This document shows, piece after piece, positions 1 to 64,000 of a DNA stretch of 64,000 nucleotides. The translations under genes were made by a program, and so were the position numbers. Position 1 is the first letter of the stretch. Each line of letters begins with the position of its first letter. The notes below the pieces were generated by a model, which was given only the letters and a program-made list of their open reading frames with translations, ran no database searches and was not told where the DNA came from. This DNA comes from Naegleria gruberi (lineage: Eukaryota), in assembly GCA_000004985.1 (NCBI GenBank), contig GG738855.1. One strand, 5' to 3'.

Positions 1-834
1 CCCAAACCAAGAGGAACCAAATTTGACAATCTCTTTCAAATGCTGACATTGGAAGAGGCAATGGACTACATTCTTGCCCTCACTCCTGTCAATGGAACCA
101 CTATCAAACTCTACATTGAAACAAAACATCCAACATACTTTAAACAGGTGTTAAATGTTGATGTGAATCAAATGTTGGTCGATGTTTTGACCAAGTACAA
201 CTATTTGGAGCATACCATGTTTGAATCGTTTGAGATTTCGAGTATGGCTGCAATGAAAAACATACTTTCACAGAGAAATATTGCACCACTCGGTTTTGTT
301 CTCTTGCTATTTTCTAATGAAACAAGACAAGCCGATAATGGAAGATATTATGGAGAGTATTTGACAGAGAGTGGAATTGATTTGGCAAAGAGTATGGGAA
401 TAACTGGATTTGGGCCGGCATGGAGTCTGGTTACGAAACCTTGGGTTGATCTGGTCCATCAACGATCCATGATTATTCATCCATATACTTACAGACCTGA
501 AGAATACTTTTTGAAGGATACACCATACATGACCTTTTCAGAATTTATTGGAAGTGCTTTGGAGCTTGGAGTTGATGGAGTTTTCACAGAAGATATTACT
601 CAGACAAGGGAAATTGTAGAGGCATATGAATCTGATAACTCACTCCAAACAATTTTAATCATTGGTGGAGTAATGGCATTGGTTTTGATTATAGTTTTTA
701 CTGCCTCATTGTTTGTTGCTTATTTTTGTGGAATGAGAAAGAGTAAGAATTCATCCTCTATTAATATTTATCAACAAGAGGAACAAGTTGGCCTCACAGG
801 GAAACCATCTACTTTCGTTTATCAACAAGAATAA
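1..834 (+). CDS. Glycerophosphodiester phosphodiesterase (GDPD) family protein with a C-terminal transmembrane segment; 5' partial, the ORF is open in frame 1 from the window edge
   Basis: Frame 1 is open from nt 1. GDPD-like motifs are present (LEEAMDY, IETKHP, C-terminal GVDGVFTEDI resembling the GDPD VDGIITD motif). A hydrophobic stretch ILIIGGVMALVLIIVFTASLFVAYF lies near the C-terminus. Stop TAA at 832-834. Confidence 0.55.
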   Translation, partial: PKPRGTKFDNLFQMLTLEEAMDYILALTPVNGTTIKLYIETKHPTYFKQVLNVDVNQMLVDVLTKYNYLEHTMFESFEISSMAAMKNILSQRNIAPLGFVLLLFSNETRQADNGRYYGEYLTESGIDLAKSMGITGFGPAWSLVTKPWVDLVHQRSMIIHPYTYRPEEYFLKDTPYMTFSEFIGSALELGVDGVFTEDITQTREIVEAYESDNSLQTILIIGGVMALVLIIVFTASLFVAYFCGMRKSKNSSSINIYQQEEQVGLTGKPSTFVYQQE

Positions 835-901
835 TTAGTTCCTCAATTCATATTTAGAGCTAGCTATATTACAAAGTTGTTTGAAATTTTATTACAATAA
901 A

Positions 902-3157
902 TTAGAAAAAGTCGTTTGGATCGTCCCACTTATTATTATTGACACTGGGGTATAGATTACTCTTTGCTTTCTGTTCCTTTTCAAATTGAGTAAATGGATC
1001 TTCATCCAGATTCACATTACTAAATGTACCTGACGTACGACTTGGTTTGTGTAGACTTGTTGGAGTGGTGGAGACTGGTGTTGGTTGAAGAGGAGTACTG
1101 ACACTTTGTCTCTTGGTTGGTAAGCTTGGAGGAGGCTTTTCAGGTCTCTTTGGAAGTGGAATATTTGATTTTGGAACATTTGGTGAGGTTGTTGTGGTTG
1201 GGGTGGTTGGTTGTGTGAAGGTATTAACATTGGATTGTTGTGGTGCATAGGTTGGCAAGGAACGAGATGGAGGTGGAAGGAAACCTTTCTTTTTAGATTC
1301 TTCCTCAAAGGAATTGTATGGTTCTGCTACGAATGATGGAACTTCAGCCTCTTCTCCACCTGAGGAACTATTAAACTTTTGAATTCTTTGTTGTCTGAAT
1401 TGGTCAATTTGATCTCTGACATATGGTCCAATGTAGGTTGGATAGAGACCTATCATTAATTCACAAGTCTTGTTGATAGCTTGACTGTCCTTGGCCATTC
1501 TCATTGGATTGTTATCCATGCTCTTTAAAATATTTACACCAAACACAATCGAAAGGTTAGAAACTGTCATCTTATTTTCACTAGAGTGAGCAGCAACCTT
1601 TCCTAAAAAGACCATCAATTTATCCAACAGAGCAATATGTTCGATTGGTAATTGTTTAACCAACTCCAACATTCCATATCCAATTTGGCTCTCATCTTGT
1701 CTATGAATTAAACTGAGGAAGGAATCATACCTTTCATAGGTCAATAATGGTTCTGGTAATTCTCTCAAGAACATTTTAAGGAGACCAGCAACAACGTGAA
1801 TATCTTTGAATTCCTTATTGGTGATCATTGCTTGCAAGTCGAGATGTTTCTTACCATTGTCGTACATCTTTTTAACATAACTCATACCAACAACTTCACC
1901 AGCCAATCTGAAAATACCTTCCATAGTTAGACCATTCTTTTCAACATAATCAAAGAGATCAATACACATGTTTGGAACAACATCACGATTCAATTCTCTT
2001 TCTCTCTTCATGAGGGCTGTAAGAGCAACACCAAATACTTGTTTGTTTTCCTTTGGCTTTTTTGGCTTTGGTTGTTGATAGACTTGTTGTTGACTGGCCA
2101 CATTGTCCTTATAGTTAGTAATATCATTTACATCATAGTTACGCATGGCAGTTCTTGATTTACCAGTAATTAAATGGCTTGCCAATTCATCCAATGCTTG
2201 GGAACCAGCAATGAAATATGTTCTATAAACTGAAATAAATTGACGAATAGCATTCAAATATTGATAATCTCTCAATTCTTCTTGGTACTGCATTTCCTTC
2301 ATAATATTCTCGTGAACTTGAGCTGCTACCTTTTTCTTTTCTTCAGCATCCTTCTCTGCATTCTTAACCTTGACGAGATCATTTGACTTTTGTTTAAGAG
2401 TATTGTAACGAGTTTCATCGACATTGTGTTCAACAACTGCTTCTCTATAGTATTCCTTGAGATTTTTACAAGTATCACCTTCTTCCATTGATTCATGAAT
2501 TTTACTCAGTAAGATACTGGAAACATCGTTATTCATATTGCTTCTGAGTTCAGCCAAAACTTCCAAACAACATCCCAATTGATCAAACATGTTAAACATT
2601 TTGTTAACTTCAAGATTTGTATAGTAGGTCTTTGGAGGTGCAAATGATTCACCAGAAACATAATCCATTTTCAAGGTGGCTGCATATTCTTTGAATTGAG
2701 TTGCAATACCCAATTCGTCTTCAGAGTGAATTTGAGATGACTTGGTGAACTTTCTCAAAAGTTTATCCATTTCTTTGTAATGACCTTGTGTATCTTTGAA
2801 AACTTGATTGTTACGAACAAAATCGTCTGGATATTCAATTTCTTCTGCCTTTCCGATAGTTTTCATGATTTTATGTTTACCTGTTGAAATTGAAACAATT
2901 TAAATTATAAACACTAAAACATATTACATGAATTACATACCAACAGTTGTTGCCTTCTTCCAAAATGTTCCCATAACATTTGCACCACTATTTGTACTGG
3001 TACTCGATGCTGTGGCACTATTATTTTGTGAAGGATTTGAAGAACGAGGTGATGATGGTGAATCATCATTAAATTCATCAGATCCTGCACTGACATTATT
3101 ATAATTACTACTTCCAGCAGTACCTGTGGTTGGTTTTTTACCAAATATTCCCCTCAT
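902..3157 (-). CDS. BAR-domain RhoGAP (GRAF/oligophrenin-like architecture) with a Pro-rich tail. Exon 2 is 902..2880 and encodes the whole BAR+RhoGAP body. A probable 5' exon lies at 2941..3157, separated by a 60-nt GTATGT...CAACAG intron at 2881..2940.
   Basis: The RhoGAP core is recognizable (GIFRLAG, VAGLLKMFLRELPEPLL, NKMTVSNLSIVFGVNIL) after an N-terminal coiled BAR-like region. The C-terminus has PPxP repeats. The upstream exon joins in frame (…TTV-G|KHKIMKTIGK…). ATG at 3157 is preceded by an in-frame TAG. Confidence 0.8.
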
Positions 3158-3220
3158 GATGATGTTGTTGATCTATTATTATTATTCTTAGCAAGTTGTT
3201 GATGATGCTTGATTTTAATA

Positions 3221-3607
3221 TTAAAATATTTGTCGTCGTCTGTCTGCAGTAACACACTGATAATACGGTGGTGATGAGATGGTGATTCTAATTGTATTCA
3301 AGACAATAGTGTGATGGTATAATGGAGTGTTCTTCTCTAGTTGTTCGCGCTCTCTGTGTCTTGAGCGTTTTTCTTCTTTGACAAATTTGAGTAAATTTAC
3401 AGTTGTGTATGAGTTTAAAGAAGACCTTTCGATGGTGGTGTTGTTGTACTTTTGTTGGTTCAGATTTTTGAGTTTCAAATTGTGAACAGCAACAAAAAGA
3501 TCGCTAATAGAAAACTGATCAGAGGAAAGAGTTGGAAGACTTTTTTTTGTTGATGAAATTTGGATGATAGTGATTGATGATGGATGGTATGAGGAAAGAA
3601 GATTCAT
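3221..3607 (-). CDS. Small low-complexity ORF (128 aa) in the divergent spacer between the RhoGAP and GlyRS genes; possibly a real small gene or non-coding
   Basis: ATG-initiated 128-codon ORF, unusual for an AT-rich spacer. No recognizable domain; composition is Ser/Thr/Asn-rich. Confidence 0.2.
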   Translation of the reverse strand: MNLLSSYHPSSITIIQISSTKKSLPTLSSDQFSISDLFVAVHNLKLKNLNQQKYNNTTIERSSLNSYTTVNLLKFVKEEKRSRHREREQLEKNTPLYHHTIVLNTIRITISSPPYYQCVTADRRRQIF

Positions 3608-3849
3608 GCTTGTCTGTTCGTTTAGTATTATTACAACTTTTTATTGTTTGATTCGAATCATTGACATGGCAGTGCTGATTCGATATCATTATTTGAAATG
3701 AGATGTGAAAATCAGAGAAAATTCTCATCTCTCTCGAGTTCTAGACAATAAAAAACCTTTACAATGCTCGCAATAACTTGTTGGAATGATGAAGAGATTG
3801 AAAAACTTTCTCAATCTCTCCTTTTGGAAAATTAATTTAGTTAAAAAAA

Positions 3850-5646
3850 ATGATGCAACAATCAAAGAGGCTTGTAAAGAACAAACAATTGGCCAATCAT
3901 CATCTATTTGCTAATGGCTTGATTAATTCATCCACTAATAGTACTATTAGAAAATTTAATAATTGTAAATTTAATCATTCGGAAAAAAAGAAAGAAACAC
4001 CAAGCACATCAGATGATTATCATCCAAGCTGTAGGTATTTGTTATTAATTGCTTTCCGAAAATTTCTTTTTTTCTTCTTCATCGAATATTTTATAGTGAA
4101 TGATTTTGTTGCTTTCTGTAAGAGAAGAGGATTTGCCTATCAAGGATCATCACTCTATGGTGGATTGAGTGGTTCTTTTGATTATGGTACTATTGGAGCT
4201 CAATTGAAGAAAAATTTGAAGGATCTTTGGTGGAAAGACTTTGTTGAACTTAGAAGGGATTGTGTTGGTATTGATACTCCAATTATTTTACATTCTAAAG
4301 TTTGGGAAAAGTCTGGCCACATTGGAAATTTTACTGATCCTATGGTGACATGTTTATCTTGTCACTCTAGATTTGAGTATGTTTTTTATTTATGAATTTA
4401 GTTGATTGAGAATTTGTTAGAGTTGAAAATTTGTTAAAAAGACAACAAAATCCAGAAACAAAGCCAACAATCGACAAGATGGAAACTGCAAAAGAAAAAA
4501 TTGAATGGATGAATCAAAATTCCTCACAAGTTACTTGTCCATGTGAAAAGAAGGCTAACTCTTGGGATAAGATTAGAAACTTTGACATGCTTTTCAAAAC
4601 CATGTATGGACCAATTGAAAAGGAAGAAAATACTGCCTATTTGAGACCAGAAACAGCTCAAGGTATCTTTATCAACTTTAACAATGTTATTACCACCTCC
4701 AGAAAGAGACTTCCACTCGGTGTTGGTCAAATTGGTAAGGCATTCAGAAATGAAATTTCACCAAGAGATTTCATTTTCAGACAACGTGAATTCGAACAAA
4801 TGGAATTGGAATATTTCTGTCATCCAACTCAATCCTCTGACTATTTCAAATATTGGGTCAACTTTTGTCATGAATGGCTTTTAAAGTATGGCCTCAAGAA
4901 GGATAATGTCAGAATTTATACCAAGACTCAAGATTTGGCTCACTACTCTAAGGAAACATCTGATATTGAATACTTATTCCCATTTGGTTGGTCTGAAATT
5001 TGGGGTATTGCCAATAGAACTGATTATGATTTGCAAGCTCACGTTCAACCATCAAGTAAGTCTTAATATTTATAATCAGTTTAATAATATCATCTACTCA
5101 ATTTATTTCCTGCAATTTGATCAATTATTTTCAATCAACTTAACAAATTAAATAGAGAAGGATAAGCACACTTTCGAATATGTTGACCCTCAAACCAATG
5201 AAAAGTATGTTCCTCACGTTGTTGAACCATCAGCAGGTGCAGATAGAGTATTATTTGCCTTCCTCTATGATGCTTACAATGTAGAAGAAGTTCCAGGTGA
5301 AGAAAAGAGAGTTGTCTTAAAGATTCATCCTGACCTCGCTCCATACAAGTTTGCTGTCTTCCCACTCCAAAAGAAGCCAGTAGAATTAATGAGTAAGGCT
5401 GAAGAAATCTACTCTCAACTCGCCTCAGTTGTCTCCACAGATTATGATGTTTCTTCCAGCATTGGAGTATTGTACAGAAGACATGACGAAATTGGTACTC
5501 CTTATTGTATCACTATTGACCATCAAACCTTAAAGGATAACACTGTCACTGTTAGAGACAGAGATACCATGAAGCAAATCAGAATGAATATCAACGATAT
5601 TGTCACCAATCCATTGCACCTCCTCAAGAACAATCCTTTCAATTAA
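3850..5646 (+). CDS. GARS: Glycyl-tRNA synthetase (class II, eukaryotic/archaeal alpha2 type), 4 exons: 3850..4030, 4097..4376, 4421(or 4442)..5055, 5156..5646
   Basis: Catalytic core motifs (RRGFAYQGSSLYGGLSGSFDYGTIGAQLKKNL, LHSKVWEKSGHIGNFTDPMV, YLRPETAQGIF, GVGQIGKAFRNEISPR, VEPSAGADRVLFAFLYDAY) and a C-terminal anticodon-binding domain. Introns have GTAGGT/GTATGT/GTAAGT donors and TAG acceptors, with in-frame junctions. Confidence 0.9.
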
Positions 5647-5709
5647 TTGTTCCTCTATTGGTATCATTATGATTGGAATCAATTTGATTAAATTTTAATA
5701 AATTAAAAA

Positions 5710-7863
5710 ATGTTTAAAAGGACAAAATTTAATATTCTCTCATCACCATGTTCCTCTTCTGTGATGAAGAAACAATTATTGATATTGCTCCGAACAAGTA
5801 TTCCTTCTTATTGTTATCACCATTCGTCCTTTCCAACATCAACAACCTTCGGATCATCTAAAAATACTCTGGCCAATTTCAAATATTCATCGTGCAAAAT
5901 CAATCCTGAACATGGGCAACTTTTTCAAAAACATCATCAACACCAACAACAATACCATCATCAAACAAGCAAATTTAATTCCAAAATTAAATCGTCATCA
6001 CCCCAAGAAAAAATGAACAACAATCATAATTCAACCATCACCAGTACCAACAAGGAAGAACAAGTGTTGGAGGACATACCAATGGGAAGTTCTTTGGTTC
6101 CACATTCAAGCCACAATTTTTGGAAATTAGAAAGTATTCATAATCCGGTGTATCATGTTCATGAAGATCACGAAGATCACTTGTATACAGAAGAAAAACA
6201 TATTTATTTAAAAGAACACAGATTTCATAAAGCTTCCCATGATAAGTATAAACATGCTTTGGAGAAATTACCTGATGGACCACTCACAAAAGAAAATCAA
6301 CCTAAAATTCATATAACACAAGAGGAGGAAAAGATTTTCTCATTCTTATTGGAAGTAAATAATCATTTCAAGCTGGGAACTACTTTAAGAGTTGCTGGAG
6401 GTTGGGTAAGAAACAAATTATTGGGATTGGATGGTGATGATGTGGATATTGCAATTGATAACATGATGGGAGCTGACTTTGCTAATTATGTTTCACAATA
6501 TGAAAAACTCAAGGGCTTACCTTCCAAGGCTATTGGTATCATCAGTGCCAATCCAGAACAAAGTAAACACTTGGAGACAGCCACTACTCATATTTTTGGT
6601 CAATCCATCGACTTTGTAAATTTAAGAAGTGAAGAATATGCTGAAGAATCAAGAATTCCATCAAATATCAAACTTGGAACTCCACTTCAAGATGCTAATA
6701 GAAGAGACTTGACTATCAATGCTCTCTTTTATAATTTGAATGAACAAATTATTGAAGATTTTACTGGAAAGGGTATGCATGATATGAAACATAGAATTGT
6801 TAGAACTCCACTCCCACCAGTCCAAACATTTTTGGATGATCCATTGAGAGTTTTGAGATCTATCAGATTTGCTTGTTTCTTTGATTTTTTAATTGCTGAT
6901 GAAATAATGGATGCTGCTCATAACCATGATGTTGATGTTGCACTTGCTGAAAAAGTCAGTAGAGAACGAGTGGGTACAGAACTTTTGAAAATACTCAAGG
7001 GACACGATCCAGTTGGTGCCTTTGCCTTGATTGGAGAAATGAAAATCAGGCACATTGTCTTTACCTATTCTACTGGAGACAAGAAGAAGAAGGACCTATT
7101 CCCTCGCGAATATATTAATCCAATTCCAATTGAGTGGAAGGACCAATTACAATGGGAAAATTCTCTCTATAGAATGCGTGTCATGATTAAGCTTGCAAAG
7201 AAGTATAATCTCTCTTTAGATGAAAGAGTAGAATTATTGCTTGCTGGTTTTCTTTCTCCAATTACAAGTCATGATATGTCGAGAGAGCAAATTGAAGAAA
7301 TTTGTTACAACTTGATTGTTTCATCTCTGAGATTACCTTTGAAATTGGCAGGAAATGTATCAACAATAATTTACGGAGCTCATTACATTAAGGGTAAAGT
7401 ATTGGTTTGTGAGGAAAACAAGGCCAGTTTGGATGAACAATTCTTTGCTAATATCATCTCAGAGGATCGGGTATTAGTTGGTAGATGGCTGAAAAATACT
7501 GTCAAACACTTGTATGATAAGTCTTTAATGTTATGTAACGTAATCAACACTCAAGGAACTGAATTTACTGAAAAGAGATGTTTCAGAGCTGTCAAGTTCT
7601 TAAAAGCTCTCAACGAACAACATGTCAAGTTAATAGAATTGAGTCAATCATCATCCCCACTTAAAGGCAATGAAATTTCAACTGCTCTTGATGTTCCTCC
7701 TGGACCAATCATTGCTGAAGTTGGAGAAGATTTGAGTACTTTCATTTTCCAAAATTATCCTCAAATTGTGGATAGAGAACAAGCTTTCGAATGGCTTGCT
7801 GAAAATGCTCAAACTTATAAATCAAAAGCAGAACTCAATCCAAAGAAGAAGCAAAAGAAATAA
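5710..7863 (+). CDS. CCA-adding tRNA nucleotidyltransferase (class II polymerase-beta family) with a roughly 190-aa His/Gln-rich N-terminal extension
   Basis: Motifs LRVAGGWVRNKLLG, DDVDIAID, RRDLTINALFYN, and a HD-like tail domain. Confidence 0.9.
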   Translation: MFKRTKFNILSSPCSSSVMKKQLLILLRTSIPSYCYHHSSFPTSTTFGSSKNTLANFKYSSCKINPEHGQLFQKHHQHQQQYHHQTSKFNSKIKSSSPQEKMNNNHNSTITSTNKEEQVLEDIPMGSSLVPHSSHNFWKLESIHNPVYHVHEDHEDHLYTEEKHIYLKEHRFHKASHDKYKHALEKLPDGPLTKENQPKIHITQEEEKIFSFLLEVNNHFKLGTTLRVAGGWVRNKLLGLDGDDVDIAIDNMMGADFANYVSQYEKLKGLPSKAIGIISANPEQSKHLETATTHIFGQSIDFVNLRSEEYAEESRIPSNIKLGTPLQDANRRDLTINALFYNLNEQIIEDFTGKGMHDMKHRIVRTPLPPVQTFLDDPLRVLRSIRFACFFDFLIADEIMDAAHNHDVDVALAEKVSRERVGTELLKILKGHDPVGAFALIGEMKIRHIVFTYSTGDKKKKDLFPREYINPIPIEWKDQLQWENSLYRMRVMIKLAKKYNLSLDERVELLLAGFLSPITSHDMSREQIEEICYNLIVSSLRLPLKLAGNVSTIIYGAHYIKGKVLVCEENKASLDEQFFANIISEDRVLVGRWLKNTVKHLYDKSLMLCNVINTQGTEFTEKRCFRAVKFLKALNEQHVKLIELSQSSSPLKGNEISTALDVPPGPIIAEVGEDLSTFIFQNYPQIVDREQAFEWLAENAQTYKSKAELNPKKKQKK

Positions 7864-7868
7864 ATTTA

Positions 7869-9740
7869 TTACACTTTGCCTACTTCAATCTTCAACATGT
7901 CTCTAAATGTTGTGTAAATGGTTTGTTTACCCAAATTCTTGAGAACGAAATATTCCAAAGCCACCATTACCAAAGCAAAAGCAGCTAGAATTACAACGTT
8001 AACCAAGAAGAGGAGTCTAGTAAGATAAATGAAGAGACACACTCCCAAGAAACCAATTGGAGGAGCAAAGATAGCAAGGGCTTGATAGAGAGGGAAGAAT
8101 CGAATAATCTTCTTGGTGAGCTCGGAAGTATCAGTCATACTAAGTTGAGTTTGATCAAAATTGGATACAATGGATTGTCTGGTTTGTTCCTTTACAAATT
8201 GACGGTAGAAGGAGAGAGAAACACAACTGAGCATAATAATTGTGGAGAAGAGAGAAATCCATTGGGTATGTGGATCATAGAAATCATTAGAGACAAATTT
8301 GATGAAGAAAAGAGTAGAAGCAAGAGCAATAATAGCAACACTTGCAATTGGCCAAACTCTTAAAATGGCTGTCTTTTTCAAACCTTCATAAAGGGAAATT
8401 GGTCTCTTTTGGGTCTTCTTATTCTTCATGGTAGACCAAGCTCTCTTCAGTTTAAAGTGAATGGTATTAGTGAGACATGAATTTTCAGGAAGAACTTTAG
8501 AAAGGAGCATTGGGAAGAGAGTATTGCTGCATGTAATACCAAAAACGAGAACAAATACTTCAGCAATGAATAATCCAACAAGGGCTGCAGGGAGAACAGA
8601 AAATTGAGGAAGTTGGAGAGCATATTCATACCAGTAATAGCTGGCATCAAGAATTGGAATGTTGAGGAATTTCCAAGGTTTGATTGGCAAGTTGTAGTGA
8701 ATAATTCTGAATTGTTTCTTGAGTCTTTGAATATAAGCATACTTGAAGAAGTAGTACATTGGAACTTCAGTATTCCAAGTGTATGGTATTCTCCAAATAT
8801 TCTTTGTTTCTCTGTATTTGGTGAGAATGTTTTGTTTTTCTTGTTCGGAAGCAGCTTCATCTAATTCTCTTTCAAGTTCCCATCCCTTAGATTTACGATG
8901 GAAATCAAAATACAAATTAATAAATCCTTGTTCACCTCCATCGTAACTCTTGTAGGCAGGACTACCCATCTTATCCATCATATCATCATAGGTTTTAGTA
9001 CTTGGTTCCAAGACCATGATACCTCCATTGAAAAATTCACTATTTAAGTATTTCCAATATTATTGTTATTAATTCCATGTTATTGTTTTTGAGAAAGTAG
9101 AGAATACTTACGTGTTACCCATATCACTTCCAGAACAAACAGGTCCAACACAATTAAAGAGAAGATCAACATTCTTGAATATTATACAATCAGAATCCAC
9201 AAAAACAAGTCTCTTGTATCCGAATTGATCCAATTTCCAAATGTGAAGTTTGTTGTAGGTATCAATAAATCTTGGTTCTGGGATTTTGGCATTAGGATTA
9301 TCAATATAGCTAGCAATAAATATGTGAACACGTTTGATGAGTGGATCACTTCTATAAGTTTCAATATTTCGAATAATATCTGCAATACGTTTACCAGTCA
9401 CTACTAGAACGAGATCATATTTGCCTCCTCTTGCAATGATACTTTTATACATGGCAAGGGCTCCTGAAAGATAGCCCTCCGAGCTAACCAATGTAGCATA
9501 GGCGTACTCACTATTATTTGGATTAACTTTACTCTGCACGTTATATTCAGCTTCAAAGCTGGCTTGCTTTGCATCTTTTTCGGTCGATTTTGCTGTTACA
9601 CTGAAAATTGCCGAAGATACAATGCAAACTACAAGGAGAGTAAGAAGTACGGCAGTGATAACCAAAGAAGTCGACTTCTTTGATGTTTTACTTCTCACCA
9701 TATTAAAATTGGATGATTGTGAATGGAAGGATTTCAGCAT
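7869..9740 (-). CDS. GT8 glycosyltransferase (glycogenin/galactinol-synthase-like) with an N-terminal signal anchor and a C-terminal polytopic membrane domain. Exons 9111..9740 and 7869..9039, with a 71-nt GTAAGT...TAG intron.
   Basis: GT8 motifs YATLVSSEGYLSGALAMYKSI, LVFVDSDCIIF (DxD), GGEQGFINLYF, HYNLPIKPW. Multiple hydrophobic helices follow residue ~200 of exon 2. The ATG at 9740 is used; the track start is TTG. Confidence 0.8.
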
Positions 9741-10099
9741 CTTCAAACTACAAAAAAACTGATTCAATAAATAGGAGGATCAGTTATATAAAGGAAGGTG
9801 AATAAATAAATTCGGAAAGGTTGTAGCTAGTGTGCTGCTGTTGTTGCGTATTTCAACTATGAAAATGAGAACGCGTTGGTAATTTGTGGAGTTTTTTTTT
9901 GAGTGAGTGCTCAAGGTCATCCAACGGATACCAGTTTATGAACAGTTTTGAGTGACGTTCGTGGGTGTTGGAAAAAAAAAGGATGGCGGGAATAGAGAAA
10001 ACCTTTAATTTCCTTAATTATTCTAATTGGATGAGCAGAGAAACTTGTGGTATTATCTAGTTATCTAATGACATTTCAAAATCCTTTCTATTCAAACAA

Positions 10100-11593
10100 T
10101 TATCGTTTTATTGGCTCTGTTAAAAAACTACCATTGTTAAAACTTCTATTGGATAATGATGGTTTTGGATCGAGTGTTGTAAAACTCCTAGAAAGCAGAG
10201 AGGTATTGGTGCCAATTGATTGTTGATTATTGGAGAGTAATAGATTCTTATATTTTTCCATCCACATCTCCTTTTCTTTTCTTTCCCTCTTCAGATTCTC
10301 TTCCAATTCAAATATTTTCAATTTTAGTTGGTCTAAATCATTCGATATGCTAGTATTAAGATTGATTGTTTTGGTAAGAGAACTTAGATTTGTTGGATTG
10401 GTAAGATCTGGTAAGAGTTGTGAGGCTCCTCTAGTTGTTGATGGTTTTGAATCGTCTAGGAGAGAGAATTCACCAAACAAACTTTTGTCATTGGTGCCAC
10501 CAACTCTTGTTAGAGATTCCATTGTATTGACAGGAGTAAGTAAGCTGGCAGTTAATGACTTGGATTTGTTAACAAGTGGAGAGAAAGCAACAGAATTGGC
10601 AGGATTAGAAATGAAACTCTTTTGCTTCATGGATTTTCTGGCGCTTCTTGGTTCTGATCCAGTATAGGATACGTCAAGCAGTATGGATGGTTCATTGTTG
10701 GCAAAACTGGTGTTAGTTTTTGATTCCTCAATCTTTGGTGCCATACTTGTTGGTATTTGGGTGTCGTTTTCTCTTTGGTTGTTGATGGAATTTGATATCT
10801 GTTCTTGTTGAACTAATGTAGGATCTTCTAAAGAGTCTGTAATTTTTACAATATTATCCAGCATGTGTTTATCTTCCTCAAAAAGTGTTCTATCTTCAAC
10901 AATTAAGATTGATGATAAATTCAATTGATTAGTTTCATTGGCTGCTTGATGTTTGCTCGGTATGAATTTAGTTGTAGAAACTTGTGGTGGTCTACTAGTG
11001 TGAATTGGTTGTACATTTCTCGTATCTGGTTTGTAAATGTTGCCTCTATTATTATTGGTGAGTGTTTTCTTTGGAGGAGGATGAATAGAAGGTTGTTGCT
11101 CTGTGGTTGATTTTCTCTTTCTTGATTCTGGAAGTACTCTTCTGGGTGACAATTCAGAAAAGAGCAATTTATGGGTGGTTGGTTTGGTAGAATTACCAGG
11201 AGCATTACTTGTTGATGGATTATTTTGAGTTCTCCTCAATCGTTGATGACTAGAGAATGGAGATGTAATTTGGGCTGATGTTATTGGAGCTTGTTGGGGA
11301 ACTTTTGATGTGCTAATAGAGGTTGGTGTTGTAGATGATGTAGTAGTGGATACTTTTTTCTTTAATCTCCACAATTCTAATTCTTTCCGTCTGGCCATTT
11401 GTTTATCAAGGTCAGAAGATGTAACACTCTTCTTGTTAGCTTTAGTTTGTTGTTGATCGTCAAGAAGAGGTGAGTCGGAGAGTGCTTGAATATTATCATA
11501 TGAAGGTGGAGAGATTTGTCTGAACATTCTGAGTGGTGTTACTACTCGGTCAGATAATTCTCCACTGCTGTTATTACTCTTGTTAAAACTCAT
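10100..11593 (-). CDS. Ser/Thr/Pro-rich low-complexity protein with a C-terminal coiled coil (hypothetical)
   Basis: 497-codon ATG ORF. No catalytic motifs. The C-terminal heptad-like segment is LDQLKLKIFELEENLKRERKEKEMWMEKYKNLL. Confidence 0.5.
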   Translation of the reverse strand: MSFNKSNNSSGELSDRVVTPLRMFRQISPPSYDNIQALSDSPLLDDQQQTKANKKSVTSSDLDKQMARRKELELWRLKKKVSTTTSSTTPTSISTSKVPQQAPITSAQITSPFSSHQRLRRTQNNPSTSNAPGNSTKPTTHKLLFSELSPRRVLPESRKRKSTTEQQPSIHPPPKKTLTNNNRGNIYKPDTRNVQPIHTSRPPQVSTTKFIPSKHQAANETNQLNLSSILIVEDRTLFEEDKHMLDNIVKITDSLEDPTLVQQEQISNSINNQRENDTQIPTSMAPKIEESKTNTSFANNEPSILLDVSYTGSEPRSARKSMKQKSFISNPANSVAFSPLVNKSKSLTASLLTPVNTMESLTRVGGTNDKSLFGEFSLLDDSKPSTTRGASQLLPDLTNPTNLSSLTKTINLNTSISNDLDQLKLKIFELEENLKRERKEKEMWMEKYKNLLLSNNQQSIGTNTSLLSRSFTTLDPKPSLSNRSFNNGSFLTEPIKR

Positions 11594-11784
11594 GACAATG
11601 TGTGATGCTGATGATGGAGGAAATGATTGCTCCTCCTTTGTTTTATTTTTTTTGTGTTGAAAATTTGAACGGTTTTTGGCGGGAATATTTTATGTTATTT
11701 TTGTAAATTTATTGTTAATTTTAATTGTTAATGTGCCATGTTAATATTTATGAAAACATTTTATTATTATGATGAACAAGTTTT

Positions 11785-14748
11785 CTATTGTTCTTCTTGT
11801 TTTGACACTTTGGCCATTCTCTTACTTTCCAATTCAGCTAGCCATGGAGCTTTTTGTTGTTGAGTAGCAGTGGTGTTATTGCCTTGTGGAATGGGTGGAG
11901 CTTCTCTTCTTATTAGAGTCTTTTTTCTTTCCTCAATGGTTTGTTGAAAGTCAGAGGTTCTTCTTGCTATTTGATTTCCCATAAACTCTTCAGGATTGGC
12001 AGGTGAGTTTTCTCCACTATTTGCCTGTTCGAAGGCGGATAAGGATTGTCTATTCTTGTTGAGGAATGGTGAAGTCTTTGTATGTTGATCATTTTGCAAG
12101 GATAACCTATTGCTTGGTGGCATCATTTCCCCAGCAGAAGCAATCTCAGATAGAGATGAGTGAATATTCTTCACTTTGTCCTCTGAGGAGAGATTATTCT
12201 TTGAGTTGGATGGTGATTGCTTCTTACCATTAAATATTTTGAGATCCATATTGAGAGCTTTGAGAGGGTTGAATCCTCTAGCTGAACGAGGTGATTTCAA
12301 AGATGAACCATCCTCTGAAATTGTGGAAAGGTCACTAATTGATGTAGATCTAGACATTCTGTTTCCATCAACCATTTGGCTTGACGCAGTATCGGCTGTA
12401 TCACTTGAAGCTGTTGTCTTACTATCATCACAACTTGCATCATCATCCAATGCTAGGGATCCAAATGTTATTTCATCCTCTGGAACAATATCACGTACAA
12501 CTGCATCCTTCTTTGGAATTTTGATTGTAACCTTGTCTCTTTGTGAATAGCACATATAGTATTCACTATTTTCAAAATCAATAATATACACATTTTGTTC
12601 ATTGAAAATTTTCTTAACTCTTGTATGAACTAGTTTGTTGGCTCTGAGCTCTTTGACTGGGCCTGCATTACAGCTTGTATTCTGGGATAGTTTGTCTATC
12701 CATTCATTACAAGCAATTGCTGTTGGACATGTAATTAAGTAGGTTACATCTTCTGTGACAATCTCGAAACTTTGTTTGTCATAGTCCAAGTCGAAATAAA
12801 TCCATGGATATTTGAAATATTCTACATTCATCTCATTCTTGAAATTAATGTGACACGAATATTTACCCTTCTTTGCGATTAAAACCATGTCATTCAAAAG
12901 AATGAGGGTTCTCTTATCTCCCTTCTTGATCTTTCTTCCCAATACAATTTCAGAAACAAGGAAATCTTCACCTTCCATAACAAAACATCTACTAGGTTTG
13001 ATAATACTTCCACCAATGTTTTCGTGAAGTTTTCCAATTGTTGTATCAATTTCATTCATCTTCATTTGATTTTGAACAACATTCATGGCACTATTGACGT
13101 GAGAGCTGACTTGTTTTGATAATTCTAGTGCTTCATTAATATTCTTGAAATCGTAATGAGTTTCTGGTGTATGCTTCAATAGCTCATTCAAAAGGAGAGT
13201 ATATCTCGGTAAACGTTGGACTGGCTGAATCATGTAGGAAAAGAAACCAACTTTACCCTGTTTTCTAGCATTTCTTTCCATTTCGTTCATATAGCTATCA
13301 AAACCAGGGTTTTCCTTCATCATGTCTTTAACTTTGCTTGCAATGTTATTGTAATTATTCACATAATCTGTATACACTTTGAACATTGGCATGGTTCTTT
13401 TAAAGAAGAGACCAATGGATTTGCTGGTGTCATCTTGTGTTTCAAAAGTAACATCAAGAGTTTTCCATTGTTTTAAAAATCCTTCATTGACACTCTTAAT
13501 AACTGTCATTTTGTCAAATATGAAACTCAAATCTTTCTGAGTAATAATTTGTTTAGAACCAGAAACTTGTGTAGCATTTCCCAAAGCTCTTAAAGGTTTA
13601 ATATAGAACCTTTCCAAATGATTCATTCCTTCAACATAATTCTCCTCGGTTTTAGAAATTTCCGCAATAACTTCCCATCTCAATTCCCTTCTTTCAATTT
13701 CCTTTTCCTCTGCTGTTTTAATTTTCTTTTGCGGAATTGGAGGTGGTGCCGATTTACCAGATCTATTAAAAGACTTGATGGAACCTTCTTCTTCCTCTTC
13801 TTCTTCCTCGTCATCTGATTCATCACAAGTTGACAACTTTTCACTGTGAGCTGAAGATGGAGGATTATTTGGTTCCTCTTGTGTTGGAGTCAAGACACGA
13901 TCCAGATCCAATTTGAAGGCATGTGTAGATTTTGTAGCAATGTCATTTTCATCATCCTTCTTCTCTTCACTTTTTGGTTCACTGGTAGGAGTGCTGACAG
14001 GTGTTGTTGCAGAACTAGTGGTGGGTTCAGTAGGTTTTGGAGGTGGAATTTTGTGCAAAATAGTCAGCACTTGTGGTGATTGTGCCTTTTCTTTGGATTT
14101 ACCATTACTGAATAGCTTACTTCCAATATTGAGAGTGGATTTTACGAATGAGCTCGTACTATTATTGCTGTTATTGCTAATTCCCTTTCCAACATTTATG
14201 GAGAGAGAAGAACCAGAAGTGACATCATCAACTTGACCACCAACCGATGATCGACCACCTCCAGAAAGATTATTATTACCACCAACCACTGAAGCAAACT
14301 GAATAACACCACCTGTTGAACGCTCAGAAGGGCTATTCACTGATGCAATGGTCTTTGATCGTACAGTAGGTCGTGGAGGAAGAGGAGGTGGTGGTTTTCT
14401 AGAACCACCAGGAGATGAAGGTGAATTATTTCCTCCTGCTACATTGTTTGTGGTGGGAGAGGAAGAAGCCGATGACGGTGAAGAGTTTGTATTTTTGTTG
14501 TTGTTGAGAGAATTGATGAGTGCCGTTGGAGGTGATGCATTGGGACGAAGTGTATAGGATCGAGAGGAGGATGTTGTTGTTGTTGTTCTGCTATTGTTGG
14601 TTGTAGCGATGGTTGGAGAGTCAGTAACGGTATTTGTTGTTATTGTTTCACTATTATTATTTACCAGTGGTGTTGTTGTTGTTGTTGTGATGAAAGAAGA
14701 TCGAGGAGGTTTTGGTGGAGGTACTGGAAGTTGTTTTGTTGAAGACAT
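11785..14748 (-). CDS. RhoGEF with DH and PH domains, flanked by long Ser/Thr/Asn/Pro-rich low-complexity regions
   Basis: DH domain signatures (IERRELRWEVIAEISKTEENYVEGMNHLERFYIKPL; FFSYMIQPVQRLPRYTLLLNELLKHTP) followed by a PH-like region. Confidence 0.85.
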   Translation of the reverse strand: MSSTKQLPVPPPKPPRSSFITTTTTTPLVNNNSETITTNTVTDSPTIATTNNSRTTTTTSSSRSYTLRPNASPPTALINSLNNNKNTNSSPSSASSSPTTNNVAGGNNSPSSPGGSRKPPPPLPPRPTVRSKTIASVNSPSERSTGGVIQFASVVGGNNNLSGGGRSSVGGQVDDVTSGSSLSINVGKGISNNSNNSTSSFVKSTLNIGSKLFSNGKSKEKAQSPQVLTILHKIPPPKPTEPTTSSATTPVSTPTSEPKSEEKKDDENDIATKSTHAFKLDLDRVLTPTQEEPNNPPSSAHSEKLSTCDESDDEEEEEEEEGSIKSFNRSGKSAPPPIPQKKIKTAEEKEIERRELRWEVIAEISKTEENYVEGMNHLERFYIKPLRALGNATQVSGSKQIITQKDLSFIFDKMTVIKSVNEGFLKQWKTLDVTFETQDDTSKSIGLFFKRTMPMFKVYTDYVNNYNNIASKVKDMMKENPGFDSYMNEMERNARKQGKVGFFSYMIQPVQRLPRYTLLLNELLKHTPETHYDFKNINEALELSKQVSSHVNSAMNVVQNQMKMNEIDTTIGKLHENIGGSIIKPSRCFVMEGEDFLVSEIVLGRKIKKGDKRTLILLNDMVLIAKKGKYSCHINFKNEMNVEYFKYPWIYFDLDYDKQSFEIVTEDVTYLITCPTAIACNEWIDKLSQNTSCNAGPVKELRANKLVHTRVKKIFNEQNVYIIDFENSEYYMCYSQRDKVTIKIPKKDAVVRDIVPEDEITFGSLALDDDASCDDSKTTASSDTADTASSQMVDGNRMSRSTSISDLSTISEDGSSLKSPRSARGFNPLKALNMDLKIFNGKKQSPSNSKNNLSSEDKVKNIHSSLSEIASAGEMMPPSNRLSLQNDQHTKTSPFLNKNRQSLSAFEQANSGENSPANPEEFMGNQIARRTSDFQQTIEERKKTLIRREAPPIPQGNNTTATQQQKAPWLAELESKRMAKVSKQEEQ

Positions 14749-15090
14749 TTGTGTGTTTATTCTCTATGTAACAGGCTAATAAAATTGAAGTTGTGTTGTT
14801 GGTGAGCTCCTCACCCGTTGTACAGATCAGTGTGATTTTTTGTTTTTTTTTGTTTCCCTTTTTCAATTGACATTTGACTGAAAAGTATGAGGATGTTTGA
14901 GTTATGGCATTTCAATGGCAAGCTTTATTATCGCCAATGATACTGCTATGAGTGTTGATCAAATTTTTACTTAAGGTATTATCATTCCATCTTTTTGCTG
15001 AAACAATATGGTTTGGCCAGATCTATATGACGAGTTCACAACTTGAGCCTTTTCAATTCAGGGATTGAATGTTTGATTTAAAATTAAAAA

Positions 15091-15954
15091 ATGAAACAAC
15101 AAACAGATCACCAATTAATTCCCTTGCTCGAACTGTTGGGTCTAAAGGTTGATCTTGCTCCTCTTGCAATGCATACAAAACCAATATTATCGAAACTAGT
15201 GACAAATTCCGATATTATGAAAGCTGTTTCAAAGATAAATTCGTTCGGAAATGATGAATTCTCTACTAGATCTCCACTCTTTTCCATTTGCTTTAAAAGT
15301 GTAAAAACATTTGAACCCACCTCAAACCACTTCACTAGACCAAAAGAAACGATTCAGGAGAATATTTTGAACAAGTACGTTCAGATAATCGATGTGGATG
15401 CACAGAGGAAACAAGTCTATTTCAAAATTAAAACTGGAATTGAGAAGAATGACGGAACTGGATTATTTGAGAGATATGTAATTATTGGAAAATTCGATTC
15501 TACTAATTATGGATTCATATTTGATATGAGTAATTACACTTCTTCTCCTCCAAAGTCAATTGAGAAAATGTATAAAGACAACACTCCAAATAATTATAAG
15601 AAGAAGTGTAAAGCCTCTCAAAGTGGAGGAGGAACCAAATATCAAGACAATAAGGATATTGGTATAAAAAGAATTGGGTATTCTGGTTTCGTTATTAGTA
15701 ATACAGATCACAAGCTCAGGCTAAAGAGAGACACAAGATGTAGGAGGGATGTTACATCAGAACGCAATATTCCTCTATCATTGACAACACCTGTCAACAA
15801 AACATACGGATTATATTTTACTTCAACTAAATATTATAGTGGAAAGTTTGATATTGGCTTTTACAACTTTGAAACTACAAGGAGAGGTACATATGAAACT
15901 GGAACAACTTTTAATTATTACACAACAGAATTGACTCAGGATATTTCCACTTAA
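15091..15954 (+). CDS. Hypothetical protein (287 aa)
   Basis: Long ATG ORF with an AAAAAAATG context, divergent from the RhoGEF gene. No recognizable domain. Confidence 0.4.
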   Translation: MKQQTDHQLIPLLELLGLKVDLAPLAMHTKPILSKLVTNSDIMKAVSKINSFGNDEFSTRSPLFSICFKSVKTFEPTSNHFTRPKETIQENILNKYVQIIDVDAQRKQVYFKIKTGIEKNDGTGLFERYVIIGKFDSTNYGFIFDMSNYTSSPPKSIEKMYKDNTPNNYKKKCKASQSGGGTKYQDNKDIGIKRIGYSGFVISNTDHKLRLKRDTRCRRDVTSERNIPLSLTTPVNKTYGLYFTSTKYYSGKFDIGFYNFETTRRGTYETGTTFNYYTTELTQDIST

Positions 15955-16086
15955 ACTTCTTGTTTGAGAATTGACAAAAATTGTAGTTTTTTTGGCGCCA
16001 ATTGAGTAGATTGTGAACCGCCTTAACAAAGTTTATCAAATAATAACTTTAAAAAAAACAAATCAACTCAATCACAGTGCAATAAA

Positions 16087-17395
16087 ATGGATTTTCTCTT
16101 TAAAAAGCCTTCAACAGAGTAAGTTTCAAAAAGCCTGTCTGTCTAATGACAATATTAAAGCAACACTGAATCCGAAACTCAACAAGGTGATAACTCATTT
16201 ACATTCAAGTTTTCAAGGTTAGTCATAATGTAGTACTTTTTATAATTATTCATCAATAATTAGCAGTGGAGGAAATGATACTGGAAATGTGTTTAGCTTC
16301 CTTGATAGAGGAAATGGTTCACCTCCAGCCCAAGTAGGATCGTCATCTTCATCAAACAACAATGCTGGCAGCTTTAGTTTTCTTTTCAAGGATTCTGCCC
16401 AGCCTTCAACAACCTTTACCCCAAGTCAATCAGAATCTTCTTCAGTTAACACTTCTGGTTCCTTTCCATTCCATACAGAATCTCCACCCAATAAGAATAT
16501 TAGAATTGGTACTAATCAACCTTCCGCTCAGTCTTCGTTGTTTGGTGTATCATCACTTACTCCAGCTAAGAGACCTTCCAGCGATATAGAATCCTCAGCA
16601 GATCAACCACTAACCTCAAGAGAGCAAGCAGGTGCTATTGAGAAGGACTTTAATAGCTCTCTTTTGAAGAGTCCTCCAAGCTTACAACCTCTTTCAAAAA
16701 AGATCAAACAATCTCCTCTCCAACCTGAATCATTTGCCAATAAGGAAAACGTCAAACCTTTGAGTGATGAAGGTAGTGCTCAAACAGGTGGCACCTCTCT
16801 TCCATTTTCTCCTAAAAAGTTTTCTCTCAGTACTGCTTCACCAATTAAGGCTTCACCACAAAAATCAAATAGTGCAGAGTTTTCAACTCCCAAGAAGCCA
16901 CTCCAACCAGTTAATAGCAACAGGATGACACCACCTCCAAGCTTTCAGTTAATGAAATCACCAGCAACTTCTTCAATGCAACAAACTCCCACCAAAGCCA
17001 ATCCCTCCACAACTCATGTTAATACTCCAAGACCTCCTCTCAATGTTAATCATCAACTCACCTCCTCAACTCTCTTACCAAGAGTGGAAGAAGATAATCT
17101 TCAACAATCATTCGAAAGAACTGAAAGATTCATTTCAAAGCACAGATCAGACCTCGATGAAATGAAAGAGGTTGAGCAACAATTAGAAGGAGTCAAGAGA
17201 AAAGACACAGAGCTTTGTAAGACTATGGACGAGATTAACACCAAGATGAACGAGCACTCTGACACACTCAAGACACTTACTCTCAGGGTAACATTATTGA
17301 CCAATAAGATGCTCATGACGCAATGTCCAATTATTAATGAAAAGGTAGAGCAAATTCACTCCAAGTATGCCCATTTGATCAATAAGACTCTTTAA
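16087..17395 (+). CDS. Ser/Thr-rich protein with FxF/FG-like motifs and a C-terminal coiled coil; possible FG-nucleoporin (Nup62/Nsp1-type architecture). Exons 16087..16118 and 16264..17395, GTAAGT intron.
   Basis: A short ATG exon (MDFLFKKPST) splices in frame to the long ORF. Motifs MDFLF, VFSFL, SFSFLFK, SFPF, SLFGV, then a heptad coiled coil (EMKEVEQQLEGVKRKDTELCKTMDEINTKMNE). Confidence 0.4.
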
Positions 17396-17453
17396 ATTCA
17401 TCATCATTTCAATAATATTTATCACAATACTGTACAATAAAATCAACACAAGC

Positions 17454-19491
17454 TTAGTAACCCAACTCAACCACTGCTTTCAGACCAGCAAGTTTCAAAA
17501 GTGCGGTAAATATACCCATAATACCCTCTCCTGCAATTAAACCACTAGAAACTGCAAAGAAATACTTGCTATTAGTTTCTGGCCAACGTTGCTTCCAAAC
17601 GGTGAACAACAAGGCACCAATAAACATGGTAATTGATTGCTTTGGAGGAACAATCATACCAATACCAAAGGCAAGTGCAGATGGAATGTATTGAGCCTTT
17701 TCAGGTTTCAATATGTGTACAACCTTATAGAAAACAGTCAGAAGAATACCAAAAACAACACCACCAATTATACCATAAACACTATTAGCTGGCAATCCAT
17801 TAGTACCCTTACTCAAAACATCTGCAACAGCCTTCCAAGCATGAGCAGCAGGTGCAGGGAATGAAGCTGATCCAATATCATAGGCTGCATCATAGAGTTT
17901 GTAAATTGGTACACAAGTAATGATACCAACAAAAATACCAATTATTTGAGCAAAGAATTGTTTTCTTGGAGCAACACCAATCAAATAACCAGCCTTCAAA
18001 TCGTGCATCATGTCACCAGCTTGGGAAGCACCAGCTGAAATAATACCAGCACTCAATACGTTGGTAGTAATTTGCTTTGGAGCAACACCAGCAAAAACAA
18101 ATTGAGCAACCTTACCCATACCACCAACAGGATTGATATCTGTTTCACCTGTAGCTCTTGTTGCAACAATTGACAAGACACCACTGAGAGGAATTGCCAA
18201 CAAGATAAAGTACCATTTCAATTCAAACATAAAGTGACCAATCAGAATTAGTAAAACTGATGAGATACAAATACCAATCAAACAATACCACCAAGGAATG
18301 AGATGACTATCCAATTCATACTGTTCATGTTCCAAAATCACTCTTTCACCGAAATGTCTTTGTGTAGATCTTCCAGAACCACGAATTGCAACTCTCTTCA
18401 CTAAACCAACTAACCCCTGCCAAATAATCTTGGTAAGGAACAATAATTGAACAAATGAATCGGCTGTCATGATAGAAACACCAACCCATAAAACCCAACC
18501 TCGGGCACCACTAAAAGACATTGGTGCACCCTTAGTCCAACCATAGGCATCAACAATTGGAGCTAGAACACCCCAGCCGACAATAGCTCCCAAAAGTAAA
18601 CTACCTGTCGATCTAGGACCACTTAGCATACCACCACCAATCATTAAAGGATCCAAATAGAGGGAAAATCCAAATTCGTGTAAAACTCTTGGCATTGGTG
18701 GTTCGGCAATTGGTGGAACAAGGAAAATTAAGAGAGAATAAAATGCAGAAAATAAACCCCAAAATACAAGCATTCTTGCCTTTTTGACAGTTTCATATCC
18801 TTGAGCAAACATGGATTTGATAGTAGCAGCAGTGGCAGTACCGGTTGGGAATCTCAATTTTTCTGTTACAATAAGATGTTTTCTCAATGGAACTGCAAAG
18901 TATCTATTATATATTGATATAATGTTGTAAATTCCTCAAATATTCCAAAACTTACACTCCAAAAAAGGCGACACTCAATGCCCATAAATACAACTCTCCA
19001 ACATTATAATTTGTACCATTCAATTTCAGTGCAGGAATCGAGCTCACTAAACCTGCAGTAGATGCCATAGTACCAGCACTAGAGGCTGCAGTAGTGGTTA
19101 TAATTGTTTCATATTTAGTGAATGGACGAGATGGTTTAATCAACTTGAAAACACCGATACTCAAAATGGATGCAAAAATACTTCCTATATAATTTTCATT
19201 TCAACAATGGGATTGTAAGAATAAGTTATTAATTTCCTTGAAAAATAACGAAAACTAACCTCCCTGAGTCCAACCAGTTCTCAATCCAAAATTAACATTC
19301 ATGGCGCCAACTAGAATTCCGATCAGTGCACCAACAATAATAGAACGAAAGGTAAATTCACCTCTCTCCTTAAATCTTCCAATTTCAGTAGTATCATTTT
19401 CATCGAATTCTTCTTCATCATCATCGTCAACATCCTGGGTGGCTACTCTTTTTCGGAGTGTATCTAAACCAGCCTCATTCTCATCATCCAT
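17454..19491 (-). CDS. OPT-superfamily oligopeptide/metal-chelate transporter, 3 exons: 19260..19491, 18956..19184, 17454..18903
   Basis: Polytopic protein with OPT-like motifs (FGLRTGWTQGG, ATRATGETDINPVGGMGKVAQFVFAGVAP, AGDMMHDLKAGYLIG). Introns GTTAGT...TAG (75 nt) and GTAAGT...TAG (52 nt) join in frame. The acidic N-terminus is MDDENE. Confidence 0.7.
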
Positions 19492-19696
19492 TCTTTCATG
19501 TTCCTCAAATGGATCTCCACCATCTTTTCATCCAATGGAAAAATATTATCCATATCCATTATAATCACAAAGAAGAATAAGAAAAATTATAATCATCAAC
19601 AAGTAAATAAAAAGAAAAAAGAAATAATAATAATATACAGAAGGATGAATGTGATGAATAAAAATGATTGTTGTTGTCGAAATAAATGATTTAAAA

Positions 19697-19855
19697 CTAA
19701 CTTTTCAATAGAGAATCGTCATCGTTGGCTGTTGTTTCATCATCATCCATGAGAACGTATCCGAGTTTGTTGTTTGATGTTGTTTGTGGTTTGATCACCT
19801 CTCCACCATTACCTTCCTGATGAAACGCCGAGTCGACTCTGGCGTCTTCTGACAT
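19697..19855 (-). CDS. Small acidic ORF (52 aa from ATG); uncertain
   Basis: ATG in an AAAAAAAAATG context. Not an OPT exon: there is an in-frame stop upstream of the OPT ATG. Confidence 0.2.
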   Translation of the reverse strand: MSEDARVDSAFHQEGNGGEVIKPQTTSNNKLGYVLMDDDETTANDDDSLLKS

Positions 19856-20072
19856 TTTTTTTTGAATGACCTTTGACAGCCAAATCATAATTGTAATTTC
19901 AACTTTCTGGACTTTTTAAGTTCACTTGTTTTGATGACAGATTTTTCAATAATATCTTGTTTGAATAGTATCTTGGTATTTACATAGATTATGAGAATCA
20001 GAAAATTGTAAACATTCTTTGAAATTATTTGAGAATAGTCTGGAATATTTTATTCTTTAAATAATAAATAAT

Positions 20073-21852
20073 TTATTGCTCTGTATTATTGGTAGAAATA
20101 TTTTCTTGGCTTGACAAATCATTCAAGCTCTTTTCGTGAGTCATTCTTTTGTAGTTTGGCTTTGCAATAACTGCAAAAAAGACAGAGCAAAGGAACATTG
20201 ACATACAGAACCACATACTGTTTTGCATGGAAATCACAACAGTTTGTCCAGTCTTGGAATCAACAGCAGTCTGCTTTAAGGCTTCACAAATAAAGATGAA
20301 AATGCCAGAAAACATGGTTCCACATCCAAACATTAAACTCGAACTGAATGATTCTGGTACTGGGAAGGTTAGCTCACTTGCCATTTCGAGTAAAATTGGT
20401 ACTAGTGGAATGGCGAAAAATCCAAAGAAACAAATTGCAACCATGGCCATAATGAAATGGGCATCAGTTCTTTGATACATGTTATTCACTGAAAACCAGA
20501 TGTAGAAGCCAGTGGCACTAACACCAGCAATAAGGAGAACTGTTTTGTATCTCTTTGTAATGTCAGCAATAACTCCAAAGACAACTGCTCCAAATAATCC
20601 TGTCACAACAATAGAAGATCCAATAAAAGCAACATCTGTTACACTGTATCCGATAGCTGTTGCAATAGAGTTCAATTCAGTAAGGAAGGCGTTAACAGAT
20701 CCAATACCAAATGCAAAGGCTAACAGTATGCATAAAAATGGGAAATTAGTGAGGATGGCCTTTGTGTCATGAATGAAAGATGTCTCCTGAACTTTCTCCT
20801 CCCTTTTATATGGAGGTGTAGGAGGTTTCTCTCTAAAGAATATAACAGTAACAAGTAAAAGCACACTTGAAATACCAGCCTGGAGTGTCAATAATTCAAT
20901 CATACCTGTATCGTTATTATAATTTGCATCACCAGCTAAGGCTACTGCAATACCAAAGCAAGCACCAGTTCCCAATATATTACAAAATGATGAAATTGTG
21001 GTTGCAATAGTTCTCTGCTTTGGAGGAAACCAAGTTTTAGAAATTAGAGTTGAAGTGTTACTAAATTTGTCTTTAGGATTTTCAACAAGTATTCCAAAAA
21101 CTTACACAATAAATGGAGGTGACATACTTCCAATTACACACCCTGCAAACCCAATCCAAAAGAATGTCTCATCACCAGATTTGAAACCAGCAAACTAAAA
21201 TAATTGAAAGGACCATCCAGAATTAGATTAAATGAAAATTTTCCTTCTCCTTACCTTAATCCAAGCAGCAATAAATCTAGAGTACAATGATCGGAAGTTT
21301 AAAACAATCCACTCAATAGAATCTTTAAAAAACAATGAAGAAACCTACGCTGCAATGGATCCTATGAAGAGGGAAAAGCGAAGGCCTTTCCTCTTGAGAA
21401 CAAAAGCTGCAAGACAACTGAACGGAAAATTGAGAAGTAAATAGACAGTAGAAGTCATTACAACTTTCCAACCATCAGTCGGTTTCATCTTATAATATGC
21501 AAGCACTGATGATGTTATGGATGTGTAAATGGTCTGATAAAAGGAGGCCATAAATCCTATATTACCAACAGCGTAATCAATGATTATTTAAATGTATTTC
21601 CATGGCACAGTAGCATGATTATAATTTAAAATATGAATAATTCCTCATACCTTGTGATGATTGAATAATCAGAATCAACCATCTGTATTTGTACAATTTA
21701 GGTTCTAATATTTCTTGATCATTTGCTTCCTGAATATTTGAGTGATTATTATTAATTATCAGTTTGGTTCTTTCCGAAATTTCTGGTTGTTGATCAGGAT
21801 CTCCAAACACATCGGAGGAGGTGTTGATGGGCTGAATAAGCTTACCACTCAT
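20073..21852 (-). CDS. Major facilitator superfamily transporter, 5 exons: 21651..21852, 21349..21556, 21255..21276, 21106..21194, 20073..21060
   Basis: MFS motif A (VLKRKGLRFSLFIGS), 12-TM-like hydrophobic periodicity. Introns of 94, 72, 60 and 45 nt with GTATGA/GTAGGT/GTAAGG/GTAAGT donors, all frame-preserving, including a 22-nt micro-exon. Confidence 0.75.
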
Positions 21853-22297
21853 CACAACAATTTTTCAAGAATTGATTTATGCAACTCCTATTAGCTTTGA
21901 GAAATCAATGTTTTGTTGTAAAATGAACGTTCATTGAACATTGAATGGATCCTCTCGGAGAGTGCCAATGTAACATGATACATTGGAATCTAATATCTGC
22001 TCAAATTTGGAGCATTGGATCAATTGTTTCTAATAGGTCTTTTCGTGATGGAGTTAGGTATTACATGGTATTAGATGGTATTGCAATATTTTTGTAAACC
22101 AATGGGATAATCAAATAATTGCATTAGTCTACACACATGACCAAATAACCATTCGTTATTATCTCACATTCGTTTTTTTTCCGCCTAACAAAAAAAAACG
22201 CAGTTGACCTATCATACATAATGCTCGTGACAATCAGTTATCAACAACTAAACCTTTAGACAGCCATTGAAACAACATACACAATAATATCATCACA

Positions 22298-24529
22298 ATG
22301 CCATTCTCTTTCCGCAAAAAGAGGAAAGCAGATGCTACTTCATCAACTGCCGAAATTGAACAAATAATAACAATTGACACACAACAACAAACAAACAATG
22401 AAAACGCCCAACCCAATTCCTCTCCATTACTAATGATGAGAGGTGAACCAAAGAAGAAAACACTTTCAAAATCTTCTTCCCATTCGTTTATTTCTTGGTT
22501 GACCCCTAGAAAGAAGACACAATCATCACAATCTATTTCGAATAATAATAACAACACTTCCCTAACTAGTATTGAAGATAATGCATCAACAATTCAACAA
22601 ACGCCAAAGACTCCTTCTACAAAATCACCAAGAAATTCGAAACTCGTCACATCACAATCAACAAGTTATATTATGGATCATGTAGAGAGACAAAAATCAT
22701 CAAACTTCTCTTCATCAATGCTTCCTTTGACGCCACTCAACAACAATAATTACGATAGTCAACGAAGTAAAATTAGAGTAGTAAAATCAGAGAAAACACC
22801 AAGAACATGTTCATCTCCAACCAGTGACGATGAATATCATTTAGGAATTAAACATTCCTTCACCATGTCTGTTATTTCTGATGAAAAGTCACCACGATTT
22901 ATTCTTTCAACACCCGATAATAATGCACAAGAGCTAGTATTTGGTAGTGCTGTTGAGAATATAATTTCAGATTATGATTCGGATGGTTTTTGTTTCTCTC
23001 CCCTTGTGGACGAAACTAGTCCATTCCAGGAGACTGCCAACAAGACTGCTTCGACATCCATCTTATCAGATGACCAGGCAGAAAAGGAAGTGGATGAGTA
23101 TGAAATTTTTGAAGAGTGGGCTAAACGATTTGATACCACAGAGCCATCATCTCTCTCTACAACTCAATTATCGACAAAGAAGAAGAGTGCCTCTTCCAGC
23201 TTTTCCAAACTCTTCAATGCAGTCTCACACTTGGATCCATTCATTCATATTCACCATACTACACCTTCACGGGGGAATAAGGTAAAATCACTCTCTCCAA
23301 AGAGTGCTACTACCAATGATTTATTCAATGATACAGAGACAGGAGGAGCTCTAATAATTAATGATGAACCAGCTCCAGATAGGGGAAGATTTAGTAGAAG
23401 TTTTAAAAATTTAATGATGGGAAAGAAATCTCCAGTGAATGGAGCTCTTTCTTCGTTGAGCCCTCGTCACGACAAGTCTCCTCCTCCTCATACAGTTGTA
23501 CAACACAGTCGTTTGCTTGTTATACTTCCAGATGAAATCAAGAGTCTCATATTTGAGTTTGCAGAATTTAAAGATATTCTCTCAATAAGGAGTGTCTGTA
23601 AAGAATTGAATGCCATCACAGACGATGACAGATTTTGGCAAAGAGTATGCTTTGAGTTGTCACTCGATTTTTCACAAGTAACCTACAAGCATTTGAAATC
23701 TCTATTCATTGAGAATCAACTTCATGTTACTTTGGCTGGTGATGAAGGAGTGGGAAAATCTCTCCTCATTCGTAGGTTAAGTAATAATCCTGCCTCTATC
23801 TTGGAAAGTAAAGGAGGAAGAAAGCAACTGTACGACTCAATGTATATGCAAGATGAGGAACCTTACTATATTTACTTTAAGGAGAACAATAAGTTTGACA
23901 AGTCACACAAAAAGAGCTCACGTAGGGAGGATGTGTACTTTGTCTGCTTTTCAATTTTGGATAAGAAATCTCTAAGCAGAACTAAGAAGGTATGTTTGGT
24001 ATAGCAATTATTAATCAAACTTACATATTATTTATATTACTATTAATGATGCATATATTTTATAATAACAAATACTAAACAGTGGATTAAGGCTATTCGT
24101 GCAAAAGACATAACTAAACCCATTATACTGGTTGGTCTAAAGGTAGATCTCAGAGACGAGGAAGGATCCGATCAATTCAAACTCATCAAGACTGAACAAG
24201 GCGAACAATTCAAGAATCGATTCAAACTCTTCTCCTACAGAGAGGTGAGTAACAAGACAAGAACTGGTCTTGAAGAGCTCATGCGTGATGCCATCAATGC
24301 CAAACGTATTCAAACAGAAAAGTTTTACAATTATGACAAGACACTAGGAACAGAAGCAGAAATGGAAGACATATCTGAAGATGTTTTCAATTATAGCGAT
24401 GAGGACGACATGGATTTAGATGGTTTTAATAGTGCACTCCCCACCAATACAGCGACAACATCCATAAGTAAGACAGCTACACTCTCCAAACGACTCTCAC
24501 AAATGAAAATCAACTTTGTTCTCGATTAA
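22298..24529 (+). CDS. Composite protein: long disordered Ser/Thr-rich N-terminus, an F-box, then a Rho-family-like small GTPase domain with degenerate G motifs. Exons 22298..23989 and 24083..24529, 93-nt GTATGT...AAACAG intron.
   Basis: F-box (LVILPDEIKSLIFEFAEFKDILSIRSVCKELNAI). G1 P-loop LAGDEGVGKSLLIRR. No DTAGQE or G3 motif. The second exon carries Rho-like motifs (WIKAIR…KPIILVGLKVDLRD; FKLFSYREVSNKTRTGLEELMRDAI) and has no CAAX tail. Confidence 0.7.
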
Positions 24530-24781
24530 TGAGGAAAGGAAGAATCGCGTCAGAAATGAGTCGTACTCTTCATACACTTTATTTTCCCACCATGCAAATT
24601 CCCACAAGATAGAGTTTCATATTCCATCGTGCACTAGAACAACCTCAACCGCCTTAACATCTCGTTTGAATCAACCCTCAAAAAAAATACCTCAATTGGC
24701 TCTCGGATTGAGTATACACATACAGTGAATAGCAACACTAACGAACACCAATAAGGTGAAAATCAAAAGCAACAGTAAGAA

Positions 24782-25921
24782 ATGGGATTGAATCCATCCA
24801 AGATTTCTAAACACAACCGAGCAGAATTCGAATTCAACTATAAACCAAGATTAAATTCTGGAAGTGTTTCTAAGAAACATTCAATTCCAACCGATATTAT
24901 TCATGAGATTGCTTCGTTCATGACCTTAAAGGAGATTATTCACTCCTTCAGTTGTTTATCAAGGGGATTGCGTGGCAGATTCTTCCTCAATCCAACCTCT
25001 CCTCATTGGAAAATCATTAACCTTTCTGATGAAATTATGTTTGGTGATTTGCAAATGGAGAAAATAGTTCAAAATGGTGTTCTCATCCATTCAGAAATGA
25101 TAATTCTCAGAAGAACAAATGTAACTTCTTATTCCCTAAGAAAAATCACCAAGTTTTTAAAGAAGAATCCTGATAATAATCTTTCTCTCCTCGATGTTAG
25201 AGGTTGTTGTAAGGTTTCGAGATCTTCCAGCAAATTGCTTCAGAGAAGTAAGCCTTCCATTCAAATCAGAATGGAAACTAGATCTGACCACTTTGAATGT
25301 ACCTCCGAAACCATTGAGATGAGTAACAATATATTTTCAAATTCCAATTACTTTAATAGATTAACACAAGAGTCTGATAACAATATAATCTATTATGGAT
25401 TTGATGTAGCAAAATGTGCCTGTGACTATTGCTCTGCCTTTAATGTAAAGATGAAATTACTAATGGCTATCTATGGTCCCTATTATTTAGATGTGTTTGT
25501 TGGAAACTTTAAATATGACTTTTTTGAAAAAGCAAGCTCTTCAGCAAAGATTGATTGCTTTACTCCAACATTTGGTACCTCTAAATCATTCATTCCTACT
25601 GGTAATAGTCTGAATTATATTTTGAGAAAGCTTTGGAAGTACAGATTGGTCAAATCTGCCAACTTGGAATTGATCTATAGAAAATACACTCACAATCCTC
25701 TATTCATTGGTGAAGAAGAAATGAATTCATTGGAGTGTTTTTGTGACCGATATGGACCAATTATTGTATTGAGAAATGATGATATTGTAGTGATTGCAAC
25801 CATATGCAACTTGGGTGTTGTCTTTACATCATTTGATAAATTGACAAGCCTTGGAAATGCTATCAAGGCAAGCAGATTCCTCTCGTGCAACGCACATTAT
25901 GATTTGGTTGATATTGCTTAA
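24782..25921 (+). CDS. F-box-like protein with an N-terminal MGxxxS myristoylation-type motif (hypothetical)
   Basis: MGLNPSK N-terminus and an F-box-like IPTDIIHEIASFMTLKEIIHSFSCLSRGLRGRFF. Ends with TAA-TAA only 6 nt before the next ATG. Confidence 0.5.
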   Translation: MGLNPSKISKHNRAEFEFNYKPRLNSGSVSKKHSIPTDIIHEIASFMTLKEIIHSFSCLSRGLRGRFFLNPTSPHWKIINLSDEIMFGDLQMEKIVQNGVLIHSEMIILRRTNVTSYSLRKITKFLKKNPDNNLSLLDVRGCCKVSRSSSKLLQRSKPSIQIRMETRSDHFECTSETIEMSNNIFSNSNYFNRLTQESDNNIIYYGFDVAKCACDYCSAFNVKMKLLMAIYGPYYLDVFVGNFKYDFFEKASSSAKIDCFTPTFGTSKSFIPTGNSLNYILRKLWKYRLVKSANLELIYRKYTHNPLFIGEEEMNSLECFCDRYGPIIVLRNDDIVVIATICNLGVVFTSFDKLTSLGNAIKASRFLSCNAHYDLVDIA

Positions 25922-25927
25922 TAAAAA

Positions 25928-27196
25928 ATGACATCATTATCTACTCTGATTGGCTCGGTGGTTGAGTCAAAGAATACATCAGCACCATACTCAATTATTG
26001 CATTATCATCATCATGTGATTCCATCTCCATTGAGGATATTTGTGGCAATCTGAATAAATTAAAGAAGGATCATGAGGCAACAGCCAAAGCATGTCTCAA
26101 AGCAAAGAAAGATAAAACAAGCCTTCACAAATTGACCGAACAACATTCGGAAGAAATTCAAAAACTTAAACCTTACATTGATCAACTAATTCAAAACAAG
26201 TTGAAATTAGAACAAAAGATCTTTGATTTACAATGGACAAGGCAATTTAAAGAACAAGAATTGGCTAGAGCAAAATCCGAAATATCAGATGAATCATCCA
26301 TCAATGAAGCCTTAATTGACTCGTATGAAGTTTCTCTCCAATCCATTCATGATGAATTACTCCTCTTCAAATCTCGAATGGAAGAATCAACAAAGATGAA
26401 AGAACACCTCTCCGAAGAAATTCTTAGACAAGGCAATATCTTTTCATCCCAATGTCAGGAGAAGAGAGGAAAGGAGGTTGAATTGAGAGAAAAGATGGAA
26501 GAAACACATCACCTTCATGAGCTGTTGGATTCTCTTGAGGAAACATACACTGCTCTGTTGAAGGAGAATGTTAATCGAACTTCCAGTTCTAATCAATCAC
26601 CACACTCAAAATCCAATGAAAAGCTATTGCTAATTGAACAACAAAAGTACTCCGATCAATTGAAGAATATCAACAACGAATTGAGAGAGTTGAGACAAAA
26701 GAAGCAATCTCTCGCTCAACAAATTGATTCCAAGAAGAAACTTAAAGAAGCCATGAATGAAGAGTTGAAGAATCTAGCAAGGGAATTGAAAAGTAAGGGC
26801 ATTGGTAACAATTCAGACACAAGAAGGGTAGCTGAGAATAGCTCTGCAGCAGATTTGACAAGCCCATTCTCTAATCATTTTTCTGCACCAAAAACTCCTG
26901 CGCCTTCAGCTCAAAAGTTTTCATTCAAGAGAACTGTAGTCAATCACGACCCTCAAAAGATCTCAGCAACAACTCCAGATATCAGACTTCTCAAGAGAAA
27001 AACCTCCCCAAACGAAAATGTAATTGATAATGCTAATCAGAACAACAATTCTTCCCGTGTCGACATTTCATCCTTTGCTTATAAGAAGAATGATTTCAGA
27101 AAGGCCTCTGATATTAACAGTGTCAGTAATTCCTCAAACAATAGTAGCAGCAGCACTCCGACAACCTACACATTCAAAAAGTTGAAAAAAGACTAG
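25928..27196 (+). CDS. Coiled-coil protein (hypothetical)
   Basis: 422-aa ORF dominated by heptad-repeat segments (KLKLEQKIFDLQWTRQFKEQELARAKSEI…) and a Ser/Asn-rich tail. Confidence 0.5.
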   Translation: MTSLSTLIGSVVESKNTSAPYSIIALSSSCDSISIEDICGNLNKLKKDHEATAKACLKAKKDKTSLHKLTEQHSEEIQKLKPYIDQLIQNKLKLEQKIFDLQWTRQFKEQELARAKSEISDESSINEALIDSYEVSLQSIHDELLLFKSRMEESTKMKEHLSEEILRQGNIFSSQCQEKRGKEVELREKMEETHHLHELLDSLEETYTALLKENVNRTSSSNQSPHSKSNEKLLLIEQQKYSDQLKNINNELRELRQKKQSLAQQIDSKKKLKEAMNEELKNLARELKSKGIGNNSDTRRVAENSSAADLTSPFSNHFSAPKTPAPSAQKFSFKRTVVNHDPQKISATTPDIRLLKRKTSPNENVIDNANQNNNSSRVDISSFAYKKNDFRKASDINSVSNSSNNSSSSTPTTYTFKKLKKD

Positions 27197-27217
27197 GTAA
27201 TAATGTACTGTATTACA

Positions 27218-28930
27218 TTAGAATGAGAAGTGTCTAGCCACAATTGAATTCTCACCATACTCATCAAATTCATCCTTTGTAACACACATGTTGTCAAATG
27301 TACTCAAGGACATTAAGATGTTGGCTCCTAATAAAATGGAGTCCTCTCTATTCTTATTAATATTGACTGTTACCGTTTCAGCTCGCAATGACTTGGTTAA
27401 TTCTGATTGAGTGAGTTTCTTTTCCAATTCTGTAGAGAATCTCTCAGGTAAACCTTGGAAATTTGATGACCCTCCACAAACAACAAGGTTATTCAAGCTT
27501 GTCAATACCATTTCCTCATCCATAGATTCCAAACTCTCAATAACTGAATTTTGAATGCTTCTTCCACACCAAGATTCATAATATTGCTTATCAATAGATA
27601 AGTCAAAGAAAAATTCTGTACAATCTCCCAATATACCCTCTGATTCTGTTGGAATTCTCAAAATATTACCATCTGGAAGGTTGAAAACTGGTGCAGTATC
27701 ATTTTTTCTATCTTTCGAATGTACTTTCGTATAACAAAGTTTCTCCTTAATAGATCTCAAAATCTCCTTTTCTGAACTTGTAGCAAACTTTAAATTGACA
27801 GTATCCAAACATTGATTTTTCAAAAGCATTGCTTGTAATACTTCCTCAACTGAATGACCACCAAAAGGAATGGCCTTCAATGAATTCCATACAGGCATTC
27901 CTTCATAGACTGGCAATACTGTTGTGAATAACTCTCCCATATCAATAACCATACCACTTGTTTTACCAATACTGAAAATTGGCAAGACATGATCAAGAGA
28001 TAGATACATTTTCTCATAATTCCAACTATCGAATGCATAATGAACGAGTTTCTCCTTCAAAGTTACATCTCTGTACAAGTAGAAAGGTAAAGCAGTGAAG
28101 AGACATTTAGGAGAATTTTGAGAGTTGACTCCTCTAATAAATTCAGCAACTTTCTTCTCCAACATTTGTTCACAATAGGATACAATTGGTTCAGTGTATG
28201 ATGTTGGTTGCTGTTTTGTCTTGAATGGAAAATCAATACGTTCAGAGACAATATACTGATCGAAATACTTTTTTAGCGGATAATTAAGTGTACTAATTGA
28301 CCTTTGTTCCAAACATTCATTTCCAAAGGTTTTCAAATCTTGTCCTCTCATCTTACTTTCAAAATCATGATTTCTATCCTTTCTATTCGCAATAACAGTT
28401 GCTTGATTCATCAATCTAATCTCATTTCCATCTCTACTCATTGAAATTTTAGTATTTTGAGCACCAATTGACCAAAATACTTTCACTTGATCACTTTCTT
28501 TCAAAATCTTTTCCGAAAATCTTTCCTTTACCAACAAATCTTGTCCCTTTTTCAATTTCTCCAAGAATTTACCATCATCATTTCTATCAACACTCCCGAG
28601 AGTAGCAGCTTGATTTAAACTCTTTCCCTTTCTATCATTCAAATCACTCCACTTTAATTGTTGCAATGCCGTTGTTGGATCACCCTTTCCCAATTTGACT
28701 TTAAATTGTGTTGTATGTTTGTTTGAAAATGATTCCCTATTTGCTTCTTCGCTGGTTCGTTGGGCAATTTTCCTCTGCAATGAGACAATTTTATTGATAA
28801 TGATGAGGGAGAGGATGGAAACTACAATGGTCGAAAATGATAAAAAGATTAACAGATTTGGAGTTAATCCGTAGGCATCGAGGCCATAGTCATGAATGGA
28901 TTCTGCAATGGCTTGTCTCCAAATGTCCAT
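27218..28930 (-). CDS. Divergent actin-related protein with an N-terminal hydrophobic signal-anchor/TM segment and large insertions
   Basis: Actin-fold signatures in the C-terminal half: GMVIDMGELFTTVLPVYEG; VVCGGSSNFQGLPERFSTEL; LGANILMSLSTFDNMCVTKDEFDEYGENSIVARHFSF (compare the actin C-terminus [28 protein letters not shown]). The N-terminus has a ~23-residue hydrophobic stretch (LLIFLSFSTIVVSILSLIIINKIV). Confidence 0.7.
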   Translation of the reverse strand: MDIWRQAIAESIHDYGLDAYGLTPNLLIFLSFSTIVVSILSLIIINKIVSLQRKIAQRTSEEANRESFSNKHTTQFKVKLGKGDPTTALQQLKWSDLNDRKGKSLNQAATLGSVDRNDDGKFLEKLKKGQDLLVKERFSEKILKESDQVKVFWSIGAQNTKISMSRDGNEIRLMNQATVIANRKDRNHDFESKMRGQDLKTFGNECLEQRSISTLNYPLKKYFDQYIVSERIDFPFKTKQQPTSYTEPIVSYCEQMLEKKVAEFIRGVNSQNSPKCLFTALPFYLYRDVTLKEKLVHYAFDSWNYEKMYLSLDHVLPIFSIGKTSGMVIDMGELFTTVLPVYEGMPVWNSLKAIPFGGHSVEEVLQAMLLKNQCLDTVNLKFATSSEKEILRSIKEKLCYTKVHSKDRKNDTAPVFNLPDGNILRIPTESEGILGDCTEFFFDLSIDKQYYESWCGRSIQNSVIESLESMDEEMVLTSLNNLVVCGGSSNFQGLPERFSTELEKKLTQSELTKSLRAETVTVNINKNREDSILLGANILMSLSTFDNMCVTKDEFDEYGENSIVARHFSF

Positions 28931-29096
28931 TTTTTTTTAATGATTGCTGACAATGTTAATATCTTGTTTATTTTTGTTTATTTAATATTATTAAAATATA
29001 CAATTTAATATTTATACAATATGTTTATAGTTTTATTTATTATTAATTATGAAATTGAAAAAACAAATTCTCTTTATTTGGACAAAATAGAAAAAA

Positions 29097-30395
29097 ATGA
29101 AAAAATTCCTTCCCTCATCAACTCTTCACTTGTTGAAAAACAATTTCGGAGGCAAAATCATCCTCACACAACAAAATTCTCTGATTGTGAATAATAATTT
29201 ATCATCAGCATCACTCACTGTTAGAAATGCCTTCATCAATAATGTGATGATGAATAGGAGAGGAAAGACCATTCTCTCCGATACTCTGAGAACACAAACA
29301 AAGACTTCAAAGGGTACTGATAATAATCAATCATCTGGAAATGAAAAGGAGGAAAAACAAGGATTTTCTGCTAGTGATAGTAGTACTGGTACACAATCAA
29401 AATATAAAAAGTATGCCACTTGGACCTTAGTAGGTTTGGCTGGTTTGATTGGATGGATGGAATTAAATTATAGATCAAGTCCTGAATTTTCTGCTGGTGA
29501 TGCTATTAGAAAGGCAATTTACGGAAATCCATATAGAAATTATTTAAATACCAAGAATGGTGTTGTTTTGGAATTGAGTGTGGATGGTAATGCATCTATT
29601 GTTGATGAAGATGCTTCTCAAGTTAAGAAATTAGTTTACATTTCGGAGGAAGGAAATATTCACTTGATTGTTCCTGATAATTTTGTTCAACCTGGATTAT
29701 TGGTGAATGAGTCGTCTGCATTCAGAGATTCAGGTAAATTCAGATTGACTGATATCAGTGGTAATGATTTAATTTTGGAATGGAACAGAATCAATACAGT
29801 TTTGAGAACTAATTTACAATCAACAATGACACCAACCGAGGAAATTCTCAAAGCCTGTGCTTACAAATACATTGAATCTCTTCTTGAAAGAACTGACGGT
29901 ATCAATATTCAAAGAACAGAATACATCCACATACCTAACCCAAGAATTCCAGTAAAACCATTGGAAAGTTTGGATCCTCTTCCTGTTGATCTTCCATATT
30001 CCAGAATTGCCAATAAGAAGGGAATGGATATGGTATGTGTGGTAAGCTCACACCCAGTCAGCCCTGATTCTCAAGAAAAACTTTATAGAGCCGATTTGTG
30101 GTATGTACACTATCCATTCGTCTACCACTTTTGTGTAAATCAACCTGAACAAACTCGTAAGCTTGCTAATTTCCTTCAAGAAATCAAAGTTGATCCAAAC
30201 TCTGAAAAAGCAAGAGAAATTGTCAAACAAGCTTCCACACAATTGACAAACAAGGACGAAGTTCTTGAACAAATTACCTCTAAAACATTTGCTCCTGACA
30301 GATTGACATTAGACCCAGCAAAAATTGGCCTAAACTTGAGGAATGATTTGTTAAGAGTTCAACACAATAGTTTCTGTAAATTCATTTCCGTTTAA
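29097..30395 (+). CDS. Hypothetical protein with a presequence-like N-terminus and one predicted TM (possibly organellar)
   Basis: 432-aa ATG ORF; N-terminus MKKFLPSSTLHLLKNNFGGKIIL…; TM WTLVGLAGLIGWM. Confidence 0.4.
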   Translation: MKKFLPSSTLHLLKNNFGGKIILTQQNSLIVNNNLSSASLTVRNAFINNVMMNRRGKTILSDTLRTQTKTSKGTDNNQSSGNEKEEKQGFSASDSSTGTQSKYKKYATWTLVGLAGLIGWMELNYRSSPEFSAGDAIRKAIYGNPYRNYLNTKNGVVLELSVDGNASIVDEDASQVKKLVYISEEGNIHLIVPDNFVQPGLLVNESSAFRDSGKFRLTDISGNDLILEWNRINTVLRTNLQSTMTPTEEILKACAYKYIESLLERTDGINIQRTEYIHIPNPRIPVKPLESLDPLPVDLPYSRIANKKGMDMVCVVSSHPVSPDSQEKLYRADLWYVHYPFVYHFCVNQPEQTRKLANFLQEIKVDPNSEKAREIVKQASTQLTNKDEVLEQITSKTFAPDRLTLDPAKIGLNLRNDLLRVQHNSFCKFISV

Positions 30396-30415
30396 AAAAG
30401 TTAAATTATTATTAT

Positions 30416-30950
30416 TTACTTGGCATGTTTCTTTGTGTATTCACGAGCAGTCTTATCGAATTTAGATCTATCATTAACATAGGCTTCAGCAGCATCGGCA
30501 TCGAGTGGTGAAGCAGTATTTGGATTCTTCATAAGTTCTTGAATAGCAATAATAACAGCTTCCAAGTTCAATGTTGGTTTCCAACCATCAGCCTTCAAAA
30601 CTTCTAAACAAATACCACCTTCAGCATCAAAGTTTGGATGGTAAACTCTTGTCTTTGCTGTGAATTTTGGAGGATTGAATGGATAGCTTTTGTATGTCGG
30701 ATCAAAGCATCATTTATAAGTGATGATGATTAATACTAGCTTGGAAGAAATTAAAAACTCACTTTTCTGGGAGAACACAATCAAATTCAAATTTACCACC
30801 TTCATAAGGAGTACCGGATGGTCCACCAATAATAATTTTCCAATGTTTAATATCATCACCAACAAGATCAACTGTACAACCATCGACTGGTTTGGTCTTT
30901 AACTTGTTGAATTCCTTGAGTGGTCTTTGGGCGGCTCCTGCTTGACTCAT
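30416..30950 (-). CDS. Ubiquitin-conjugating enzyme E2 (UBC fold), 2 exons: 30763..30950 and 30416..30686, 76-nt GTGAGT...AAG intron
   Basis: HPN…ICL active-site region (YPFNPPKFTAKTRVYHPNFDAEGGICLEVLKADGWKPTL) recovered across the splice. Total ~152 aa. Confidence 0.9.
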
Positions 30951-31400
30951 TTTTATTATGTTGTATTTTTAGATTGCAATGTTCCTTTGCAAATATTTGC
31001 ATCAAAAACATTGAAATTGTAATAGGTGATGCATGTTCAGTCTGAGGTTTAAAAAGTGCAATATTGAAACTTTAAATCTCTTATGATTTAAAAAGTAGTA
31101 GTTGGATTAGTGAAACAACGGTCGCCACTAAAGTTTTCAAGGTTGATGTCGAATGGAAGTTGAAAGTCTCCAATTCCCTTTCTATTAGGCTTCTTGTTTG
31201 AAATTCGTGCTTGCTAGCGAACAAATATACTGCCTTCCAATTAATTAGAACAAACAGATTTTTAAAAAATATTCATACAGCAGCGGATTGGTTTGTTGAT
31301 TGGAAGTTTCTACATCATCACAAACAACAAACAGAATTCTGGTTTACATCATCACCAATAATTATTACACCAGATATCCATATACTACCTTCCAAATACA

Positions 31401-32972
31401 ATGATATCGGGTTATACACCACCAACAACACAGCCACCAACAGCAAATAATGGCTTGGCTGAAAGTTATAATGGAATTGCTGGACCAAAAGCCGACGACT
31501 TTTTGGATAACCTCTTGGAAAAGGCTCCAGGATCAACCAAATTTTGGAATTACTTTTATACTCTCTTCATGATTATTTTTGTAATTCTCGGAACATCAGT
31601 TGTTATTTTGTTAGCTGTTTTCTTCCATAATAGAGTTATTTTCCCAATAGACAGTTCATGTACTACTGGTTCAAAGGATATTGTTATTCCTTCGAATGTT
31701 ATTTCAGATTTTTGGAAGAAGTGTTCTTCCTTTTCTGAAACTAAATATTTGTCCTCTTTCCACTACAGCTTACAAGAAATTAATTGTATGAAATCGGAAA
31801 GTTATGGAAGAGCATTAAATCTCATGTCCGTACCAAATGTAAAGAGATCAATTGTGGATAATGTTATCAAGATTGCTGATCAATATTTGGCAGGTGCCCC
31901 AACTGCTGATTCCTGTTCAAAGGAAAGATCTAGAATTTTGGCCATCCAAACCAAGTACAAGAATTATTTGAGTATCATTGATAAGGGAGGTGATGTTGAA
32001 CTTCCAAAGTTTTTCAAGACCTTTGTCTATCAAAAATCATTAGAACAAGCTCTCTCATCAAACAATGCTCTCCAAAAGGATTCATTGAATGATGTCAAGT
32101 ATTCATGGATTAGTACTGTTCCAGAAACTATTAACGAACAAAAGGAACAAACTGTTTATGGATTGGCTCTTTCTAACAAGTTTGAAAACCTCGATTTTGG
32201 AATCGTTCGTCGTGTTTACGATGACTCGTATGGTTCTCGCATGTGGGTCTCTTTCAATGAAACTGTTGTTCCACTCTTTAAGGGAGATAGTTTTGATTTG
32301 TTGACTAACTTTGTTGTTGCAGACAGCACCAACATTACAGCATTCTACGAATTACTCGATTCCCAAATTCAAAACCCAGCTCTCAAGAACTTGATCTCTC
32401 AAAACAATACCAATTTGGTTGTTACCTACACTGATATGAATGCAGAATTAATGTTGCTCAACTTGGCCAGAATTAACTCAAAGGATCGTTCCAATGTTAT
32501 GGCTGAATATTCCATGATGCTTGCCAAGTACACTGATGGTACTTATGAGCAAAGAACCAAGTTGACATGGGGCAGCTCTAAGGAACCAACTGATGGTATC
32601 TTGCAAAGACTCACTGAAACATCCTTCCAATCCTCATTTGTTCTTCAAGGTTTCTCTAAACAATCAGTCTTTGATCAAGATTTCCTCAATTTTGTTGTAA
32701 GAGATGGTTCTGACTACATTTTCTACACAACTGATGTTTATTGCAAGGATAGGGTTGCCAAGACCAATGATGGGGTTCAAGTTTCCAAATGTAATATTCT
32801 TAAAAGGGAATTAACCTATTCAACAACTCCAGAATATGGTCAAATTTCTGCACAAGCCATCTTTGATCCAGCCAACCAATTCTATGTTGGATTGAAGCTA
32901 GACTCTGATGACGATGACGATGATATCTATGAAGAATTGGCAAATGGTGATGCTGAAGAATTCCACTTTTAA
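31401..32972 (+). CDS. Hypothetical type-II membrane/secreted protein with an acidic C-terminal tail
   Basis: 523-aa ATG ORF; N-terminal TM FYTLFMIIFVILGTSVVILLAVFF; C-terminal DSDDDDDDIYEE. Confidence 0.4.
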   Translation: MISGYTPPTTQPPTANNGLAESYNGIAGPKADDFLDNLLEKAPGSTKFWNYFYTLFMIIFVILGTSVVILLAVFFHNRVIFPIDSSCTTGSKDIVIPSNVISDFWKKCSSFSETKYLSSFHYSLQEINCMKSESYGRALNLMSVPNVKRSIVDNVIKIADQYLAGAPTADSCSKERSRILAIQTKYKNYLSIIDKGGDVELPKFFKTFVYQKSLEQALSSNNALQKDSLNDVKYSWISTVPETINEQKEQTVYGLALSNKFENLDFGIVRRVYDDSYGSRMWVSFNETVVPLFKGDSFDLLTNFVVADSTNITAFYELLDSQIQNPALKNLISQNNTNLVVTYTDMNAELMLLNLARINSKDRSNVMAEYSMMLAKYTDGTYEQRTKLTWGSSKEPTDGILQRLTETSFQSSFVLQGFSKQSVFDQDFLNFVVRDGSDYIFYTTDVYCKDRVAKTNDGVQVSKCNILKRELTYSTTPEYGQISAQAIFDPANQFYVGLKLDSDDDDDDIYEELANGDAEEFHF

Positions 32973-32993
32973 TTTGCATTGTAAATAAAAAAA

Positions 32994-34062
32994 ATGTTCA
33001 AACAACCAGTTAGAGCCTCCACACATCCATTTGGTTATTCTTTATTCAAGGAATTTGGAAAAAAAGACTCGGAAAATGAAATGAAATTGAAAATTAATTT
33101 TATTGCTCGTGATGATGTACTTTTGTCAGCCTTGTCCAATATTTCCAGTGGTGATGATTTTAATTATTCGGATAGACAAGAAGAATTAAAGGAGGAATCA
33201 GAAGGAATTTATAGATTAAAGATTGGAAGACACAAAACTTGCCCTCTAAAAACTACATCTAATTGGACTGAGGAGGAAAGGATCAAATTAAGAGAATCCT
33301 TGTCAACAGAAAAACGAAAATTCAATCACATGCAAATAGCCACGGCTGTTCTAATTGAGAATGAGGCAACAAATGAAGTTTTAATTACAAAAAGGCCAAA
33401 ACATATGTATGTTTAATCTATTATTAATTTGTAATTGAATGAAATATTATGATTTTTAATATCGTTATTATCATGATTTTCAATGTAGGAGGTAAGTAGA
33501 TTTTAAGTTATATTAATTACATTTTCTCATCAGAGGATTTCCAAATACGTATGTAGTACCGGGTGGGTCGATTGAACCAGTGGACGAAACTATTTTTCAT
33601 GCAGTTATAAGGGAGGCTATGGAGGAAACTGGAATAGTTTTGGAAAAATCATCACTGAAACCAATGTATTGTTGGGAGAGTTGTTTTCCAACCTCAATAG
33701 AATTCGGAACTCCATTAAGGCACCATCTGATTATTTATTTTCATGCCAAAGTCAATTTGTTTGAAAAGAATGCATCAACAGAGGAAAGGTACAAGAATTT
33801 GAAATTGCAGAGAGAGGAAGTTGAATCTGCTAGTTGGATTGATTTGTCAATTGCCAAAAAACTTTCTGAGCATCTTGAAGAACCTGCAGATGAACAGGTT
33901 TATCAGAATCAGTTTTTTGAAACCTATAATATTGATGGAGAGTATTCTCATTCACCTCTAAAGGTATTATTCAGCACTGATTCAACAATAGGAAAGGAAA
34001 GGTTGACAACAGGTACACGATTTCTCATTTCTGATTGGTTCTCAATGCATAAAGATTTGTGA
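32994..34062 (+). CDS. Nudix hydrolase, 2 exons: 32994..33406 and 33534..34062, 127-nt GTATGT...CATCAG intron
   Basis: The Nudix box is reconstituted across the splice (KRPKHI-GFPNTYVVPGGSIEPVDETIFHAVIREAMEETGIV). The start lies only 21 nt after the upstream gene's stop. Confidence 0.8.
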
Positions 34063-34130
34063 GAATTCTTCTTCTTATTTTTTTGTAAATATTTGGTAGA
34101 AAATTGTACATTCGAAACTGCCAAGTTTAT

Positions 34131-35262
34131 TTAAACCTCAATTCTATGGACATTGAAAAAATAGTTGGCCATATATTTAGCTTCTGCTTCATTTTCTGGA
34201 ATGTAGAAAGTTTCAGGAGATACAATTTGAGAGGCTCTTGTTCTTAATTCAGATGAAGAAAGGTTAGTACCGATGGCAATGATTGGACCCTTGGCAATTT
34301 CTTGCTTTGTTGAGGAACAATTTTCAGACTTGTCAAATATTAAATCTATTTCAGGCTTGGAGAATTTGTGTTCCTTAGTGTGAATGACTTCAGAAACAAC
34401 CTTTGGTAAGAATTGTTCTGCATCATTATATCTACCAGGTAAGAAGATAATAACATTGGATGGAACATTTTCTTTGAGTTTTGTTGGAGGAATTGGACAA
34501 GATTTTTCATTTTCAGTTTCTTCATCCTTTGAAATACCAGTTTCTGGCATGGAGCTTAATGGCTTCATCCAATCAGTAATCTTGGATCGGCTGGTTGAGA
34601 ATCTATAGTTTTCTCCACCTTGAGGAGTGAAATCGTGGACAACATTCCAATGGTTATTATATACAGAAAGGCCAGATTCATGGAATTGCTTAGCAAGACC
34701 AATATAATTTGAGGCAAAACAGCTGAAAGTTACATTCGAAGATGATTCAATGACTGGTCGTGTACCACTGAAAATGCTGACTTCCAAATTATGGCAATCT
34801 CTTGTTCTGAATTGTTGGCAAGCAACAATCATCTTGACATTCTTACTTGTTCTGATGAAAATACTTCCTGAACATGGTCCAATGAAGAATCTACAATCAT
34901 CACAAGAATCAATAAATATTTGAGATGAGTTATCCAACAAATAGAAATCACAATTTTTGCACTTGTCAATATTCATAGCTTGTCCCAAAATTTGACTATC
35001 CTCAATGTTATAAGTTGGTTGTTTTCAAAAGAACTTACCCTGATGTTCTCAAAACTACTCTATCTTGGAAACCGCTCAATAAAAAGTCTTCGGCTTTCAA
35101 TTTTGAAAAATCAATTTCCTTTGGAGTTTTTTCTTTTTGTGCTTCATGACTCCAGACATATTGGAGGGGAGCTGAAGATGAATTTTTGTTGGCAGTAAAA
35201 TCTGGAGTGGTTGTCTTTTCAGTGCTCTTTGAAGAGGAGTCTTTTGTTTGTAGGCAGCCCAT
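34131..35262 (-). CDS. RP2: RP2 (XRP2) homolog with TBCC/CARP beta-helix domain; ARL3 GTPase-activating protein family. Exons 35039..35262 and 34131..34995, 43-nt GTAAGT...GATAG intron.
   Basis: N-terminal MGCLQTK (Gly2/Cys3 lipidation motif as in human RP2 MGCFFSK). Strong match to the RP2 TBCC domain (CQQFRTRDCHNLEVSIFSGTRPVIESSSNVTFSCF…GLSVYNNHWNVVHDFTP). An Arg-finger-equivalent Arg is retained (SIFIRTS). Confidence 0.85.
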
Positions 35263-35481
35263 TTCTGTTGTTTGTTGTAGGGTTATTTTTTTTAAGGTTT
35301 TGAGGTGTTGTTTTAAAATTTTGGCGCCAAAGCATGAAAGGCGCCAACTACACTTTGAAAATCATTGAGGTTTGCAAAACAGTAAAAAATGTTTCATTGA
35401 CTATCCACTCTGAACTTCGCACTTGATGGTTGATAAGGTGTGATCCAAAATAAATAATTGTAATTAATAATAAATAAAAAA

Positions 35482-36216
35482 ATGATCAACTCGGAACAAA
35501 GAAAGAAGTTTATAATATTTGATATGGGAGGTGTGCTCATCTCCACCGATTTTAACAATTGTATCAAGACAATTTACAATGAGAACAAGGAAGCATTTGG
35601 GTCGGTAACTGTTGATGACTTGCTGGACTTGTTGAAAAAACAATTTGGCCAATACAAGATCGGAGCCATCACAGAAGACGAATTTTGGGGCGTATTCTTT
35701 GAAAAGTATTTTAATGGTAGAAACTTTACATTGTATGGGAATACACTCACTTTGGAATATTTGAAAGATCAGTTCAGAAAGGATTTTATTATTCCTTTCT
35801 ATAATGGATTGGCTTTGGTGGAGGAAATTCGGGATGCTCAAAAGAAACAATTGACCAATGTATCAATTGGAATTATGAGTAATCACTCCAAAGAGTGGTT
35901 TCCATACTGTACCCAACGTTGGAAATTGGACACAATGTTCACTGAAAAATTATTGCTTGTCAACTCTAGTGATGATGATGTTCAATGTGGAAAACCTAAA
36001 TTGAAAATTATGCTACAACTTATGGCAAGAATTGAACAAGCAGGATACAAGGATGTTCAACCATCAGATATTGCATTTATTGATGATAAGCAAGCCAACG
36101 TTGATGCAACAAATGAATATGGAATGAAAGGTATTTGTTGGCATGGAAAGAAGGTACACTTAGATGTGTTGGTAAATGAATTGAAAAAGCTTGGCTTTTT
36201 GGAATGGAAAAAGTAA
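35482..36216 (+). CDS. HAD-superfamily hydrolase (phosphatase-like)
   Basis: Motif I FIIFDMGGVLIST and motif IV-like IAFIDDKQANVDAT. 244 aa. Confidence 0.6.
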   Translation: MINSEQRKKFIIFDMGGVLISTDFNNCIKTIYNENKEAFGSVTVDDLLDLLKKQFGQYKIGAITEDEFWGVFFEKYFNGRNFTLYGNTLTLEYLKDQFRKDFIIPFYNGLALVEEIRDAQKKQLTNVSIGIMSNHSKEWFPYCTQRWKLDTMFTEKLLLVNSSDDDVQCGKPKLKIMLQLMARIEQAGYKDVQPSDIAFIDDKQANVDATNEYGMKGICWHGKKVHLDVLVNELKKLGFLEWKK

Positions 36217-36218
36217 AT

Positions 36219-39200
36219 TTACTTCTTTTTGGCTTTCTTTGACTTTCCAGTCTTCTTGGCATTCTTTCTCTTCTTTGATTTAGGTTCCTCTTCCTCTGGT
36301 TCTTCCTCAGAGTATTCTTCAATATCATCATGTTCTTCCTCAGAGCACTCTTCAATATCATCTTCGTCTATTTCTTTCTTTTGAGATTTTTGAGAGAAAA
36401 GAACTGGTGAGCTAGGGGTTGGTGAACGGTCTGTCTTCTTCTTTTTTGAGGTCTTCTTTTTCTTTGGGGAACCCTTCTTATTAGAGAGACCTTGTTTTAA
36501 ATTTCTCAATTCCTCATCAATATTTTCCAATTCACCCTGAATTTCTTCAATTTCGCTCTTGTGTTTTTCAATAGTTTCTTCCTTTTGCTGTTCAGTTTGG
36601 GCATATTCTCCCTTCTCGAAAGCAATTGTTTCTCTGAGTACTTTCTTATACTCTTCAACCTTCTTCTTCTTTTCTAGCAGTAGTTTGACTTCAGGATTTT
36701 CGCTGAGTGGAGTTTGACCAAAACGGAAAACTGGTGGACCTGTAGCCTTAGAACCAGCATATACGATACCAGTTGCTTCAATTCTCTCTCCATCAAGTGT
36801 TAGAATCAATGGGACTGCTAAATTAATTTCCAGTCTCTTTTTTCTGAATGCCAAACCAGTAAGGAATGTTTCAAAAACTAAACTACTACCTAATAAATTC
36901 CAAAATGCATGTCTAATCATTTCTCGTCTAATGTCTATTTCTATCAGATTTACAGAATAGCCAACAAATCCATCTGCGTCAATTGGATCCAATCTCAATC
37001 TACCTTCATTATCCATACCTTTTGAACATTTCTGGATATTATCGAGGGGTAAAACTGGTATCTTGTGAGGGAAATTTTCTAGGAGTCGTCTCACTTTTTC
37101 CATACCATTAGAATCTTGTACAACAATACATTGCATCTTATCTCCCAAGAACCTAGAAATTGTGTCATTGTGCTTTTCATTATCTATATAACCTAGCTCT
37201 CCAAGAATTCCCACAATTCCACTATCTGTTTCCTTTTGGAGTTGTTTTACTTTCTGCAAGGCCTTGTTTTCCGCAAGGCCAACATTGCACTCTTTTTGTT
37301 TTCTACTGTTCTGTGTCTTGATCTCTAACTTCTTTTTAAGAATATTCAATAGTTTGTCAGCATTTTCCATATTTGGCATATCATTTTCGAAGTTCAATTC
37401 ATATTCTTTGATTGTTTTCAGTATATCATTCATTGTGGATCTGAAATTACTAAGCTTGAATTCATTCTCTTGGTGATTTTGCTCGGCTTTCTTAATTTCC
37501 TTCTTCAGATAATCTAGTTCACTGAGACAATTTTGTTTCTTCTCTTGGAGTTCCTTCTCAATTTGTTGAATAGCACTGTTATCAGTAAATCCAAATTCTA
37601 ACTCTTTTGGTGGAAGATTTTTAGTTGTAAAAACTAGCTTATACAAACCAGTTTCACCTGATCCCTCCTTTATGCTAACTCTTGAAAACTTGGCACGACC
37701 ATTCTCAAATTTAGCTACTAAATCCCCTTCTAGCTCAGGAAGTTCACTGTCCATGCTATCTTCTGTTGGTTGAATGGAAAGAGTGACCTTTTTAATTTTA
37801 TCATCGGCAATCACAGTATTGGAATACTTGTCTATCACTTTGAGTGAAAGTTCTTCCCAGAATGATCTTGCATCAATATTTTCTCCCATATTGGTAACTA
37901 CAGGAAGCTGGAATTTATCATTTTCTATTTCCAAAGCTTCCGGATCTCCAGGGGAGACAGCAATATCTAGAGTAGTGTTTATACTCCCATTCAGTCCAAG
38001 AATTGGAACATATGGCAATGAAGAAATGTCCAAAGTAAATCTATATCTGTAAACTCCGGATTTAGTAAATTCTTTTTCACTATTTGCGAATGTATATGTT
38101 AAACTCTTGGAAGCAGATGGGCATGATATGAATTGCCTTTTATCTCCTCCTTGAGGGTTTGCTACTTCCATAATGATTGAATTTGGAGCCTTAACAGGTT
38201 TTCCACTTTCTCCCAAAACTACAACTTCAAAAGGGTCTAAAAAGTCTCCCACCACAAGATTTGTTGTCTTATTGGTAACCTTGAGTTCTGCTGGATGGGA
38301 GCTCTTGATAATATTTACAATAAAGCAAGTCTTGTTTGCCTTTGTTAACTCGTATTCAATCCAGAAAGTATGTCTTCCCTCTGTACCTTTAACCCAAAAT
38401 TGTGGCATATAGGCTCTTCCATTTTCAATTTGTAAATCGATGGACTGATTGACTTCTCCTTGATATTGGATAATTTCAATATCAGTCTCTGGAGGTTCAA
38501 TCTCAAAGTTTCCATGTTGATGTATTACGTTACCAAACTTATCGTGTGTTGTAATGTAAAATGATGGAGTAAGATTATAATTTTCAACATCGAATACTAC
38601 CTCTCCTATCATGTCATTAACTCTCAAAGACACTGGTGGTCCTGGTTCAAGGAGAATATTTTCAATTTTACCCTCTTTGATTTTACCTCCCTTGTCAATA
38701 ATCTTCAAATGGAATTCTCCAGAAGGGCCTATCAAGCTTACATCATTATATTTAAAAAATTTAAAGTGTTCATGGTCATCCAATCCTGTTAGGAGTCGTA
38801 GTTTGTCGAAATCACAAATTTCAATACTTTCTGCTTCACCATTCAATTGAGAAACTATTTCAATTGAAGGTTCAATATTCTCAAGTTCTGGATAATTTTC
38901 ATTACTCTCGTTATCCATCCTATTTCCAAATGCATCCATAATACTGAACTTAACACTGAACTTTTGTTCACATTTAAGTTTTTCAGGTATTGACTTTCTC
39001 TCTATTTTAAATATGCATGGAGGCCCTGTTATGACACGTAAATTAATGGTAAAGTTTGCTATTATCATATCTGTGTCAATATCATCATCGTTCTGTACGG
39101 AATCTCCTGCTGCTTTGGAGAGTATATCGACAAAATATTTAGTAGTTTTAAAAATTTGTGGAACTACTAGAGTTGGTAATTCGCAAATACCTTTTTTAAC

Positions 39201-42200
39201 TTCTAAAAGATTGGCTTTACACCATGAAGCTCTGGCGTATGCATCAATCTCTATCCTTTCGTACATTTCATTGCATAATTCCAAATTCCATCCAACTAGT
39301 TCTGAACTGACTATTGCATTCACTGTTACTTTAAGTGCAGATCTCTCCTTGATCATATTCTTTTCCTCAGTGGTTCTAGTTAGGAGGTTAAATGAAGAAG
39401 GTTTTGCAACTGAAGCTGATTCAATAGTAAGTGGAACATCAATGCAAATATCTTGGTAACTTAGTGTTATATATGCCTCTTTTCGTTGAGAACTACTTTG
39501 AGAGCTTCCTATAGCTATATTTTTGAATTGGAAATAACCAGTTTCAGTATTAAAGGTACCAGAAGCTTCTTCTTTCAAACATTCTCCTTTTACGGTTATG
39601 GTGAGAGGGGTAAAGTCATCTTCACCATCATAAAAACATGGAATGTAGATTTGATTATTTTTCTCATCCAGTAATTTGGCCTCAATATCTGGTAGAATTT
39701 TCTTTACAGAGTTTCCTGACAAGGCAGTAGCTGCATCTTCAGAAAGTTGAATAGTGTGAACGGCTCCAGCAAATATCACCATATCAATTTCAAGAGGTTG
39801 CATAATTAGACCAAATGCTATCACTAATTTTGTTTTTACAAACTTGTTGGAACCTAATGGAGCACTTTTAACAACAAGCTCAGTAATTTCTATTTGATTG
39901 CTATTGTTGAAGGAGGCCTTAAATGAGGATAGTTCTACGGTATCATCAGTTGTTGTAATTTTAAGTTCTTCCGTAATGTTACAAGTTGTCTCTTTGAAAG
40001 GAACAACATTACCATACGTGTCTTGTTGTTCAATGATTAGTGTGGGGAATGGTTTGTCAATAAAGGTTAAAAGGGAATCCTTGAGTTGACTCTTATCTAA
40101 AAGAGATTTGGCACCTTTAACTTTTGGTAAATTGTTGGAAAGTGACAGAGTGGATGGCGCCGCAGCAGTTACATCAATTTTTACCACCTTTGCTTTGATT
40201 CCACTGTCCTCAGAAGAGGATAATTCCAAAATATAAGTACCCACAGATGTAAATTCTGGCTTCAGCTTGTAAGGCTTGAAGCAATGCACTCCTTTTTTAA
40301 AAGCCTTTGTTGAAGTGAGTGACTCATTAAGTTTTTGTTCTTCTTCATTATCACCTTCATAGGTTATGGTCAAAGTAACTGGGTAGAGTTGGTTTGTCAC
40401 AACCTTGTGATCTCCTGTCATTATACAAGCCGACAGGTATTTGAGAGAATATCCAGCTGTAACAGCGTCAGGTGGTGGTCTTCTCTCTCTTGCAGTAACA
40501 TTTGGTGTATCTACAACATCTATATAGCTCGGTAGCTTATTTTTCATTTTGCTGACTTCAGCTTTAAACTCTTGCTTGGTGAGAAGGTTTTGTACTTTTG
40601 ATATTGGAAAGCACTGTCCATTCTTTGAATCATCTGACTCCTTTTCAGGTGACCATTCCTTAACTACAATAGTTACAGAGTATTCTTCTGATGACATGTC
40701 CCTAAACATATCAACAAGAGTTCCAATAATTTTAGGTCTAGTTTTCATGACTAGATAATCTCCAATGGAATAATTTGTTTGTCCGTATTTGATCTTTTTG
40801 TAGAATGTTTTCATACCCTTTCCTTCTTTTTGAGTTCTTTCGAAATCACATTCGTCAAAAATTATTTCTTCATCTAATTTTTTGTGGCATTCCTTAATCC
40901 ATTTTCTATACCTCTGTGTCAAGTTTCTTTCGCTGTAATTTAAAAGTGCTTGACAGAGTGCTGTTTGTTTGCAAAGGTACATTTTGTTGGCCGATACTTC
41001 AAAATTAGAATCAAAAAAGAGCATTCCCTTAATTCTTCTATAGCAATTTTCTGGAATATCCCTATTACTTCTTTCCTTCTCCATAAAAGGTAAATTTTTG
41101 ATTTTTTCATTAGCTAACAGTCTACCATTCCAAAAGCATTCAAATCCAGGATTTCTTTCGCTCAGAGGTACTTCTTGGTCAGTAGGAATATATTTTCCTC
41201 CTTCCAAATATAATTCTTCTGGTATTGGAAGAGTTTCTCTTCCTTGTTTGAAAGGATAGTAATAAATTATTCCTCTCACTGTGCTATTAATTATCGACAC
41301 TCCATATTGGGATGATGTTGGCAGGGTCATTTCAGGCGCGTTCAAATTTTCTCCATTTTTGACACTGAGTTTGATTTCAAAAGTGAACGGTGACTTTCCC
41401 TCCTGAAGATATAATGTTTCCATGTCCTTGTCTTCATTCGATATGGCTGTGCCATCTACTTTCATTATGACATTTTTAGGTTGCTTTAATTGCCATAAAT
41501 CGTCTTCATCAATTGAGGGCATCTTTGTTTTCTTTTGAGACTTGATTGGTGGCATTTCTTCCTCCTCTCCTTCGGAAAGATCATCAATATCACTCATGTT
41601 ATCATTTTCATCAGGATCTTCAATAATATCTCTTCCTTCCTTATTACCATCAGTTCCATGTATATAATAGTGATAGATGTGGCCTAAACGCTTCTTGATA
41701 ATTGCTGGATCATATCTATCGACATAGACCTTCTTAATGTCCGAAATTGTAAAGTGAGTAAAGCTTTCCCATTGTTTTTCTGTATCAGTTGGAGGTCTAG
41801 AAATACAATTGGCTTTCCATTGTTTGTCTTTTCCTGAAGTAAAATCTTGCTCCAACTTTTGCCTTGAAAGGGAAACTTCATAAACAAATCTTGAATCTTT
41901 TGGTTTTGAGACAAGAGTGACTTCATCTCCCAAGTTGAAAATGGCCTTCTTGGAACCTACACCATACCTGGAAAAGTCTGACGTAACAAATTTATCAAAA
42001 AACCTTCTGCGGAGTGGTGCCTTTTCTCTTGTTGGCAACTTGGAATCATCAACTGGGGCTTCAGTAATACCAAGAGTAGCCCAATTGACTAAGGTTTTAA
42101 AATTCATTCCTCTTCCATTATCCCAAATATGGAGCTTGCTTGTAAGTTCATTACTCTGTGTAGGCTTTTCAAATCGAATTTCGATAAGCCTTTCATTCTT

Positions 42201-43037
42201 GTTGAGGACAGTGTTTTGAATAGAATTGTCCAAAATTTCAGCAAGAGCGGTAATGAAGTCATATTCATCTCCTCCGTGAATTAAAATATTTACATGAGGT
42301 ACAATATCTACAGTCAATTGTAAATTAGCCTTAACTTTAGAAGATGATTCAGAAGTATTTTGGCCATTTTTCAATGTCAATATAAAACACCCATGACTCG
42401 AAGTGGGTGGTAAGTTTCTTGTCGAATGAGCACTTTGATTAATGTCGTCTAATATGATAACTTCGTTGGTGTTTGCCTTAGATTTTCCAATTTGAGATGC
42501 ATCTAAATCGGCATCCTTTACATCCTTATCATCCAAATTTCTAATAGATTCAATTTCATTCACAGATTTTAATTTAAAAATCTCACAAATGTAATGTTTC
42601 AATTGATTCACACTTGAAATTTTAGATTTAGGCCCAACAAGTTTTGTTTTTCCAGTGTGGGCATCCACAATCTTGTACATTGTTGGATCTGAATTTTCTT
42701 CGATTTTTGCAGTTGTCTCATCGTTTAATTTGGTTTTTTTTCTTGATGGTTCTATTTCTTTCTTAATTTTAGTTTCTGTCACTGTTGGTGGTTGACTTGC
42801 AAGTTTTGTTGGTTGTGATGATGATTTTGTTGTTTCTTCCGATTCCGATATTTCTTCATATTCGTCAATAATATTACTATCATCTTGGTCTTCCAAATAT
42901 TTACTACTGTTATTGGAGGTACTCTTGTAACCATTTTCCTCATCGTTCTCTGAGGAGGTTCTCTTTTTAGATTTCTTTGCCGTTGTTGATGAAGAATTTT
43001 TGCTGTTCGTCTTTTTGCTTGATGACTTTGGAGGCAT
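36219..43037 (-). CDS. SMCHD1-like giant protein (2272 aa from ATG): N-terminal GHKL/MORC-type ATPase and C-terminal SMC hinge domain, with an acidic/basic low-complexity tail
   Basis: GHKL N-box and G1 box (LAEILDNSIQNTV … LHIWDNGRGMNFKTL). The C-terminal SMC hinge consensus GIVGILGELGYIDNEKHNDTISRFLGDKMQCIVVQDSNGMEKVRRLL…LTLDGERIEATGIVYAGS is preceded by a coiled coil. Single uninterrupted ORF; ATG at 43037 (MPPKSSSKK). Confidence 0.75.
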   Translation of the reverse strand: MPPKSSSKKTNSKNSSSTTAKKSKKRTSSENDEENGYKSTSNNSSKYLEDQDDSNIIDEYEEISESEETTKSSSQPTKLASQPPTVTETKIKKEIEPSRKKTKLNDETTAKIEENSDPTMYKIVDAHTGKTKLVGPKSKISSVNQLKHYICEIFKLKSVNEIESIRNLDDKDVKDADLDASQIGKSKANTNEVIILDDINQSAHSTRNLPPTSSHGCFILTLKNGQNTSESSSKVKANLQLTVDIVPHVNILIHGGDEYDFITALAEILDNSIQNTVLNKNERLIEIRFEKPTQSNELTSKLHIWDNGRGMNFKTLVNWATLGITEAPVDDSKLPTREKAPLRRRFFDKFVTSDFSRYGVGSKKAIFNLGDEVTLVSKPKDSRFVYEVSLSRQKLEQDFTSGKDKQWKANCISRPPTDTEKQWESFTHFTISDIKKVYVDRYDPAIIKKRLGHIYHYYIHGTDGNKEGRDIIEDPDENDNMSDIDDLSEGEEEEMPPIKSQKKTKMPSIDEDDLWQLKQPKNVIMKVDGTAISNEDKDMETLYLQEGKSPFTFEIKLSVKNGENLNAPEMTLPTSSQYGVSIINSTVRGIIYYYPFKQGRETLPIPEELYLEGGKYIPTDQEVPLSERNPGFECFWNGRLLANEKIKNLPFMEKERSNRDIPENCYRRIKGMLFFDSNFEVSANKMYLCKQTALCQALLNYSERNLTQRYRKWIKECHKKLDEEIIFDECDFERTQKEGKGMKTFYKKIKYGQTNYSIGDYLVMKTRPKIIGTLVDMFRDMSSEEYSVTIVVKEWSPEKESDDSKNGQCFPISKVQNLLTKQEFKAEVSKMKNKLPSYIDVVDTPNVTARERRPPPDAVTAGYSLKYLSACIMTGDHKVVTNQLYPVTLTITYEGDNEEEQKLNESLTSTKAFKKGVHCFKPYKLKPEFTSVGTYILELSSSEDSGIKAKVVKIDVTAAAPSTLSLSNNLPKVKGAKSLLDKSQLKDSLLTFIDKPFPTLIIEQQDTYGNVVPFKETTCNITEELKITTTDDTVELSSFKASFNNSNQIEITELVVKSAPLGSNKFVKTKLVIAFGLIMQPLEIDMVIFAGAVHTIQLSEDAATALSGNSVKKILPDIEAKLLDEKNNQIYIPCFYDGEDDFTPLTITVKGECLKEEASGTFNTETGYFQFKNIAIGSSQSSSQRKEAYITLSYQDICIDVPLTIESASVAKPSSFNLLTRTTEEKNMIKERSALKVTVNAIVSSELVGWNLELCNEMYERIEIDAYARASWCKANLLEVKKGICELPTLVVPQIFKTTKYFVDILSKAAGDSVQNDDDIDTDMIIANFTINLRVITGPPCIFKIERKSIPEKLKCEQKFSVKFSIMDAFGNRMDNESNENYPELENIEPSIEIVSQLNGEAESIEICDFDKLRLLTGLDDHEHFKFFKYNDVSLIGPSGEFHLKIIDKGGKIKEGKIENILLEPGPPVSLRVNDMIGEVVFDVENYNLTPSFYITTHDKFGNVIHQHGNFEIEPPETDIEIIQYQGEVNQSIDLQIENGRAYMPQFWVKGTEGRHTFWIEYELTKANKTCFIVNIIKSSHPAELKVTNKTTNLVVGDFLDPFEVVVLGESGKPVKAPNSIIMEVANPQGGDKRQFISCPSASKSLTYTFANSEKEFTKSGVYRYRFTLDISSLPYVPILGLNGSINTTLDIAVSPGDPEALEIENDKFQLPVVTNMGENIDARSFWEELSLKVIDKYSNTVIADDKIKKVTLSIQPTEDSMDSELPELEGDLVAKFENGRAKFSRVSIKEGSGETGLYKLVFTTKNLPPKELEFGFTDNSAIQQIEKELQEKKQNCLSELDYLKKEIKKAEQNHQENEFKLSNFRSTMNDILKTIKEYELNFENDMPNMENADKLLNILKKKLEIKTQNSRKQKECNVGLAENKALQKVKQLQKETDSGIVGILGELGYIDNEKHNDTISRFLGDKMQCIVVQDSNGMEKVRRLLENFPHKIPVLPLDNIQKCSKGMDNEGRLRLDPIDADGFVGYSVNLIEIDIRREMIRHAFWNLLGSSLVFETFLTGLAFRKKRLEINLAVPLILTLDGERIEATGIVYAGSKATGPPVFRFGQTPLSENPEVKLLLEKKKKVEEYKKVLRETIAFEKGEYAQTEQQKEETIEKHKSEIEEIQGELENIDEELRNLKQGLSNKKGSPKKKKTSKKKKTDRSPTPSSPVLFSQKSQKKEIDEDDIEECSEEEHDDIEEYSEEEPEEEEPKSKKRKNAKKTGKSKKAKKK

Positions 43038-43142
43038 TTTATTCTTGTGTTTGTTGGAATACCAACGAGAAATATTTTGGCGCCAAATCTTTAAAGATAA
43101 AAATACAGATCTCGTAACTAATGCCATGTTATTGGAAACACC

Positions 43143-43928
43143 TTATTCATGTCTTGGTGGTTTTTCCACCACTTTGATTTTTGTAATTTGAATATGATCT
43201 TCCAATGGATAAATATTTTCACATTTGGTTCTAATTTCTGCACCCATTCCACATTTGATTGCCATTTGCTCAACAAATTCCAGAATGTTCATCTTACTAA
43301 TATGTTTGGTTAATACTTGAGCCATGACAGTCCTAATCTTATGAATTTGCGACTTACTGGCATAGGATGTCTTTTTCAATTGCAATTCTGTCATTCTCGT
43401 GCTCACAATCATGGCTATTCTAATCTTGTAACCATCCAAACTCTTAAATTCCTGATTAAGAGTTATGGTTGAGCGACCTTTTCCTATCAATGATGCCAAT
43501 TTATCTTGACTCAATCTAAAACCATTAAACTCTGTTTCTGCATGTTTTCGAAGAGCAACATTATTGATCTTCAATTTTACAATATTATGATTCAATTCTT
43601 CCTTCAAAGATGGAATAATATCAGGAGCTGAAACTTCCACTGTTCGATCAAGAATTTTTTCAAACGTTGGAGTTTGATCCACTTTTTTCTTCACTTTTTT
43701 CTTCAATTTTTTCTGCAAGGCGATAGTGTGTTCTGATTTTGTAATGGGTGTCATTAAAGGAGGATAATCTCCCTCAGTATTGGTGACAGTAGCATATTCA
43801 TTGGTATCTGATTTTTCATAGCTCAGGTATGGTGATTCTATTAGAAAGAATTCTTTTCTATCTTGAAAATATTTTGGCAGACGGTACCTTCTTGGTAACA
43901 TACGTTTGTTCCTTCCGAGTCCTCCCAT
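43143..43928 (-). CDS. Highly divergent ribosomal protein eS1 (S3Ae/RPS3A) family member (262 aa)
   Basis: Collinear, weak but patterned similarity to eS1: MGGLGRNKRM N-terminus (compare MAVGKNKRL), LDGYKIRIAMIVST (compare TDGYLLRLFCVGFT), KTSYASKSQIHKIRTVM (compare KTSYAQHQQVRQIRKKM), ENIYPLED (compare QSIYPLHD). Same length as eS1 (~260 aa). Confidence 0.5.
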   Translation of the reverse strand: MGGLGRNKRMLPRRYRLPKYFQDRKEFFLIESPYLSYEKSDTNEYATVTNTEGDYPPLMTPITKSEHTIALQKKLKKKVKKKVDQTPTFEKILDRTVEVSAPDIIPSLKEELNHNIVKLKINNVALRKHAETEFNGFRLSQDKLASLIGKGRSTITLNQEFKSLDGYKIRIAMIVSTRMTELQLKKTSYASKSQIHKIRTVMAQVLTKHISKMNILEFVEQMAIKCGMGAEIRTKCENIYPLEDHIQITKIKVVEKPPRHE

Positions 43929-44154
43929 TTTTTTGCATGAAATTGAAATATTTATTGAAAATGGATTGATGGCTATTGTTAGTAATTTCACAATTCTGAG
44001 ATTGAAATTCCAAAAAATCTACAAGATTTATTACAAAAAAATGAAATTATAACAATTTTAGCAGGTGATGTGAATAATATGTAATTATTAGTTAATTGTT
44101 TAAATTATTTAATTTTTAAATAATTGGGATTTTTGAATTTTTATTTAAAAAAAA

Positions 44155-45399
44155 ATGATTGAAAACGTTCATTCTCTCGGTTGGCTACTCAAACACAACA
44201 CTCCATTACTGAGTAAAATTTTACTATTTTGCGACTGCAAGACAGTGCTCCACTCAATTCCGTACGTTTGTAAGAGTTGGGCCAATTTAATGTATAATTG
44301 TTTTCCATCGGTTGTGGATTCAATGCACTTGGATTCCGTAGTGGAAAATTCCATCATGATGATGATGACGGATGAAAGTCTTAGTGCCAGTAATCATCAC
44401 CATCAAAAGAATTCTACTACTGATGATGACGATGAAGAAATTAAAAACATTTGGGAACTCCTCTTCTATAGAGATTGTACAACTTGTAGAGGAAAACAGA
44501 ATAGTTTTTGTTCCTTGTTGGAGAAAATTGAATTTAATCAAGTTTTTATTCCCGATGATTATGCTGATGGACATAGGGAGAGGAAGTGTTTTGAAAATTT
44601 GTATAAACACTTGATGAGGGATTGGGTTCTCGAGAATGCCATTAAGCCAAACGATGCACTCAGATCAGTAGCTGCCAATTATTCGGAAATTATTTCAATG
44701 AAGGATAGAGTTTCTCTCTTCCGAGAATTTATTGCAGAACAAGAGGAATATGCAACATTGGATAAACATCTCAAAATTAATGAAGGAGACATTGAAAATC
44801 TCACAAGGGATCTATCTCTTATAGAAGATACTTTTAAATTTACCAAGTTTGTCCAATGTATTGAAGTTGAGGATGAAGACGAGACCATTGTAGAGGATGT
44901 TATTGAGAGGAGGAGTATGCAAGTTGAAGGAAGCTTTTTAAACTGGAATGGAGATATTGTACACATGACTTTCGTATTGGATTTTCCATATAGTGAATTT
45001 AATCCAGAGGCAGATGTGGACATGGATGTATTTTTCAATCTTGGTGACATGATATCATTGGCAGCAGGAGAAGTTAATTTACCAGATTTAAATGTAATTC
45101 TAGGAAAGGACATTGGAGCTGCCTATCCATGGATTTTGGACACTAGTGGTTGTAAAGTTGAGAGCGAGGAAGACATGTTGCATGTCTTGTTGAATAACTA
45201 TTTAATTACCATTCTAATTGGCGCCATTTCAATGCAAGTCATACCAATTAAGGAGTATAATGATTTAACATTTTCAAGAACTGATGACTTGCTATACTTT
45301 TTAAAGTTTGGCACAATAGACATTATGAGTGATTGTATACCTGAAGTGAAACCTCAAGTTGGCACTAATGATTTGATGGATGATTCCTTGAATGATTAG
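44155..45399 (+). CDS. F-box-like domain protein (hypothetical)
   Basis: N-terminal LLSKILLFCDCKTVLHSIPYVCKSWANLM resembles an F-box. 414 aa. Confidence 0.45.
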   Translation: MIENVHSLGWLLKHNTPLLSKILLFCDCKTVLHSIPYVCKSWANLMYNCFPSVVDSMHLDSVVENSIMMMMTDESLSASNHHHQKNSTTDDDDEEIKNIWELLFYRDCTTCRGKQNSFCSLLEKIEFNQVFIPDDYADGHRERKCFENLYKHLMRDWVLENAIKPNDALRSVAANYSEIISMKDRVSLFREFIAEQEEYATLDKHLKINEGDIENLTRDLSLIEDTFKFTKFVQCIEVEDEDETIVEDVIERRSMQVEGSFLNWNGDIVHMTFVLDFPYSEFNPEADVDMDVFFNLGDMISLAAGEVNLPDLNVILGKDIGAAYPWILDTSGCKVESEEDMLHVLLNNYLITILIGAISMQVIPIKEYNDLTFSRTDDLLYFLKFGTIDIMSDCIPEVKPQVGTNDLMDDSLND

Positions 45400-45599
45400 T
45401 TACTGGTTCAATTCAATTATTAAGATTTACCTTAATAATCAGGAGGAGTTGGTATATTTTAATTGTTCTAATCAAGTTTCGATATGATTACTTTGGATAG
45501 AATGATAAATTTCAAAATGTAATATTTCCATTCCTGGTAAATAATCAAGTCGATTATAACAGCCAAGCAACAGATAAATAACATTTCCAAATCAAAAAA

Positions 45600-46697
45600 A
45601 TGATTGGACAAGCTATCAATTTGACGAATTTATTGGCAGTTGTTGCTGTGGTTTCTTTCGGTTTCCTCTATTCAGAATTTACTGTATCCACATTGAAATA
45701 TGTAACAACCAACAGCTTGAACTATGTATTTGCCTTTCTTCCTCGTGGACAATTCTCCTCCATTGAAAATAGCATCCTTTCTAATGTTCGTTCAATGAAA
45801 TCCATTGCTGAAATCTCTTCCAAGTATGATACTCAATTCGTCCCTTCACAATATACCTTCTCCGTTTGGGCACTCATTTACTTTTCCTTGTCCTTGTTTG
45901 GAATTCTATCCTTACTAACCAATAAGGAAGAAAAGGAAAGGATTGGTCGAAACATTGGCCCATTATTCTTTGTAACAAATTTATTGAATATTGCCTGGAT
46001 GGTTTCATTCAGTTTGGAATATATTTTCCTTTCACACTTGATCATTGTTGGATTGTGGTGGACCTTATTCACACTCTATGCTCGAATCATTGATGTGAGA
46101 TATGGATATACAGTGAGCAAGTATCCTCTCTGGGTCAAATTACCATTCTCAATCTATCTTGCCTGGATATCATGTGCAGCAGTTGCCTCCACAATGATGG
46201 TTCTCAAACACGATATTATGAAACCATTCATTGATTCATTTTCTAATACTGCTGAAAAGGAAAAGATGTTTGTTTATAATTTGGATTTCACCAGTCCAGT
46301 TCTTGCTGTTGTTTCCTTGGTTGGAGTATTGTCAAACATGTTGGATGAGCAACAGTGGGTTGCTGCATTTGTTACCCTTACCTCTGTTATTGGATTATGG
46401 TTCTCAAAGTTTAAGAGAGATTCATTATTCGTGTTGGTTTTGCTTTGGTCATTGGCAGGAATTGTCTTGAAGAATTGGTACAATCCAGATCCACTTGTAA
46501 GGATCGTCTCTCAAGTGAACATGGTCATTATGTTCTTTGAGTTTTTATTCTCATTGTATCATGTGTTGACTCAACCTGGACAAAGATTAATGATGGAACC
46601 AAGTATCATTGAAAAGAGAGATGTTGTTAGTAGCGGTGGTGGTGTATTGGAAATTGACTTTAAGGGAAATCAAAAAGGAAATAAGAAAAGGAAATAA
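45600..46697 (+). CDS. Polytopic membrane protein with TspO/MBR-like motifs, roughly double TspO length
   Basis: VPSQYTFSVWALIYFSL (compare TspO P..W.F..VW..LY), LLNIAWMVSF, and PFSIYLAWISCAAV (compare TspO YPYLAWL). About 10 hydrophobic helices. Confidence 0.35.
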   Translation: MIGQAINLTNLLAVVAVVSFGFLYSEFTVSTLKYVTTNSLNYVFAFLPRGQFSSIENSILSNVRSMKSIAEISSKYDTQFVPSQYTFSVWALIYFSLSLFGILSLLTNKEEKERIGRNIGPLFFVTNLLNIAWMVSFSLEYIFLSHLIIVGLWWTLFTLYARIIDVRYGYTVSKYPLWVKLPFSIYLAWISCAAVASTMMVLKHDIMKPFIDSFSNTAEKEKMFVYNLDFTSPVLAVVSLVGVLSNMLDEQQWVAAFVTLTSVIGLWFSKFKRDSLFVLVLLWSLAGIVLKNWYNPDPLVRIVSQVNMVIMFFEFLFSLYHVLTQPGQRLMMEPSIIEKRDVVSSGGGVLEIDFKGNQKGNKKRK

Positions 46698-46713
46698 TTT
46701 AATAAAGGTAGGA

Positions 46714-48501
46714 TTACAGTTCAAAGGTGGTAATTAAAGGTTTGTGGTGTTGGGATTCGGTGCTAGTATTTGTTTCCAACAATTGGAAGTCCAATGTTTT
46801 AACACAAGGGGAAATGAAGACATAGTCGAGGGTAGAAGATTCTTTGGTTTCTTGATCAACAAAGGTTGGTTCAAAGGCAACATTATGATACCATGTTCCT
46901 GAATATGATTCAGATTCACTGGATTCATCTTCATCATTATCTTCATCGTGATGATCTTCAGAGGAGGCAGTCGATTGGCGAGAGTCTGTCTTTTCAAAGA
47001 CCATCAAGGAAGCAGATAATTGTTTTTGACATGGAATAATTAAGCTTTCTCTATCGTATGGTGTTGGGAAATCATCAGAGTCAGAGTCACTATCAATAGG
47101 TTTAGTTTGGTCATCATTATTGTGAGCACCAAGGTCAGTTCCAGTAACCAGAATACTCAGAGCATTTGATTTTGGTAAACTGTTAAAATTACCAACAGTA
47201 ATGGTTGGTGTAATTGTTGTCTTGTTTGTAATTGAATTGTAATTTGACATTTTACCAACAATTTCTTGTCTCATAGAATGAGCAGCATATCTTCTAGCTT
47301 CCACTCCTTGATCCCAATGAGTGTTAAAAACAATAAAGTCCTTGTACTCTTCCTCTGCCTCCTCATCATATGGTTTAAAAACAAAGGCTGCCCAATTACA
47401 GAAACGAGGCACAAGTGAGTCCCAGGATTTAGTACCTGCTTCCTTGTGGTTCTTACTAAACCAATAGACGCCACAATCTACACACTTCAATCTTTCGGAA
47501 TTATAAATTATTGGCAAGTATTCAGTGACAAAGTCATCAGGATCCCTATCTTCGGTTTCTCTATTTCTGACTTCATTCTGTAAAAATCTTGTTATTATAC
47601 TGGTGGTGGAGGTAGATTGAATCATTGGTGTATCTTCGTCTCTTTCCTCACTACTTTCTATAGTTTCGTCAAGTTTACTTGGTTCATAACTATTCTTGTG
47701 TCCACAACAGAACCATTTATAAACTGGTGGCTCATTATCCTCGCTGTCAGTCATGGTTTCTTCATGCTTCATTTCCAAGTGTTCTTCAGCCTTTTTCAAG
47801 CATTTCAATGATTTAATTAATTGTCCATAATTGACATCTTGCAACAAGATTAAATCAGGTGCTTGTTCACCAATCTGTTGAATGGTTGACTTGTTATTAT
47901 CATCATCTTCATCAATGTTTTCTCCTTCAACACTTGATGCACTCCATGAAGCAACAGTAAGCTTTTTCTTTGATGTCTTCCTACTACTCGTTGCCTTTTC
48001 GAATTGTTCATCAAATTGTGCATCAATCAATGATGAAGACATGTGATGATGATGTGAAGAATGTGATTTTTCTAAAATTTCCAACTTGACTTCATGACGT
48101 TCATCCACAACAATAACATTATTAATTGGTGATGATGCTGGAGAAAAGTCTTGCTCATCAACCCATCTCGATGTCACGGCAGACCTTCTTGTATAGAGGG
48201 AGGTATCTGCATTACCTGATGATAATATTGGAATACTATTGGAGGATGAGGAAATAGCAACATTGTTGAGGAGAGAATTTGTTTGTTGTTGTGGTTGTTG
48301 ATCATCAACATTCCGAATAAGATTAAAATTCATCATATTACCGTTATTTTCCAATGGAGAATCGTGTTGTTGCTCCAAAATTGATGATGAGTGAGCTGAA
48401 TCGGTACTGCTCAAACTAGTTGTGCTCTGTGATAAATTCGACTTGTCCTTGCTTGCCTTTCTGCGGTTCTTTTTATTCTTACTGTTCCTCTTTCTGGCCA
48501 T
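46714..48501 (-). CDS. Endonuclease/exonuclease/phosphatase (EEP) family-like protein with a basic N-terminus and acidic low-complexity regions
   Basis: EEP-like motifs LILLQDVN, FIVFNTHWD, VGNFNS, LDYVFIS. The N-terminus MARKRNSKNKKNRRK looks like an NLS. Confidence 0.45.
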   Translation of the reverse strand: MARKRNSKNKKNRRKASKDKSNLSQSTTSLSSTDSAHSSSILEQQHDSPLENNGNMMNFNLIRNVDDQQPQQQTNSLLNNVAISSSSNSIPILSSGNADTSLYTRRSAVTSRWVDEQDFSPASSPINNVIVVDERHEVKLEILEKSHSSHHHHMSSSLIDAQFDEQFEKATSSRKTSKKKLTVASWSASSVEGENIDEDDDNNKSTIQQIGEQAPDLILLQDVNYGQLIKSLKCLKKAEEHLEMKHEETMTDSEDNEPPVYKWFCCGHKNSYEPSKLDETIESSEERDEDTPMIQSTSTTSIITRFLQNEVRNRETEDRDPDDFVTEYLPIIYNSERLKCVDCGVYWFSKNHKEAGTKSWDSLVPRFCNWAAFVFKPYDEEAEEEYKDFIVFNTHWDQGVEARRYAAHSMRQEIVGKMSNYNSITNKTTITPTITVGNFNSLPKSNALSILVTGTDLGAHNNDDQTKPIDSDSDSDDFPTPYDRESLIIPCQKQLSASLMVFEKTDSRQSTASSEDHHDEDNDEDESSESESYSGTWYHNVAFEPTFVDQETKESSTLDYVFISPCVKTLDFQLLETNTSTESQHHKPLITTFEL

Positions 48502-48754
48502 TTTTTTAATTGTTGTCTTATCTGCATAGAGAATTTAATAATTGATGTGATGATGGGCGAATCATTATTACCGGTTGAGTTGTTATTCAGCCGAGAGTAG
48601 ATAGCATGTAAATAATATCTTTGTAAATATTGTAACAATATAGTGGTATTGGTGTGAAGGATTAAAAACAAATTTCATGGTTAATTTTGTTGCAACAAAC
48701 AATTCTTGTTCCCGCCAAGTTTTGGTGGCCATTTCCAAAAAATTCTAGAAAAAA

Positions 48755-51700
48755 ATGTCTACAAACCCATCACGTAGATCAAACTTTCATTCTAGAGGCT
48801 CCATCTCGAGCAGCAGCCCAACACTAGATGAATTTACTATCGGTAGGTGTTATCAACACTAGTTGATGGGCTAATATCATATTATTCTTATGTAATATTT
48901 TCAACATTTATTATGTGGAACAAATATTTGTGTGGATTAATAATAACAATAATAGAAAATTATAAAAGAAAGATCAAGGAGCAAGAATCGGAAATAAGTG
49001 ATCTCCAAAAGGAACTCCATAATTTTCGTATGAAGGAAAGTGATTTTATGTTTAATTCTTTGTTGATGAAGTTTTCATCAGAAAAGAAGAGGAAGAGAGA
49101 TGAGTTCGATGAAGATTCTTGCAATGACACCAGTCAAAGTGTAGCAAAAGCCGAGCAACAAAACACCCACCAAAGCACTCATCTTGCAAATGGAAAACCA
49201 CAAATCACTTTGGAAGAACACGAAAAAAAGATTTCCGAATATACTGCTCAAGTAGAAAACCTAGAGAAGGAAAATTCCGATTGGAAAACCCAAATAACCT
49301 CCTTGAAGGAATTACATGGAAAATTAGAACATCAATTCAATCAGCTTACAGAACAATTAGAAAAGTCTCTCACTGAAAACAAAAGAATTACTGAGGTTTG
49401 TGCTCAAAACGAACAAGCTGTCAAGAAGGCAGAAAGTGAAATCGAATCTTTAAGAAATGAGTTGAAACAAAAAGAAAATATCCTAAACCAATCTAATCAA
49501 GAGTTGGAAACCAGAAAGAATGAGTTGGAAAATGTGAAGAAAGAGTTAGATAGTGTAAAGAGCGAGATGGAATCACAAATCAAACAATTGACCACTCAGC
49601 TCGAACAAAATCGACAACCTGTAACTCAAATTGCTAACAATGACGAGAAGGAAAAGGAGCTCACTCAACAAGTTAAGAATCTTGAGGAAGTTAATTCTAA
49701 ACTTCAACAAGAAATTGTCAGTCTCAACAAGGAAAAGGCCTCATTGGAGCAATTAAATGTTACTCTCAACAGTGATTTGATTAATTCACATGAACAAGAA
49801 AAGGAAAGAGCCAAGAAGGTCAATGAGCTGGAATCGACATTGTCCCTACTTGATGATGACAAGAAGAGACTCGAACTTCTCATCAAGGAAAATGAAACAC
49901 TCTCCGAGGAACGTGTTCGTACTGCTTTGAATGAATCCGAGAGTAAGGATGCTCGTATCACAGAGTTGGAACAACAAAAACAAGATCTCACTACTCATGT
50001 GGAAGAGTTAAAGACTAAAATCAGTGATATTACCAATAACCAATCCAATTATGATCAACAACTTGTGTCTGAAATTGAAAATCAAAAACAATTAATCACA
50101 CAAAAAACACAAGAATTGGAAGAGAGAAATGCTAAAATTGTGGAATTGGATAGCCATGTCCAAAAATTACAACAAGACCTCTCTAATGAAAAGGAACAAA
50201 GCACTAAGAGTATGAATGAAATCACATCACAAATTGAAGCACTCAAATCAGAATTATCTGCAGCCACTGAGAGTCATGCTATAGTTTTGAATGAAAAGAC
50301 CACACTCCAGAATGATATTCAAATTCTTGAAAATGATAAGAATCAATTAAGTATCCAACTTAAAGAAATTCAAGGACACCACGAAAGCCTTCAAGCTTCT
50401 ATTTTGGAAAATGAAAAACAAAAACAAGGTTTGCAAACATCTCTATCAGAATACGAAATCAAAATCGCTCAAAACTCTGAACAAATTAACTTGTTACAGG
50501 CACAAATCGAAAGTCTCAAACAAGTTGAAACACAACTCCAAAACTTGAAATCTGAAAATGAACAATTACAACAACAAGCCACCTCTTATACCGAGTTATT
50601 AAAGAAGAGAGAGGGCGAACTTACCAATCAACAAGAAAAAGAACAACAATTGTTACACCAAAAGGAAGAGGAGATTAAAAGTATTCAAACCAAATATCAA
50701 GAAAGTATCAAAAAGAGAGATGTCAAATTGAATAACATGGAAAGCGAAATCCAAGAATTGAAGAAAGCCTTGGAATCTGCCACCTCTGAAAAGAATCTTC
50801 TTAATACAACTATTGAACAACAAAAGAAGACATTTGAAGACAAACTTGACGATATTAATACACGACACCAAGAAGAAAAGAAGAATCAAGAAAAGCTAGC
50901 AGCATCTCTTACAGAAACATTGAACGAAAAGAATACTTTGGTGGAAAAACTCAAGAGTGAAAAGAATGCCCTAGTTGAAGAAAGATCTCAATTGAAAGCT
51001 AAAGAGGAACTTTTACAAACAACCATTGAACGCTATCGTGCCGAAACAGAGGTGGAATCCAATAATAATAAGAAGAAGGGTGTTAAGCGTGATTCTCAAG
51101 ATGATACTGCACCAACATCTTCCTCAACAATGGACCCTCCAAAGAAGAAGGTAAAGAATGACACACCTGCTAAGAAAGAATTCAAAGTTATATTTTCTGG
51201 TTTTAATGACAAGATTGCCAAGTATACTAATGCTTTCAAGAAGACTTTGGAGGATTATGTTAAGGAATTAGGAGGAGTTATTGTTGACGATGTAGATATG
51301 GGAGCAACACATGTTGTAGCACCACCTGGTGTCAGAAGTAAGTACTATTGATTACCTAAATTATTAACAAGTGTCAGCAATCAAGGTTCTCCAGGCAGCA
51401 GTTGCACACATTTGGATCATGAATCCTGAATGGCTTGAGGAATGTAAGAAACATTCCAAGCTTGTTGGTATGTTGTTGTAAACATTTAAATTCTAATTTT
51501 TCCAAGACGAATCTTCTTTTGGTAAACTGAGAGAGGAAGAATTATTTAAGGGAAAGAATGTCGGTTTTACTGACGCATTTAAAAAGGAATGTGATAATTC
51601 AAAGTATAAGGCTCAAAAAAGAATGACCAATGCCAAAACTCTTGTGGAAGGAGGGTCAGGAGCTGTTACTGAAATGGAAGAAGCTGAATTGATTTTAGTG

Positions 51701-51790
51701 TCTGCTGAGGAAAGTCTTTCTGCAAACGGTAAAACAAAGAGAGTTTTTACTTGGGAAGGATTCCTTGATTACATTTTCCCAAAGAATTAA
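48755..51790 (+). CDS. Long coiled-coil protein with a C-terminal BRCT domain, 4 exons: 48755..48842, 48956..51337, 51372..51467, 51507..51790
   Basis: ~800 aa of continuous heptad coiled coil. The BRCT fold is split by two micro-introns (34 and 39 nt): FKVIFSGF…GATHVVAPPGVR | MSAIKVLQAAVAHIWIMNPEWLEECKKHSKLV | DESSFGK…. The first exon (MSTNPSRRS…) joins via a 113-nt GTAGGT...AATAG intron. Confidence 0.7.
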
Positions 51791-51928
51791 TATTTTTCTA
51801 GCTTGTAAATAAATAATTTATTTTGATTCCTCCTTAATAATTTCACATCACAAAAAGTACTTGGGTATCCTTATCAACAATACTTGTTTTTTTAATGGTT
51901 TGTTGATGAAAATATTCAAACTGTTGGC

Positions 51929-54289
51929 TTAAAGGAAGAATGGGTTATTACGAAGTTTTGTTGATGGGTATTCTTGTGTCAAGTCAACTGATTCAATTGA
52001 TTTTTTGGCGTAGAGTAAACATGCTGGCATTCTTACAGAACCATTCCAATTATAGTAGAGATGTGTTTGTCTGAAAGTAATTTTGATAATCTCATCAACT
52101 GAGAACATGGTATTGTTGAACAAAACTTGGTATCTGACTGGTTTGCTGTATCCAATATTACTATTAATAAAGCACGAGTTCATGTAAAATTCTTGAGTTT
52201 GGTATCTTGACATACTGGTAACAACAGTACCAATTGGTGGATTCTGATTATCCATATTAAATCTGGCATTAGAGTCCTTGTTTACACTAACCAGGCAAAC
52301 TTTGGTATATTCCATTTCAGCTTCAAGACAAAAGTCATGAATAAGTTGAGAAATATCAATACAATCATGTCCACTATTGTACAAAATCAAAGCACTAGGC
52401 ATTCCTCCACTGTTTCTATTACGAAAAGCTTGCAAGGCCTCCTTAATACTTGACAATAACTTGTTACGAATGTTTGTTTCATCACTCTCTCTGAAGGGAA
52501 CTGTATAATACAGAGTAGTACTAGTATTTAGTGAGAGTGAAATGGAGCCTTTAAAGTTTCTTCCCTTTCTCTGAATATCAATACCACAAACTGATACAAA
52601 CTCTTGATAGGATCTTTCGACAGACCAAATAAGACCACCAATCTTGGCTGACATTTGTATCAAACAATTAGGAAGTCTCTTAAACCAATCTCCATTACAA
52701 ACAATACATTGTGAAGGAATACCAACAGTACAATTGTAAAACTGTTTCAATGCACTGTAAATATGCTTATTTTCATTAGCCATGAGGAAAAAGACATAGT
52801 CCAGGTCATTCCAATTTTTGTAACCTTCAATATCATGCATAAAATCTCTACCACGATCATCCAAATCAAATACAAGAGGCTTTCCCAAATCGTACCTTCT
52901 AATGGCATCCATAAATCCTTTAACAAGGAATTGTGGTGATACAAGCGCCCAATTTTTTCCTTGCAAACTGTTAATGACAGTATCCATAGAAACAGTCCAT
53001 TTGTCATTTTTCATGCCTTCAATTCCAGAGACTTGTGGTTGTGGAACAACAGTAAAGCTAGTTTCAAGTGCTCTGTCGATTTGCAATCCAACCGAATCAA
53101 GGAATTGTCTTGACTCTCCACTATTCATTTTGTTAGAAATTCTGGTTATGTAGTCTTCCTTTTGTGTAACTGATTTCTTTGGAATTTTCCTCAAATCCTT
53201 CTTGTTAATACCAGAAATGTAACAAAGTTCTGGAATCAGATAGTTAACTTGTTTTTTCTGATTTCTCATCTTGACCATAACACAAATCAAAGGCTGATTC
53301 TTATCTCTAACATTGATATTGTATCTTTCCTTATAGTATTCAAAGTAAGGAACATCTTTTCCATCTTTTTTAAAGGTCGATGAAGGTGTTTGGTTGAAAT
53401 CAATATCCTTAATGACAAATGATCTATTATTGTAGACGATACTGAGACCCTTATATCTTTCTGCTATGGATAAATAGTTATCTCTTTGCATATCATTCTT
53501 CAAATCTTCAATCATGGAATATCTGCTAGTGATCTTTTGTTTGAATGTTAAGGAGAGACACAAACCACTTCCAAGGAAGGCTAAAGCAGGAATAACACCA
53601 TCTCTCACAGAGTATCTATCAACGATAGCGCCTTCTTTTTCAACTTCAGCAAATCCCAATCTATCCATCTTTAAGTATTTAAAAACCTTGGTCAGACAAA
53701 ATGAAATAGCCTGTTCTAATCTAGTATCTTGAATATTATTGTTAATGGAAACTTCAGTCTTTCCTTCAATTTTCACTAAGAATGGAATCTTGACACCATT
53801 CTTTTCGTATGGCATAACAATTTCTAAGGATGGAACCTTCTCAACAGAAACAATTAATGAGCCATCAAACATTGGCAATCCAGGAATTTGTGAGGTCCAA
53901 TTATAAGTCTTTTTTATCATGAAAAACAACTTGAATTTGAATGGAACTATATTCAACATGGATTCAGCCCATCTCTTACTTTCTTCTGGAATTTCAGCCC
54001 ATTCGGTTGTTTTGGATGCACAAGTCACAGAAAATGATGATAATTCGAAAATTCTATTCGGAAGCATTCTGATTGGAAAGAAGTTTGTTTTAATTCTATC
54101 GGATGATGTTCTTTGCCCTCCGTGGCCTCCTTGATAGCCTCCTCCACGACCACCAAAGCCTCCATGTCCTCCTTGATAACCTCCTCCACGGTGGTGACCA
54201 CCACCCTGGTGATGTGATGGTCTTCCAGAGTTGTCCTCCTTGAAACGTTTGTTATAGTCTTGATTTCCTTCGAAGCCTCTCTTGCTCAT
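51929..54289 (-). CDS. Argonaute/PIWI-family protein with an N-terminal RGG/GGH-repeat region
   Basis: RGG box (GGGHHRGGGYQGGHGGFGGRGGGYQGG). PAZ-like YLIPELCYISG. PIWI motifs (VCGIDIQRKG; ALILYNSGHD; SVRMPACLLYAKKS, compare SIPAPAYYAHLVA). ATG at 54289; the track start is TTG. Confidence 0.85.
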   Translation of the reverse strand: MSKRGFEGNQDYNKRFKEDNSGRPSHHQGGGHHRGGGYQGGHGGFGGRGGGYQGGHGGQRTSSDRIKTNFFPIRMLPNRIFELSSFSVTCASKTTEWAEIPEESKRWAESMLNIVPFKFKLFFMIKKTYNWTSQIPGLPMFDGSLIVSVEKVPSLEIVMPYEKNGVKIPFLVKIEGKTEVSINNNIQDTRLEQAISFCLTKVFKYLKMDRLGFAEVEKEGAIVDRYSVRDGVIPALAFLGSGLCLSLTFKQKITSRYSMIEDLKNDMQRDNYLSIAERYKGLSIVYNNRSFVIKDIDFNQTPSSTFKKDGKDVPYFEYYKERYNINVRDKNQPLICVMVKMRNQKKQVNYLIPELCYISGINKKDLRKIPKKSVTQKEDYITRISNKMNSGESRQFLDSVGLQIDRALETSFTVVPQPQVSGIEGMKNDKWTVSMDTVINSLQGKNWALVSPQFLVKGFMDAIRRYDLGKPLVFDLDDRGRDFMHDIEGYKNWNDLDYVFFLMANENKHIYSALKQFYNCTVGIPSQCIVCNGDWFKRLPNCLIQMSAKIGGLIWSVERSYQEFVSVCGIDIQRKGRNFKGSISLSLNTSTTLYYTVPFRESDETNIRNKLLSSIKEALQAFRNRNSGGMPSALILYNSGHDCIDISQLIHDFCLEAEMEYTKVCLVSVNKDSNARFNMDNQNPPIGTVVTSMSRYQTQEFYMNSCFINSNIGYSKPVRYQVLFNNTMFSVDEIIKITFRQTHLYYNWNGSVRMPACLLYAKKSIESVDLTQEYPSTKLRNNPFFL

Positions 54290-54789
54290 TTCGTGTGTGG
54301 CTTTGTGATTTGTGTTGGTCGAAGGAAAAACTGGCAATATGTTGTTTGCTTATTTTTTTGATTAACTGAAGAGAAATTGAATGATTGAAAAAGGCTGGAA
54401 AGTTTGTTCAAAATATTTGTTTCTAAACAAAAGGCTTCTTGTTCAAAGTCAAGAAATTATGTTTAACTCAAATCTCAAACATGATACATCAGCTGGAGTA
54501 CAGTTTATAGTGATTAATTAAAGCTGGCATTTAGTGAGGTATCTCAACAATTATTCATTATTGTAAAGAAAGCTAAAAACATAAAAGTATCTCCCATTGA
54601 TGATGGGTTACAATTACCTTGTTGTTAAAAGTTCAGATCTTCCAAACACTTTCAAAGTATTCTTTCAGATGAATGATTCTTCCAACATGAGCACAACCCA
54701 TTAAATAAGTTGAGAGAATTCATGAGACCTTCATGATTTTATCTTTCTGGGTTCAATTCACAACATGGGAGAATTATTTTGCTTTTATC

Positions 54790-54905
54790 AACTACGGCCA
54801 TATCACGATGAATGCATCTCATCCCGTCCGATTTGAGAAGCATCGTCGAGCCACATCAGTACTGAGGTTGGAGACAACTTGGGAACCTGTGGTGCTGTAG
54901 TCTTT
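54790..54905 (+). rRNA. 5S ribosomal RNA gene
   Basis: Matches universal 5S elements (ACGGCCATATCAC, GAATGCATCTCATCCCGTCCGATTTGAGAAG loop C, AGTACTGAGGTTGGAGAC, TTGGGAACC, GGTGCTGTAG). Ends pair as helix I (AACTACGGC / GCTGTAGT). Followed by a T6 Pol III terminator (TCTTTGTTTTTT). Ends are approximate to a few nt. Confidence 0.85.
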
Positions 54906-54987
54906 GTTTTTTCACAATATTTACGAACATTTTGACATACTATCATTAAAGGAAACGCGCATTGCTGTGCAAAAGAAAAAAGGTAAT

Positions 54988-55060
54988 CTCCCCCTGGTGG
55001 GCTCGAACCACCGACCTGCAGATTAACAGTCTGACGCTCTACCGACTGAGCTAAGGGGGA
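54988..55060 (-). tRNA. tRNA-Asn (anticodon GTT)
   Basis: Reverse complement gives TCCCCCTTAGCTCAGTCGGTAGAGCGTCAGACTGTTAATCTGCAGGTCGGTGGTTCGAGCCCACCAGGGGGAG. It has a 7-bp acceptor stem, D-arm GCTCAGTCGGTAGAGC, anticodon loop CTGTTAA, T-arm GGTGGTTCGAGCCCACC, and a T6 terminator 4 nt downstream on the minus strand. Confidence 0.9.
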
Positions 55061-55064
55061 TTAC

Positions 55065-55113
55065 GAACATTTTTCCATTGTAAAAAGAACATTTTTCCAT
55101 TGTAAAAAGAACA
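55065..55113. repeat. 22-bp tandem direct repeat (about 2.2 copies) in the tRNA 5' flank
   Basis: GAACATTTTTCCATTGTAAAAA is repeated exactly at 55065..55086 and 55087..55108, then a partial GAACA. Confidence 0.8.
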
Positions 55114-55269
55114 ATCGTTTATTGAAATCAATTTTTAATTTTGTGCTGAGTTCTTTCACTAATAATCATTGATTCAGTCTAAAAAACATTAGAAACAATT
55201 AATCATATGAGAATAAAGGTAATAGAATATCAAATTACAAGATTAAAAACAATTCATTAAACAAAAAAA

Positions 55270-56505
55270 ATGGAAAATCAAATCGAACCAATTTCTCTCA
55301 TTCTTTCCGATTCTCCCTCATCAACACTTCTCAAACAACATTTTCACTCACAAACTCGATCCCTCCTCCAAAGATACAATCAAAACCGTAAATATCTCAA
55401 ACAAGTAAAAGACAGTGCTGGTCGATGTTTAGAATTCTTTCCCGGAACAATCAAATCAAGAGAATTAGCAATCTATGGTCTTTCTCAGTGTGGTAGTTAT
55501 TTGAGTAAATGTTCCGAGGTGTTGAGGAATGATGAATTGGTTGTCTCGATTGCTGTTCGACAGGATGGTCTCTCACTCCAATTTGCCAGTGATTTATTGA
55601 GGAGTAGGAGGGAGATTGTTATGCAAGCTGTTCAACAGAATGGAATGGCATTGAAGTATGTTGAAAAGAAATCGGAAATGTTGAAGGAGAGGGAAATTGT
55701 TATGAAAGCCATTCTCACTACTCCGATGGTGTTGATGGAATTTAATGAAAAGGATTTGATTTCTGATAGGGAAATGGCATTGACTCTCATCAGACAAAAT
55801 CCTACAATATTCAAATTTCTGAATAGTCAATTAAAATCAGAGAGGGATATACAATTGGAAATTCTATCATTGGATGGGAAATATTTGGAATTTTTCAATG
55901 AGGACATGTTATTGTGTAGTGATAGGAAATTGGCATTCCTTGCTGCAAGAAATAGTAAATTGGCTTATCCTTTCATTGAGAAATCACTGAGGGATGAAAT
56001 TGCTTTGGAAAAGGGTGATTTGACATTTGTGGAGAAGGTTTCAAGAATTCAAATAGGAGAGTATGCTCTCCTGACAAGCAATCAAATTCCATGTCAGATT
56101 GAAAGTATTGAAAAGGATTATAGTTCATCAAAGTGTGGGCCTTCATTCAAAATTAATATTTCAGGAAGAGCTCTATTTGCTCAATTAACTATTAATAATT
56201 CAAATCCAATACATATGACCTATTTTGCCAGTGTCAGTAATTTATCTGCACTGGTGTGCCCTTTCGTTTACAGAATCAAGTGTCAACTAATTGGAATTTC
56301 AGAAAATGAGACCCTTCTAATGAATATAATTTCAAGTGATTCAAATGCAAAGCTCTCACAATTTCACAAAAATCTCCTACCTGACTCAATTATTAATTGT
56401 TTAACAGACTCAAACACAATTTTAGAAATTATTCAAGTAATGGGTGAGCAAAAGATTGTGAGCATTACTCAAAACAATATCACCACATTACTTTCATATC
56501 AGTAA
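55270..56505 (+). CDS. DUF4116-type repeat protein (hypothetical)
   Basis: Tandem ~35-aa repeats of the form ELVVSIAVRQDGLSLQFASDLLRSRREIVMQAVQQNGMALKYV / EMLKEREIVMKAIL… characteristic of the DUF4116 family. Confidence 0.5.
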   Translation: MENQIEPISLILSDSPSSTLLKQHFHSQTRSLLQRYNQNRKYLKQVKDSAGRCLEFFPGTIKSRELAIYGLSQCGSYLSKCSEVLRNDELVVSIAVRQDGLSLQFASDLLRSRREIVMQAVQQNGMALKYVEKKSEMLKEREIVMKAILTTPMVLMEFNEKDLISDREMALTLIRQNPTIFKFLNSQLKSERDIQLEILSLDGKYLEFFNEDMLLCSDRKLAFLAARNSKLAYPFIEKSLRDEIALEKGDLTFVEKVSRIQIGEYALLTSNQIPCQIESIEKDYSSSKCGPSFKINISGRALFAQLTINNSNPIHMTYFASVSNLSALVCPFVYRIKCQLIGISENETLLMNIISSDSNAKLSQFHKNLLPDSIINCLTDSNTILEIIQVMGEQKIVSITQNNITTLLSYQ

Positions 56506-56655
56506 CATTATTAATTTGGAAAGTTGGCTGTTTTATTCAAATATGGAAACTGGATAGCTCTTCACCACACATTGATAAGGAGATATCCAGCAACACCCAC
56601 ACAATTTAGTGATAATATTCAACTCTACTGTTTCCCTATACACTCACAACACATC

Positions 56656-56662
56656 TATAAAA
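56656..56662 (+). promoter_or_regulatory. Candidate TATA box (TATAAAA) about 40 bp upstream of the RCC1-gene ATG
   Basis: The only canonical TATAAAA in the 197-bp spacer, at a typical distance from the first ATG (56702). Confidence 0.3.
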
Positions 56663-56701
56663 ATTGGCTCTACAAAACAAACAGATATCACAACCCAGGG
56701 A

Positions 56702-58129
56702 ATGGAAAGCATCATGAACAAACAATTACTTGTCTCTGGATTTAATTTATTTCATCAGATTGACTTTTCAGATTCAACAAGAAGATTTGGCTTTGAGAAT
56801 TTCTCACCACTCAAAAAGAATGAATTGTCATCATCTCCCTCCATGGCAATGACACTCAATAATAGTCGTTCGAGTTTAATGTCAATGATGTATGGGGAGA
56901 ATATTGTAAATGCTTGTGGAAGTTTATTTTACAACATGTATTTGACTAATTTTGGAAGATTGTTTGTGTTGGGGAATTTTCATATAACTGATCATGAATA
57001 TGTAGAGTTTCAGAAAGAATCGAATAATGGCTTCTTTTTGGATGATAGTGCTAGAGATTTTGATAATAGAATGATTGTTGCTACCACTAGTTATAAGAGA
57101 TTTTACGAGTTGTCCAATCATTCATCACTAATTGATTCAAAGATAGTACAGATGGCATGTGGAAGAGATTTCTCACTCCTCCTCACACAAGAAGGCACAG
57201 TTCTTGCCTTTGGAAATAATATGAATAATCAATGTGCATTTCCACTGTCGAAAACATTAAGTGGAAGGGCCTATTTTCCAAATCAAATTCAATCTCCTGT
57301 TCAGGTACTCTCTAGAGCTGTTTCTGTTTCATGTGGACAGAAACATTCAATTGTATTGATGAATGATAGAAAGACACTTATTACTTTTGGAGATAATAGT
57401 TATGGACAGTTGGGAATTGGTCATTTGGATTCAGATCCAGACCGACATTTCATTTCGTTGGGAGAATATATGGATAGTGATGATTATATTGAAAAGATTG
57501 AATGTGGTGGATTTCATAACATTGTGCTAACAAGGAAAGGAACAGTCATTCTATTTGGTAGAGGTATAGAAGGTCAATTGGGATTGAAACATTCAAGTTC
57601 AATAAGTAAGCCAACCATTCTCAACACGTTCAGAGAAAACAATCTAAAGGTCAAATCTGTAGCTTGTGGAGAAATGCATACATTGTTTCTAACCTATTGT
57701 GGACAAGTGTTTGCCTGTGGAAGTAATTATAAGGGAGAGTTGGGACTTGGAAAGCACAACTCACTTGTTCAACATGTGACAGAGCCAACCAAGATTAATT
57801 TTGAAAAGAGCATAGAGACAATAAGCTGTGGATCGTGTCATTCATTAGCAGTGAGTCGAGATGGGAGCCATTTTGCATTTGGCCAGAATCAAGAAGGTCA
57901 ACTCGCCATGAAGGGAGGCAATAGATTTGAGTTTCTTCCCAAGAATATTTCCATTGAATCGACGGAACATCTTTCAACATCTTCCTTATTTTCTAATAGC
58001 TCTTGTTTTTGTTCATTCTTGGTTAGAGGAACAGCCAATACACGGTTGACAGAGTTTTTCACCAAGTTGACAACTTCACTTAATTCACACAAAGCCTTTG
58101 CAGATTGCACCTTTACTTTTGAAGAATAA
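56702..58129 (+). CDS. RCC1-repeat (regulator of chromosome condensation-like) beta-propeller protein
   Basis: At least five RCC1-type repeats (VQMACGRDFSLLLTQEGTVLAFGNNMNNQ; VSCGQKHSIVLMNDRKTLITFGDNSYGQLGIGH; ECGGFHNIVLTRKGTVILFGRGIEGQLGL; VACGEMHTLFLTYCGQVFACGSNYKGELGLG; ISCGSCHSLAVSRDGSHFAFGQNQEGQL). ATG at 56702; the track start at 56609 is GTG. Confidence 0.8.
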   Translation: MESIMNKQLLVSGFNLFHQIDFSDSTRRFGFENFSPLKKNELSSSPSMAMTLNNSRSSLMSMMYGENIVNACGSLFYNMYLTNFGRLFVLGNFHITDHEYVEFQKESNNGFFLDDSARDFDNRMIVATTSYKRFYELSNHSSLIDSKIVQMACGRDFSLLLTQEGTVLAFGNNMNNQCAFPLSKTLSGRAYFPNQIQSPVQVLSRAVSVSCGQKHSIVLMNDRKTLITFGDNSYGQLGIGHLDSDPDRHFISLGEYMDSDDYIEKIECGGFHNIVLTRKGTVILFGRGIEGQLGLKHSSSISKPTILNTFRENNLKVKSVACGEMHTLFLTYCGQVFACGSNYKGELGLGKHNSLVQHVTEPTKINFEKSIETISCGSCHSLAVSRDGSHFAFGQNQEGQLAMKGGNRFEFLPKNISIESTEHLSTSSLFSNSSCFCSFLVRGTANTRLTEFFTKLTTSLNSHKAFADCTFTFEE

Positions 58130-58291
58130 AATTATTAACATTTGAATATATTTGAAATTTTACAAAATATGTTCACTGAAGAACGTTTTTTAATCAATAA
58201 ATTACTTTTAGGGAAGAATTAATACAAAAGAAAGGTAAAACTCAACACAATAAATGTGTTACTTGCTTGACGAAATGAAAACTTGGATGGT

Positions 58292-59560
58292 TTAAACAAA
58301 GTTTTGGAAGACTTGGGATCTACGAGCAATAGATGGACCCATTTCATCATATTGAGCCTTGGTATAACAGACTCTCTTGAATTCGTTCATAGTACCCAAC
58401 ATGGAACCACCAAACCAAACAGCAAAACGTTGGTGATTGTGAGCAATAACGTTACATTCCAAAGGACTTGGCTTTGGCTTACCACTTGAAGTCATGGAAA
58501 CAGCTCTTTCATAACGTTCATCCAATTTCTTCTTCATGTCACGTTGTAAACGTCTATCAAAGTGTTCAAACATTGTTGAACCACCAGAAAGGACAATATT
58601 CTTGTACAAAGCTCTACGAGCATCAATTGGTGATGAGAGAATACATTGATCAACAACGTCTGGGAGTGGAGTGCTGAAAGTTTCAGTGAAAATTTCTGGA
58701 TTGAAAAAGACTTCTGGAGCCAAGAATCTTTCATAGGCAACATCAATTTCCCATTTACCAGATCTCTTATTTTCTTGAGAGTACTTGAGAATATTTTCTG
58801 CTGGATTTTGGTCAAATTTACCAAATTCCTTTGCCAAATCGGAACAGACATAACAATACTTTTCCTTGATCTTTTGGACAGCCAATTTGATATCTTCAGA
58901 TGGCATATTCTTTTCACGATCCATAACGAAACGCATCAAGAATTCAGTGACATCTCTACCAGCCAATGGGATGTGTTTAATACTAGAACCAATGACATAA
59001 CCTTCAACAACAGGAATGACGTGAGTAACACCATCACCAGAGTCAATAACAGTACCAGACAATGTACCACCCAAACCAAGCTTTTTAGATTTGGATGATG
59101 TCCAAGAAGCACACAAAGCCAAAACAGCTTGGACAGCAATGTACAAACCAGAAACGTTGAATGTTTCGAACATAATTTCAGCTGTTTGTTCACGATTTTC
59201 TGGTGGATTGAGTGGAGGTTCAGTCAACATCAAGTAGTGATCCTCAGGTTCACATTTCAAATAGTTAAAGAAGCATTGTTCCCACAACATTTCCATCTTG
59301 CTCCAATCTTCAATAAGACCGTGTCTCATTGGATATACCAAATCATAGTTTCCACCAGTTTTTTCTTGTGCTTCATAACCAATGTAGAAATCGAGATCTT
59401 CCAAACCCTTTTCTGCTGATTTTGGATTGTGTGAAATACAGGTTGGAATGATATAGTTTGGTTCACTGTTACCAGCATAACCCATCTTGGTAAAACCAGT
59501 ACCATTGTCAATAACAAGGACTGGATTGTTTCTAGCAATAACGTCGTTGGAATAACTCAT
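58292..59560 (-). CDS. ARP3: Actin-related protein 3 (Arp2/3 complex subunit)
   Basis: End-to-end Arp3 similarity: VIDNGTGFTKMGYAGNSEPNYIIPTCI, EPEDHYLMLTEPPLNPPENREQTAEIMFETFNVSGLYIAVQAVLAL, VIDSGDGVTHVIPVVEGYVIGSSIKHIPLAGRD, IVLSGGSTMF, AVWFGGSML. 422 aa, single exon. Confidence 0.95.
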   Translation of the reverse strand: MSYSNDVIARNNPVLVIDNGTGFTKMGYAGNSEPNYIIPTCISHNPKSAEKGLEDLDFYIGYEAQEKTGGNYDLVYPMRHGLIEDWSKMEMLWEQCFFNYLKCEPEDHYLMLTEPPLNPPENREQTAEIMFETFNVSGLYIAVQAVLALCASWTSSKSKKLGLGGTLSGTVIDSGDGVTHVIPVVEGYVIGSSIKHIPLAGRDVTEFLMRFVMDREKNMPSEDIKLAVQKIKEKYCYVCSDLAKEFGKFDQNPAENILKYSQENKRSGKWEIDVAYERFLAPEVFFNPEIFTETFSTPLPDVVDQCILSSPIDARRALYKNIVLSGGSTMFEHFDRRLQRDMKKKLDERYERAVSMTSSGKPKPSPLECNVIAHNHQRFAVWFGGSMLGTMNEFKRVCYTKAQYDEMGPSIARRSQVFQNFV

Positions 59561-60408
59561 CTTGTGTATCTGTGTTTGTGTTTTAAAATCACATTAGAAC
59601 ACAAAAAGATTTTTGTTGTTGTTGTTGGTCATTAAGATTGATGGATGGTTATTAATAACAATATAAACCATTCAAAGTGTTTAGAGAGGATATACACAAT
59701 AATAGCAATGTTACCATCATCAATTTGAAGGCAGAGTAGATTTGTTGATGATTGATGGATACATAGTATATATATTGTTATTGTTAAGCAAGGCAACAAG
59801 AAAGTTGATAACCATCAATACCGGATCAGTAGATTGCATCAATAGGATGATCATTGTCCAAACAATACCAAAAAGCACCAAATGATCATCATCATTACCA
59901 TCATATATTATCAAATATGTTATTATTGTTGTTGTAAGATGTTATTATTCATCATTATTATACATTGTTGTTGTTATATATTTAATACCATCAATCATTA
60001 CATTGTTCGATACATCATCATTATCATTATGATTAATATTATATTATTAGACAAATGATTTTTTAAATAAAAAACGTACAATCAACAGTCAGCACGGGAT
60101 GGAAGAGTGGACGTATTTTTTTTGTTGATGACTTGTGTTACAACACTCGGCTGATAGATGGGCGTGTTTAACTGTCAGCAGCATGTGAAAATCTGTTAAT
60201 CTGTCTCGATGATTGGTGATGAGAGTGTTGGTGAAAAGAGAATATTATTGATTTAAAATGTTCGATGATTTGGTTTTGCAATGGTATTATGATTATGTGA
60301 GGTATGAAGGAGGATCCACGATTGAATGTGTGATCATGTGTTGTAATAATTTATTTTTAAAGATATTTAAGGATCATGTGGGGATTTCAGTAAAAAAATT
60401 AATCCATG

Positions 60409-62902
60409 TTAAGCTTGGAAGATGAGGAAGAGTAAGAATCTGAAAATACCTCCTGTGAAAACTGAAATTGGTGCAGGAATTGTGTAGACAGAGTGCATGC
60501 AAACTGAAAGCAAAACAGCAATGGTTGCGTAAACATTGGTATTCACAGCAGATTTCCACAATAATAAAATTGCTGCATAGACAAAACCAATGGCTGTAGC
60601 ATTAATACCAGCTAAAATCTTTTGAGCCATTGCATTTTCTCTGTACTTTCTCCAAAGAGGAAGTAATCCCCAAATGAAAAAGAAACCTGGTAAGAAGAGA
60701 CCCATCCAAGCGAGGAGAGCTCCTTGCCAACCACCAATACATGCTCCAACAAAGGCAGAGAAATTAAATAGTGGTCCAGGGAGTGAGCTAATAAGAGAGA
60801 ATCCATTCAAAAATTGTCTTTCAGTAATCAATTGATGTTTGATACCAAATTCATTATAAATGAGAGGAATGACTGTTGTTCCACCTCCAAATACTGTCGA
60901 GCCCATTCTGAAGAATCCTTCAAATAGTAAAAGATACTTCCACTTTGTAAATTGTTTCACAACAAAGAGTATCAGGTATAAAATACAGAAAGAGCAAAGC
61001 ATGATAACACCTGAAATTGGTTTGTCATTTCCAAACTTTTTAAAGAACTTTTTAACACGTTCCTTAAAGGAGAGACGAGGTTGAATAGCTTCTTCAAAGG
61101 AGTTTTGCAAATCGACTGATGACGGAGTATCTACAGACACATTGTTCGTATTGATAATAATTCGTTGTGCATTATTTTCTTCCAATTCCTCCTCTTGGGT
61201 ATTTACAGTGGAGAAGGTTTCATCAGTTTCATTGTCGTTTTGAATTGTGGCAGGAAGAGGCTTTTTCCATAAGGTTGAAACGAAGAGGTAGTATTTTTTC
61301 AATAATTTCTTCCAATTTGGTGCATTAGGATTTGATTGAAGGGTTTCAAGTTTTCTCAATTCTTCCTCAGGTATTCTTTCTTTCATTCTAGAGCTAATCA
61401 AGTTTGTTTCCAAGTAGGAGTAGAAAATGGTCGAGAGAGCACCAGTAAACATGAGAATGACGAGCATCCAATTTTGTTGGACCATCAAGAAGCACGTGCA
61501 GGAAGCAATCATCAATACCTTGAAGAGTGTGGTACTGACGTGGAGCTTTGCCTCAGGAGAGATAGCAGAGCATGTCAGCTTCCAAGCTGCATTTATGACA
61601 ATGGCAAGAGCACCACATGAAAAACCATTGATAAGCTTGTTAGCCCAGAGTGGAAGTTGAGCAACAATATCTACCTGACTGGCAATATATCCAGCCATAG
61701 TGAGCACAGAAACACTAGGCAGGGAGTAGAGAATGAAGGCAATAAGTCCACCCAAATATGAATTCAAATACAGAGTACCAATAGAGACAATAATTTGAGT
61801 AGAGGTTGTTCCTGGTAAAGCTTGAGCCAAGGCAAAAAGTTCTGTAAATTCCTTATCAGAAATCCATCTCTTGGAAAAGACAAATTGTTCCTCTATTATA
61901 TTAAGATAAATTATGATAAATAATGTAAAGGTTGCAATATTGTAAAAATTATATAACAATTTCGTAACAACAAAACTTACCCAATAAACCCACATTGGCT
62001 ACAGGACCTCCAAATGAAATAAAACCAAATGGGAAGAAGGCAATGAAGAGATCGAATATTTTCAATCCAAAACTACGATTTTCCAAAGTATTCAATGGCT
62101 GTCTAGCAGTTTCGATATGCAAGACATCATTACTAGGCACTTGTTCAGCATTAGGTGTAGAGGAAAGAATTGAATTATTCATCACTGATTCATTTCTAGG
62201 AATTGACAAAGTATCAACAATTGGTTCTTCAATTTCCTCACTATGATGTGCTATTATTCTATTTGATGTTTCCATTTCAGAATCACTATCATATGGATTA
62301 ATATACTTTCTATGAGTTGTTAACGAGGTTTGTTGAACAGGAAGGAATGATGAATCTCTCTTCTCCACTCTATGATTCAATTCATCATCTTCAGCAAAAT
62401 ATGAATTTGATTTTTCTGTTTGATGATGATCATCGGAAGAGAAGAATTCACTTTGTTCAAATGTTGTTGATGGTCCTGGAACAATTTCATCATCGTATGG
62501 ATTTTTCCATTTTACACCACCATTATTATCAATTGTACTATTAAATGTATTATCAATATGATTATCAATATTAGTAGTAATAGTCGTTGTAGTATTGCTG
62601 TTGCTGTTGTTATTGTATTCAATAAAATCTTCCGTATTGATAATTGTACTTGTTGTATTGTTATTATTAGTTTCATCATTAAAAGACGACACTGATTGTT
62701 CTTCCATTGATTCATTAATTCCCTCATCATTAGCACTGATAATATCCACTAATTGTTGTTCATTGTTATTATTATTATTATTACTAGTAGCATCAAACTC
62801 TTCATCTTCTTGATTTCCTCCTTCGGTATTATTACTATTATTTGCAACAATGGAATTTTCTGGTGTTGGATTAGATTTTTTCTTACGATTCTTTTTGGCC
62901 AT
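60409..62902 (-). CDS. Chromate ion transporter (CHR/ChrA family, two CHR halves) with a ~270-aa Asn/Thr-rich N-terminal extension. Exons 61981..62902 and 60409..61892, 88-nt GTAAGT...AATAG intron.
   Basis: CHR motifs on both halves (FFPFGFISFGGPVANVGLL | EEQFVFSKRW; SLISSLPGPLFNFSAFVGACIGGWQGALLAWMGLFLPGFFFIWGLLPLW). The in-frame splice matches the track ORFs 61949..62902 and 60409..61995. Confidence 0.8.
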
Positions 62903-63079
62903 TTTTTTAATGTTGTTGTTTTTGAATTATCCATGAATTGGATTTTGTTATTGAGAATTGTGAATATTATGTAAGTATTTAATGATTACAATAAAAAAAT
63001 TACTAACATTGATGGATGTTGATGAAATGGTATGGTATGTTGTGAGCTTTGTTGATGTGAACTTATTTCGAAAAAAAAA

Positions 63080-64000
63080 ATGATATACAAGAACACAATT
63101 CAGCCAACCGTCGACATTAATTCAAAATGTTGGCAAGCCGTTTCCATCATCATTTTACTTCTTTTCACAATTTCACAACTTTTAACTAATCTTGCCGAAT
63201 GTTCTGATATTCTCCGCAGTAAATCAGTTTACACATTCGGTCAGAATAATGATAAACAAACTGGTAGAATGACATCTTCTGCAGCAGGTTATTCAATTTC
63301 GTATAACACACTGTTGGATAAAGTACTTTCGAATGGAAGTTTATCTTGGCAAATTGCCAATGAAGGACTTATTGGACTCGATCCGAATGTTTCCGTAAAA
63401 TTGAAAAAAATTGTCAAGGGATTTAGTGCCGTCTTCTTCCTAGTAGAATATTCGAATCTCAATACAAGTCAATCATTGGGAGAATACATCTATGCAATTG
63501 GTAGTAACCAGAATGGTCAAGCATCAATGCTCTATCCACCATTTCTAATATCAGAACCTACATTAATTTACATTTACACAAGTGTTGGAAAGAGTGAAAA
63601 TCCATTTCTTGGAAAGACTTCCATAAAACAAATGGAATGTGTTTATTCATGTTTGATTTTGACATCAGATGGAATTGTTTATAGACATGCAGGTGAGAAT
63701 TACAATCACTATGCAACTGGTCGATGGTATGATAATACATTTCTTCCACTTTCTTATCAAGATCCAGATACAATGCAAACTTTGAATAATGTGAAATATG
63801 AAATGGTAGCAGTGGGTGGTGGTTATGGATATGAAACGTTTTTTGCCTTGACAAATTATGGACATGTGTTTAGTTTTGGTGAATATACTTTTGGTTTGAG
63901 AGGAACATCGAGTTCAATTAGTAGAGATGTTCCAACTTTGATTCCTGGATTGAGAAATATTACATTTATTGCTGCAGGAATGTATACGGATGTAAATTCA
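63080..64000 (+). CDS. RCC1-like repeat protein with an N-terminal signal-peptide-like hydrophobic segment; 3' partial (runs off the window). Absent from the ORF track because it has no stop.
   Basis: ATG at 63080 in an A10 context. Frame open for 307 codons to the window end. N-terminus CWQAVSIIILLLFTISQLL. RCC1-type motifs (KSVYTFGQNNDKQTG; EYIYAIGSNQNGQAS; VAVGGGYGYETFFALTNYGHVFSFGEYTFGLRG; ITFIAAGMYT). Confidence 0.6.
   Translation, partial: MIYKNTIQPTVDINSKCWQAVSIIILLLFTISQLLTNLAECSDILRSKSVYTFGQNNDKQTGRMTSSAAGYSISYNTLLDKVLSNGSLSWQIANEGLIGLDPNVSVKLKKIVKGFSAVFFLVEYSNLNTSQSLGEYIYAIGSNQNGQASMLYPPFLISEPTLIYIYTSVGKSENPFLGKTSIKQMECVYSCLILTSDGIVYRHAGENYNHYATGRWYDNTFLPLSYQDPDTMQTLNNVKYEMVAVGGGYGYETFFALTNYGHVFSFGEYTFGLRGTSSSISRDVPTLIPGLRNITFIAAGMYTDVNS

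Follow-up and report, generated by a model that had tools for sequence, protein, structure and literature searches.

Short GT-AG introns in the BRCT, RP2, GlyRS and MFS genes of a 64,000-nucleotide stretch of Naegleria gruberi DNA

The introns of S. pombe and C. elegans carry a strong GTA(A/T)GT-like donor and a branch site near the 3' end, signals which resemble those of Naegleria. In all three organisms GT-AG introns of a few tens of nucleotides are found, and a narrow lower length limit is common to them. Short-intron averages or minima lie at about 48-50 nt in S. pombe and C. elegans, with 49 ± 11 bp for the short introns of S. pombe and about 48-52 bp for C. elegans (PMC4675715). Naegleria differs from both in belonging to another supergroup (Heterolobosea, Discoba) and in its much lower intron density, and its branch motif is more degenerate than that of yeasts. 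A published report gives 1.7 exons per gene for N. gruberi (PMC8296547). The term ultra-short is used in the comparative literature for introns of roughly less than 30 nt, as described for ciliates, microsporidia, dicyemids and myxozoans (PMC4675715, PMC13644364). Like Naegleria, these organisms (ciliates about 25 nt, myxozoans 22-27 nt) have spliceosomal introns near the physical lower limit; their introns of less than about 30 nt, however, dominate the genome and often have reduced motifs (PMC13644364, PMC5014332), whereas in Naegleria we found a minimum of 39 nt, a median of 72 nt and strong motifs. Human introns termed ultra-short (<66 nt, for example the 43-nt intron of ESRP2) are similar to those of Naegleria in absolute length (PMC4463651, PMC4675715), but they are rare and inefficiently spliced outliers, whereas introns of 39-45 nt make up about a quarter of those studied here. 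The closest system is N. gruberi itself, since the short introns annotated in strain NEG-M (JGI v1 / GenBank) have the same signals and the same sizes.

The DNA analyzed here is a stretch of 64,000 nt of contig GG738855.1 (the window), and spliced models from it reproduce eleven public N. gruberi proteins without a difference, identifying the window as NEG-M nuclear DNA. Intron density in the window is about 0.6 per gene. Nineteen introns were delimited, with lengths of 39, 40, 43, 44, 45, 52, 60, 60, 66, 72, 72, 75, 76, 88, 93, 94, 100, 113 and 127 nt. All 19 start with GT and end with AG, including the five shortest (39-45 nt), here called micro-introns, which have the donor GTAAGT or GTATGT in every case. 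Across the whole set the donor is G1 T2 and G5 in 19 of 19, A3 in 17 and T6 in 17, and position -3 of the acceptor is T in 13 introns, C in four and A in two. Mean GC content is 0.24 in the introns compared with 35% in the window. None of the five micro-introns can be read through, as each shifts the frame or contains an in-frame stop, and their removal restores the conserved reading frame of the BRCT, RP2, GlyRS and MFS genes. For the BRCT introns and the GlyRS intron, relatives have either an intron at the same position or a precise absence, the intron sequences themselves being diverged. The existence of these introns, their boundaries at the level of single residues and their positional conservation or precise absence in relatives are established by these comparisons. 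The coordinates are collected in Table 1.

Table 1. Introns, exons and related features of the genes discussed, numbered from the first letter of the window.
Feature	Position	Strand	Description
GlyRS gene intron	4031-4096	+	66 nt, in frame, stop-free
GlyRS gene intron	4377-4420	+	44 nt, GTATGT...GTTAG
GlyRS gene intron	5056-5155	+	100 nt
FLVCR-like MFS transporter intron	21061-21105	-	45 nt, GTAAGT...TTTAG
MFS gene intron	21195-21254	-	60 nt
MFS micro-exon	21255-21276	-	22 nt, encodes FIAAWIK
MFS gene intron	21277-21348	-	72 nt
MFS gene intron	21557-21650	-	94 nt
RP2/XRP2 (TBCC-domain) gene intron	34996-35038	-	43 nt, GTAAGT...GATAG
Coiled-coil/BRCT gene	48755-51791	+	exons 48755-48842, 48956-51337, 51378-51467, 51507-51791; 947 aa
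Coiled-coil/BRCT gene, first intron	48843-48955	+	113 nt, GTAGGT...AATAG
BRCT intron 1	51338-51377	+	40 nt, phase 1, GTAAGT...TTAAC...TGTCAG
Putative branch-point motif TTAAC, intron 1	51364-51368	+	branch A 51367 (predicted role)
Internal BRCT exon	51378-51467	+	90 nt, encodes (T)IKVLQAAVAHIWIMNPEWLEECKKHSKLV
BRCT intron 2	51468-51506	+	39 nt, phase 1, GTATGT...CTAAT...CCAAG, in-frame TAA; predicted branch A 51496

An earlier note on this DNA had proposed micro-introns in RP2, in the MFS gene and, with reserve, in GlyRS, and all three are borne out. The spliced 362-aa RP2 model is exactly XP_002680129.1 / D2V7I7, and it aligns without a gap across the junction to human XRP2 (PDB 2bx6, E 2e-50). 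The spliced GlyRS model of 528 aa is identical to a public N. gruberi protein (100% identity, 100% of the length), and its junction is colinear with bacterial GlyRS structures. The 43-nt and the 44-nt intron are already part of these public models. The position of the GlyRS intron is kept in N. lovaniensis (43 nt, contig L003 3778-3820) and in Willaertia magna (58 nt, contig L004 4534-4591). The spliced MFS model, whose exact sequence is absent from the public protein collection, was aligned with human FLVCR1 (8ubw, E 9e-32), and none of its four splice junctions falls on a gap, including that of the 45-nt intron (PPFIV/NTSTL, the slash marking the junction). The 22-nt micro-exon is likewise supported, its peptide aligning ungapped with LGAWIK of FLVCR1; it does not, however, lie next to the 45-nt intron as had been stated, one exon and the 60-nt intron being located between them.

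The remaining two micro-introns interrupt the BRCT region of a gene for a protein that combines a long coiled coil and a basic, NLS-like stretch with a C-terminal BRCT region, which reaches about 90 residues past the Pfam BRCT match. The spliced product scores 41.7 bits against PF00533 (cutoff 21.3; profile positions 14-77 of 78), above the curated cutoff and with a match that spans the domain, and 39.1 bits against PF16770 with the 40-nt intron 1. The length of the region and the conservation of residues 90-179 would be consistent with a second BRCT repeat, for which no match of its own was detected. The closest solved relative is the BRCT domain of PTIP/PAXIP1 (PDB 3sqd, E 2e-7), with which the motif TH..A....RT.K.L.A.....I..PEWLEEC...K.IDE is held in common, ungapped over both splice junctions. 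The match is at the level of the domain only; the Naegleria protein has a coiled coil of about 750 residues and no other PTIP features. That the BRCT domain is restored once two short introns are removed was confirmed, with 36.7-41.7 bits for the spliced versions (depending on the end of intron 1) compared with 21.1 bits for the unspliced sequence. The 90-nt exon between the two introns raises the Pfam BRCT score by 16-21 bits over that with the exon skipped; it carries the helix/Trp motif conserved in the first BRCT repeat and is kept in the closest available orthologue (contig L001, about 80% nucleotide identity) and in all homologues. Intron 2 was proposed correctly: the gap in the DNA alignment with L001 consists of exactly its 39 bases, and the spliced junction KLV/DESSF is colinear with the homologues and PTIP.

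The upstream boundary had to be revised. The earlier note had ended intron 1 at 51371, giving an intron of 34 nt (51338-51371, GTAAGT...AACAAG), whereas homologues, PTIP, the orthologue and Pfam place the acceptor at the CAG ending at 51377. Removal of 40 nt yields VR/TIKVLQ, which is ungapped against 14 homologues (MAFFT) and human PTIP BRCT5, and in L001 a 50-nt intron (397-446) located at the same codon also yields VRTIKVLQ. The shorter version would read ...GVRMSAIKVLQ..., with two private residues found in no homologue and with the near-invariant Thr of the RT.K motif replaced, and it lowers the BRCT score by 5 bits and that of RTT107_BRCT_5 (Pfam) by 12 bits (26.8 compared with 39.1). 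Intron 1 of the window and its counterpart in L001 are diverged except for one conserved block, TTAACAA. Past the putative branch A of the TTAAC motif, there are only 3-4 nt to the AG at 51370-51371 and 9-10 nt to that at 51376-51377. The upstream AG might thus be too near the likely branch A and be skipped in favor of the CAG at 51375-51377. Splicing to the AAG at 51371 would nevertheless restore the frame and leave a significant BRCT match of 36.7 bits; AAG acceptors are known here (two among the 19 introns, including one that belongs to a public model), were the upstream CTAAA the branch site, the first AG past it would be that of this AAG, and since the difference of 6 nt is in frame, the 34-nt form could be a minor NAGNAG-like isoform. 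As the end of intron 1, the AAG at 51371 is regarded as improbable. Of the splice signals named in the earlier note, the donors GTAAGT and GTATGT are correct for both introns, and the AAG acceptor applies to intron 2 only, intron 1 using CAG. Two further readings dispense with the internal exon or with splicing of the 3' part, and both are extremely improbable. A single conventional intron of 169 nt (51338-51506), in which the 90-96-nt exon would be intron sequence that is open by chance, is frame-compatible, has a GTAAGT donor and an AAG acceptor, and is in line with the weak codon-usage score of the middle segment (+2.8 to +4.3); but this segment matches every homologue and has been kept as coding sequence in L001, running there into the downstream exon uninterrupted, and upon its removal the Pfam BRCT score falls to 20.5 bits, under the cutoff and with only profile positions 13-52 of 78 covered. 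Without any splicing at the 3' end, the protein would terminate in ...GVRSKYY, with the TAG at 51349-51351 as stop codon, and the BRCT-like frames downstream would be a decaying remnant. This is what an intron-blind gene caller reports on the strain contig L002 (98.9% identical), where a 773-aa ORF is called at the position of the BRCT gene, equal in length to the ORF of the window from an internal Met to ...GVRSKYY, and the last 55 aa are called as a separate ORF (P0122), identical to the C-terminus. The downstream frames are, however, intact and have strong codon usage (+28.7), their conservation extends through to the C-terminal end in L001 and distant homologues alike, and both gaps, with canonical splice signals, are located exactly where homology requires them. 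The four-exon model with introns of 40 and 39 nt is therefore preferred over these readings.

The preferred reading for the micro-introns as a group is that they are ordinary U2-type GT-AG introns of N. gruberi, whose short introns have a single length distribution (39-127 nt in the window) with the micro-introns at its lower end. We consider this reading highly probable. The earlier note had set them apart as an ultra-short class alongside conventional introns; short GT-AG introns do occur beside longer ones (52-127 nt), but the lengths are continuous and no separate class emerges. A mechanistically distinct class resembling that of ciliates or nucleomorphs could be read from the cluster of five of 19 introns at 39-45 nt. 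Against it, the longer introns have the same splice signals, and the next lengths are 52, 60, 60 and 66 nt and up, leaving no real gap. The same GlyRS intron measures 44, 43 and 58 nt in three relatives and BRCT intron 1 40 nt compared with 50 nt in the orthologue, showing that length drifts across the supposed class boundary, and 19 introns are too few to demonstrate bimodality. A distinct class is thus very unlikely, and with a minimum of 39 nt and a median of 72 nt the introns of the window are longer than the less than about 30 nt typical of ultra-short-intron genomes (PMC13644364). U12-type signals (donor [AG]TATCCTT, branch TCCTTAAC) were not found in the micro-introns, which have GTAAGT or GTATGT(T/TG) donors and lack TCCTTAAC. 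A blastn-short comparison of the 19 introns with the window for introner-like similarity returned only chance matches of 12-17 nt. The claim that such lengths are characteristic of only a few lineages and provide a taxonomic clue is overstated, as the introns of S. pombe and C. elegans are short, too, and the taxon is set by protein identity.

How such introns are recognized can be proposed from their sequences. Recognition would take place across each intron (intron definition), with the strong 5' splice site GTA[A/T]GT and the AT-rich body as cues, together with a degenerate YTRAY-like branch site whose A would be located some 10-15 nt before the 3' end; the first usable YAG or AAG past the branch site would then serve as acceptor. 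Three of the micro-introns have a putative branch motif, TTAAC or CTAAT with the A at 10 nt from the 3' end or TTGAT with the A at 15 nt, and in the other two ATAAC and CTAAA (A at about 12 nt) were picked out by eye. A strict YTRAY match is absent from several of the 19 introns, the branch sites being weakly defined. In the BRCT gene, the 90-nt exon with the conserved core of the first repeat lies between two introns (40 and 39 nt) that would be recognized in this manner. The shortest introns would consist of about 29-31 nt between the 5' splice site and the branch A and about 10 nt from there to the 3' splice site, spacings which plausibly represent a steric floor for this spliceosome. GTAWGT is not enriched (50 observed, 45.8 ± 6.9 expected), and support for the introns comes from frame, homology and the comparison of orthologues, not from the donor hexamer. 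About ten sense-strand GTAWGT hexamers within exons are apparently unused; thus, recognition must depend on more than the signals listed.

L001 lacks intron 2 precisely, P0123 and P0125 among the homologues have one uninterrupted ORF each, with the contigs of the distant homologues being either genomic DNA or cDNA, and the length of intron 2 is at the apparent floor (about 29 nt between the 5' splice site and the putative branch A, then about 10 nt to the 3' splice site). A recent, lineage-specific gain in N. gruberi is a possible explanation for this distribution, which we put forward tentatively and hold to be rather doubtful. Otherwise, the intron would have been lost in the other lineages, and intron loss is generally more common than gain. 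If the gain is true, Naegleria would offer a tractable discobid case of the de novo creation of minimal introns.

The public status of the BRCT gene was investigated by several routes. A search for homologous proteins with the C-terminal 231 aa or the full 947 aa gave no match. Reading this result as a lack of annotation was dropped, because P0122 is present in the set of 15 billion proteins and was yet not returned; the word-index/HMMER search seems to fail on a compositionally biased coiled-coil query. Exact look-ups of nine variants of the 947-aa model and of the protein translated from the L002 ORF found none of them in the public protein collection. Annotation status was also sought in gaps of the EFC/D2V7 accession series, an approach that was abandoned, as this numbering is not strictly positional. 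A scan of metagenome and metatranscriptome contigs for the spliced junction 1 yielded nothing, and a scan of metagenome contigs for further orthologous BRCT loci was negative. In L002, the 113-nt intron of the gene contains a 2-nt indel, as expected for non-coding sequence.

The finding of short introns is ordinary and already known, and its importance beyond annotation is small. What is gained is a corrected four-exon model of the 947-aa coiled-coil/BRCT protein, with the acceptor of intron 1 shifted by 6 nt, the documentation of a micro-exon of 22 nt in the gene of an FLVCR-like transporter, and, for N. gruberi, intron lengths and splice signals from a small set checked by homology (n=19). 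Gene finders for heteroloboseans should allow a minimum intron length of about 35 nt or less, and an AG too near the branch site should not be counted as an acceptor. The hazard for gene prediction seen in the earlier note is not evident, as the public models of 2010 already hold introns of 43 and 44 nt. RNA-seq mapping in N. fowleri was carried out with a minimum intron of 30 bp, taken from an "assessment of predicted genes" (PMC8296547). In that report the mean intron of N. gruberi is given as 203 bp (PMC8296547), and the lengths found here suggest that a long tail or poor models, not the typical introns, account for this mean. The GlyRS gene of N. lovaniensis is split into two public models, for which the short intron was considered as a cause and discarded: the split results from a 1-nt deletion in an A-run (a homopolymer frameshift), which is located downstream of the normally placed 43-nt intron.

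The segments flagged in the BRCT gene are genuine very short introns, with one boundary shifted by 6 nt. The intron sequences described by the earlier note are present in this gene, and its coiled-coil frame meets a GTAAGT at 51338 and a stop codon at 51349-51351. Three frame-compatible continuations exist after 51337: the 34-nt intron proposed in that note, a 40-nt intron, and one 169-nt intron that skips the middle segment. The products of the splice variants were scored against the Pfam profiles BRCT (PF00533) and RTT107_BRCT_5. Removal of 40 and 39 nt gave 41.7 and 39.1 bits, respectively, compared with 36.7 and 26.8 bits for 34 and 39 nt. The unspliced sequence reached 21.1 bits with BRCT, and the single 169-nt intron was rejected because its BRCT score falls to 20.5 bits, below the cutoff and spanning only profile positions 13-52 of 78; RTT107_BRCT_5 was listed for neither (E > 1). 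These scores indicate that the middle exon is real and that the acceptor of the 40-nt intron is preferred. Thus, removing two introns does restore the BRCT domain as claimed, with the end of intron 1 moved 6 nt further, to a CAG.

Coordinates of features in the window
Feature	Coordinates	Strand	Length	Details
BRCT gene, exon 1	48755-48842	+
BRCT gene, first intron	48843-48955	+	113 nt	then 834-codon coiled-coil open frame
BRCT gene, intron 1, 34-nt option	51338-51371	+	34 nt	acceptor AAG
BRCT gene, intron 1, 40-nt option	51338-51377	+	40 nt	acceptor CAG
BRCT gene, 169-nt option	51338-51506	+	169 nt	middle segment skipped
BRCT gene, intron 2	51468-51506	+	39 nt
RP2 intron	34996-35038		43 nt	public XRP2 entry and human XRP2 alignment
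GlyRS exons	3850-4030, 4097-4376, 4421-5055, 5156-5646	+
GlyRS first intron	4031-4096	+	66 nt	GTAGGT...TATAG
GlyRS short intron	4377-4420	+	44 nt	part of public model
MFS micro-exon	21255-21276	-	22 nt	between 72- and 60-nt introns
SMCHD1-like gene	36219-43127	-	2302 aa	GHKL ATPase, SMCHD1 S5-fold domain (E 6e-45), SMC hinge
5S rRNA gene	54790-54903	+		Rfam 79.7 bits
tRNA-Asn(GTT) gene	54988-55060	-
Close ORF pair, 6-nt gap	25919-25930			...GCTTAATAAAAAATG
Close ORF pair, 21-nt gap	32970-32996			TAA...AAAAAAAATG
Close ORF pair, 15-nt gap	43125-43146	-

An exhaustive HMMER search with the C-terminal 231 residues against 1.84 billion representative proteins yielded 229 relatives with E <= 0.001, and the best full-length matches are built alike, with a BRCT region at the C-terminus and a long coiled coil ahead of it. 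Fourteen of these homologues were aligned with MAFFT; the product of the 40-nt intron (...THVVAPPGVRTIKVLQAAV...) lines up with the family motif TH..(A/S)P...R-T-x-K-x-L. The 34-nt intron with its AAG acceptor was judged unlikely because, besides its lower Pfam scores, its product needs two private insertion columns and carries Ala where 13 of the 14 homologues have Thr and one has Ser, the orthologous contig L001 also being on the Thr/Ser side. The second junction, KLV/DESSF, is colinear with 'F(V/I)DE..(F/Y)' of the homologues, and BRCT5 of human PTIP (PDB 3sqd) aligns ungapped over both junctions (thliaskvtRTvKfL...PEWLEECfrcqKfIDEqny).

At the level of sequence comparison, the strongest RNA-independent support is provided by L001, in which the position of intron 1 is kept while its sequence has diverged, and in which the presence or absence of intron 2 is resolved with base-pair precision. 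This 806-bp metagenome contig encodes P0121, the top match of the HMMER search (64% identity), and is a fragment of the orthologous gene with ~80% DNA identity to the window. Its positions 784-806 (AGATCGGAAGAGCGT) are Illumina adapter sequence; the contig end is therefore artefactual and the gene is truncated there. At the very codon of intron 1, L001 contains a 50-nt intron (397-446, GTAAGT...TTTAACAAATTCTATAATAG) that shares with its counterpart just the donor and, as the sole internal sequence, a TTAACAA block, the rest having diverged. Splicing of L001 gives VRTIKVLQ, the product of the 40-nt model. For intron 2, the DNA alignment shows one gap in L001 of exactly 39 columns, at the predicted boundaries; the intron is thus missing from the orthologue, which reads through as KFVNESGFGK (~530 in L001). 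The difference may reflect a gain of intron 2 on the N. gruberi branch or its loss in the relative. The distant homologues P0123 and P0125 are single uninterrupted ORFs on contigs that may be genomic or not.

Another contig, L002, shares 98.9% identity with the window across 6.7 kb and probably comes from a different N. gruberi strain. Both micro-introns are unchanged in L002, and the 113-nt first intron of the BRCT gene differs by a 2-nt indel, which fits a non-coding segment. L002 and the window differ by eight indels, six of which (4-15 nt) are concentrated in the 250-nt spacer that precedes the BRCT gene (48509-48690), and seven substitutions crowd into 24 nt of the argonaute CDS (52862-52885); either a local assembly problem or a small hypervariable patch lies behind these clusters.

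A scan for the spliced junction of the BRCT gene found no match, an exact look-up in the public protein collection retrieved none of nine candidate models, and two homology searches with the protein returned no match. Since the latter also missed ORFs on the 98.9%-identical contig, their null result is uninformative, and such a result for coiled-coil proteins was not taken as absence; the matches were probably lost to compositional-bias filtering. One ORF called on this contig, P0122 (55 aa), equals the C-terminus of the BRCT protein exactly and is present in the wider protein collection. No match listed by the exhaustive HMMER search was highly identical to query residues 1-105.

The short introns in RP2 and GlyRS were both borne out. 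Splicing of RP2 yields a 362-aa product starting with MGC... that equals the public XRP2 entry exactly, and its junction is ungapped against human XRP2 (E 2e-50). The GlyRS intron, formerly called only possible, is contained in the public model; the spliced product is identical over 100% of its length to a 'predicted protein [Naegleria gruberi]' from a 613-kb contig (100% identity), and the junction ...CHSRFE/VENLL... is colinear with bacterial GlyRS structures. Introns at the same codon are found in N. lovaniensis (43 nt, L003 3778-3820) and Willaertia magna (58 nt, L004 4534-4591). The first GlyRS intron is a multiple of three, stop-free and invisible to ORF-based scanning, and was recognised only via its removal in the public model; more in-frame introns may be hidden in the long ORFs of the window. 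The FLVCR-like MFS gene was reconstructed with five exons separated by introns of 94, 72, 60 and 45 nt. Its 502-aa product matches human FLVCR1 (E 9e-32, residues 23-437) with none of the four junctions gapped, and the micro-exon peptide FIAAWIK lies opposite 'LGAWIK'. This upholds the 45-nt intron and the micro-exon, although the two are not neighbours as stated, the micro-exon being flanked by the 60-nt intron. An identical protein is absent from the public collection, so that support for the MFS model comes from homology only.

Combining an ORF-break scan, public-model identity and homologue alignment, we arrived at 19 introns for about 34 genes. Public-model identity confirmed eight of them (GlyRS 44, 66 and 100 nt; five other genes 43, 72, 76, 88 and 93 nt) and homologue alignment six (BRCT gene 39 and 40 nt; MFS gene 45, 60, 72 and 94 nt); the other five (52, 60, 75, 113 and 127 nt) are predictions based on frame, splice signals and motif continuity. 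Lengths form one continuum (39, 40, 43, 44, 45, 52, 60, 60, 66, 72, 72, 75, 76, 88, 93, 94, 100, 113 and 127 nt; median 72, mean 71.5), and short and long introns carry the same signals. In the donor, G1, T2 and G5 are invariant (19/19), A3 and T6 occur in 17/19, and position 4 is A, T or G; acceptor position -3 is T in 13, C in four and A in two introns. Mean GC is 0.24 in introns versus about 0.35 in the window. Counted over both strands, there are 50 GTAWGT hexamers where 45.8 +/- 6.9 are expected, and several lie in exons, apparently unused; the donor hexamer alone is thus uninformative. Because signals are shared, lengths are continuous and they drift between relatives (44/43/58 nt; 40 vs 50 nt), these data give no grounds for setting off an 'ultra-short' class.

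Treating these micro-introns as a class apart, and as a taxonomic marker of only a few lineages, overstates the case. Short-intron averages or minima lie near 48-50 nt in S. pombe and C. elegans; the shortest validated GT-AG introns of eukaryotes measure 30-35 nt (PMC4675715). For N. fowleri, a TopHat minimum intron of 30 bp was set 'based on an assessment of predicted genes', and mean intron lengths are 126-144 bp in N. fowleri and 203 bp in N. gruberi (Herman et al., 2021, PMC8296547). 'Ultra-short' now denotes introns below about 30 nt in ciliates, microsporidia, dicyemids and myxozoans (PMC13644364, PMC5014332), in contrast to the 39-45 nt observed here. By these standards, introns of 39-45 nt are short, yet neither rare nor lineage-diagnostic. 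The 43- and 44-nt introns are already in the published N. gruberi annotation, and such introns are ordinary, known biology of a published genome. A gene-prediction hazard was likewise not borne out: the sole broken model encountered was N. lovaniensis GlyRS, split in the public annotation into 195-aa and 318-aa proteins. The 43-nt intron, which is correctly placed, was dismissed as the cause. Relative to N. gruberi, 1 nt is missing from an A-run beyond it (L003 3885-3900, PYSW02000030.1; GAAAAAATGAATGG against GAAAAAATTGAATGG); this deletion, probably an assembly error, appears to explain the split.

In intron 1, TTAAC (51364-51368) would place a candidate branch A at position 30, with an AG just 3-4 nt past it (positions 33-34) and the CAG ending at position 40 lying 10 nt past. 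An AG as close as 3-4 nt to the branch point is not normally used in splicing; the first AG would thus be too near and the second (CAG) would serve as acceptor. For intron 2, CTAAT points to position 29 as the candidate branch A, likewise at a distance of 10 nt from the 3' end. Candidate motifs in the three other micro-introns (ATAAC, TTGAT, CTAAA) lie 12-15 nt from the 3' end, and a candidate TTGAC in the N. lovaniensis GlyRS intron lies 12 nt from it. A strict YTRAY motif is absent from several of the 19 introns. The smallest introns would accordingly comprise about 29-31 nt from 5' splice site to candidate branch and about 10 nt from there to the 3' splice site, a plausible physical minimum if U1/U6 and U2 are to engage simultaneously.

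N. gruberi is a heterolobosean amoeboflagellate whose genome was published in 2010. Besides GlyRS, ten window-encoded proteins match public N. gruberi NEG-M entries exactly: RP2/XRP2 (XP_002680129.1), ubiquitin E2 (XP_002680128.1), a glycosyltransferase (XP_002680123.1), a chromate transporter (XP_002680135.1), a Rho-family GTPase (XP_002679999.1), argonaute, ARP3, an endonuclease/exonuclease/phosphatase-domain protein and two 'predicted proteins'. These identities establish the window as nuclear DNA of N. gruberi. GC is 32-38% throughout and long ORFs are densely packed. The SMCHD1-like gene is a single uninterrupted ORF, with the argonaute gene (PAZ and Piwi) 9 kb away. The space separating the argonaute gene from the next protein gene holds the 5S rRNA and tRNA-Asn(GTT) genes in a back-to-back arrangement; 5S is thus dispersed among protein genes at this locus. 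Measured from the stop codon to the next AAAAATG-type start, three gaps between same-strand neighbour ORFs are only 6, 21 and 15 nt, leaving practically no space for separate UTRs or promoters; such pairs might be mis-split genes, or else be transcribed as overlapping units or bicistronic messages.

Follow-up and report, generated by a model that had tools for sequence, protein, structure and literature searches.

The window analysed here, 64,000 nucleotides of Naegleria gruberi NEG-M contig GG738855.1 (assembly GCA_000004985.1), carries on its minus strand, at 51929..54289, a complete coding sequence of 786 codons plus stop for a PIWI-clade Argonaute, as defined by the open reading frame list, its translation and the Pfam domains PAZ and Piwi. 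An earlier note had placed an Argonaute/PIWI gene at exactly these positions from the letters alone, and the intact 786-residue frame with both domains bears this out. By exact-sequence look-up, the protein is identical to XP_002680133.1 (EFC47389.1, UniProt D2V7J4), an entry already annotated and named "argonaute [Naegleria gruberi]" in GenBank; its 90% cluster is represented by a 446-residue Logan fragment (P0001). ARP3 and two more neighbours are exact N. gruberi matches as well. We found no mention of the run ERR1078381 in the literature searched, nor of the accessions XP_002680133, D2V7J4 and EFC47389. Counted from an upstream TTG, the frame extends over 51929..54337 (minus strand), and from the ATG at 54289 it yields 786 residues without interruption; this ATG is supported as the start because the orthologues of N. 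lovaniensis and N. fowleri likewise open with MSKR.

The gene is flanked on one side by a 5S rRNA gene (54790-54903, plus strand) and a tRNA-Asn(GTT) gene (54988-55060, minus strand), and on the other by a convergent coiled-coil gene, in which a BRCT domain appears once a 34-nucleotide intron at 51338-51371 is removed (Pfam BRCT, E 1.9e-9). The earlier description of the surroundings was thus correct as to both flanks, except that the Pol III "cluster" it spoke of amounts to one 5S gene and one tRNA gene. Pfam scans of 19 neighbouring open reading frames revealed no small-RNA pathway partner adjoining the Argonaute gene. In N. lovaniensis, a ZNFX1-like helicase gene adjoins the Argonaute orthologue.

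Both domains score far above their Pfam gathering cut-offs: the PAZ domain, which forms the guide 3'-end pocket (residues 260-368; 53186..53512, minus strand; PF02170, E 2.9e-21), at 76 bits against 28.8, and the RNase H-like Piwi domain (residues 499-764; 51998..52795, minus strand; PF02171, E 7.8e-35) at 121 bits against 28.9. The AlphaFold2 model (pLDDT 81.2, pTM 0.74) is ordered from residue 63 onwards and is aligned by Foldseek to PIWI and AGO structures over about 790 columns, with E down to 1.7e-50, so that D2V7J4 is, by its predicted fold, a full-length Argonaute with N, PAZ, MID and PIWI domains. In PIWI-clade alignments, the PAZ residues Y286, P302, F306, Y318, Q332, P333 and L351-E354 are invariant. 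The same holds, in alignments A1 and A2, for the columns of the MID/PIWI 5'-phosphate pocket (Y511, K515, Q527, Q545 and K549; 52643..52759, minus strand), whose residues carry an asterisk as posterior probability in the profile alignment, and for the C-terminal Leu786 (51932..51934, minus strand). The counterparts in Drosophila Piwi are Y551/K555/Q567/Q589/K593 and the C-terminal L843, and in PIWI-clade structures the terminal carboxylate helps metal coordination at the guide 5' phosphate (PMC7015924). As judged from these alignments, every residue needed for holding a small-RNA guide is kept, in the PAZ pocket, in the 5'-phosphate pocket and at the C-terminal Leu.

By sequence and predicted fold, the protein falls within the PIWI clade and outside the AGO clade. 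A phmmer search against the PDB returned Drosophila Piwi at 2e-45 and MIWI at 5e-39, with PIWI-clade structures ranging from 2e-45 to 1e-27, AGO-clade structures at 3e-11 or weaker, and hAGO1/2 at 1e-8 to 1e-11. The first 18 Foldseek ranks in the PDB are all PIWI-clade (MILI, HILI, Piwi, Siwi, EfPiwi and MIWI; E 1.7e-50 to 3.8e-43, TM-scores 0.58-0.75), and the first AGO-clade structure follows at rank 19. Among the best 150 matches in 1.84 billion representatives, all those whose names were checked are PIWI-type (animal Piwi and Ago3, ciliate Twi, Anaeramoeba piwi-like). Residue Q545 aligns with Piwi Q589 (HMMER) in a column that is invariant among PIWI-clade proteins and is Lys in the AGO clade; metal-dependent recognition of the 5' phosphate in the PIWI clade involves this Gln (Piwi Q589, Siwi Q645; PMC7015924, PMC12477606). 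One could also speculate that we are dealing with an AGO-clade siRNA/miRNA effector that merely resembles PIWI and acts downstream of Dicer as in classical RNAi, given that N. gruberi encodes several Dicer-like proteins (PMC4791657) and that the GenBank label says just "argonaute". We consider this very improbable: PIWI-clade structures match at least 30 orders of magnitude better than hAGO1-4 by phmmer, the top structural matches are all PIWI-clade, Q545 is the PIWI-type Gln where the AGO clade carries Lys, the Pfam domains ArgoN, ArgoL1, ArgoL2 and ArgoMid are absent at E up to 1, and human AGO1-4 are best matched in N. fowleri by a different protein of 1079 residues (PMC13315211). Membership of the PIWI clade does not settle whether the guides originate from Dicer; whole-cell small-RNA libraries exist for N. 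fowleri (PRJNA991274; PMC11761746).

The guide-binding apparatus stands beside a strongly altered catalytic site. Scored with a profile HMM derived from 101 DEDH-bearing proteins of the PIWI clade, the tetrad of the N. gruberi protein reads D571/N606/S639/K762, with high posterior probabilities. The first position is kept (D571 in the context CGIDIQ; 52577..52579, minus strand; posterior probability again an asterisk). In the Glu-finger region (52472..52480, minus strand), N606 occupies the catalytic Glu position by HMMER pairwise, MAFFT and profile alignment, and spacing counted back from the second catalytic position likewise places it there. The same three approaches put S639 where slicers have the second catalytic Asp (LYNSG vs YRDG; 52373..52375, minus strand) and K762 where they have the catalytic His (YAKK vs YAHK; 52004..52006, minus strand). 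For K762, pairwise HMMER comparisons with MIWI, EfPiwi and Drosophila Piwi agree with MAFFT, and the profile pairs "YAHKlA" with "YAKKSI" at high posterior probability. The earlier note had made this His-to-Lys call by eye and had proposed a profile alignment that might bring back an intact DEDH; the call is confirmed, DEDH is not restored, and beyond the Lys, the aligned Glu-finger position and that of the second Asp turn out to be non-canonical too. Across a MAFFT alignment of 161 sequences, DEDH is found in 101, and DNSK only in the N. gruberi protein and its strain variant. In the large MAFFT alignment a gap was opened that offers a helix-internal Glu of the Naegleria orthologues as catalytic Glu, a placement that the spacing count and the profile HMM reveal as arbitrary. 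The profile alignment also places R574 at the position of hAGO2 His600, the residue that stabilises the plugged-in Glu finger (PMC7015924).

Substitutions of this kind have precedents: H874K almost abolishes slicing in Siwi, E708V reduces it, and Drosophila Piwi, with the tetrad DVDK, is not a slicer (PMC7015924). The suggestion, made originally from the Lys, that this is a non-slicing Argonaute is supported by the alignments, with three of the four tetrad positions non-canonical, and it is stronger than first argued since the tetrad reads D571/N606/S639/K762. We therefore regard the N. gruberi protein as probably an RNA-guided binding platform that does not slice: with three of four cutting residues lost and the pockets kept, silencing would most likely proceed by binding, not by cutting. 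A degenerate site does not in itself prove zero activity, since Toxoplasma Tg-AGO, likewise without the canonical residues, was reported in later work to slice weakly (as cited in PMC9935688). It is thus conceivable, if unlikely, that the Naegleria protein still slices with a non-canonical site, for instance one in which D571 is joined by either E604 or D603 and by a further acidic residue close by. D571 is after all kept, and D603 and E604 sit 2-3 residues upstream of N606, on or beside a loop whose flexibility is known from solved structures; E604, which opens the predicted helix that also holds N606, could structurally stand in for the missing Glu and so make the tetrad D-E-S-K. Such a site would nevertheless lack the metal ligand lost with Ser at the second Asp position and would have to work with a Lys of the kind that nearly abolishes slicing in Siwi, and the position of hAGO2 His600 is Arg here and Lys in the non-slicing Drosophila Piwi. 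Moreover, N. fowleri and N. lovaniensis carry Glu at tetrad position 1, and the acidic finger is not positionally conserved in orthologues (by profile alignment, the relatives carry D (pp 6), A and H (pp 5) at the Glu-finger position); an active site under constraint does not vary in this way.

The loss extends well beyond the N. gruberi gene. Our heterolobosean sample comprised N. gruberi, N. fowleri, N. lovaniensis, an environmental relative, Willaertia magna and Pharyngomonas kirbyi; the sequence P0003, an "aubergine-like protein", comes from JGI metagenome 3300059473. Ser at position 3 and Lys at position 4 are common to the three Naegleria species and the environmental relative, the homologues of Willaertia and Pharyngomonas also have non-canonical tetrads (one Willaertia magna paralogue was scored at all four positions, and the second agrees at the three that are readable), and none of the sampled heterolobosean PIWI-clade Argonautes carries the canonical DEDH, while their guide-binding pockets are kept. 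A comparison of N. lovaniensis with the N. fowleri-type gene gave a dN/dS of 0.11. For N. gruberi against the other Naegleria genes, saturation of the synonymous sites (pS 0.79) precludes a dN/dS estimate, and a strain contig that is 99% identical differs from the N. gruberi gene by 13 nucleotide changes, too few to inform on selection. Given that Ser and Lys are common across Naegleria species and that the family is under purifying selection, the degenerate tetrad is old and has been maintained. The earlier note had also raised the alternative of a pseudogene without expression. In a pseudogene, decaying or unexpressed, the catalytic losses would reflect relaxed constraint, and both the three non-canonical catalytic positions and the 8 non-synonymous against 4 synonymous differences to the strain contig could be read in favour of this alternative. 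The rest of the evidence contradicts this reading and makes it barely credible: the 786-codon frame is unbroken, full-length orthologues exist in at least three other heterolobosean species, the guide-binding residues are all invariant, the dN/dS is low, the predicted fold is confident, and Ser and Lys recur in Naegleria species that share just 41-46% identity overall, which indicates that the loss is ancient and that the protein was retained afterwards.

Ahead of the Argonaute fold lies a head of 62 residues that is predicted to be disordered (54104..54289, minus strand; AlphaFold2 pLDDT below 50 for residues 1-62). Of the 67 residues that lead up to the conserved TNFF motif, 33% are Gly, 10% Arg and 9% His, and the sequence quoted in the earlier note for an RGG-repeat head, GGGHHRGGGYQGGHGGFGGRGGGYQGG, is indeed present at residues 29-55 of this Gly/Arg/His/Tyr stretch. 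As a classical multi-RGG box, however, the head does not qualify: it holds only two RGG triplets (R34 and R48), 11 residues apart and both inside an internal duplication, RGGGYQGGHGG-FGG-RGGGYQGGHGG (residues 34-58; 54116..54190, minus strand), whose two 33-nucleotide copies are identical at 29 of 33 positions. Tandem Repeats Finder reported nothing in the head region, where the repeat consists of merely two copies of about 14 codons. Thandapani et al. are said to have defined di-RGG and tri-RGG boxes in 2013 by RGG triplets spaced 0-4 residues apart, and the head contains no pair of triplets with at most four residues between them. The RGGY.Q motif occurs once in N. fowleri and once in N. lovaniensis, an RGG(G)Y motif is conserved in the three Naegleria species, and the Willaertia homologue has no RGG triplets. 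On this comparison, the two triplets of N. gruberi are a recent, species-specific duplication of one conserved RGG(G)Y motif. In PIWI proteins, N-terminal (G/A)R(G/A) sites serve as arginine-methylation motifs to which Tudor proteins bind; the N. gruberi head has one canonical site, GRG (G47-R48-G49), plus one HRG, and the counts are 1 in N. fowleri, 1 in N. lovaniensis, 0 in Willaertia and 7 in Pharyngomonas.

A non-slicing platform would silence its targets through the recruitment of other factors, and by analogy the disordered head with its conserved RGG(G)Y would be the likeliest docking or regulatory module. It may act via methylated arginines and partners with Tudor domains, for example Tudor-SN, or alternatively via polysome or RNP association, as for Toxoplasma Tg-AGO and Trypanosoma brucei AGO1. 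With two RGG triplets and one canonical (G/A)R(G/A) site in the head, a methyl-arginine/Tudor role is weakly supported. More tentatively, the sampled relatives could reflect an ancient, lineage-wide, slicer-independent PIWI pathway in free-living unicellular excavates, independent of the animal nuclear Piwi pathway; such a pathway might recruit, guided by RNA, a separate nuclease or helicase (Tudor-SN, a ZNFX1-like helicase) or chromatin silencers. Since there is ample documentation of Argonautes deficient in slicing as well as of N-termini rich in Arg and Gly, the biology as such is unsurprising. The Naegleria protein would nonetheless be another independent case of a PIWI protein trading cutting for binding, in deep-branching, free-living amoebae related to N. 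fowleri, a fatal pathogen. For these amoebae, RNAi is under consideration as a genetic tool, and a conserved, apparently slicer-dead PIWI-clade Argonaute beside an AGO-type one bears on whether dsRNA triggers cleave mRNA; a recent review names just one Argonaute homologue for N. fowleri and leaves this PIWI-type protein unmentioned (PMC13315211).

The best sequence match in the PDB is Drosophila Piwi (6KR6; E 2e-45), a nuclear, slicer-independent protein with the tetrad DVDK that is experimentally an RNA-guided binding platform (PMC7015924). The two proteins share the clade-specific metal-type 5'-phosphate pocket. In both, Lys takes the place of the catalytic His, the residue aligned with the Glu finger is not acidic, and hAGO2 His600 has a basic counterpart (Piwi K617, Naegleria R574). 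Unlike the Naegleria protein, in which the second Asp is replaced by Ser, Piwi keeps both catalytic Asp residues. Piwi has a nuclear localisation, piRNAs and the partners Asterix and Panoramix, whereas the likeness of the Naegleria protein is one of sequence, and its host is a unicellular heterolobosean without a germline; as overall identity is only about 21-27%, the shared Lys is probably convergent. Toxoplasma gondii Tg-AGO offers a similar architecture, with a disordered Arg/Gly N-terminus of about 60-70 residues followed by PAZ-MID-PIWI, an intact 5'-phosphate pocket and missing catalytic residues. Its RGG region (residues 1-68) is needed for polysome association, and the protein, which is without catalytic residues, binds PRMT1 and Tudor-SN (PMC2877743). 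The Tg-AGO tract is far richer than the two triplets of the Naegleria protein, and Tg-AGO groups with plant/algal AGO-like proteins outside the PIWI clade (PMC9935688). A discobid protist Argonaute with an Arg/Gly-rich N-terminal extension is also found in Trypanosoma brucei AGO1, which, unlike the Naegleria protein, has many RGG repeats. TbAGO1 is a member of the trypanosomatid AGO family and mediates classical RNAi. Its N-terminal RGG domain is described as critical for polysome association (as cited in PMC2877743). Finally, Tetrahymena Twi9p and related ciliate paralogues are, like the Naegleria protein, PIWI-clade proteins of unicellular eukaryotes with a degenerate tetrad (ETQE in Twi9p, P0006, and in the T. 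utriculariae homologue, P0010, in the 161-sequence alignment), but they carry other substitutions, belong to another lineage with large PIWI families, and share about 25-27% identity with it.

Residues 1-786 of the Argonaute are encoded by an uninterrupted reading frame starting from the ATG at 54289 within one long minus-strand ORF (window 51929-54337), in exact agreement with the coordinates proposed earlier from the sequence alone (51929-54289). The predicted protein begins MSKRGFEG, and this start codon is supported by the N. lovaniensis and N. fowleri orthologues, which begin MSKR too. The N. gruberi gene is intronless; its N. lovaniensis orthologue has one 106-nt intron. By exact-sequence look-up, the protein is EFC47389.1 / XP_002680133.1 / UniProt D2V7J4, "argonaute [Naegleria gruberi]", located on a 613-kb scaffold of strain NEG-M, and the gene is therefore already annotated; three further ORFs of the window also have exact N. 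gruberi matches (ARP3, a DUF4116 protein and NAEGRDRAFT_78904). A literature search for its accession numbers was empty, and we found no paper on the gene. One 2026 review, on the outlook for RNAi in pathogenic amoebae, credits N. fowleri with just one Argonaute homologue, a different protein of 1079 aa (PMC13315211), and in a Naegleria pangenome paper the presence of RNAi and piRNA elements is mentioned only briefly (PMC9928731). The 90% cluster of the protein is represented by P0001, a 446-aa fragment from the Logan assembly of run ERR1078381, whose DNA is 99% identical and presumably comes from another strain. This contig and the reference differ at eight amino acids, of which five (R464G, G469R, L472Y, D475H and L476F) lie within 13 codons, 464-476 (window 52862-52900), a region that aligns poorly between species; the cluster may reflect a surface loop that is hypervariable, or else an artefact of assembly.

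The protein carries a PAZ domain (residues 260-368, Pfam E 2.9e-21) and a Piwi domain (residues 499-764, E 7.8e-35), and three concordant tests on sequence and predicted structure assign it to the PIWI clade. Against all PDB sequences, its best matches are all PIWI-clade, namely Drosophila Piwi (E 2e-45), MIWI (E 5e-39) and EfPiwi, MILI and Siwi (E 1e-27 to 1e-31), with human AGO1-4 at E 3e-11 or weaker. From 14 aligned sequences, AlphaFold2 gives a confident model (mean pLDDT 81.2, pTM 0.74, order beginning at residue 63), and in a Foldseek search of the PDB with this model ranks 1-18 are all PIWI-clade (E 1.7e-50 to 3.8e-43, TM-scores 0.58-0.75, ~790 aligned columns), the AGO clade appearing from rank 19. 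Finally, the clade-distinguishing position of the 5'-phosphate pocket is Q545, aligned with Piwi Q589, where PIWI proteins have a metal-coordinating Gln and AGO proteins a Lys (PMC7015924, PMC12477606).

To define the catalytic residues, we aligned 161 relatives with MAFFT and built a profile HMM from the 101 that have the canonical DEDH tetrad of slicer Argonautes. Aligned to this profile with high posterior probabilities, the tetrad of the window protein is not intact but reads D571/N606/S639/K762. The first Asp is retained (GIDIQRK against the profile's GiDvyhd), while Asn stands at the Glu finger (SDETNIRN against ekgeElvd), Ser at the second Asp (YNSG against YRDGV) and Lys at the His (YAKKSI against YAHKlA). 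HMMER, run pairwise and independently against each of MIWI, EfPiwi and Drosophila Piwi, gives the same tetrad, as do two alignments made with MAFFT, so that the Lys which the earlier note had placed by eye at the catalytic His is borne out by all three methods. In Siwi, slicing is almost lost with the single mutation H874K and is reduced with E708V, and Drosophila Piwi (DVDK) is non-slicing unless the canonical residues are put back (PMC7015924). The window protein shares the Lys at position 4 with the Siwi mutant and Drosophila Piwi, and on top of this lacks the second metal-binding Asp. Because of these published experiments, it is fairly safe to read the protein as a non-slicing Argonaute, as the earlier note had predicted. 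E604, two residues ahead of the aligned finger position and in the AlphaFold2 model at the beginning of the helix that holds it, leaves some doubt, since it might replace the missing Glu structurally; the acidic residues of the finger loop, however, differ in offset from orthologue to orthologue, unlike a constrained catalytic residue. Where hAGO2 has His600, a residue that stabilises the Glu finger once inserted, Drosophila Piwi has a Lys (PMC7015924) and the window protein R574.

The guide-binding residues are intact. Alignments with PIWI-clade proteins show no variation at those contacting the 5' phosphate (Y511, K515, Q527, Q545, K549 and the C-terminal L786) or in the conserved PAZ core (Y286, P302, F306, Y318, Q332-P333 and L351-E354). 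Judged from its residues, the protein looks built for binding guide RNA and target, and not for cutting the target.

The nearest relatives among the matches listed are all heterolobosean: N. lovaniensis (44% identity), the N. fowleri-type partial protein P0004, whose cluster includes N. fowleri XP_044564388 (46%), a protein of JGI metagenome 3300059473 (41%), two Willaertia magna paralogues (33% and 31%) and Pharyngomonas kirbyi (27%). None of them has a canonical tetrad, and the 5'-phosphate pocket is kept in all five that were profile-aligned. The profile-aligned tetrads are E/D/S/K in N. fowleri and N. lovaniensis (the D with low confidence), D/A/S/K in the metagenome relative, A/E/E/S in Willaertia P0015 and D/H/D/Q in Pharyngomonas; Willaertia P0016, aligned by MAFFT only, gives -/E/E/S, in which position 1 is unoccupied. 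Since Ser and Lys at positions 3 and 4 are common to the Naegleria relatives, they arose before the sampled Naegleria species diverged. With 41-46% identity between Naegleria species, the Argonaute is fast-evolving for a Naegleria gene; for the adjoining ARP3 gene (window 58292-59560, minus strand), one 90%-identity cluster spans Naegleria and Willaertia. Another actin-family ORF, a divergent one, is found at 27218-28930 (minus strand). The possibility raised earlier that the Argonaute is a pseudogene is contradicted, and for practical purposes excluded, by the intact ORF, the confident fold and a dN/dS of 0.11 between the N. lovaniensis and N. fowleri-type genes (594 codons, dS 0.95).

Residues 1-62 are predicted to be disordered by AlphaFold2, and over the 67 residues ahead of the conserved TNFF motif Gly makes up 33%, Arg 10% and His 9%. 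The head sequence quoted in the earlier note as an RGG repeat is found at residues 29-55. The repeat is real but thin, consisting of just two RGG triplets (R34 and R48), each in a copy of RGGGYQGGHGG; the DNA of the copies is identical at 29 of 33 positions, and they therefore stem from a recent internal duplication. Di-RGG and tri-RGG classes are usually defined by triplet spacing, and these triplets, with 11 residues between them, fail that definition. N. fowleri and N. lovaniensis have one copy each (RGGYHQ and RGGYSQ), Willaertia none and Pharyngomonas a classical (GRG)n array. The repeat thus comes down to one conserved RGG(G)Y site, present twice in N. gruberi, within a low-complexity tail. 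Separately, KR-(9 residues)-KRFK at aa 3-17 (window 54239-54283) resembles a bipartite nuclear localisation signal, with a linker one residue under the classical minimum of 10-12; the K3-R4 pair belongs to the MSKR start shared with N. fowleri and N. lovaniensis, both of which have a KRYK farther along.

The gene lies, as first described, between 5S/tRNA genes and a BRCT coiled-coil gene. Upstream, 500-770 bp from the start codon, are one 5S rRNA gene (54790-54903, plus strand, Rfam 79.7 bits) and one tRNA-Asn(GTT) gene (54988-55060, minus strand), followed by a DUF4116-repeat gene (55270-56505). Downstream and convergent is the long coiled-coil gene (48847-51790, plus strand), whose BRCT domain becomes visible (Pfam E 1.9e-9) after removal of a very short, 34-nt GT-AG intron (51338-51371, plus strand) that apparently interrupts it; a second intron appears to follow soon after, with a donor near 51470. 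Some 9 kb from the Argonaute, an uninterrupted 2302-aa ORF (36219-43127, minus strand) with a GHKL ATPase, an SMCHD1 S5-like domain (E 6e-45) and an SMC hinge is predicted to encode an SMCHD1-like chromatin protein; SMCHD1/MORC-type proteins have a role in epigenetic silencing in animals and plants. In N. lovaniensis, a 1906-aa ZNFX1-like helicase (contig PYSW02000030.1, 8799-14570), with ZNFX1, AAA_11/AAA_12 and RZ-type zinc finger domains, lies 188 bp downstream of the PIWI orthologue on the same strand, an adjacency absent from the N. gruberi window and the N. fowleri-type contig. Elsewhere among eukaryotes, homologues of ZNFX1 act in small-RNA pathways.

PIWI-clade proteins are already known in unicellular eukaryotes such as ciliates and Diplonema, as are slicer-deficient Argonautes (Drosophila Piwi, Toxoplasma Tg-AGO, ciliate Twi paralogues) and Arg/Gly-rich Argonaute N-termini. 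The window gene is an annotated, unstudied case uniting all three, and neither its D/N/S/K tetrad nor the Naegleria-wide conservation of this state was found in the literature searched. The entire heterolobosean PIWI lineage may be slicer-independent, an ancient binding-only pathway in a free-living excavate, and the sampled heterolobosean proteins fit this reading. The analysis establishes a PIWI-clade architecture, intact guide pockets, a degenerate active site of ancient origin and purifying selection. Beyond this, we would expect the protein to load a small RNA and pair with complementary transcripts, which would be silenced uncut through recruitment of other factors; by analogy with Tg-AGO, the disordered head would be the likeliest handle for these. 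An outsourced nuclease, translational repression and Piwi-like co-transcriptional silencing are each compatible with the data. Tg-AGO has the same layout: its RGG region spans aa 1-68, the catalytic residues are missing and the 5' pocket is intact (PMC2877743). A later report, as cited in PMC9935688, has it retaining weak slicing, which calls for caution in predicting activity from sequence. The RGG region of Tg-AGO is required for its association with polysomes, and PRMT1 and the nuclease Tudor-SN co-purify with it (PMC2877743).

Follow-up and report, generated by a model that had tools for sequence, protein, structure and literature searches.

The locus described here is a catalogued member of the known dispersed 5S rRNA gene family of Naegleria gruberi, which lies beside a normal tRNA gene and most likely is somewhat damaged. 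What is new is that this 5S copy is an outlier. The overall picture that we propose is that two independent RNA polymerase III (Pol III) genes share a spacer of 930 bp, from which the two neighbouring protein genes are transcribed outwards: one is an ordinary tRNA-Asn(GTT) gene, and the other is a member of a dispersed 5S family of approximately 280 copies, located apart from the rDNA.

The stretch of DNA that was analysed (64,000 nucleotides of contig GG738855.1, termed the window) corresponds by coordinate arithmetic to scaffold_11:448001-512000 of the N. gruberi assembly (448,000 = 7 x 64,000). The window has a GC content of approximately 35% and carries long, intron-free open reading frames (ORFs). 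The spacer is flanked by a PAZ/Piwi Argonaute gene on the minus strand (51929-54289) and by the gene for a DUF4116 protein on the plus strand (55270-56505). The DUF4116 product matches a predicted protein of N. gruberi on a contig of 613 kb with 100% identity over its whole length, which establishes the organism. Elsewhere in the window, an ORF of 834 amino acids on the plus strand (48847-51351) is coiled-coil-like, very rich in Glu, Gln, Lys and Leu, and has no Pfam match. An Arp3-like gene on the minus strand (58292-59560) finds no Naegleria-named protein among its best 120 homologues, the best named one being from Acrasis kona (68%); either the annotation or the index has a gap here, or the gene is a divergent paralogue. 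The match to Acrasis had at first suggested an unsequenced heterolobosean, a reading that the full identity of the DUF4116 product to an N. gruberi protein overturned. The segment 58249-60245 is 98.95% identical, with 7 gaps, to an ENA metagenome contig (L001, ERZ929261), which encodes an identical Arp3-like protein; public metagenome data therefore include a second N. gruberi-like strain. This contig spans 2 kb and ends short of the Pol III spacer.

The 5S rRNA gene copy occupies positions 54790 to 54903 on the plus strand and measures 114 nt; its identity is supported by Rfam, the predicted fold, the alignment to a closely related 5S gene and the published coordinates. In a search of the whole 64-kb window, the Rfam model RF00001 matches the gene with 79.7 bits (gathering threshold 38; E = 2.8e-15) and over model positions 1-120. 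An earlier note made from the sequence had called this gene a 5S rRNA, and the Infernal-type check against the full Rfam model upholds the call; the 5S motifs quoted there are indeed present. The minimum free energy (MFE) fold is a three-way junction of -43.1 kcal/mol (z = -3.3), which none of 200 shuffled sequences equals, and the centroid fold is likewise a three-way junction with helix I closing the ends. Loop C, loop E, the AA bulge and a motif resembling box C are all preserved, and a proper terminator of the Pol III type follows the gene (TT G TTTTTT; 54904-54912, plus strand). The RNA is 114 rather than about 119 nt long, and a gap of 5 nt had gone unnoticed in the earlier note.

The same gene has been published before. 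The 5S survey of the N. gruberi assembly lists 279 putative loci on many scaffolds (PMC3369914, Table S1), and one of its entries, R33567 (scaffold_11:502793-502904, 112 nt), translates after subtraction of 448,000 to window positions 54793-54904 and thus to the gene described here; no other non-modal entry yields an offset that aligns with the window. The great majority of the entries in Table S1 measure 117 nt in the authors' BLAST coordinates (PMC3369914). R33567 appears to be the sole 112-nt entry in the R33xxx ID series, which holds nearly all of the 117-nt entries, and with 84/120 matches to the authors' query, compared with a modal value of 90/120, it has the lowest similarity among the near-full-length entries. 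Judged from the listed sequence matches, this count would imply that, besides the loss of 5 nt, the copy has acquired one or two substitutions of its own. Table S1 contains five 112-nt entries in all, which we considered as one deletion subfamily. This grouping was rejected: the other four entries have a denominator of 118 instead of 120, which shows that a different query was used to align them, so that their length could stem from the alignment itself.

In N. gruberi 5S genes are normally dispersed, as has been documented, and the arrangement of the locus is ordinary and not new. Distances between the loci of Table S1 typically range from tens to hundreds of kb, and a few pairs are separated by just 2-3 kb (PMC3369914); the rDNA of Naegleria lies on an extrachromosomal plasmid that carries single copies of the 18S, 5.8S and 28S genes only (PMC12482156). 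Within scaffold_11 448,001-512,000 Table S1 contains no second 5S gene, in agreement with the single Rfam match, and the nearest copies are approximately 60 kb away. Even at a permissive Rfam threshold (E <= 1) the 64 kb contain one 5S gene and no tandem 5S array, and beyond this gene and the tRNA gene further RNA genes are absent bar one chance-level match. Neither SSU, LSU nor 5.8S rRNA has an Rfam match in the window, and thus the 5S gene is not linked to an rDNA unit. Accordingly, the earlier claim that the gene lies outside any 5S array or rDNA unit holds within the window (Rfam, ARAGORN). Its description as "single-copy" is contradicted by the 279 loci and that as "untracked" by the entry R33567 (both PMC3369914, Table S1), and what its dispersal was thought to reveal about the organization of Pol III genes was already documented for N. 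gruberi. The caveat added at the time, a degraded pseudogene copy with a full 5S array elsewhere, proves partly right: the copy is a damaged or variant one and full-length copies exist elsewhere by the hundreds, yet these are dispersed and do not form an array. In summary, the gene agrees with the published family in genome and locus (R33567), in its solitary position between protein genes, in the separation from the rDNA plasmid and in the T-run that follows it; it differs in that 5 nt are missing relative to the modal 117-nt entries and that no box A match is present.

For comparison, 5S genes were collected from metagenomes in a scan that used as the query a 21-mer of loop C and helix III. 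This 21-mer is common to the window 5S and 22 other eukaryotic 5S loci. The complete 5S genes among the 22 loci are 119 nt long and score 87-107 bits, compared to 79.7 for the window copy. Most of the scanned genes are 70-75% identical to the window copy, belong to unrelated eukaryotes and often reside in snRNA clusters. An extremely dense small-RNA gene cluster of a metagenomic eukaryote was found in one 2.3-kb contig (L023, Ga0233403_10017539; 1-2328), where the genes for U1, U5, SRP RNA, U2, U6, U4 and 5S lie back to back; the related contigs L021, L002 and L005 bear 5S-U6(-U3-U5). Another locus (L003, AGTN01317464.1, a 35-kb contig) contains the exact loop C 21-mer in a stretch (7690-7775) with weak similarity to 5S rRNA (nhmmer E = 0.003) that falls below the Rfam threshold, and this stretch could be a fragment of a 5S gene or an element derived from one.

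Among the 22 loci only one, L010 (contig Ga0247722_10036048), is Naegleria-like. Its full-length 5S gene (539-657) sits 165 bp from a hydrolase gene, the nearest proteins of which are from Willaertia magna and Naegleria lovaniensis, and therefore L010 derives from the same amoeba clade. L010 resembles the window locus in that a lone 5S gene lies beside a divergently oriented protein gene, and 110 of 114 bases are identical (96.5%). In contrast to the window copy, however, AAGTT, loop B and box A are intact in L010, the Rfam score amounts to 106 bits (79.7 in the window), and there is no tRNA neighbour. The flanks of the two 5S genes, compared with a possible mobile-element carrier in mind, have only chance-level matches of 9-14 nt in common, and a clade-specific 27-mer of helix IV/V has no match in collections of prokaryotic genomes and viruses. 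The loci orthologous to the L010 hydrolase locus (N. lovaniensis, W. magna and two related contigs; L024-L027) contain neither a 5S nor a tRNA gene, and therefore 5S positions turn over rapidly and are not conserved within the clade. In the comparisons that follow, L010 serves as a stand-in for the modal 5S sequence of N. gruberi, and substitutions specific to the window copy are gauged from match counts only.

The alignment to RF00001 places the 5-nt gap at the conserved uUAAG of model positions 53-57. An alignment with 19 other 5S genes shows this segment (UUAAG) in every one of them. At the deletion junction (GAG-AAG-C; 54835-54841, plus strand) the relatives read GAGAAGTTAAGC, and AAGTT is gone from between the microhomologous AAG...AAG; L010 has GAGAAGTTAAGCATCG where the window 5S has GAGAAGCATCG. 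A canonical 5S rRNA is about 118-121 nt long and has a two-sided loop B; at 114 nt the window copy departs from both features, as the deletion takes out the 3' strand of loop B together with the only stretch that fits the consensus for box A. For N. gruberi 5S genes, an upstream TATA box and an internal control region have been reported, the latter with a box A, and no TFIIIA homologue was found (PMC3369914). Using the box A consensus of that study as a regular expression, L010 matches (GTTAAGC) and the window 5S does not. Of a type 1 internal control region, the window gene thus has the box C-like GGTTGGAGAC and lacks the box A match. The two genes also differ by four substitutions (G1A, G2A, A24T and C28T), and hence the window copy would carry up to four base changes relative to the canonical sequence of the clade. 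G1A converts the terminal pair of helix I to an A-C mismatch, and three of the four changes are GC-to-AT transitions.

We consider it most likely, with somewhat better than even confidence, that the window 5S is a decaying or poorly used member of its family, which would have lost its function. According to the mechanism envisaged, AAGTT was lost by slippage between the AAG triplets, which deprived the gene of one side of loop B (the 3' strand) and of the box A portion of its control region; loss of a segment between two AAG triplets bears the signature of a slippage deletion. The loss of this copy would be buffered by more than 200 full-length copies. Decay is the most likely reading in view of the absence of a universally retained segment and of box A, the three GC-to-AT transitions among four changes, the apparently unique copy within the R33xxx series and the more than 200 intact copies. 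Against decay stand a score more than 40 bits above the Rfam threshold, the preservation of loop C, the AA bulge, loop E, the box C-like motif and the terminator, and a fold that is better than those of shuffled sequences. A comparable case is known from Giardia, where one 5S copy bears a 15-bp insertion (PMC3369914): in both instances an indel affects one member of an otherwise conserved gene with many intact copies. The Giardia copy was found by RT-PCR to be untranscribed (PMC3369914), whereas the window 5S is known here from its sequence.

A tentative alternative, to which we attach distinctly less weight, is that the short 5S gene is a functional variant, in which helices II and III were re-zipped by two substitutions into one continuous and more stable arm, and which an upstream promoter would still drive, giving an RNA that serves in ribosomes or as a 5S-like RNA. 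Each of A24T and C28T adds a pair to the deleted arm and makes it more stable by 2.2-2.4 kcal/mol; among the 144 possible single changes they rank 7 and 9. Together they contribute -4.6 kcal/mol and shift the arm from -11.6 kcal/mol, calculated for L010 with the deletion only, to -16.2 kcal/mol; a gain of this size is reached by only 0.5% of the random double substitutions placed there. In this form the arm is an almost uninterrupted helix in which loop B is closed, and the whole molecule folds with -43.1 kcal/mol, compared to -40.9 for the canonical L010. Two arm-stabilising substitutions look like compensation and hence like selection, but the test for compensation is post hoc, concerns two sites, relies on MFE values from the same sequence and uses L010 in place of the modal N. 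gruberi sequence. Moreover, the predominance of GC-to-AT changes is what neutral drift would produce in a genome with 35% GC. The intact terminator and box C-like motif are compatible with expression, and box A may matter less in an organism with an upstream TATA box and no TFIIIA found (PMC3369914). Yet re-zipping displaces helix II by 3 nt in register, leaves loop A open and yields a shorter arm, such that the position of loop C in the ribosome should be wrong. The retention of UUAAG in 19 of 19 other genes and the apparently unique 112-nt length in the R33xxx series also speak against a functional variant. In its most specific form the proposal states that the gene is not a pseudogene but an expressed, remodelled 5S variant, in which loop B first lost its 3' strand and two compensatory substitutions then created a continuous helix II-III arm; we regard this as improbable. 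The preferred reading remains that of a decaying or poorly used copy.

The second Pol III gene of the spacer is a tRNA-Asn gene on the minus strand (54988-55060), which is recognized by Rfam (RF00005, 67.9 bits) and ARAGORN. The anticodon GTT is found at position 34 of the tRNA (ARAGORN), and a box scan identifies box A TAGCTCAGTCGG and box B GGTTCGAGCCC; there is no intron and no encoded CCA. On its own strand the gene is followed by ATTACC, T6, C and T4; the T6 begins 6 nt past the 3' end (54976-54981 in plus-strand coordinates), and the T-runs form the terminator (54971-54981, minus strand). With a cloverleaf, A and B boxes and a T-run, the gene has what a nuclear-type tRNA-Asn gene requires, and it looks like an ordinary, canonical one. 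In this respect the earlier note, which had described a tRNA-Asn(GTT) with its own T6 on the opposite strand, was correct.

The tRNA gene is bracketed by a direct repeat that the earlier note did not mention. Copy 1, TTACGAACATTTTGACAT, lies at 54921-54938 (plus strand) and pairs with copy 2, TTACGAACATTTTTCCAT, at 55061-55078 (plus strand), which directly adjoins nucleotide 1 of the tRNA and extends into the first unit of a 22-bp tandem repeat. The repeated motif, TTACGAACATTTT, is exact over 13 nt and matches at 16 of 18 positions overall (89%), with a spacing of 140; it encloses the tRNA-Asn gene and its 3' flank. It is conceivable, albeit unlikely, that the tRNA gene and approximately 50 bp of its 3' flank constitute an inserted or duplicated segment, with TTACGAACATTTT as a duplication resembling a target site and the 22-bp repeat grown from the same junction. 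The bracketing repeat and the position of copy 2 at the first nucleotide of the tRNA and across the first 22-bp unit are consistent with such an event. In simulations an exact repeat of at least 13 nt arises by chance in this intergenic region with a probability of approximately 0.023, a marginal significance obtained in a post hoc test, and the 13-mer occurs nowhere else in the window. It is, however, also absent from all other fetched loci, the segment has neither an A-tail nor any other hallmark of an element, and the internal T6 would stop a Pol III transcript ahead of the distal repeat. Furthermore, the tRNA gene is perfectly canonical. Compared with a SINE or tRNA-retroposon, the segment thus has a bracketing 13-nt repeat (p ~0.02, marginal), no tail, an internal terminator and no other copies seen.

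The 22-bp tandem repeat itself, GAACATTTTTCCATTGTAAAAA, extends from 55065 to 55113 (plus strand), or from -5 to -53 relative to the tRNA. The earlier note had reported it as an exact 22-bp duplication of 2.2 units in the 5' flank of the tRNA gene, and Tandem Repeats Finder (TRF) concurs (score 98, period 22, 100% matches). The 22-mer appears in none of 100 shuffles of the window, and beyond its two exact copies it is found neither elsewhere in the 64 kb nor in the 27 fetched loci. The repeat might represent a duplicated upstream promoter element of the tRNA gene, with the TATA-like TTTTTACAAT at -26 and -48; we rate this as unlikely, to about the same degree as the insertion just discussed. 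The position of the repeat on the tRNA strand and its richness in AT would suit a promoter, and upstream TATA-like elements have been reported for N. gruberi 5S genes (PMC3369914), but a canonical TATA is lacking, no further occurrence of the motif is found in the 64 kb or the 27 fetched loci, and the complete identity of the copies points to a recent event and not to a conserved element. Of the two options originally offered, promoter-proximal element or duplication, the former gains no support from this unique motif and the latter gives the simplest reading: the repeat would most simply be a recent duplication by replication slippage, and presumably a neutral one.

The 5S and tRNA genes are convergent, as the earlier note had observed with an estimated distance of about 80 bp; the spacer between them measures 84 bp and contains both terminators, so that each gene has its own T-run. 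A rule that links 5S to tRNA genes, however, does not emerge, as the L010 5S gene has no tRNA gene within 0.5-1.3 kb. Scattered 5S genes outside the rDNA, sometimes located beside tRNA genes, are also known from Yarrowia lipolytica, where TFIIIA-independent expression is likewise at issue and where 48 of the 108 scattered copies require a tRNA gene upstream of them (PMC2566860). A dicistronic tRNA-5S gene of Yarrowia has the tRNA ahead of the 5S on the same strand and gives rise to one fusion RNA (PMC2566860). At the window locus, in contrast, the tRNA gene is not 5' of the 5S gene, the two are on opposite strands and terminators lie between them; given the convergent orientation and the separate terminators, co-transcription of the Yarrowia type is therefore ruled out. 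By this analogy, the short distance of 84 bp and the need of a 5S gene without box A for help might suggest a functional Pol III mini-cluster, in which the TFIIIC/TFIIIB assembled on the tRNA gene assists transcription of the 5S gene, but this is very improbable, since the genes are convergent and not tandem, their own T-runs make a read-through fusion transcript impossible, the nearest related 5S gene (L010) has no tRNA gene nearby, and a family of approximately 280 5S genes is expected to yield roughly one tRNA adjacency by chance (a rough estimate that assumes a few hundred tRNA genes and a genome of approximately 41 Mb). In the sequences compared, no evidence was found that the linkage to the tRNA gene is functional.

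The locus matters little beyond annotation, and it agrees with what has been published on the 5S genes of N. gruberi, which are numerous, scattered and separate from the plasmid-borne rDNA. ORF-based gene tracks miss 5S genes such as this one. A point of some value is the combination of a clean microhomology deletion, which removed a universally kept 5S segment, with two substitutions that stabilise the affected arm. If the gene is expressed, it would test by natural example to what extent a eukaryotic 5S rRNA depends on loop B and box A; an expressed variant, if it proved true, would be a natural 5S or 5S-derived RNA without loop B, made from a gene that has no box A in an organism for which a lack of TFIIIA has been reported. 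If the gene is not expressed, it would simply illustrate the birth-and-death turnover of dispersed 5S genes.
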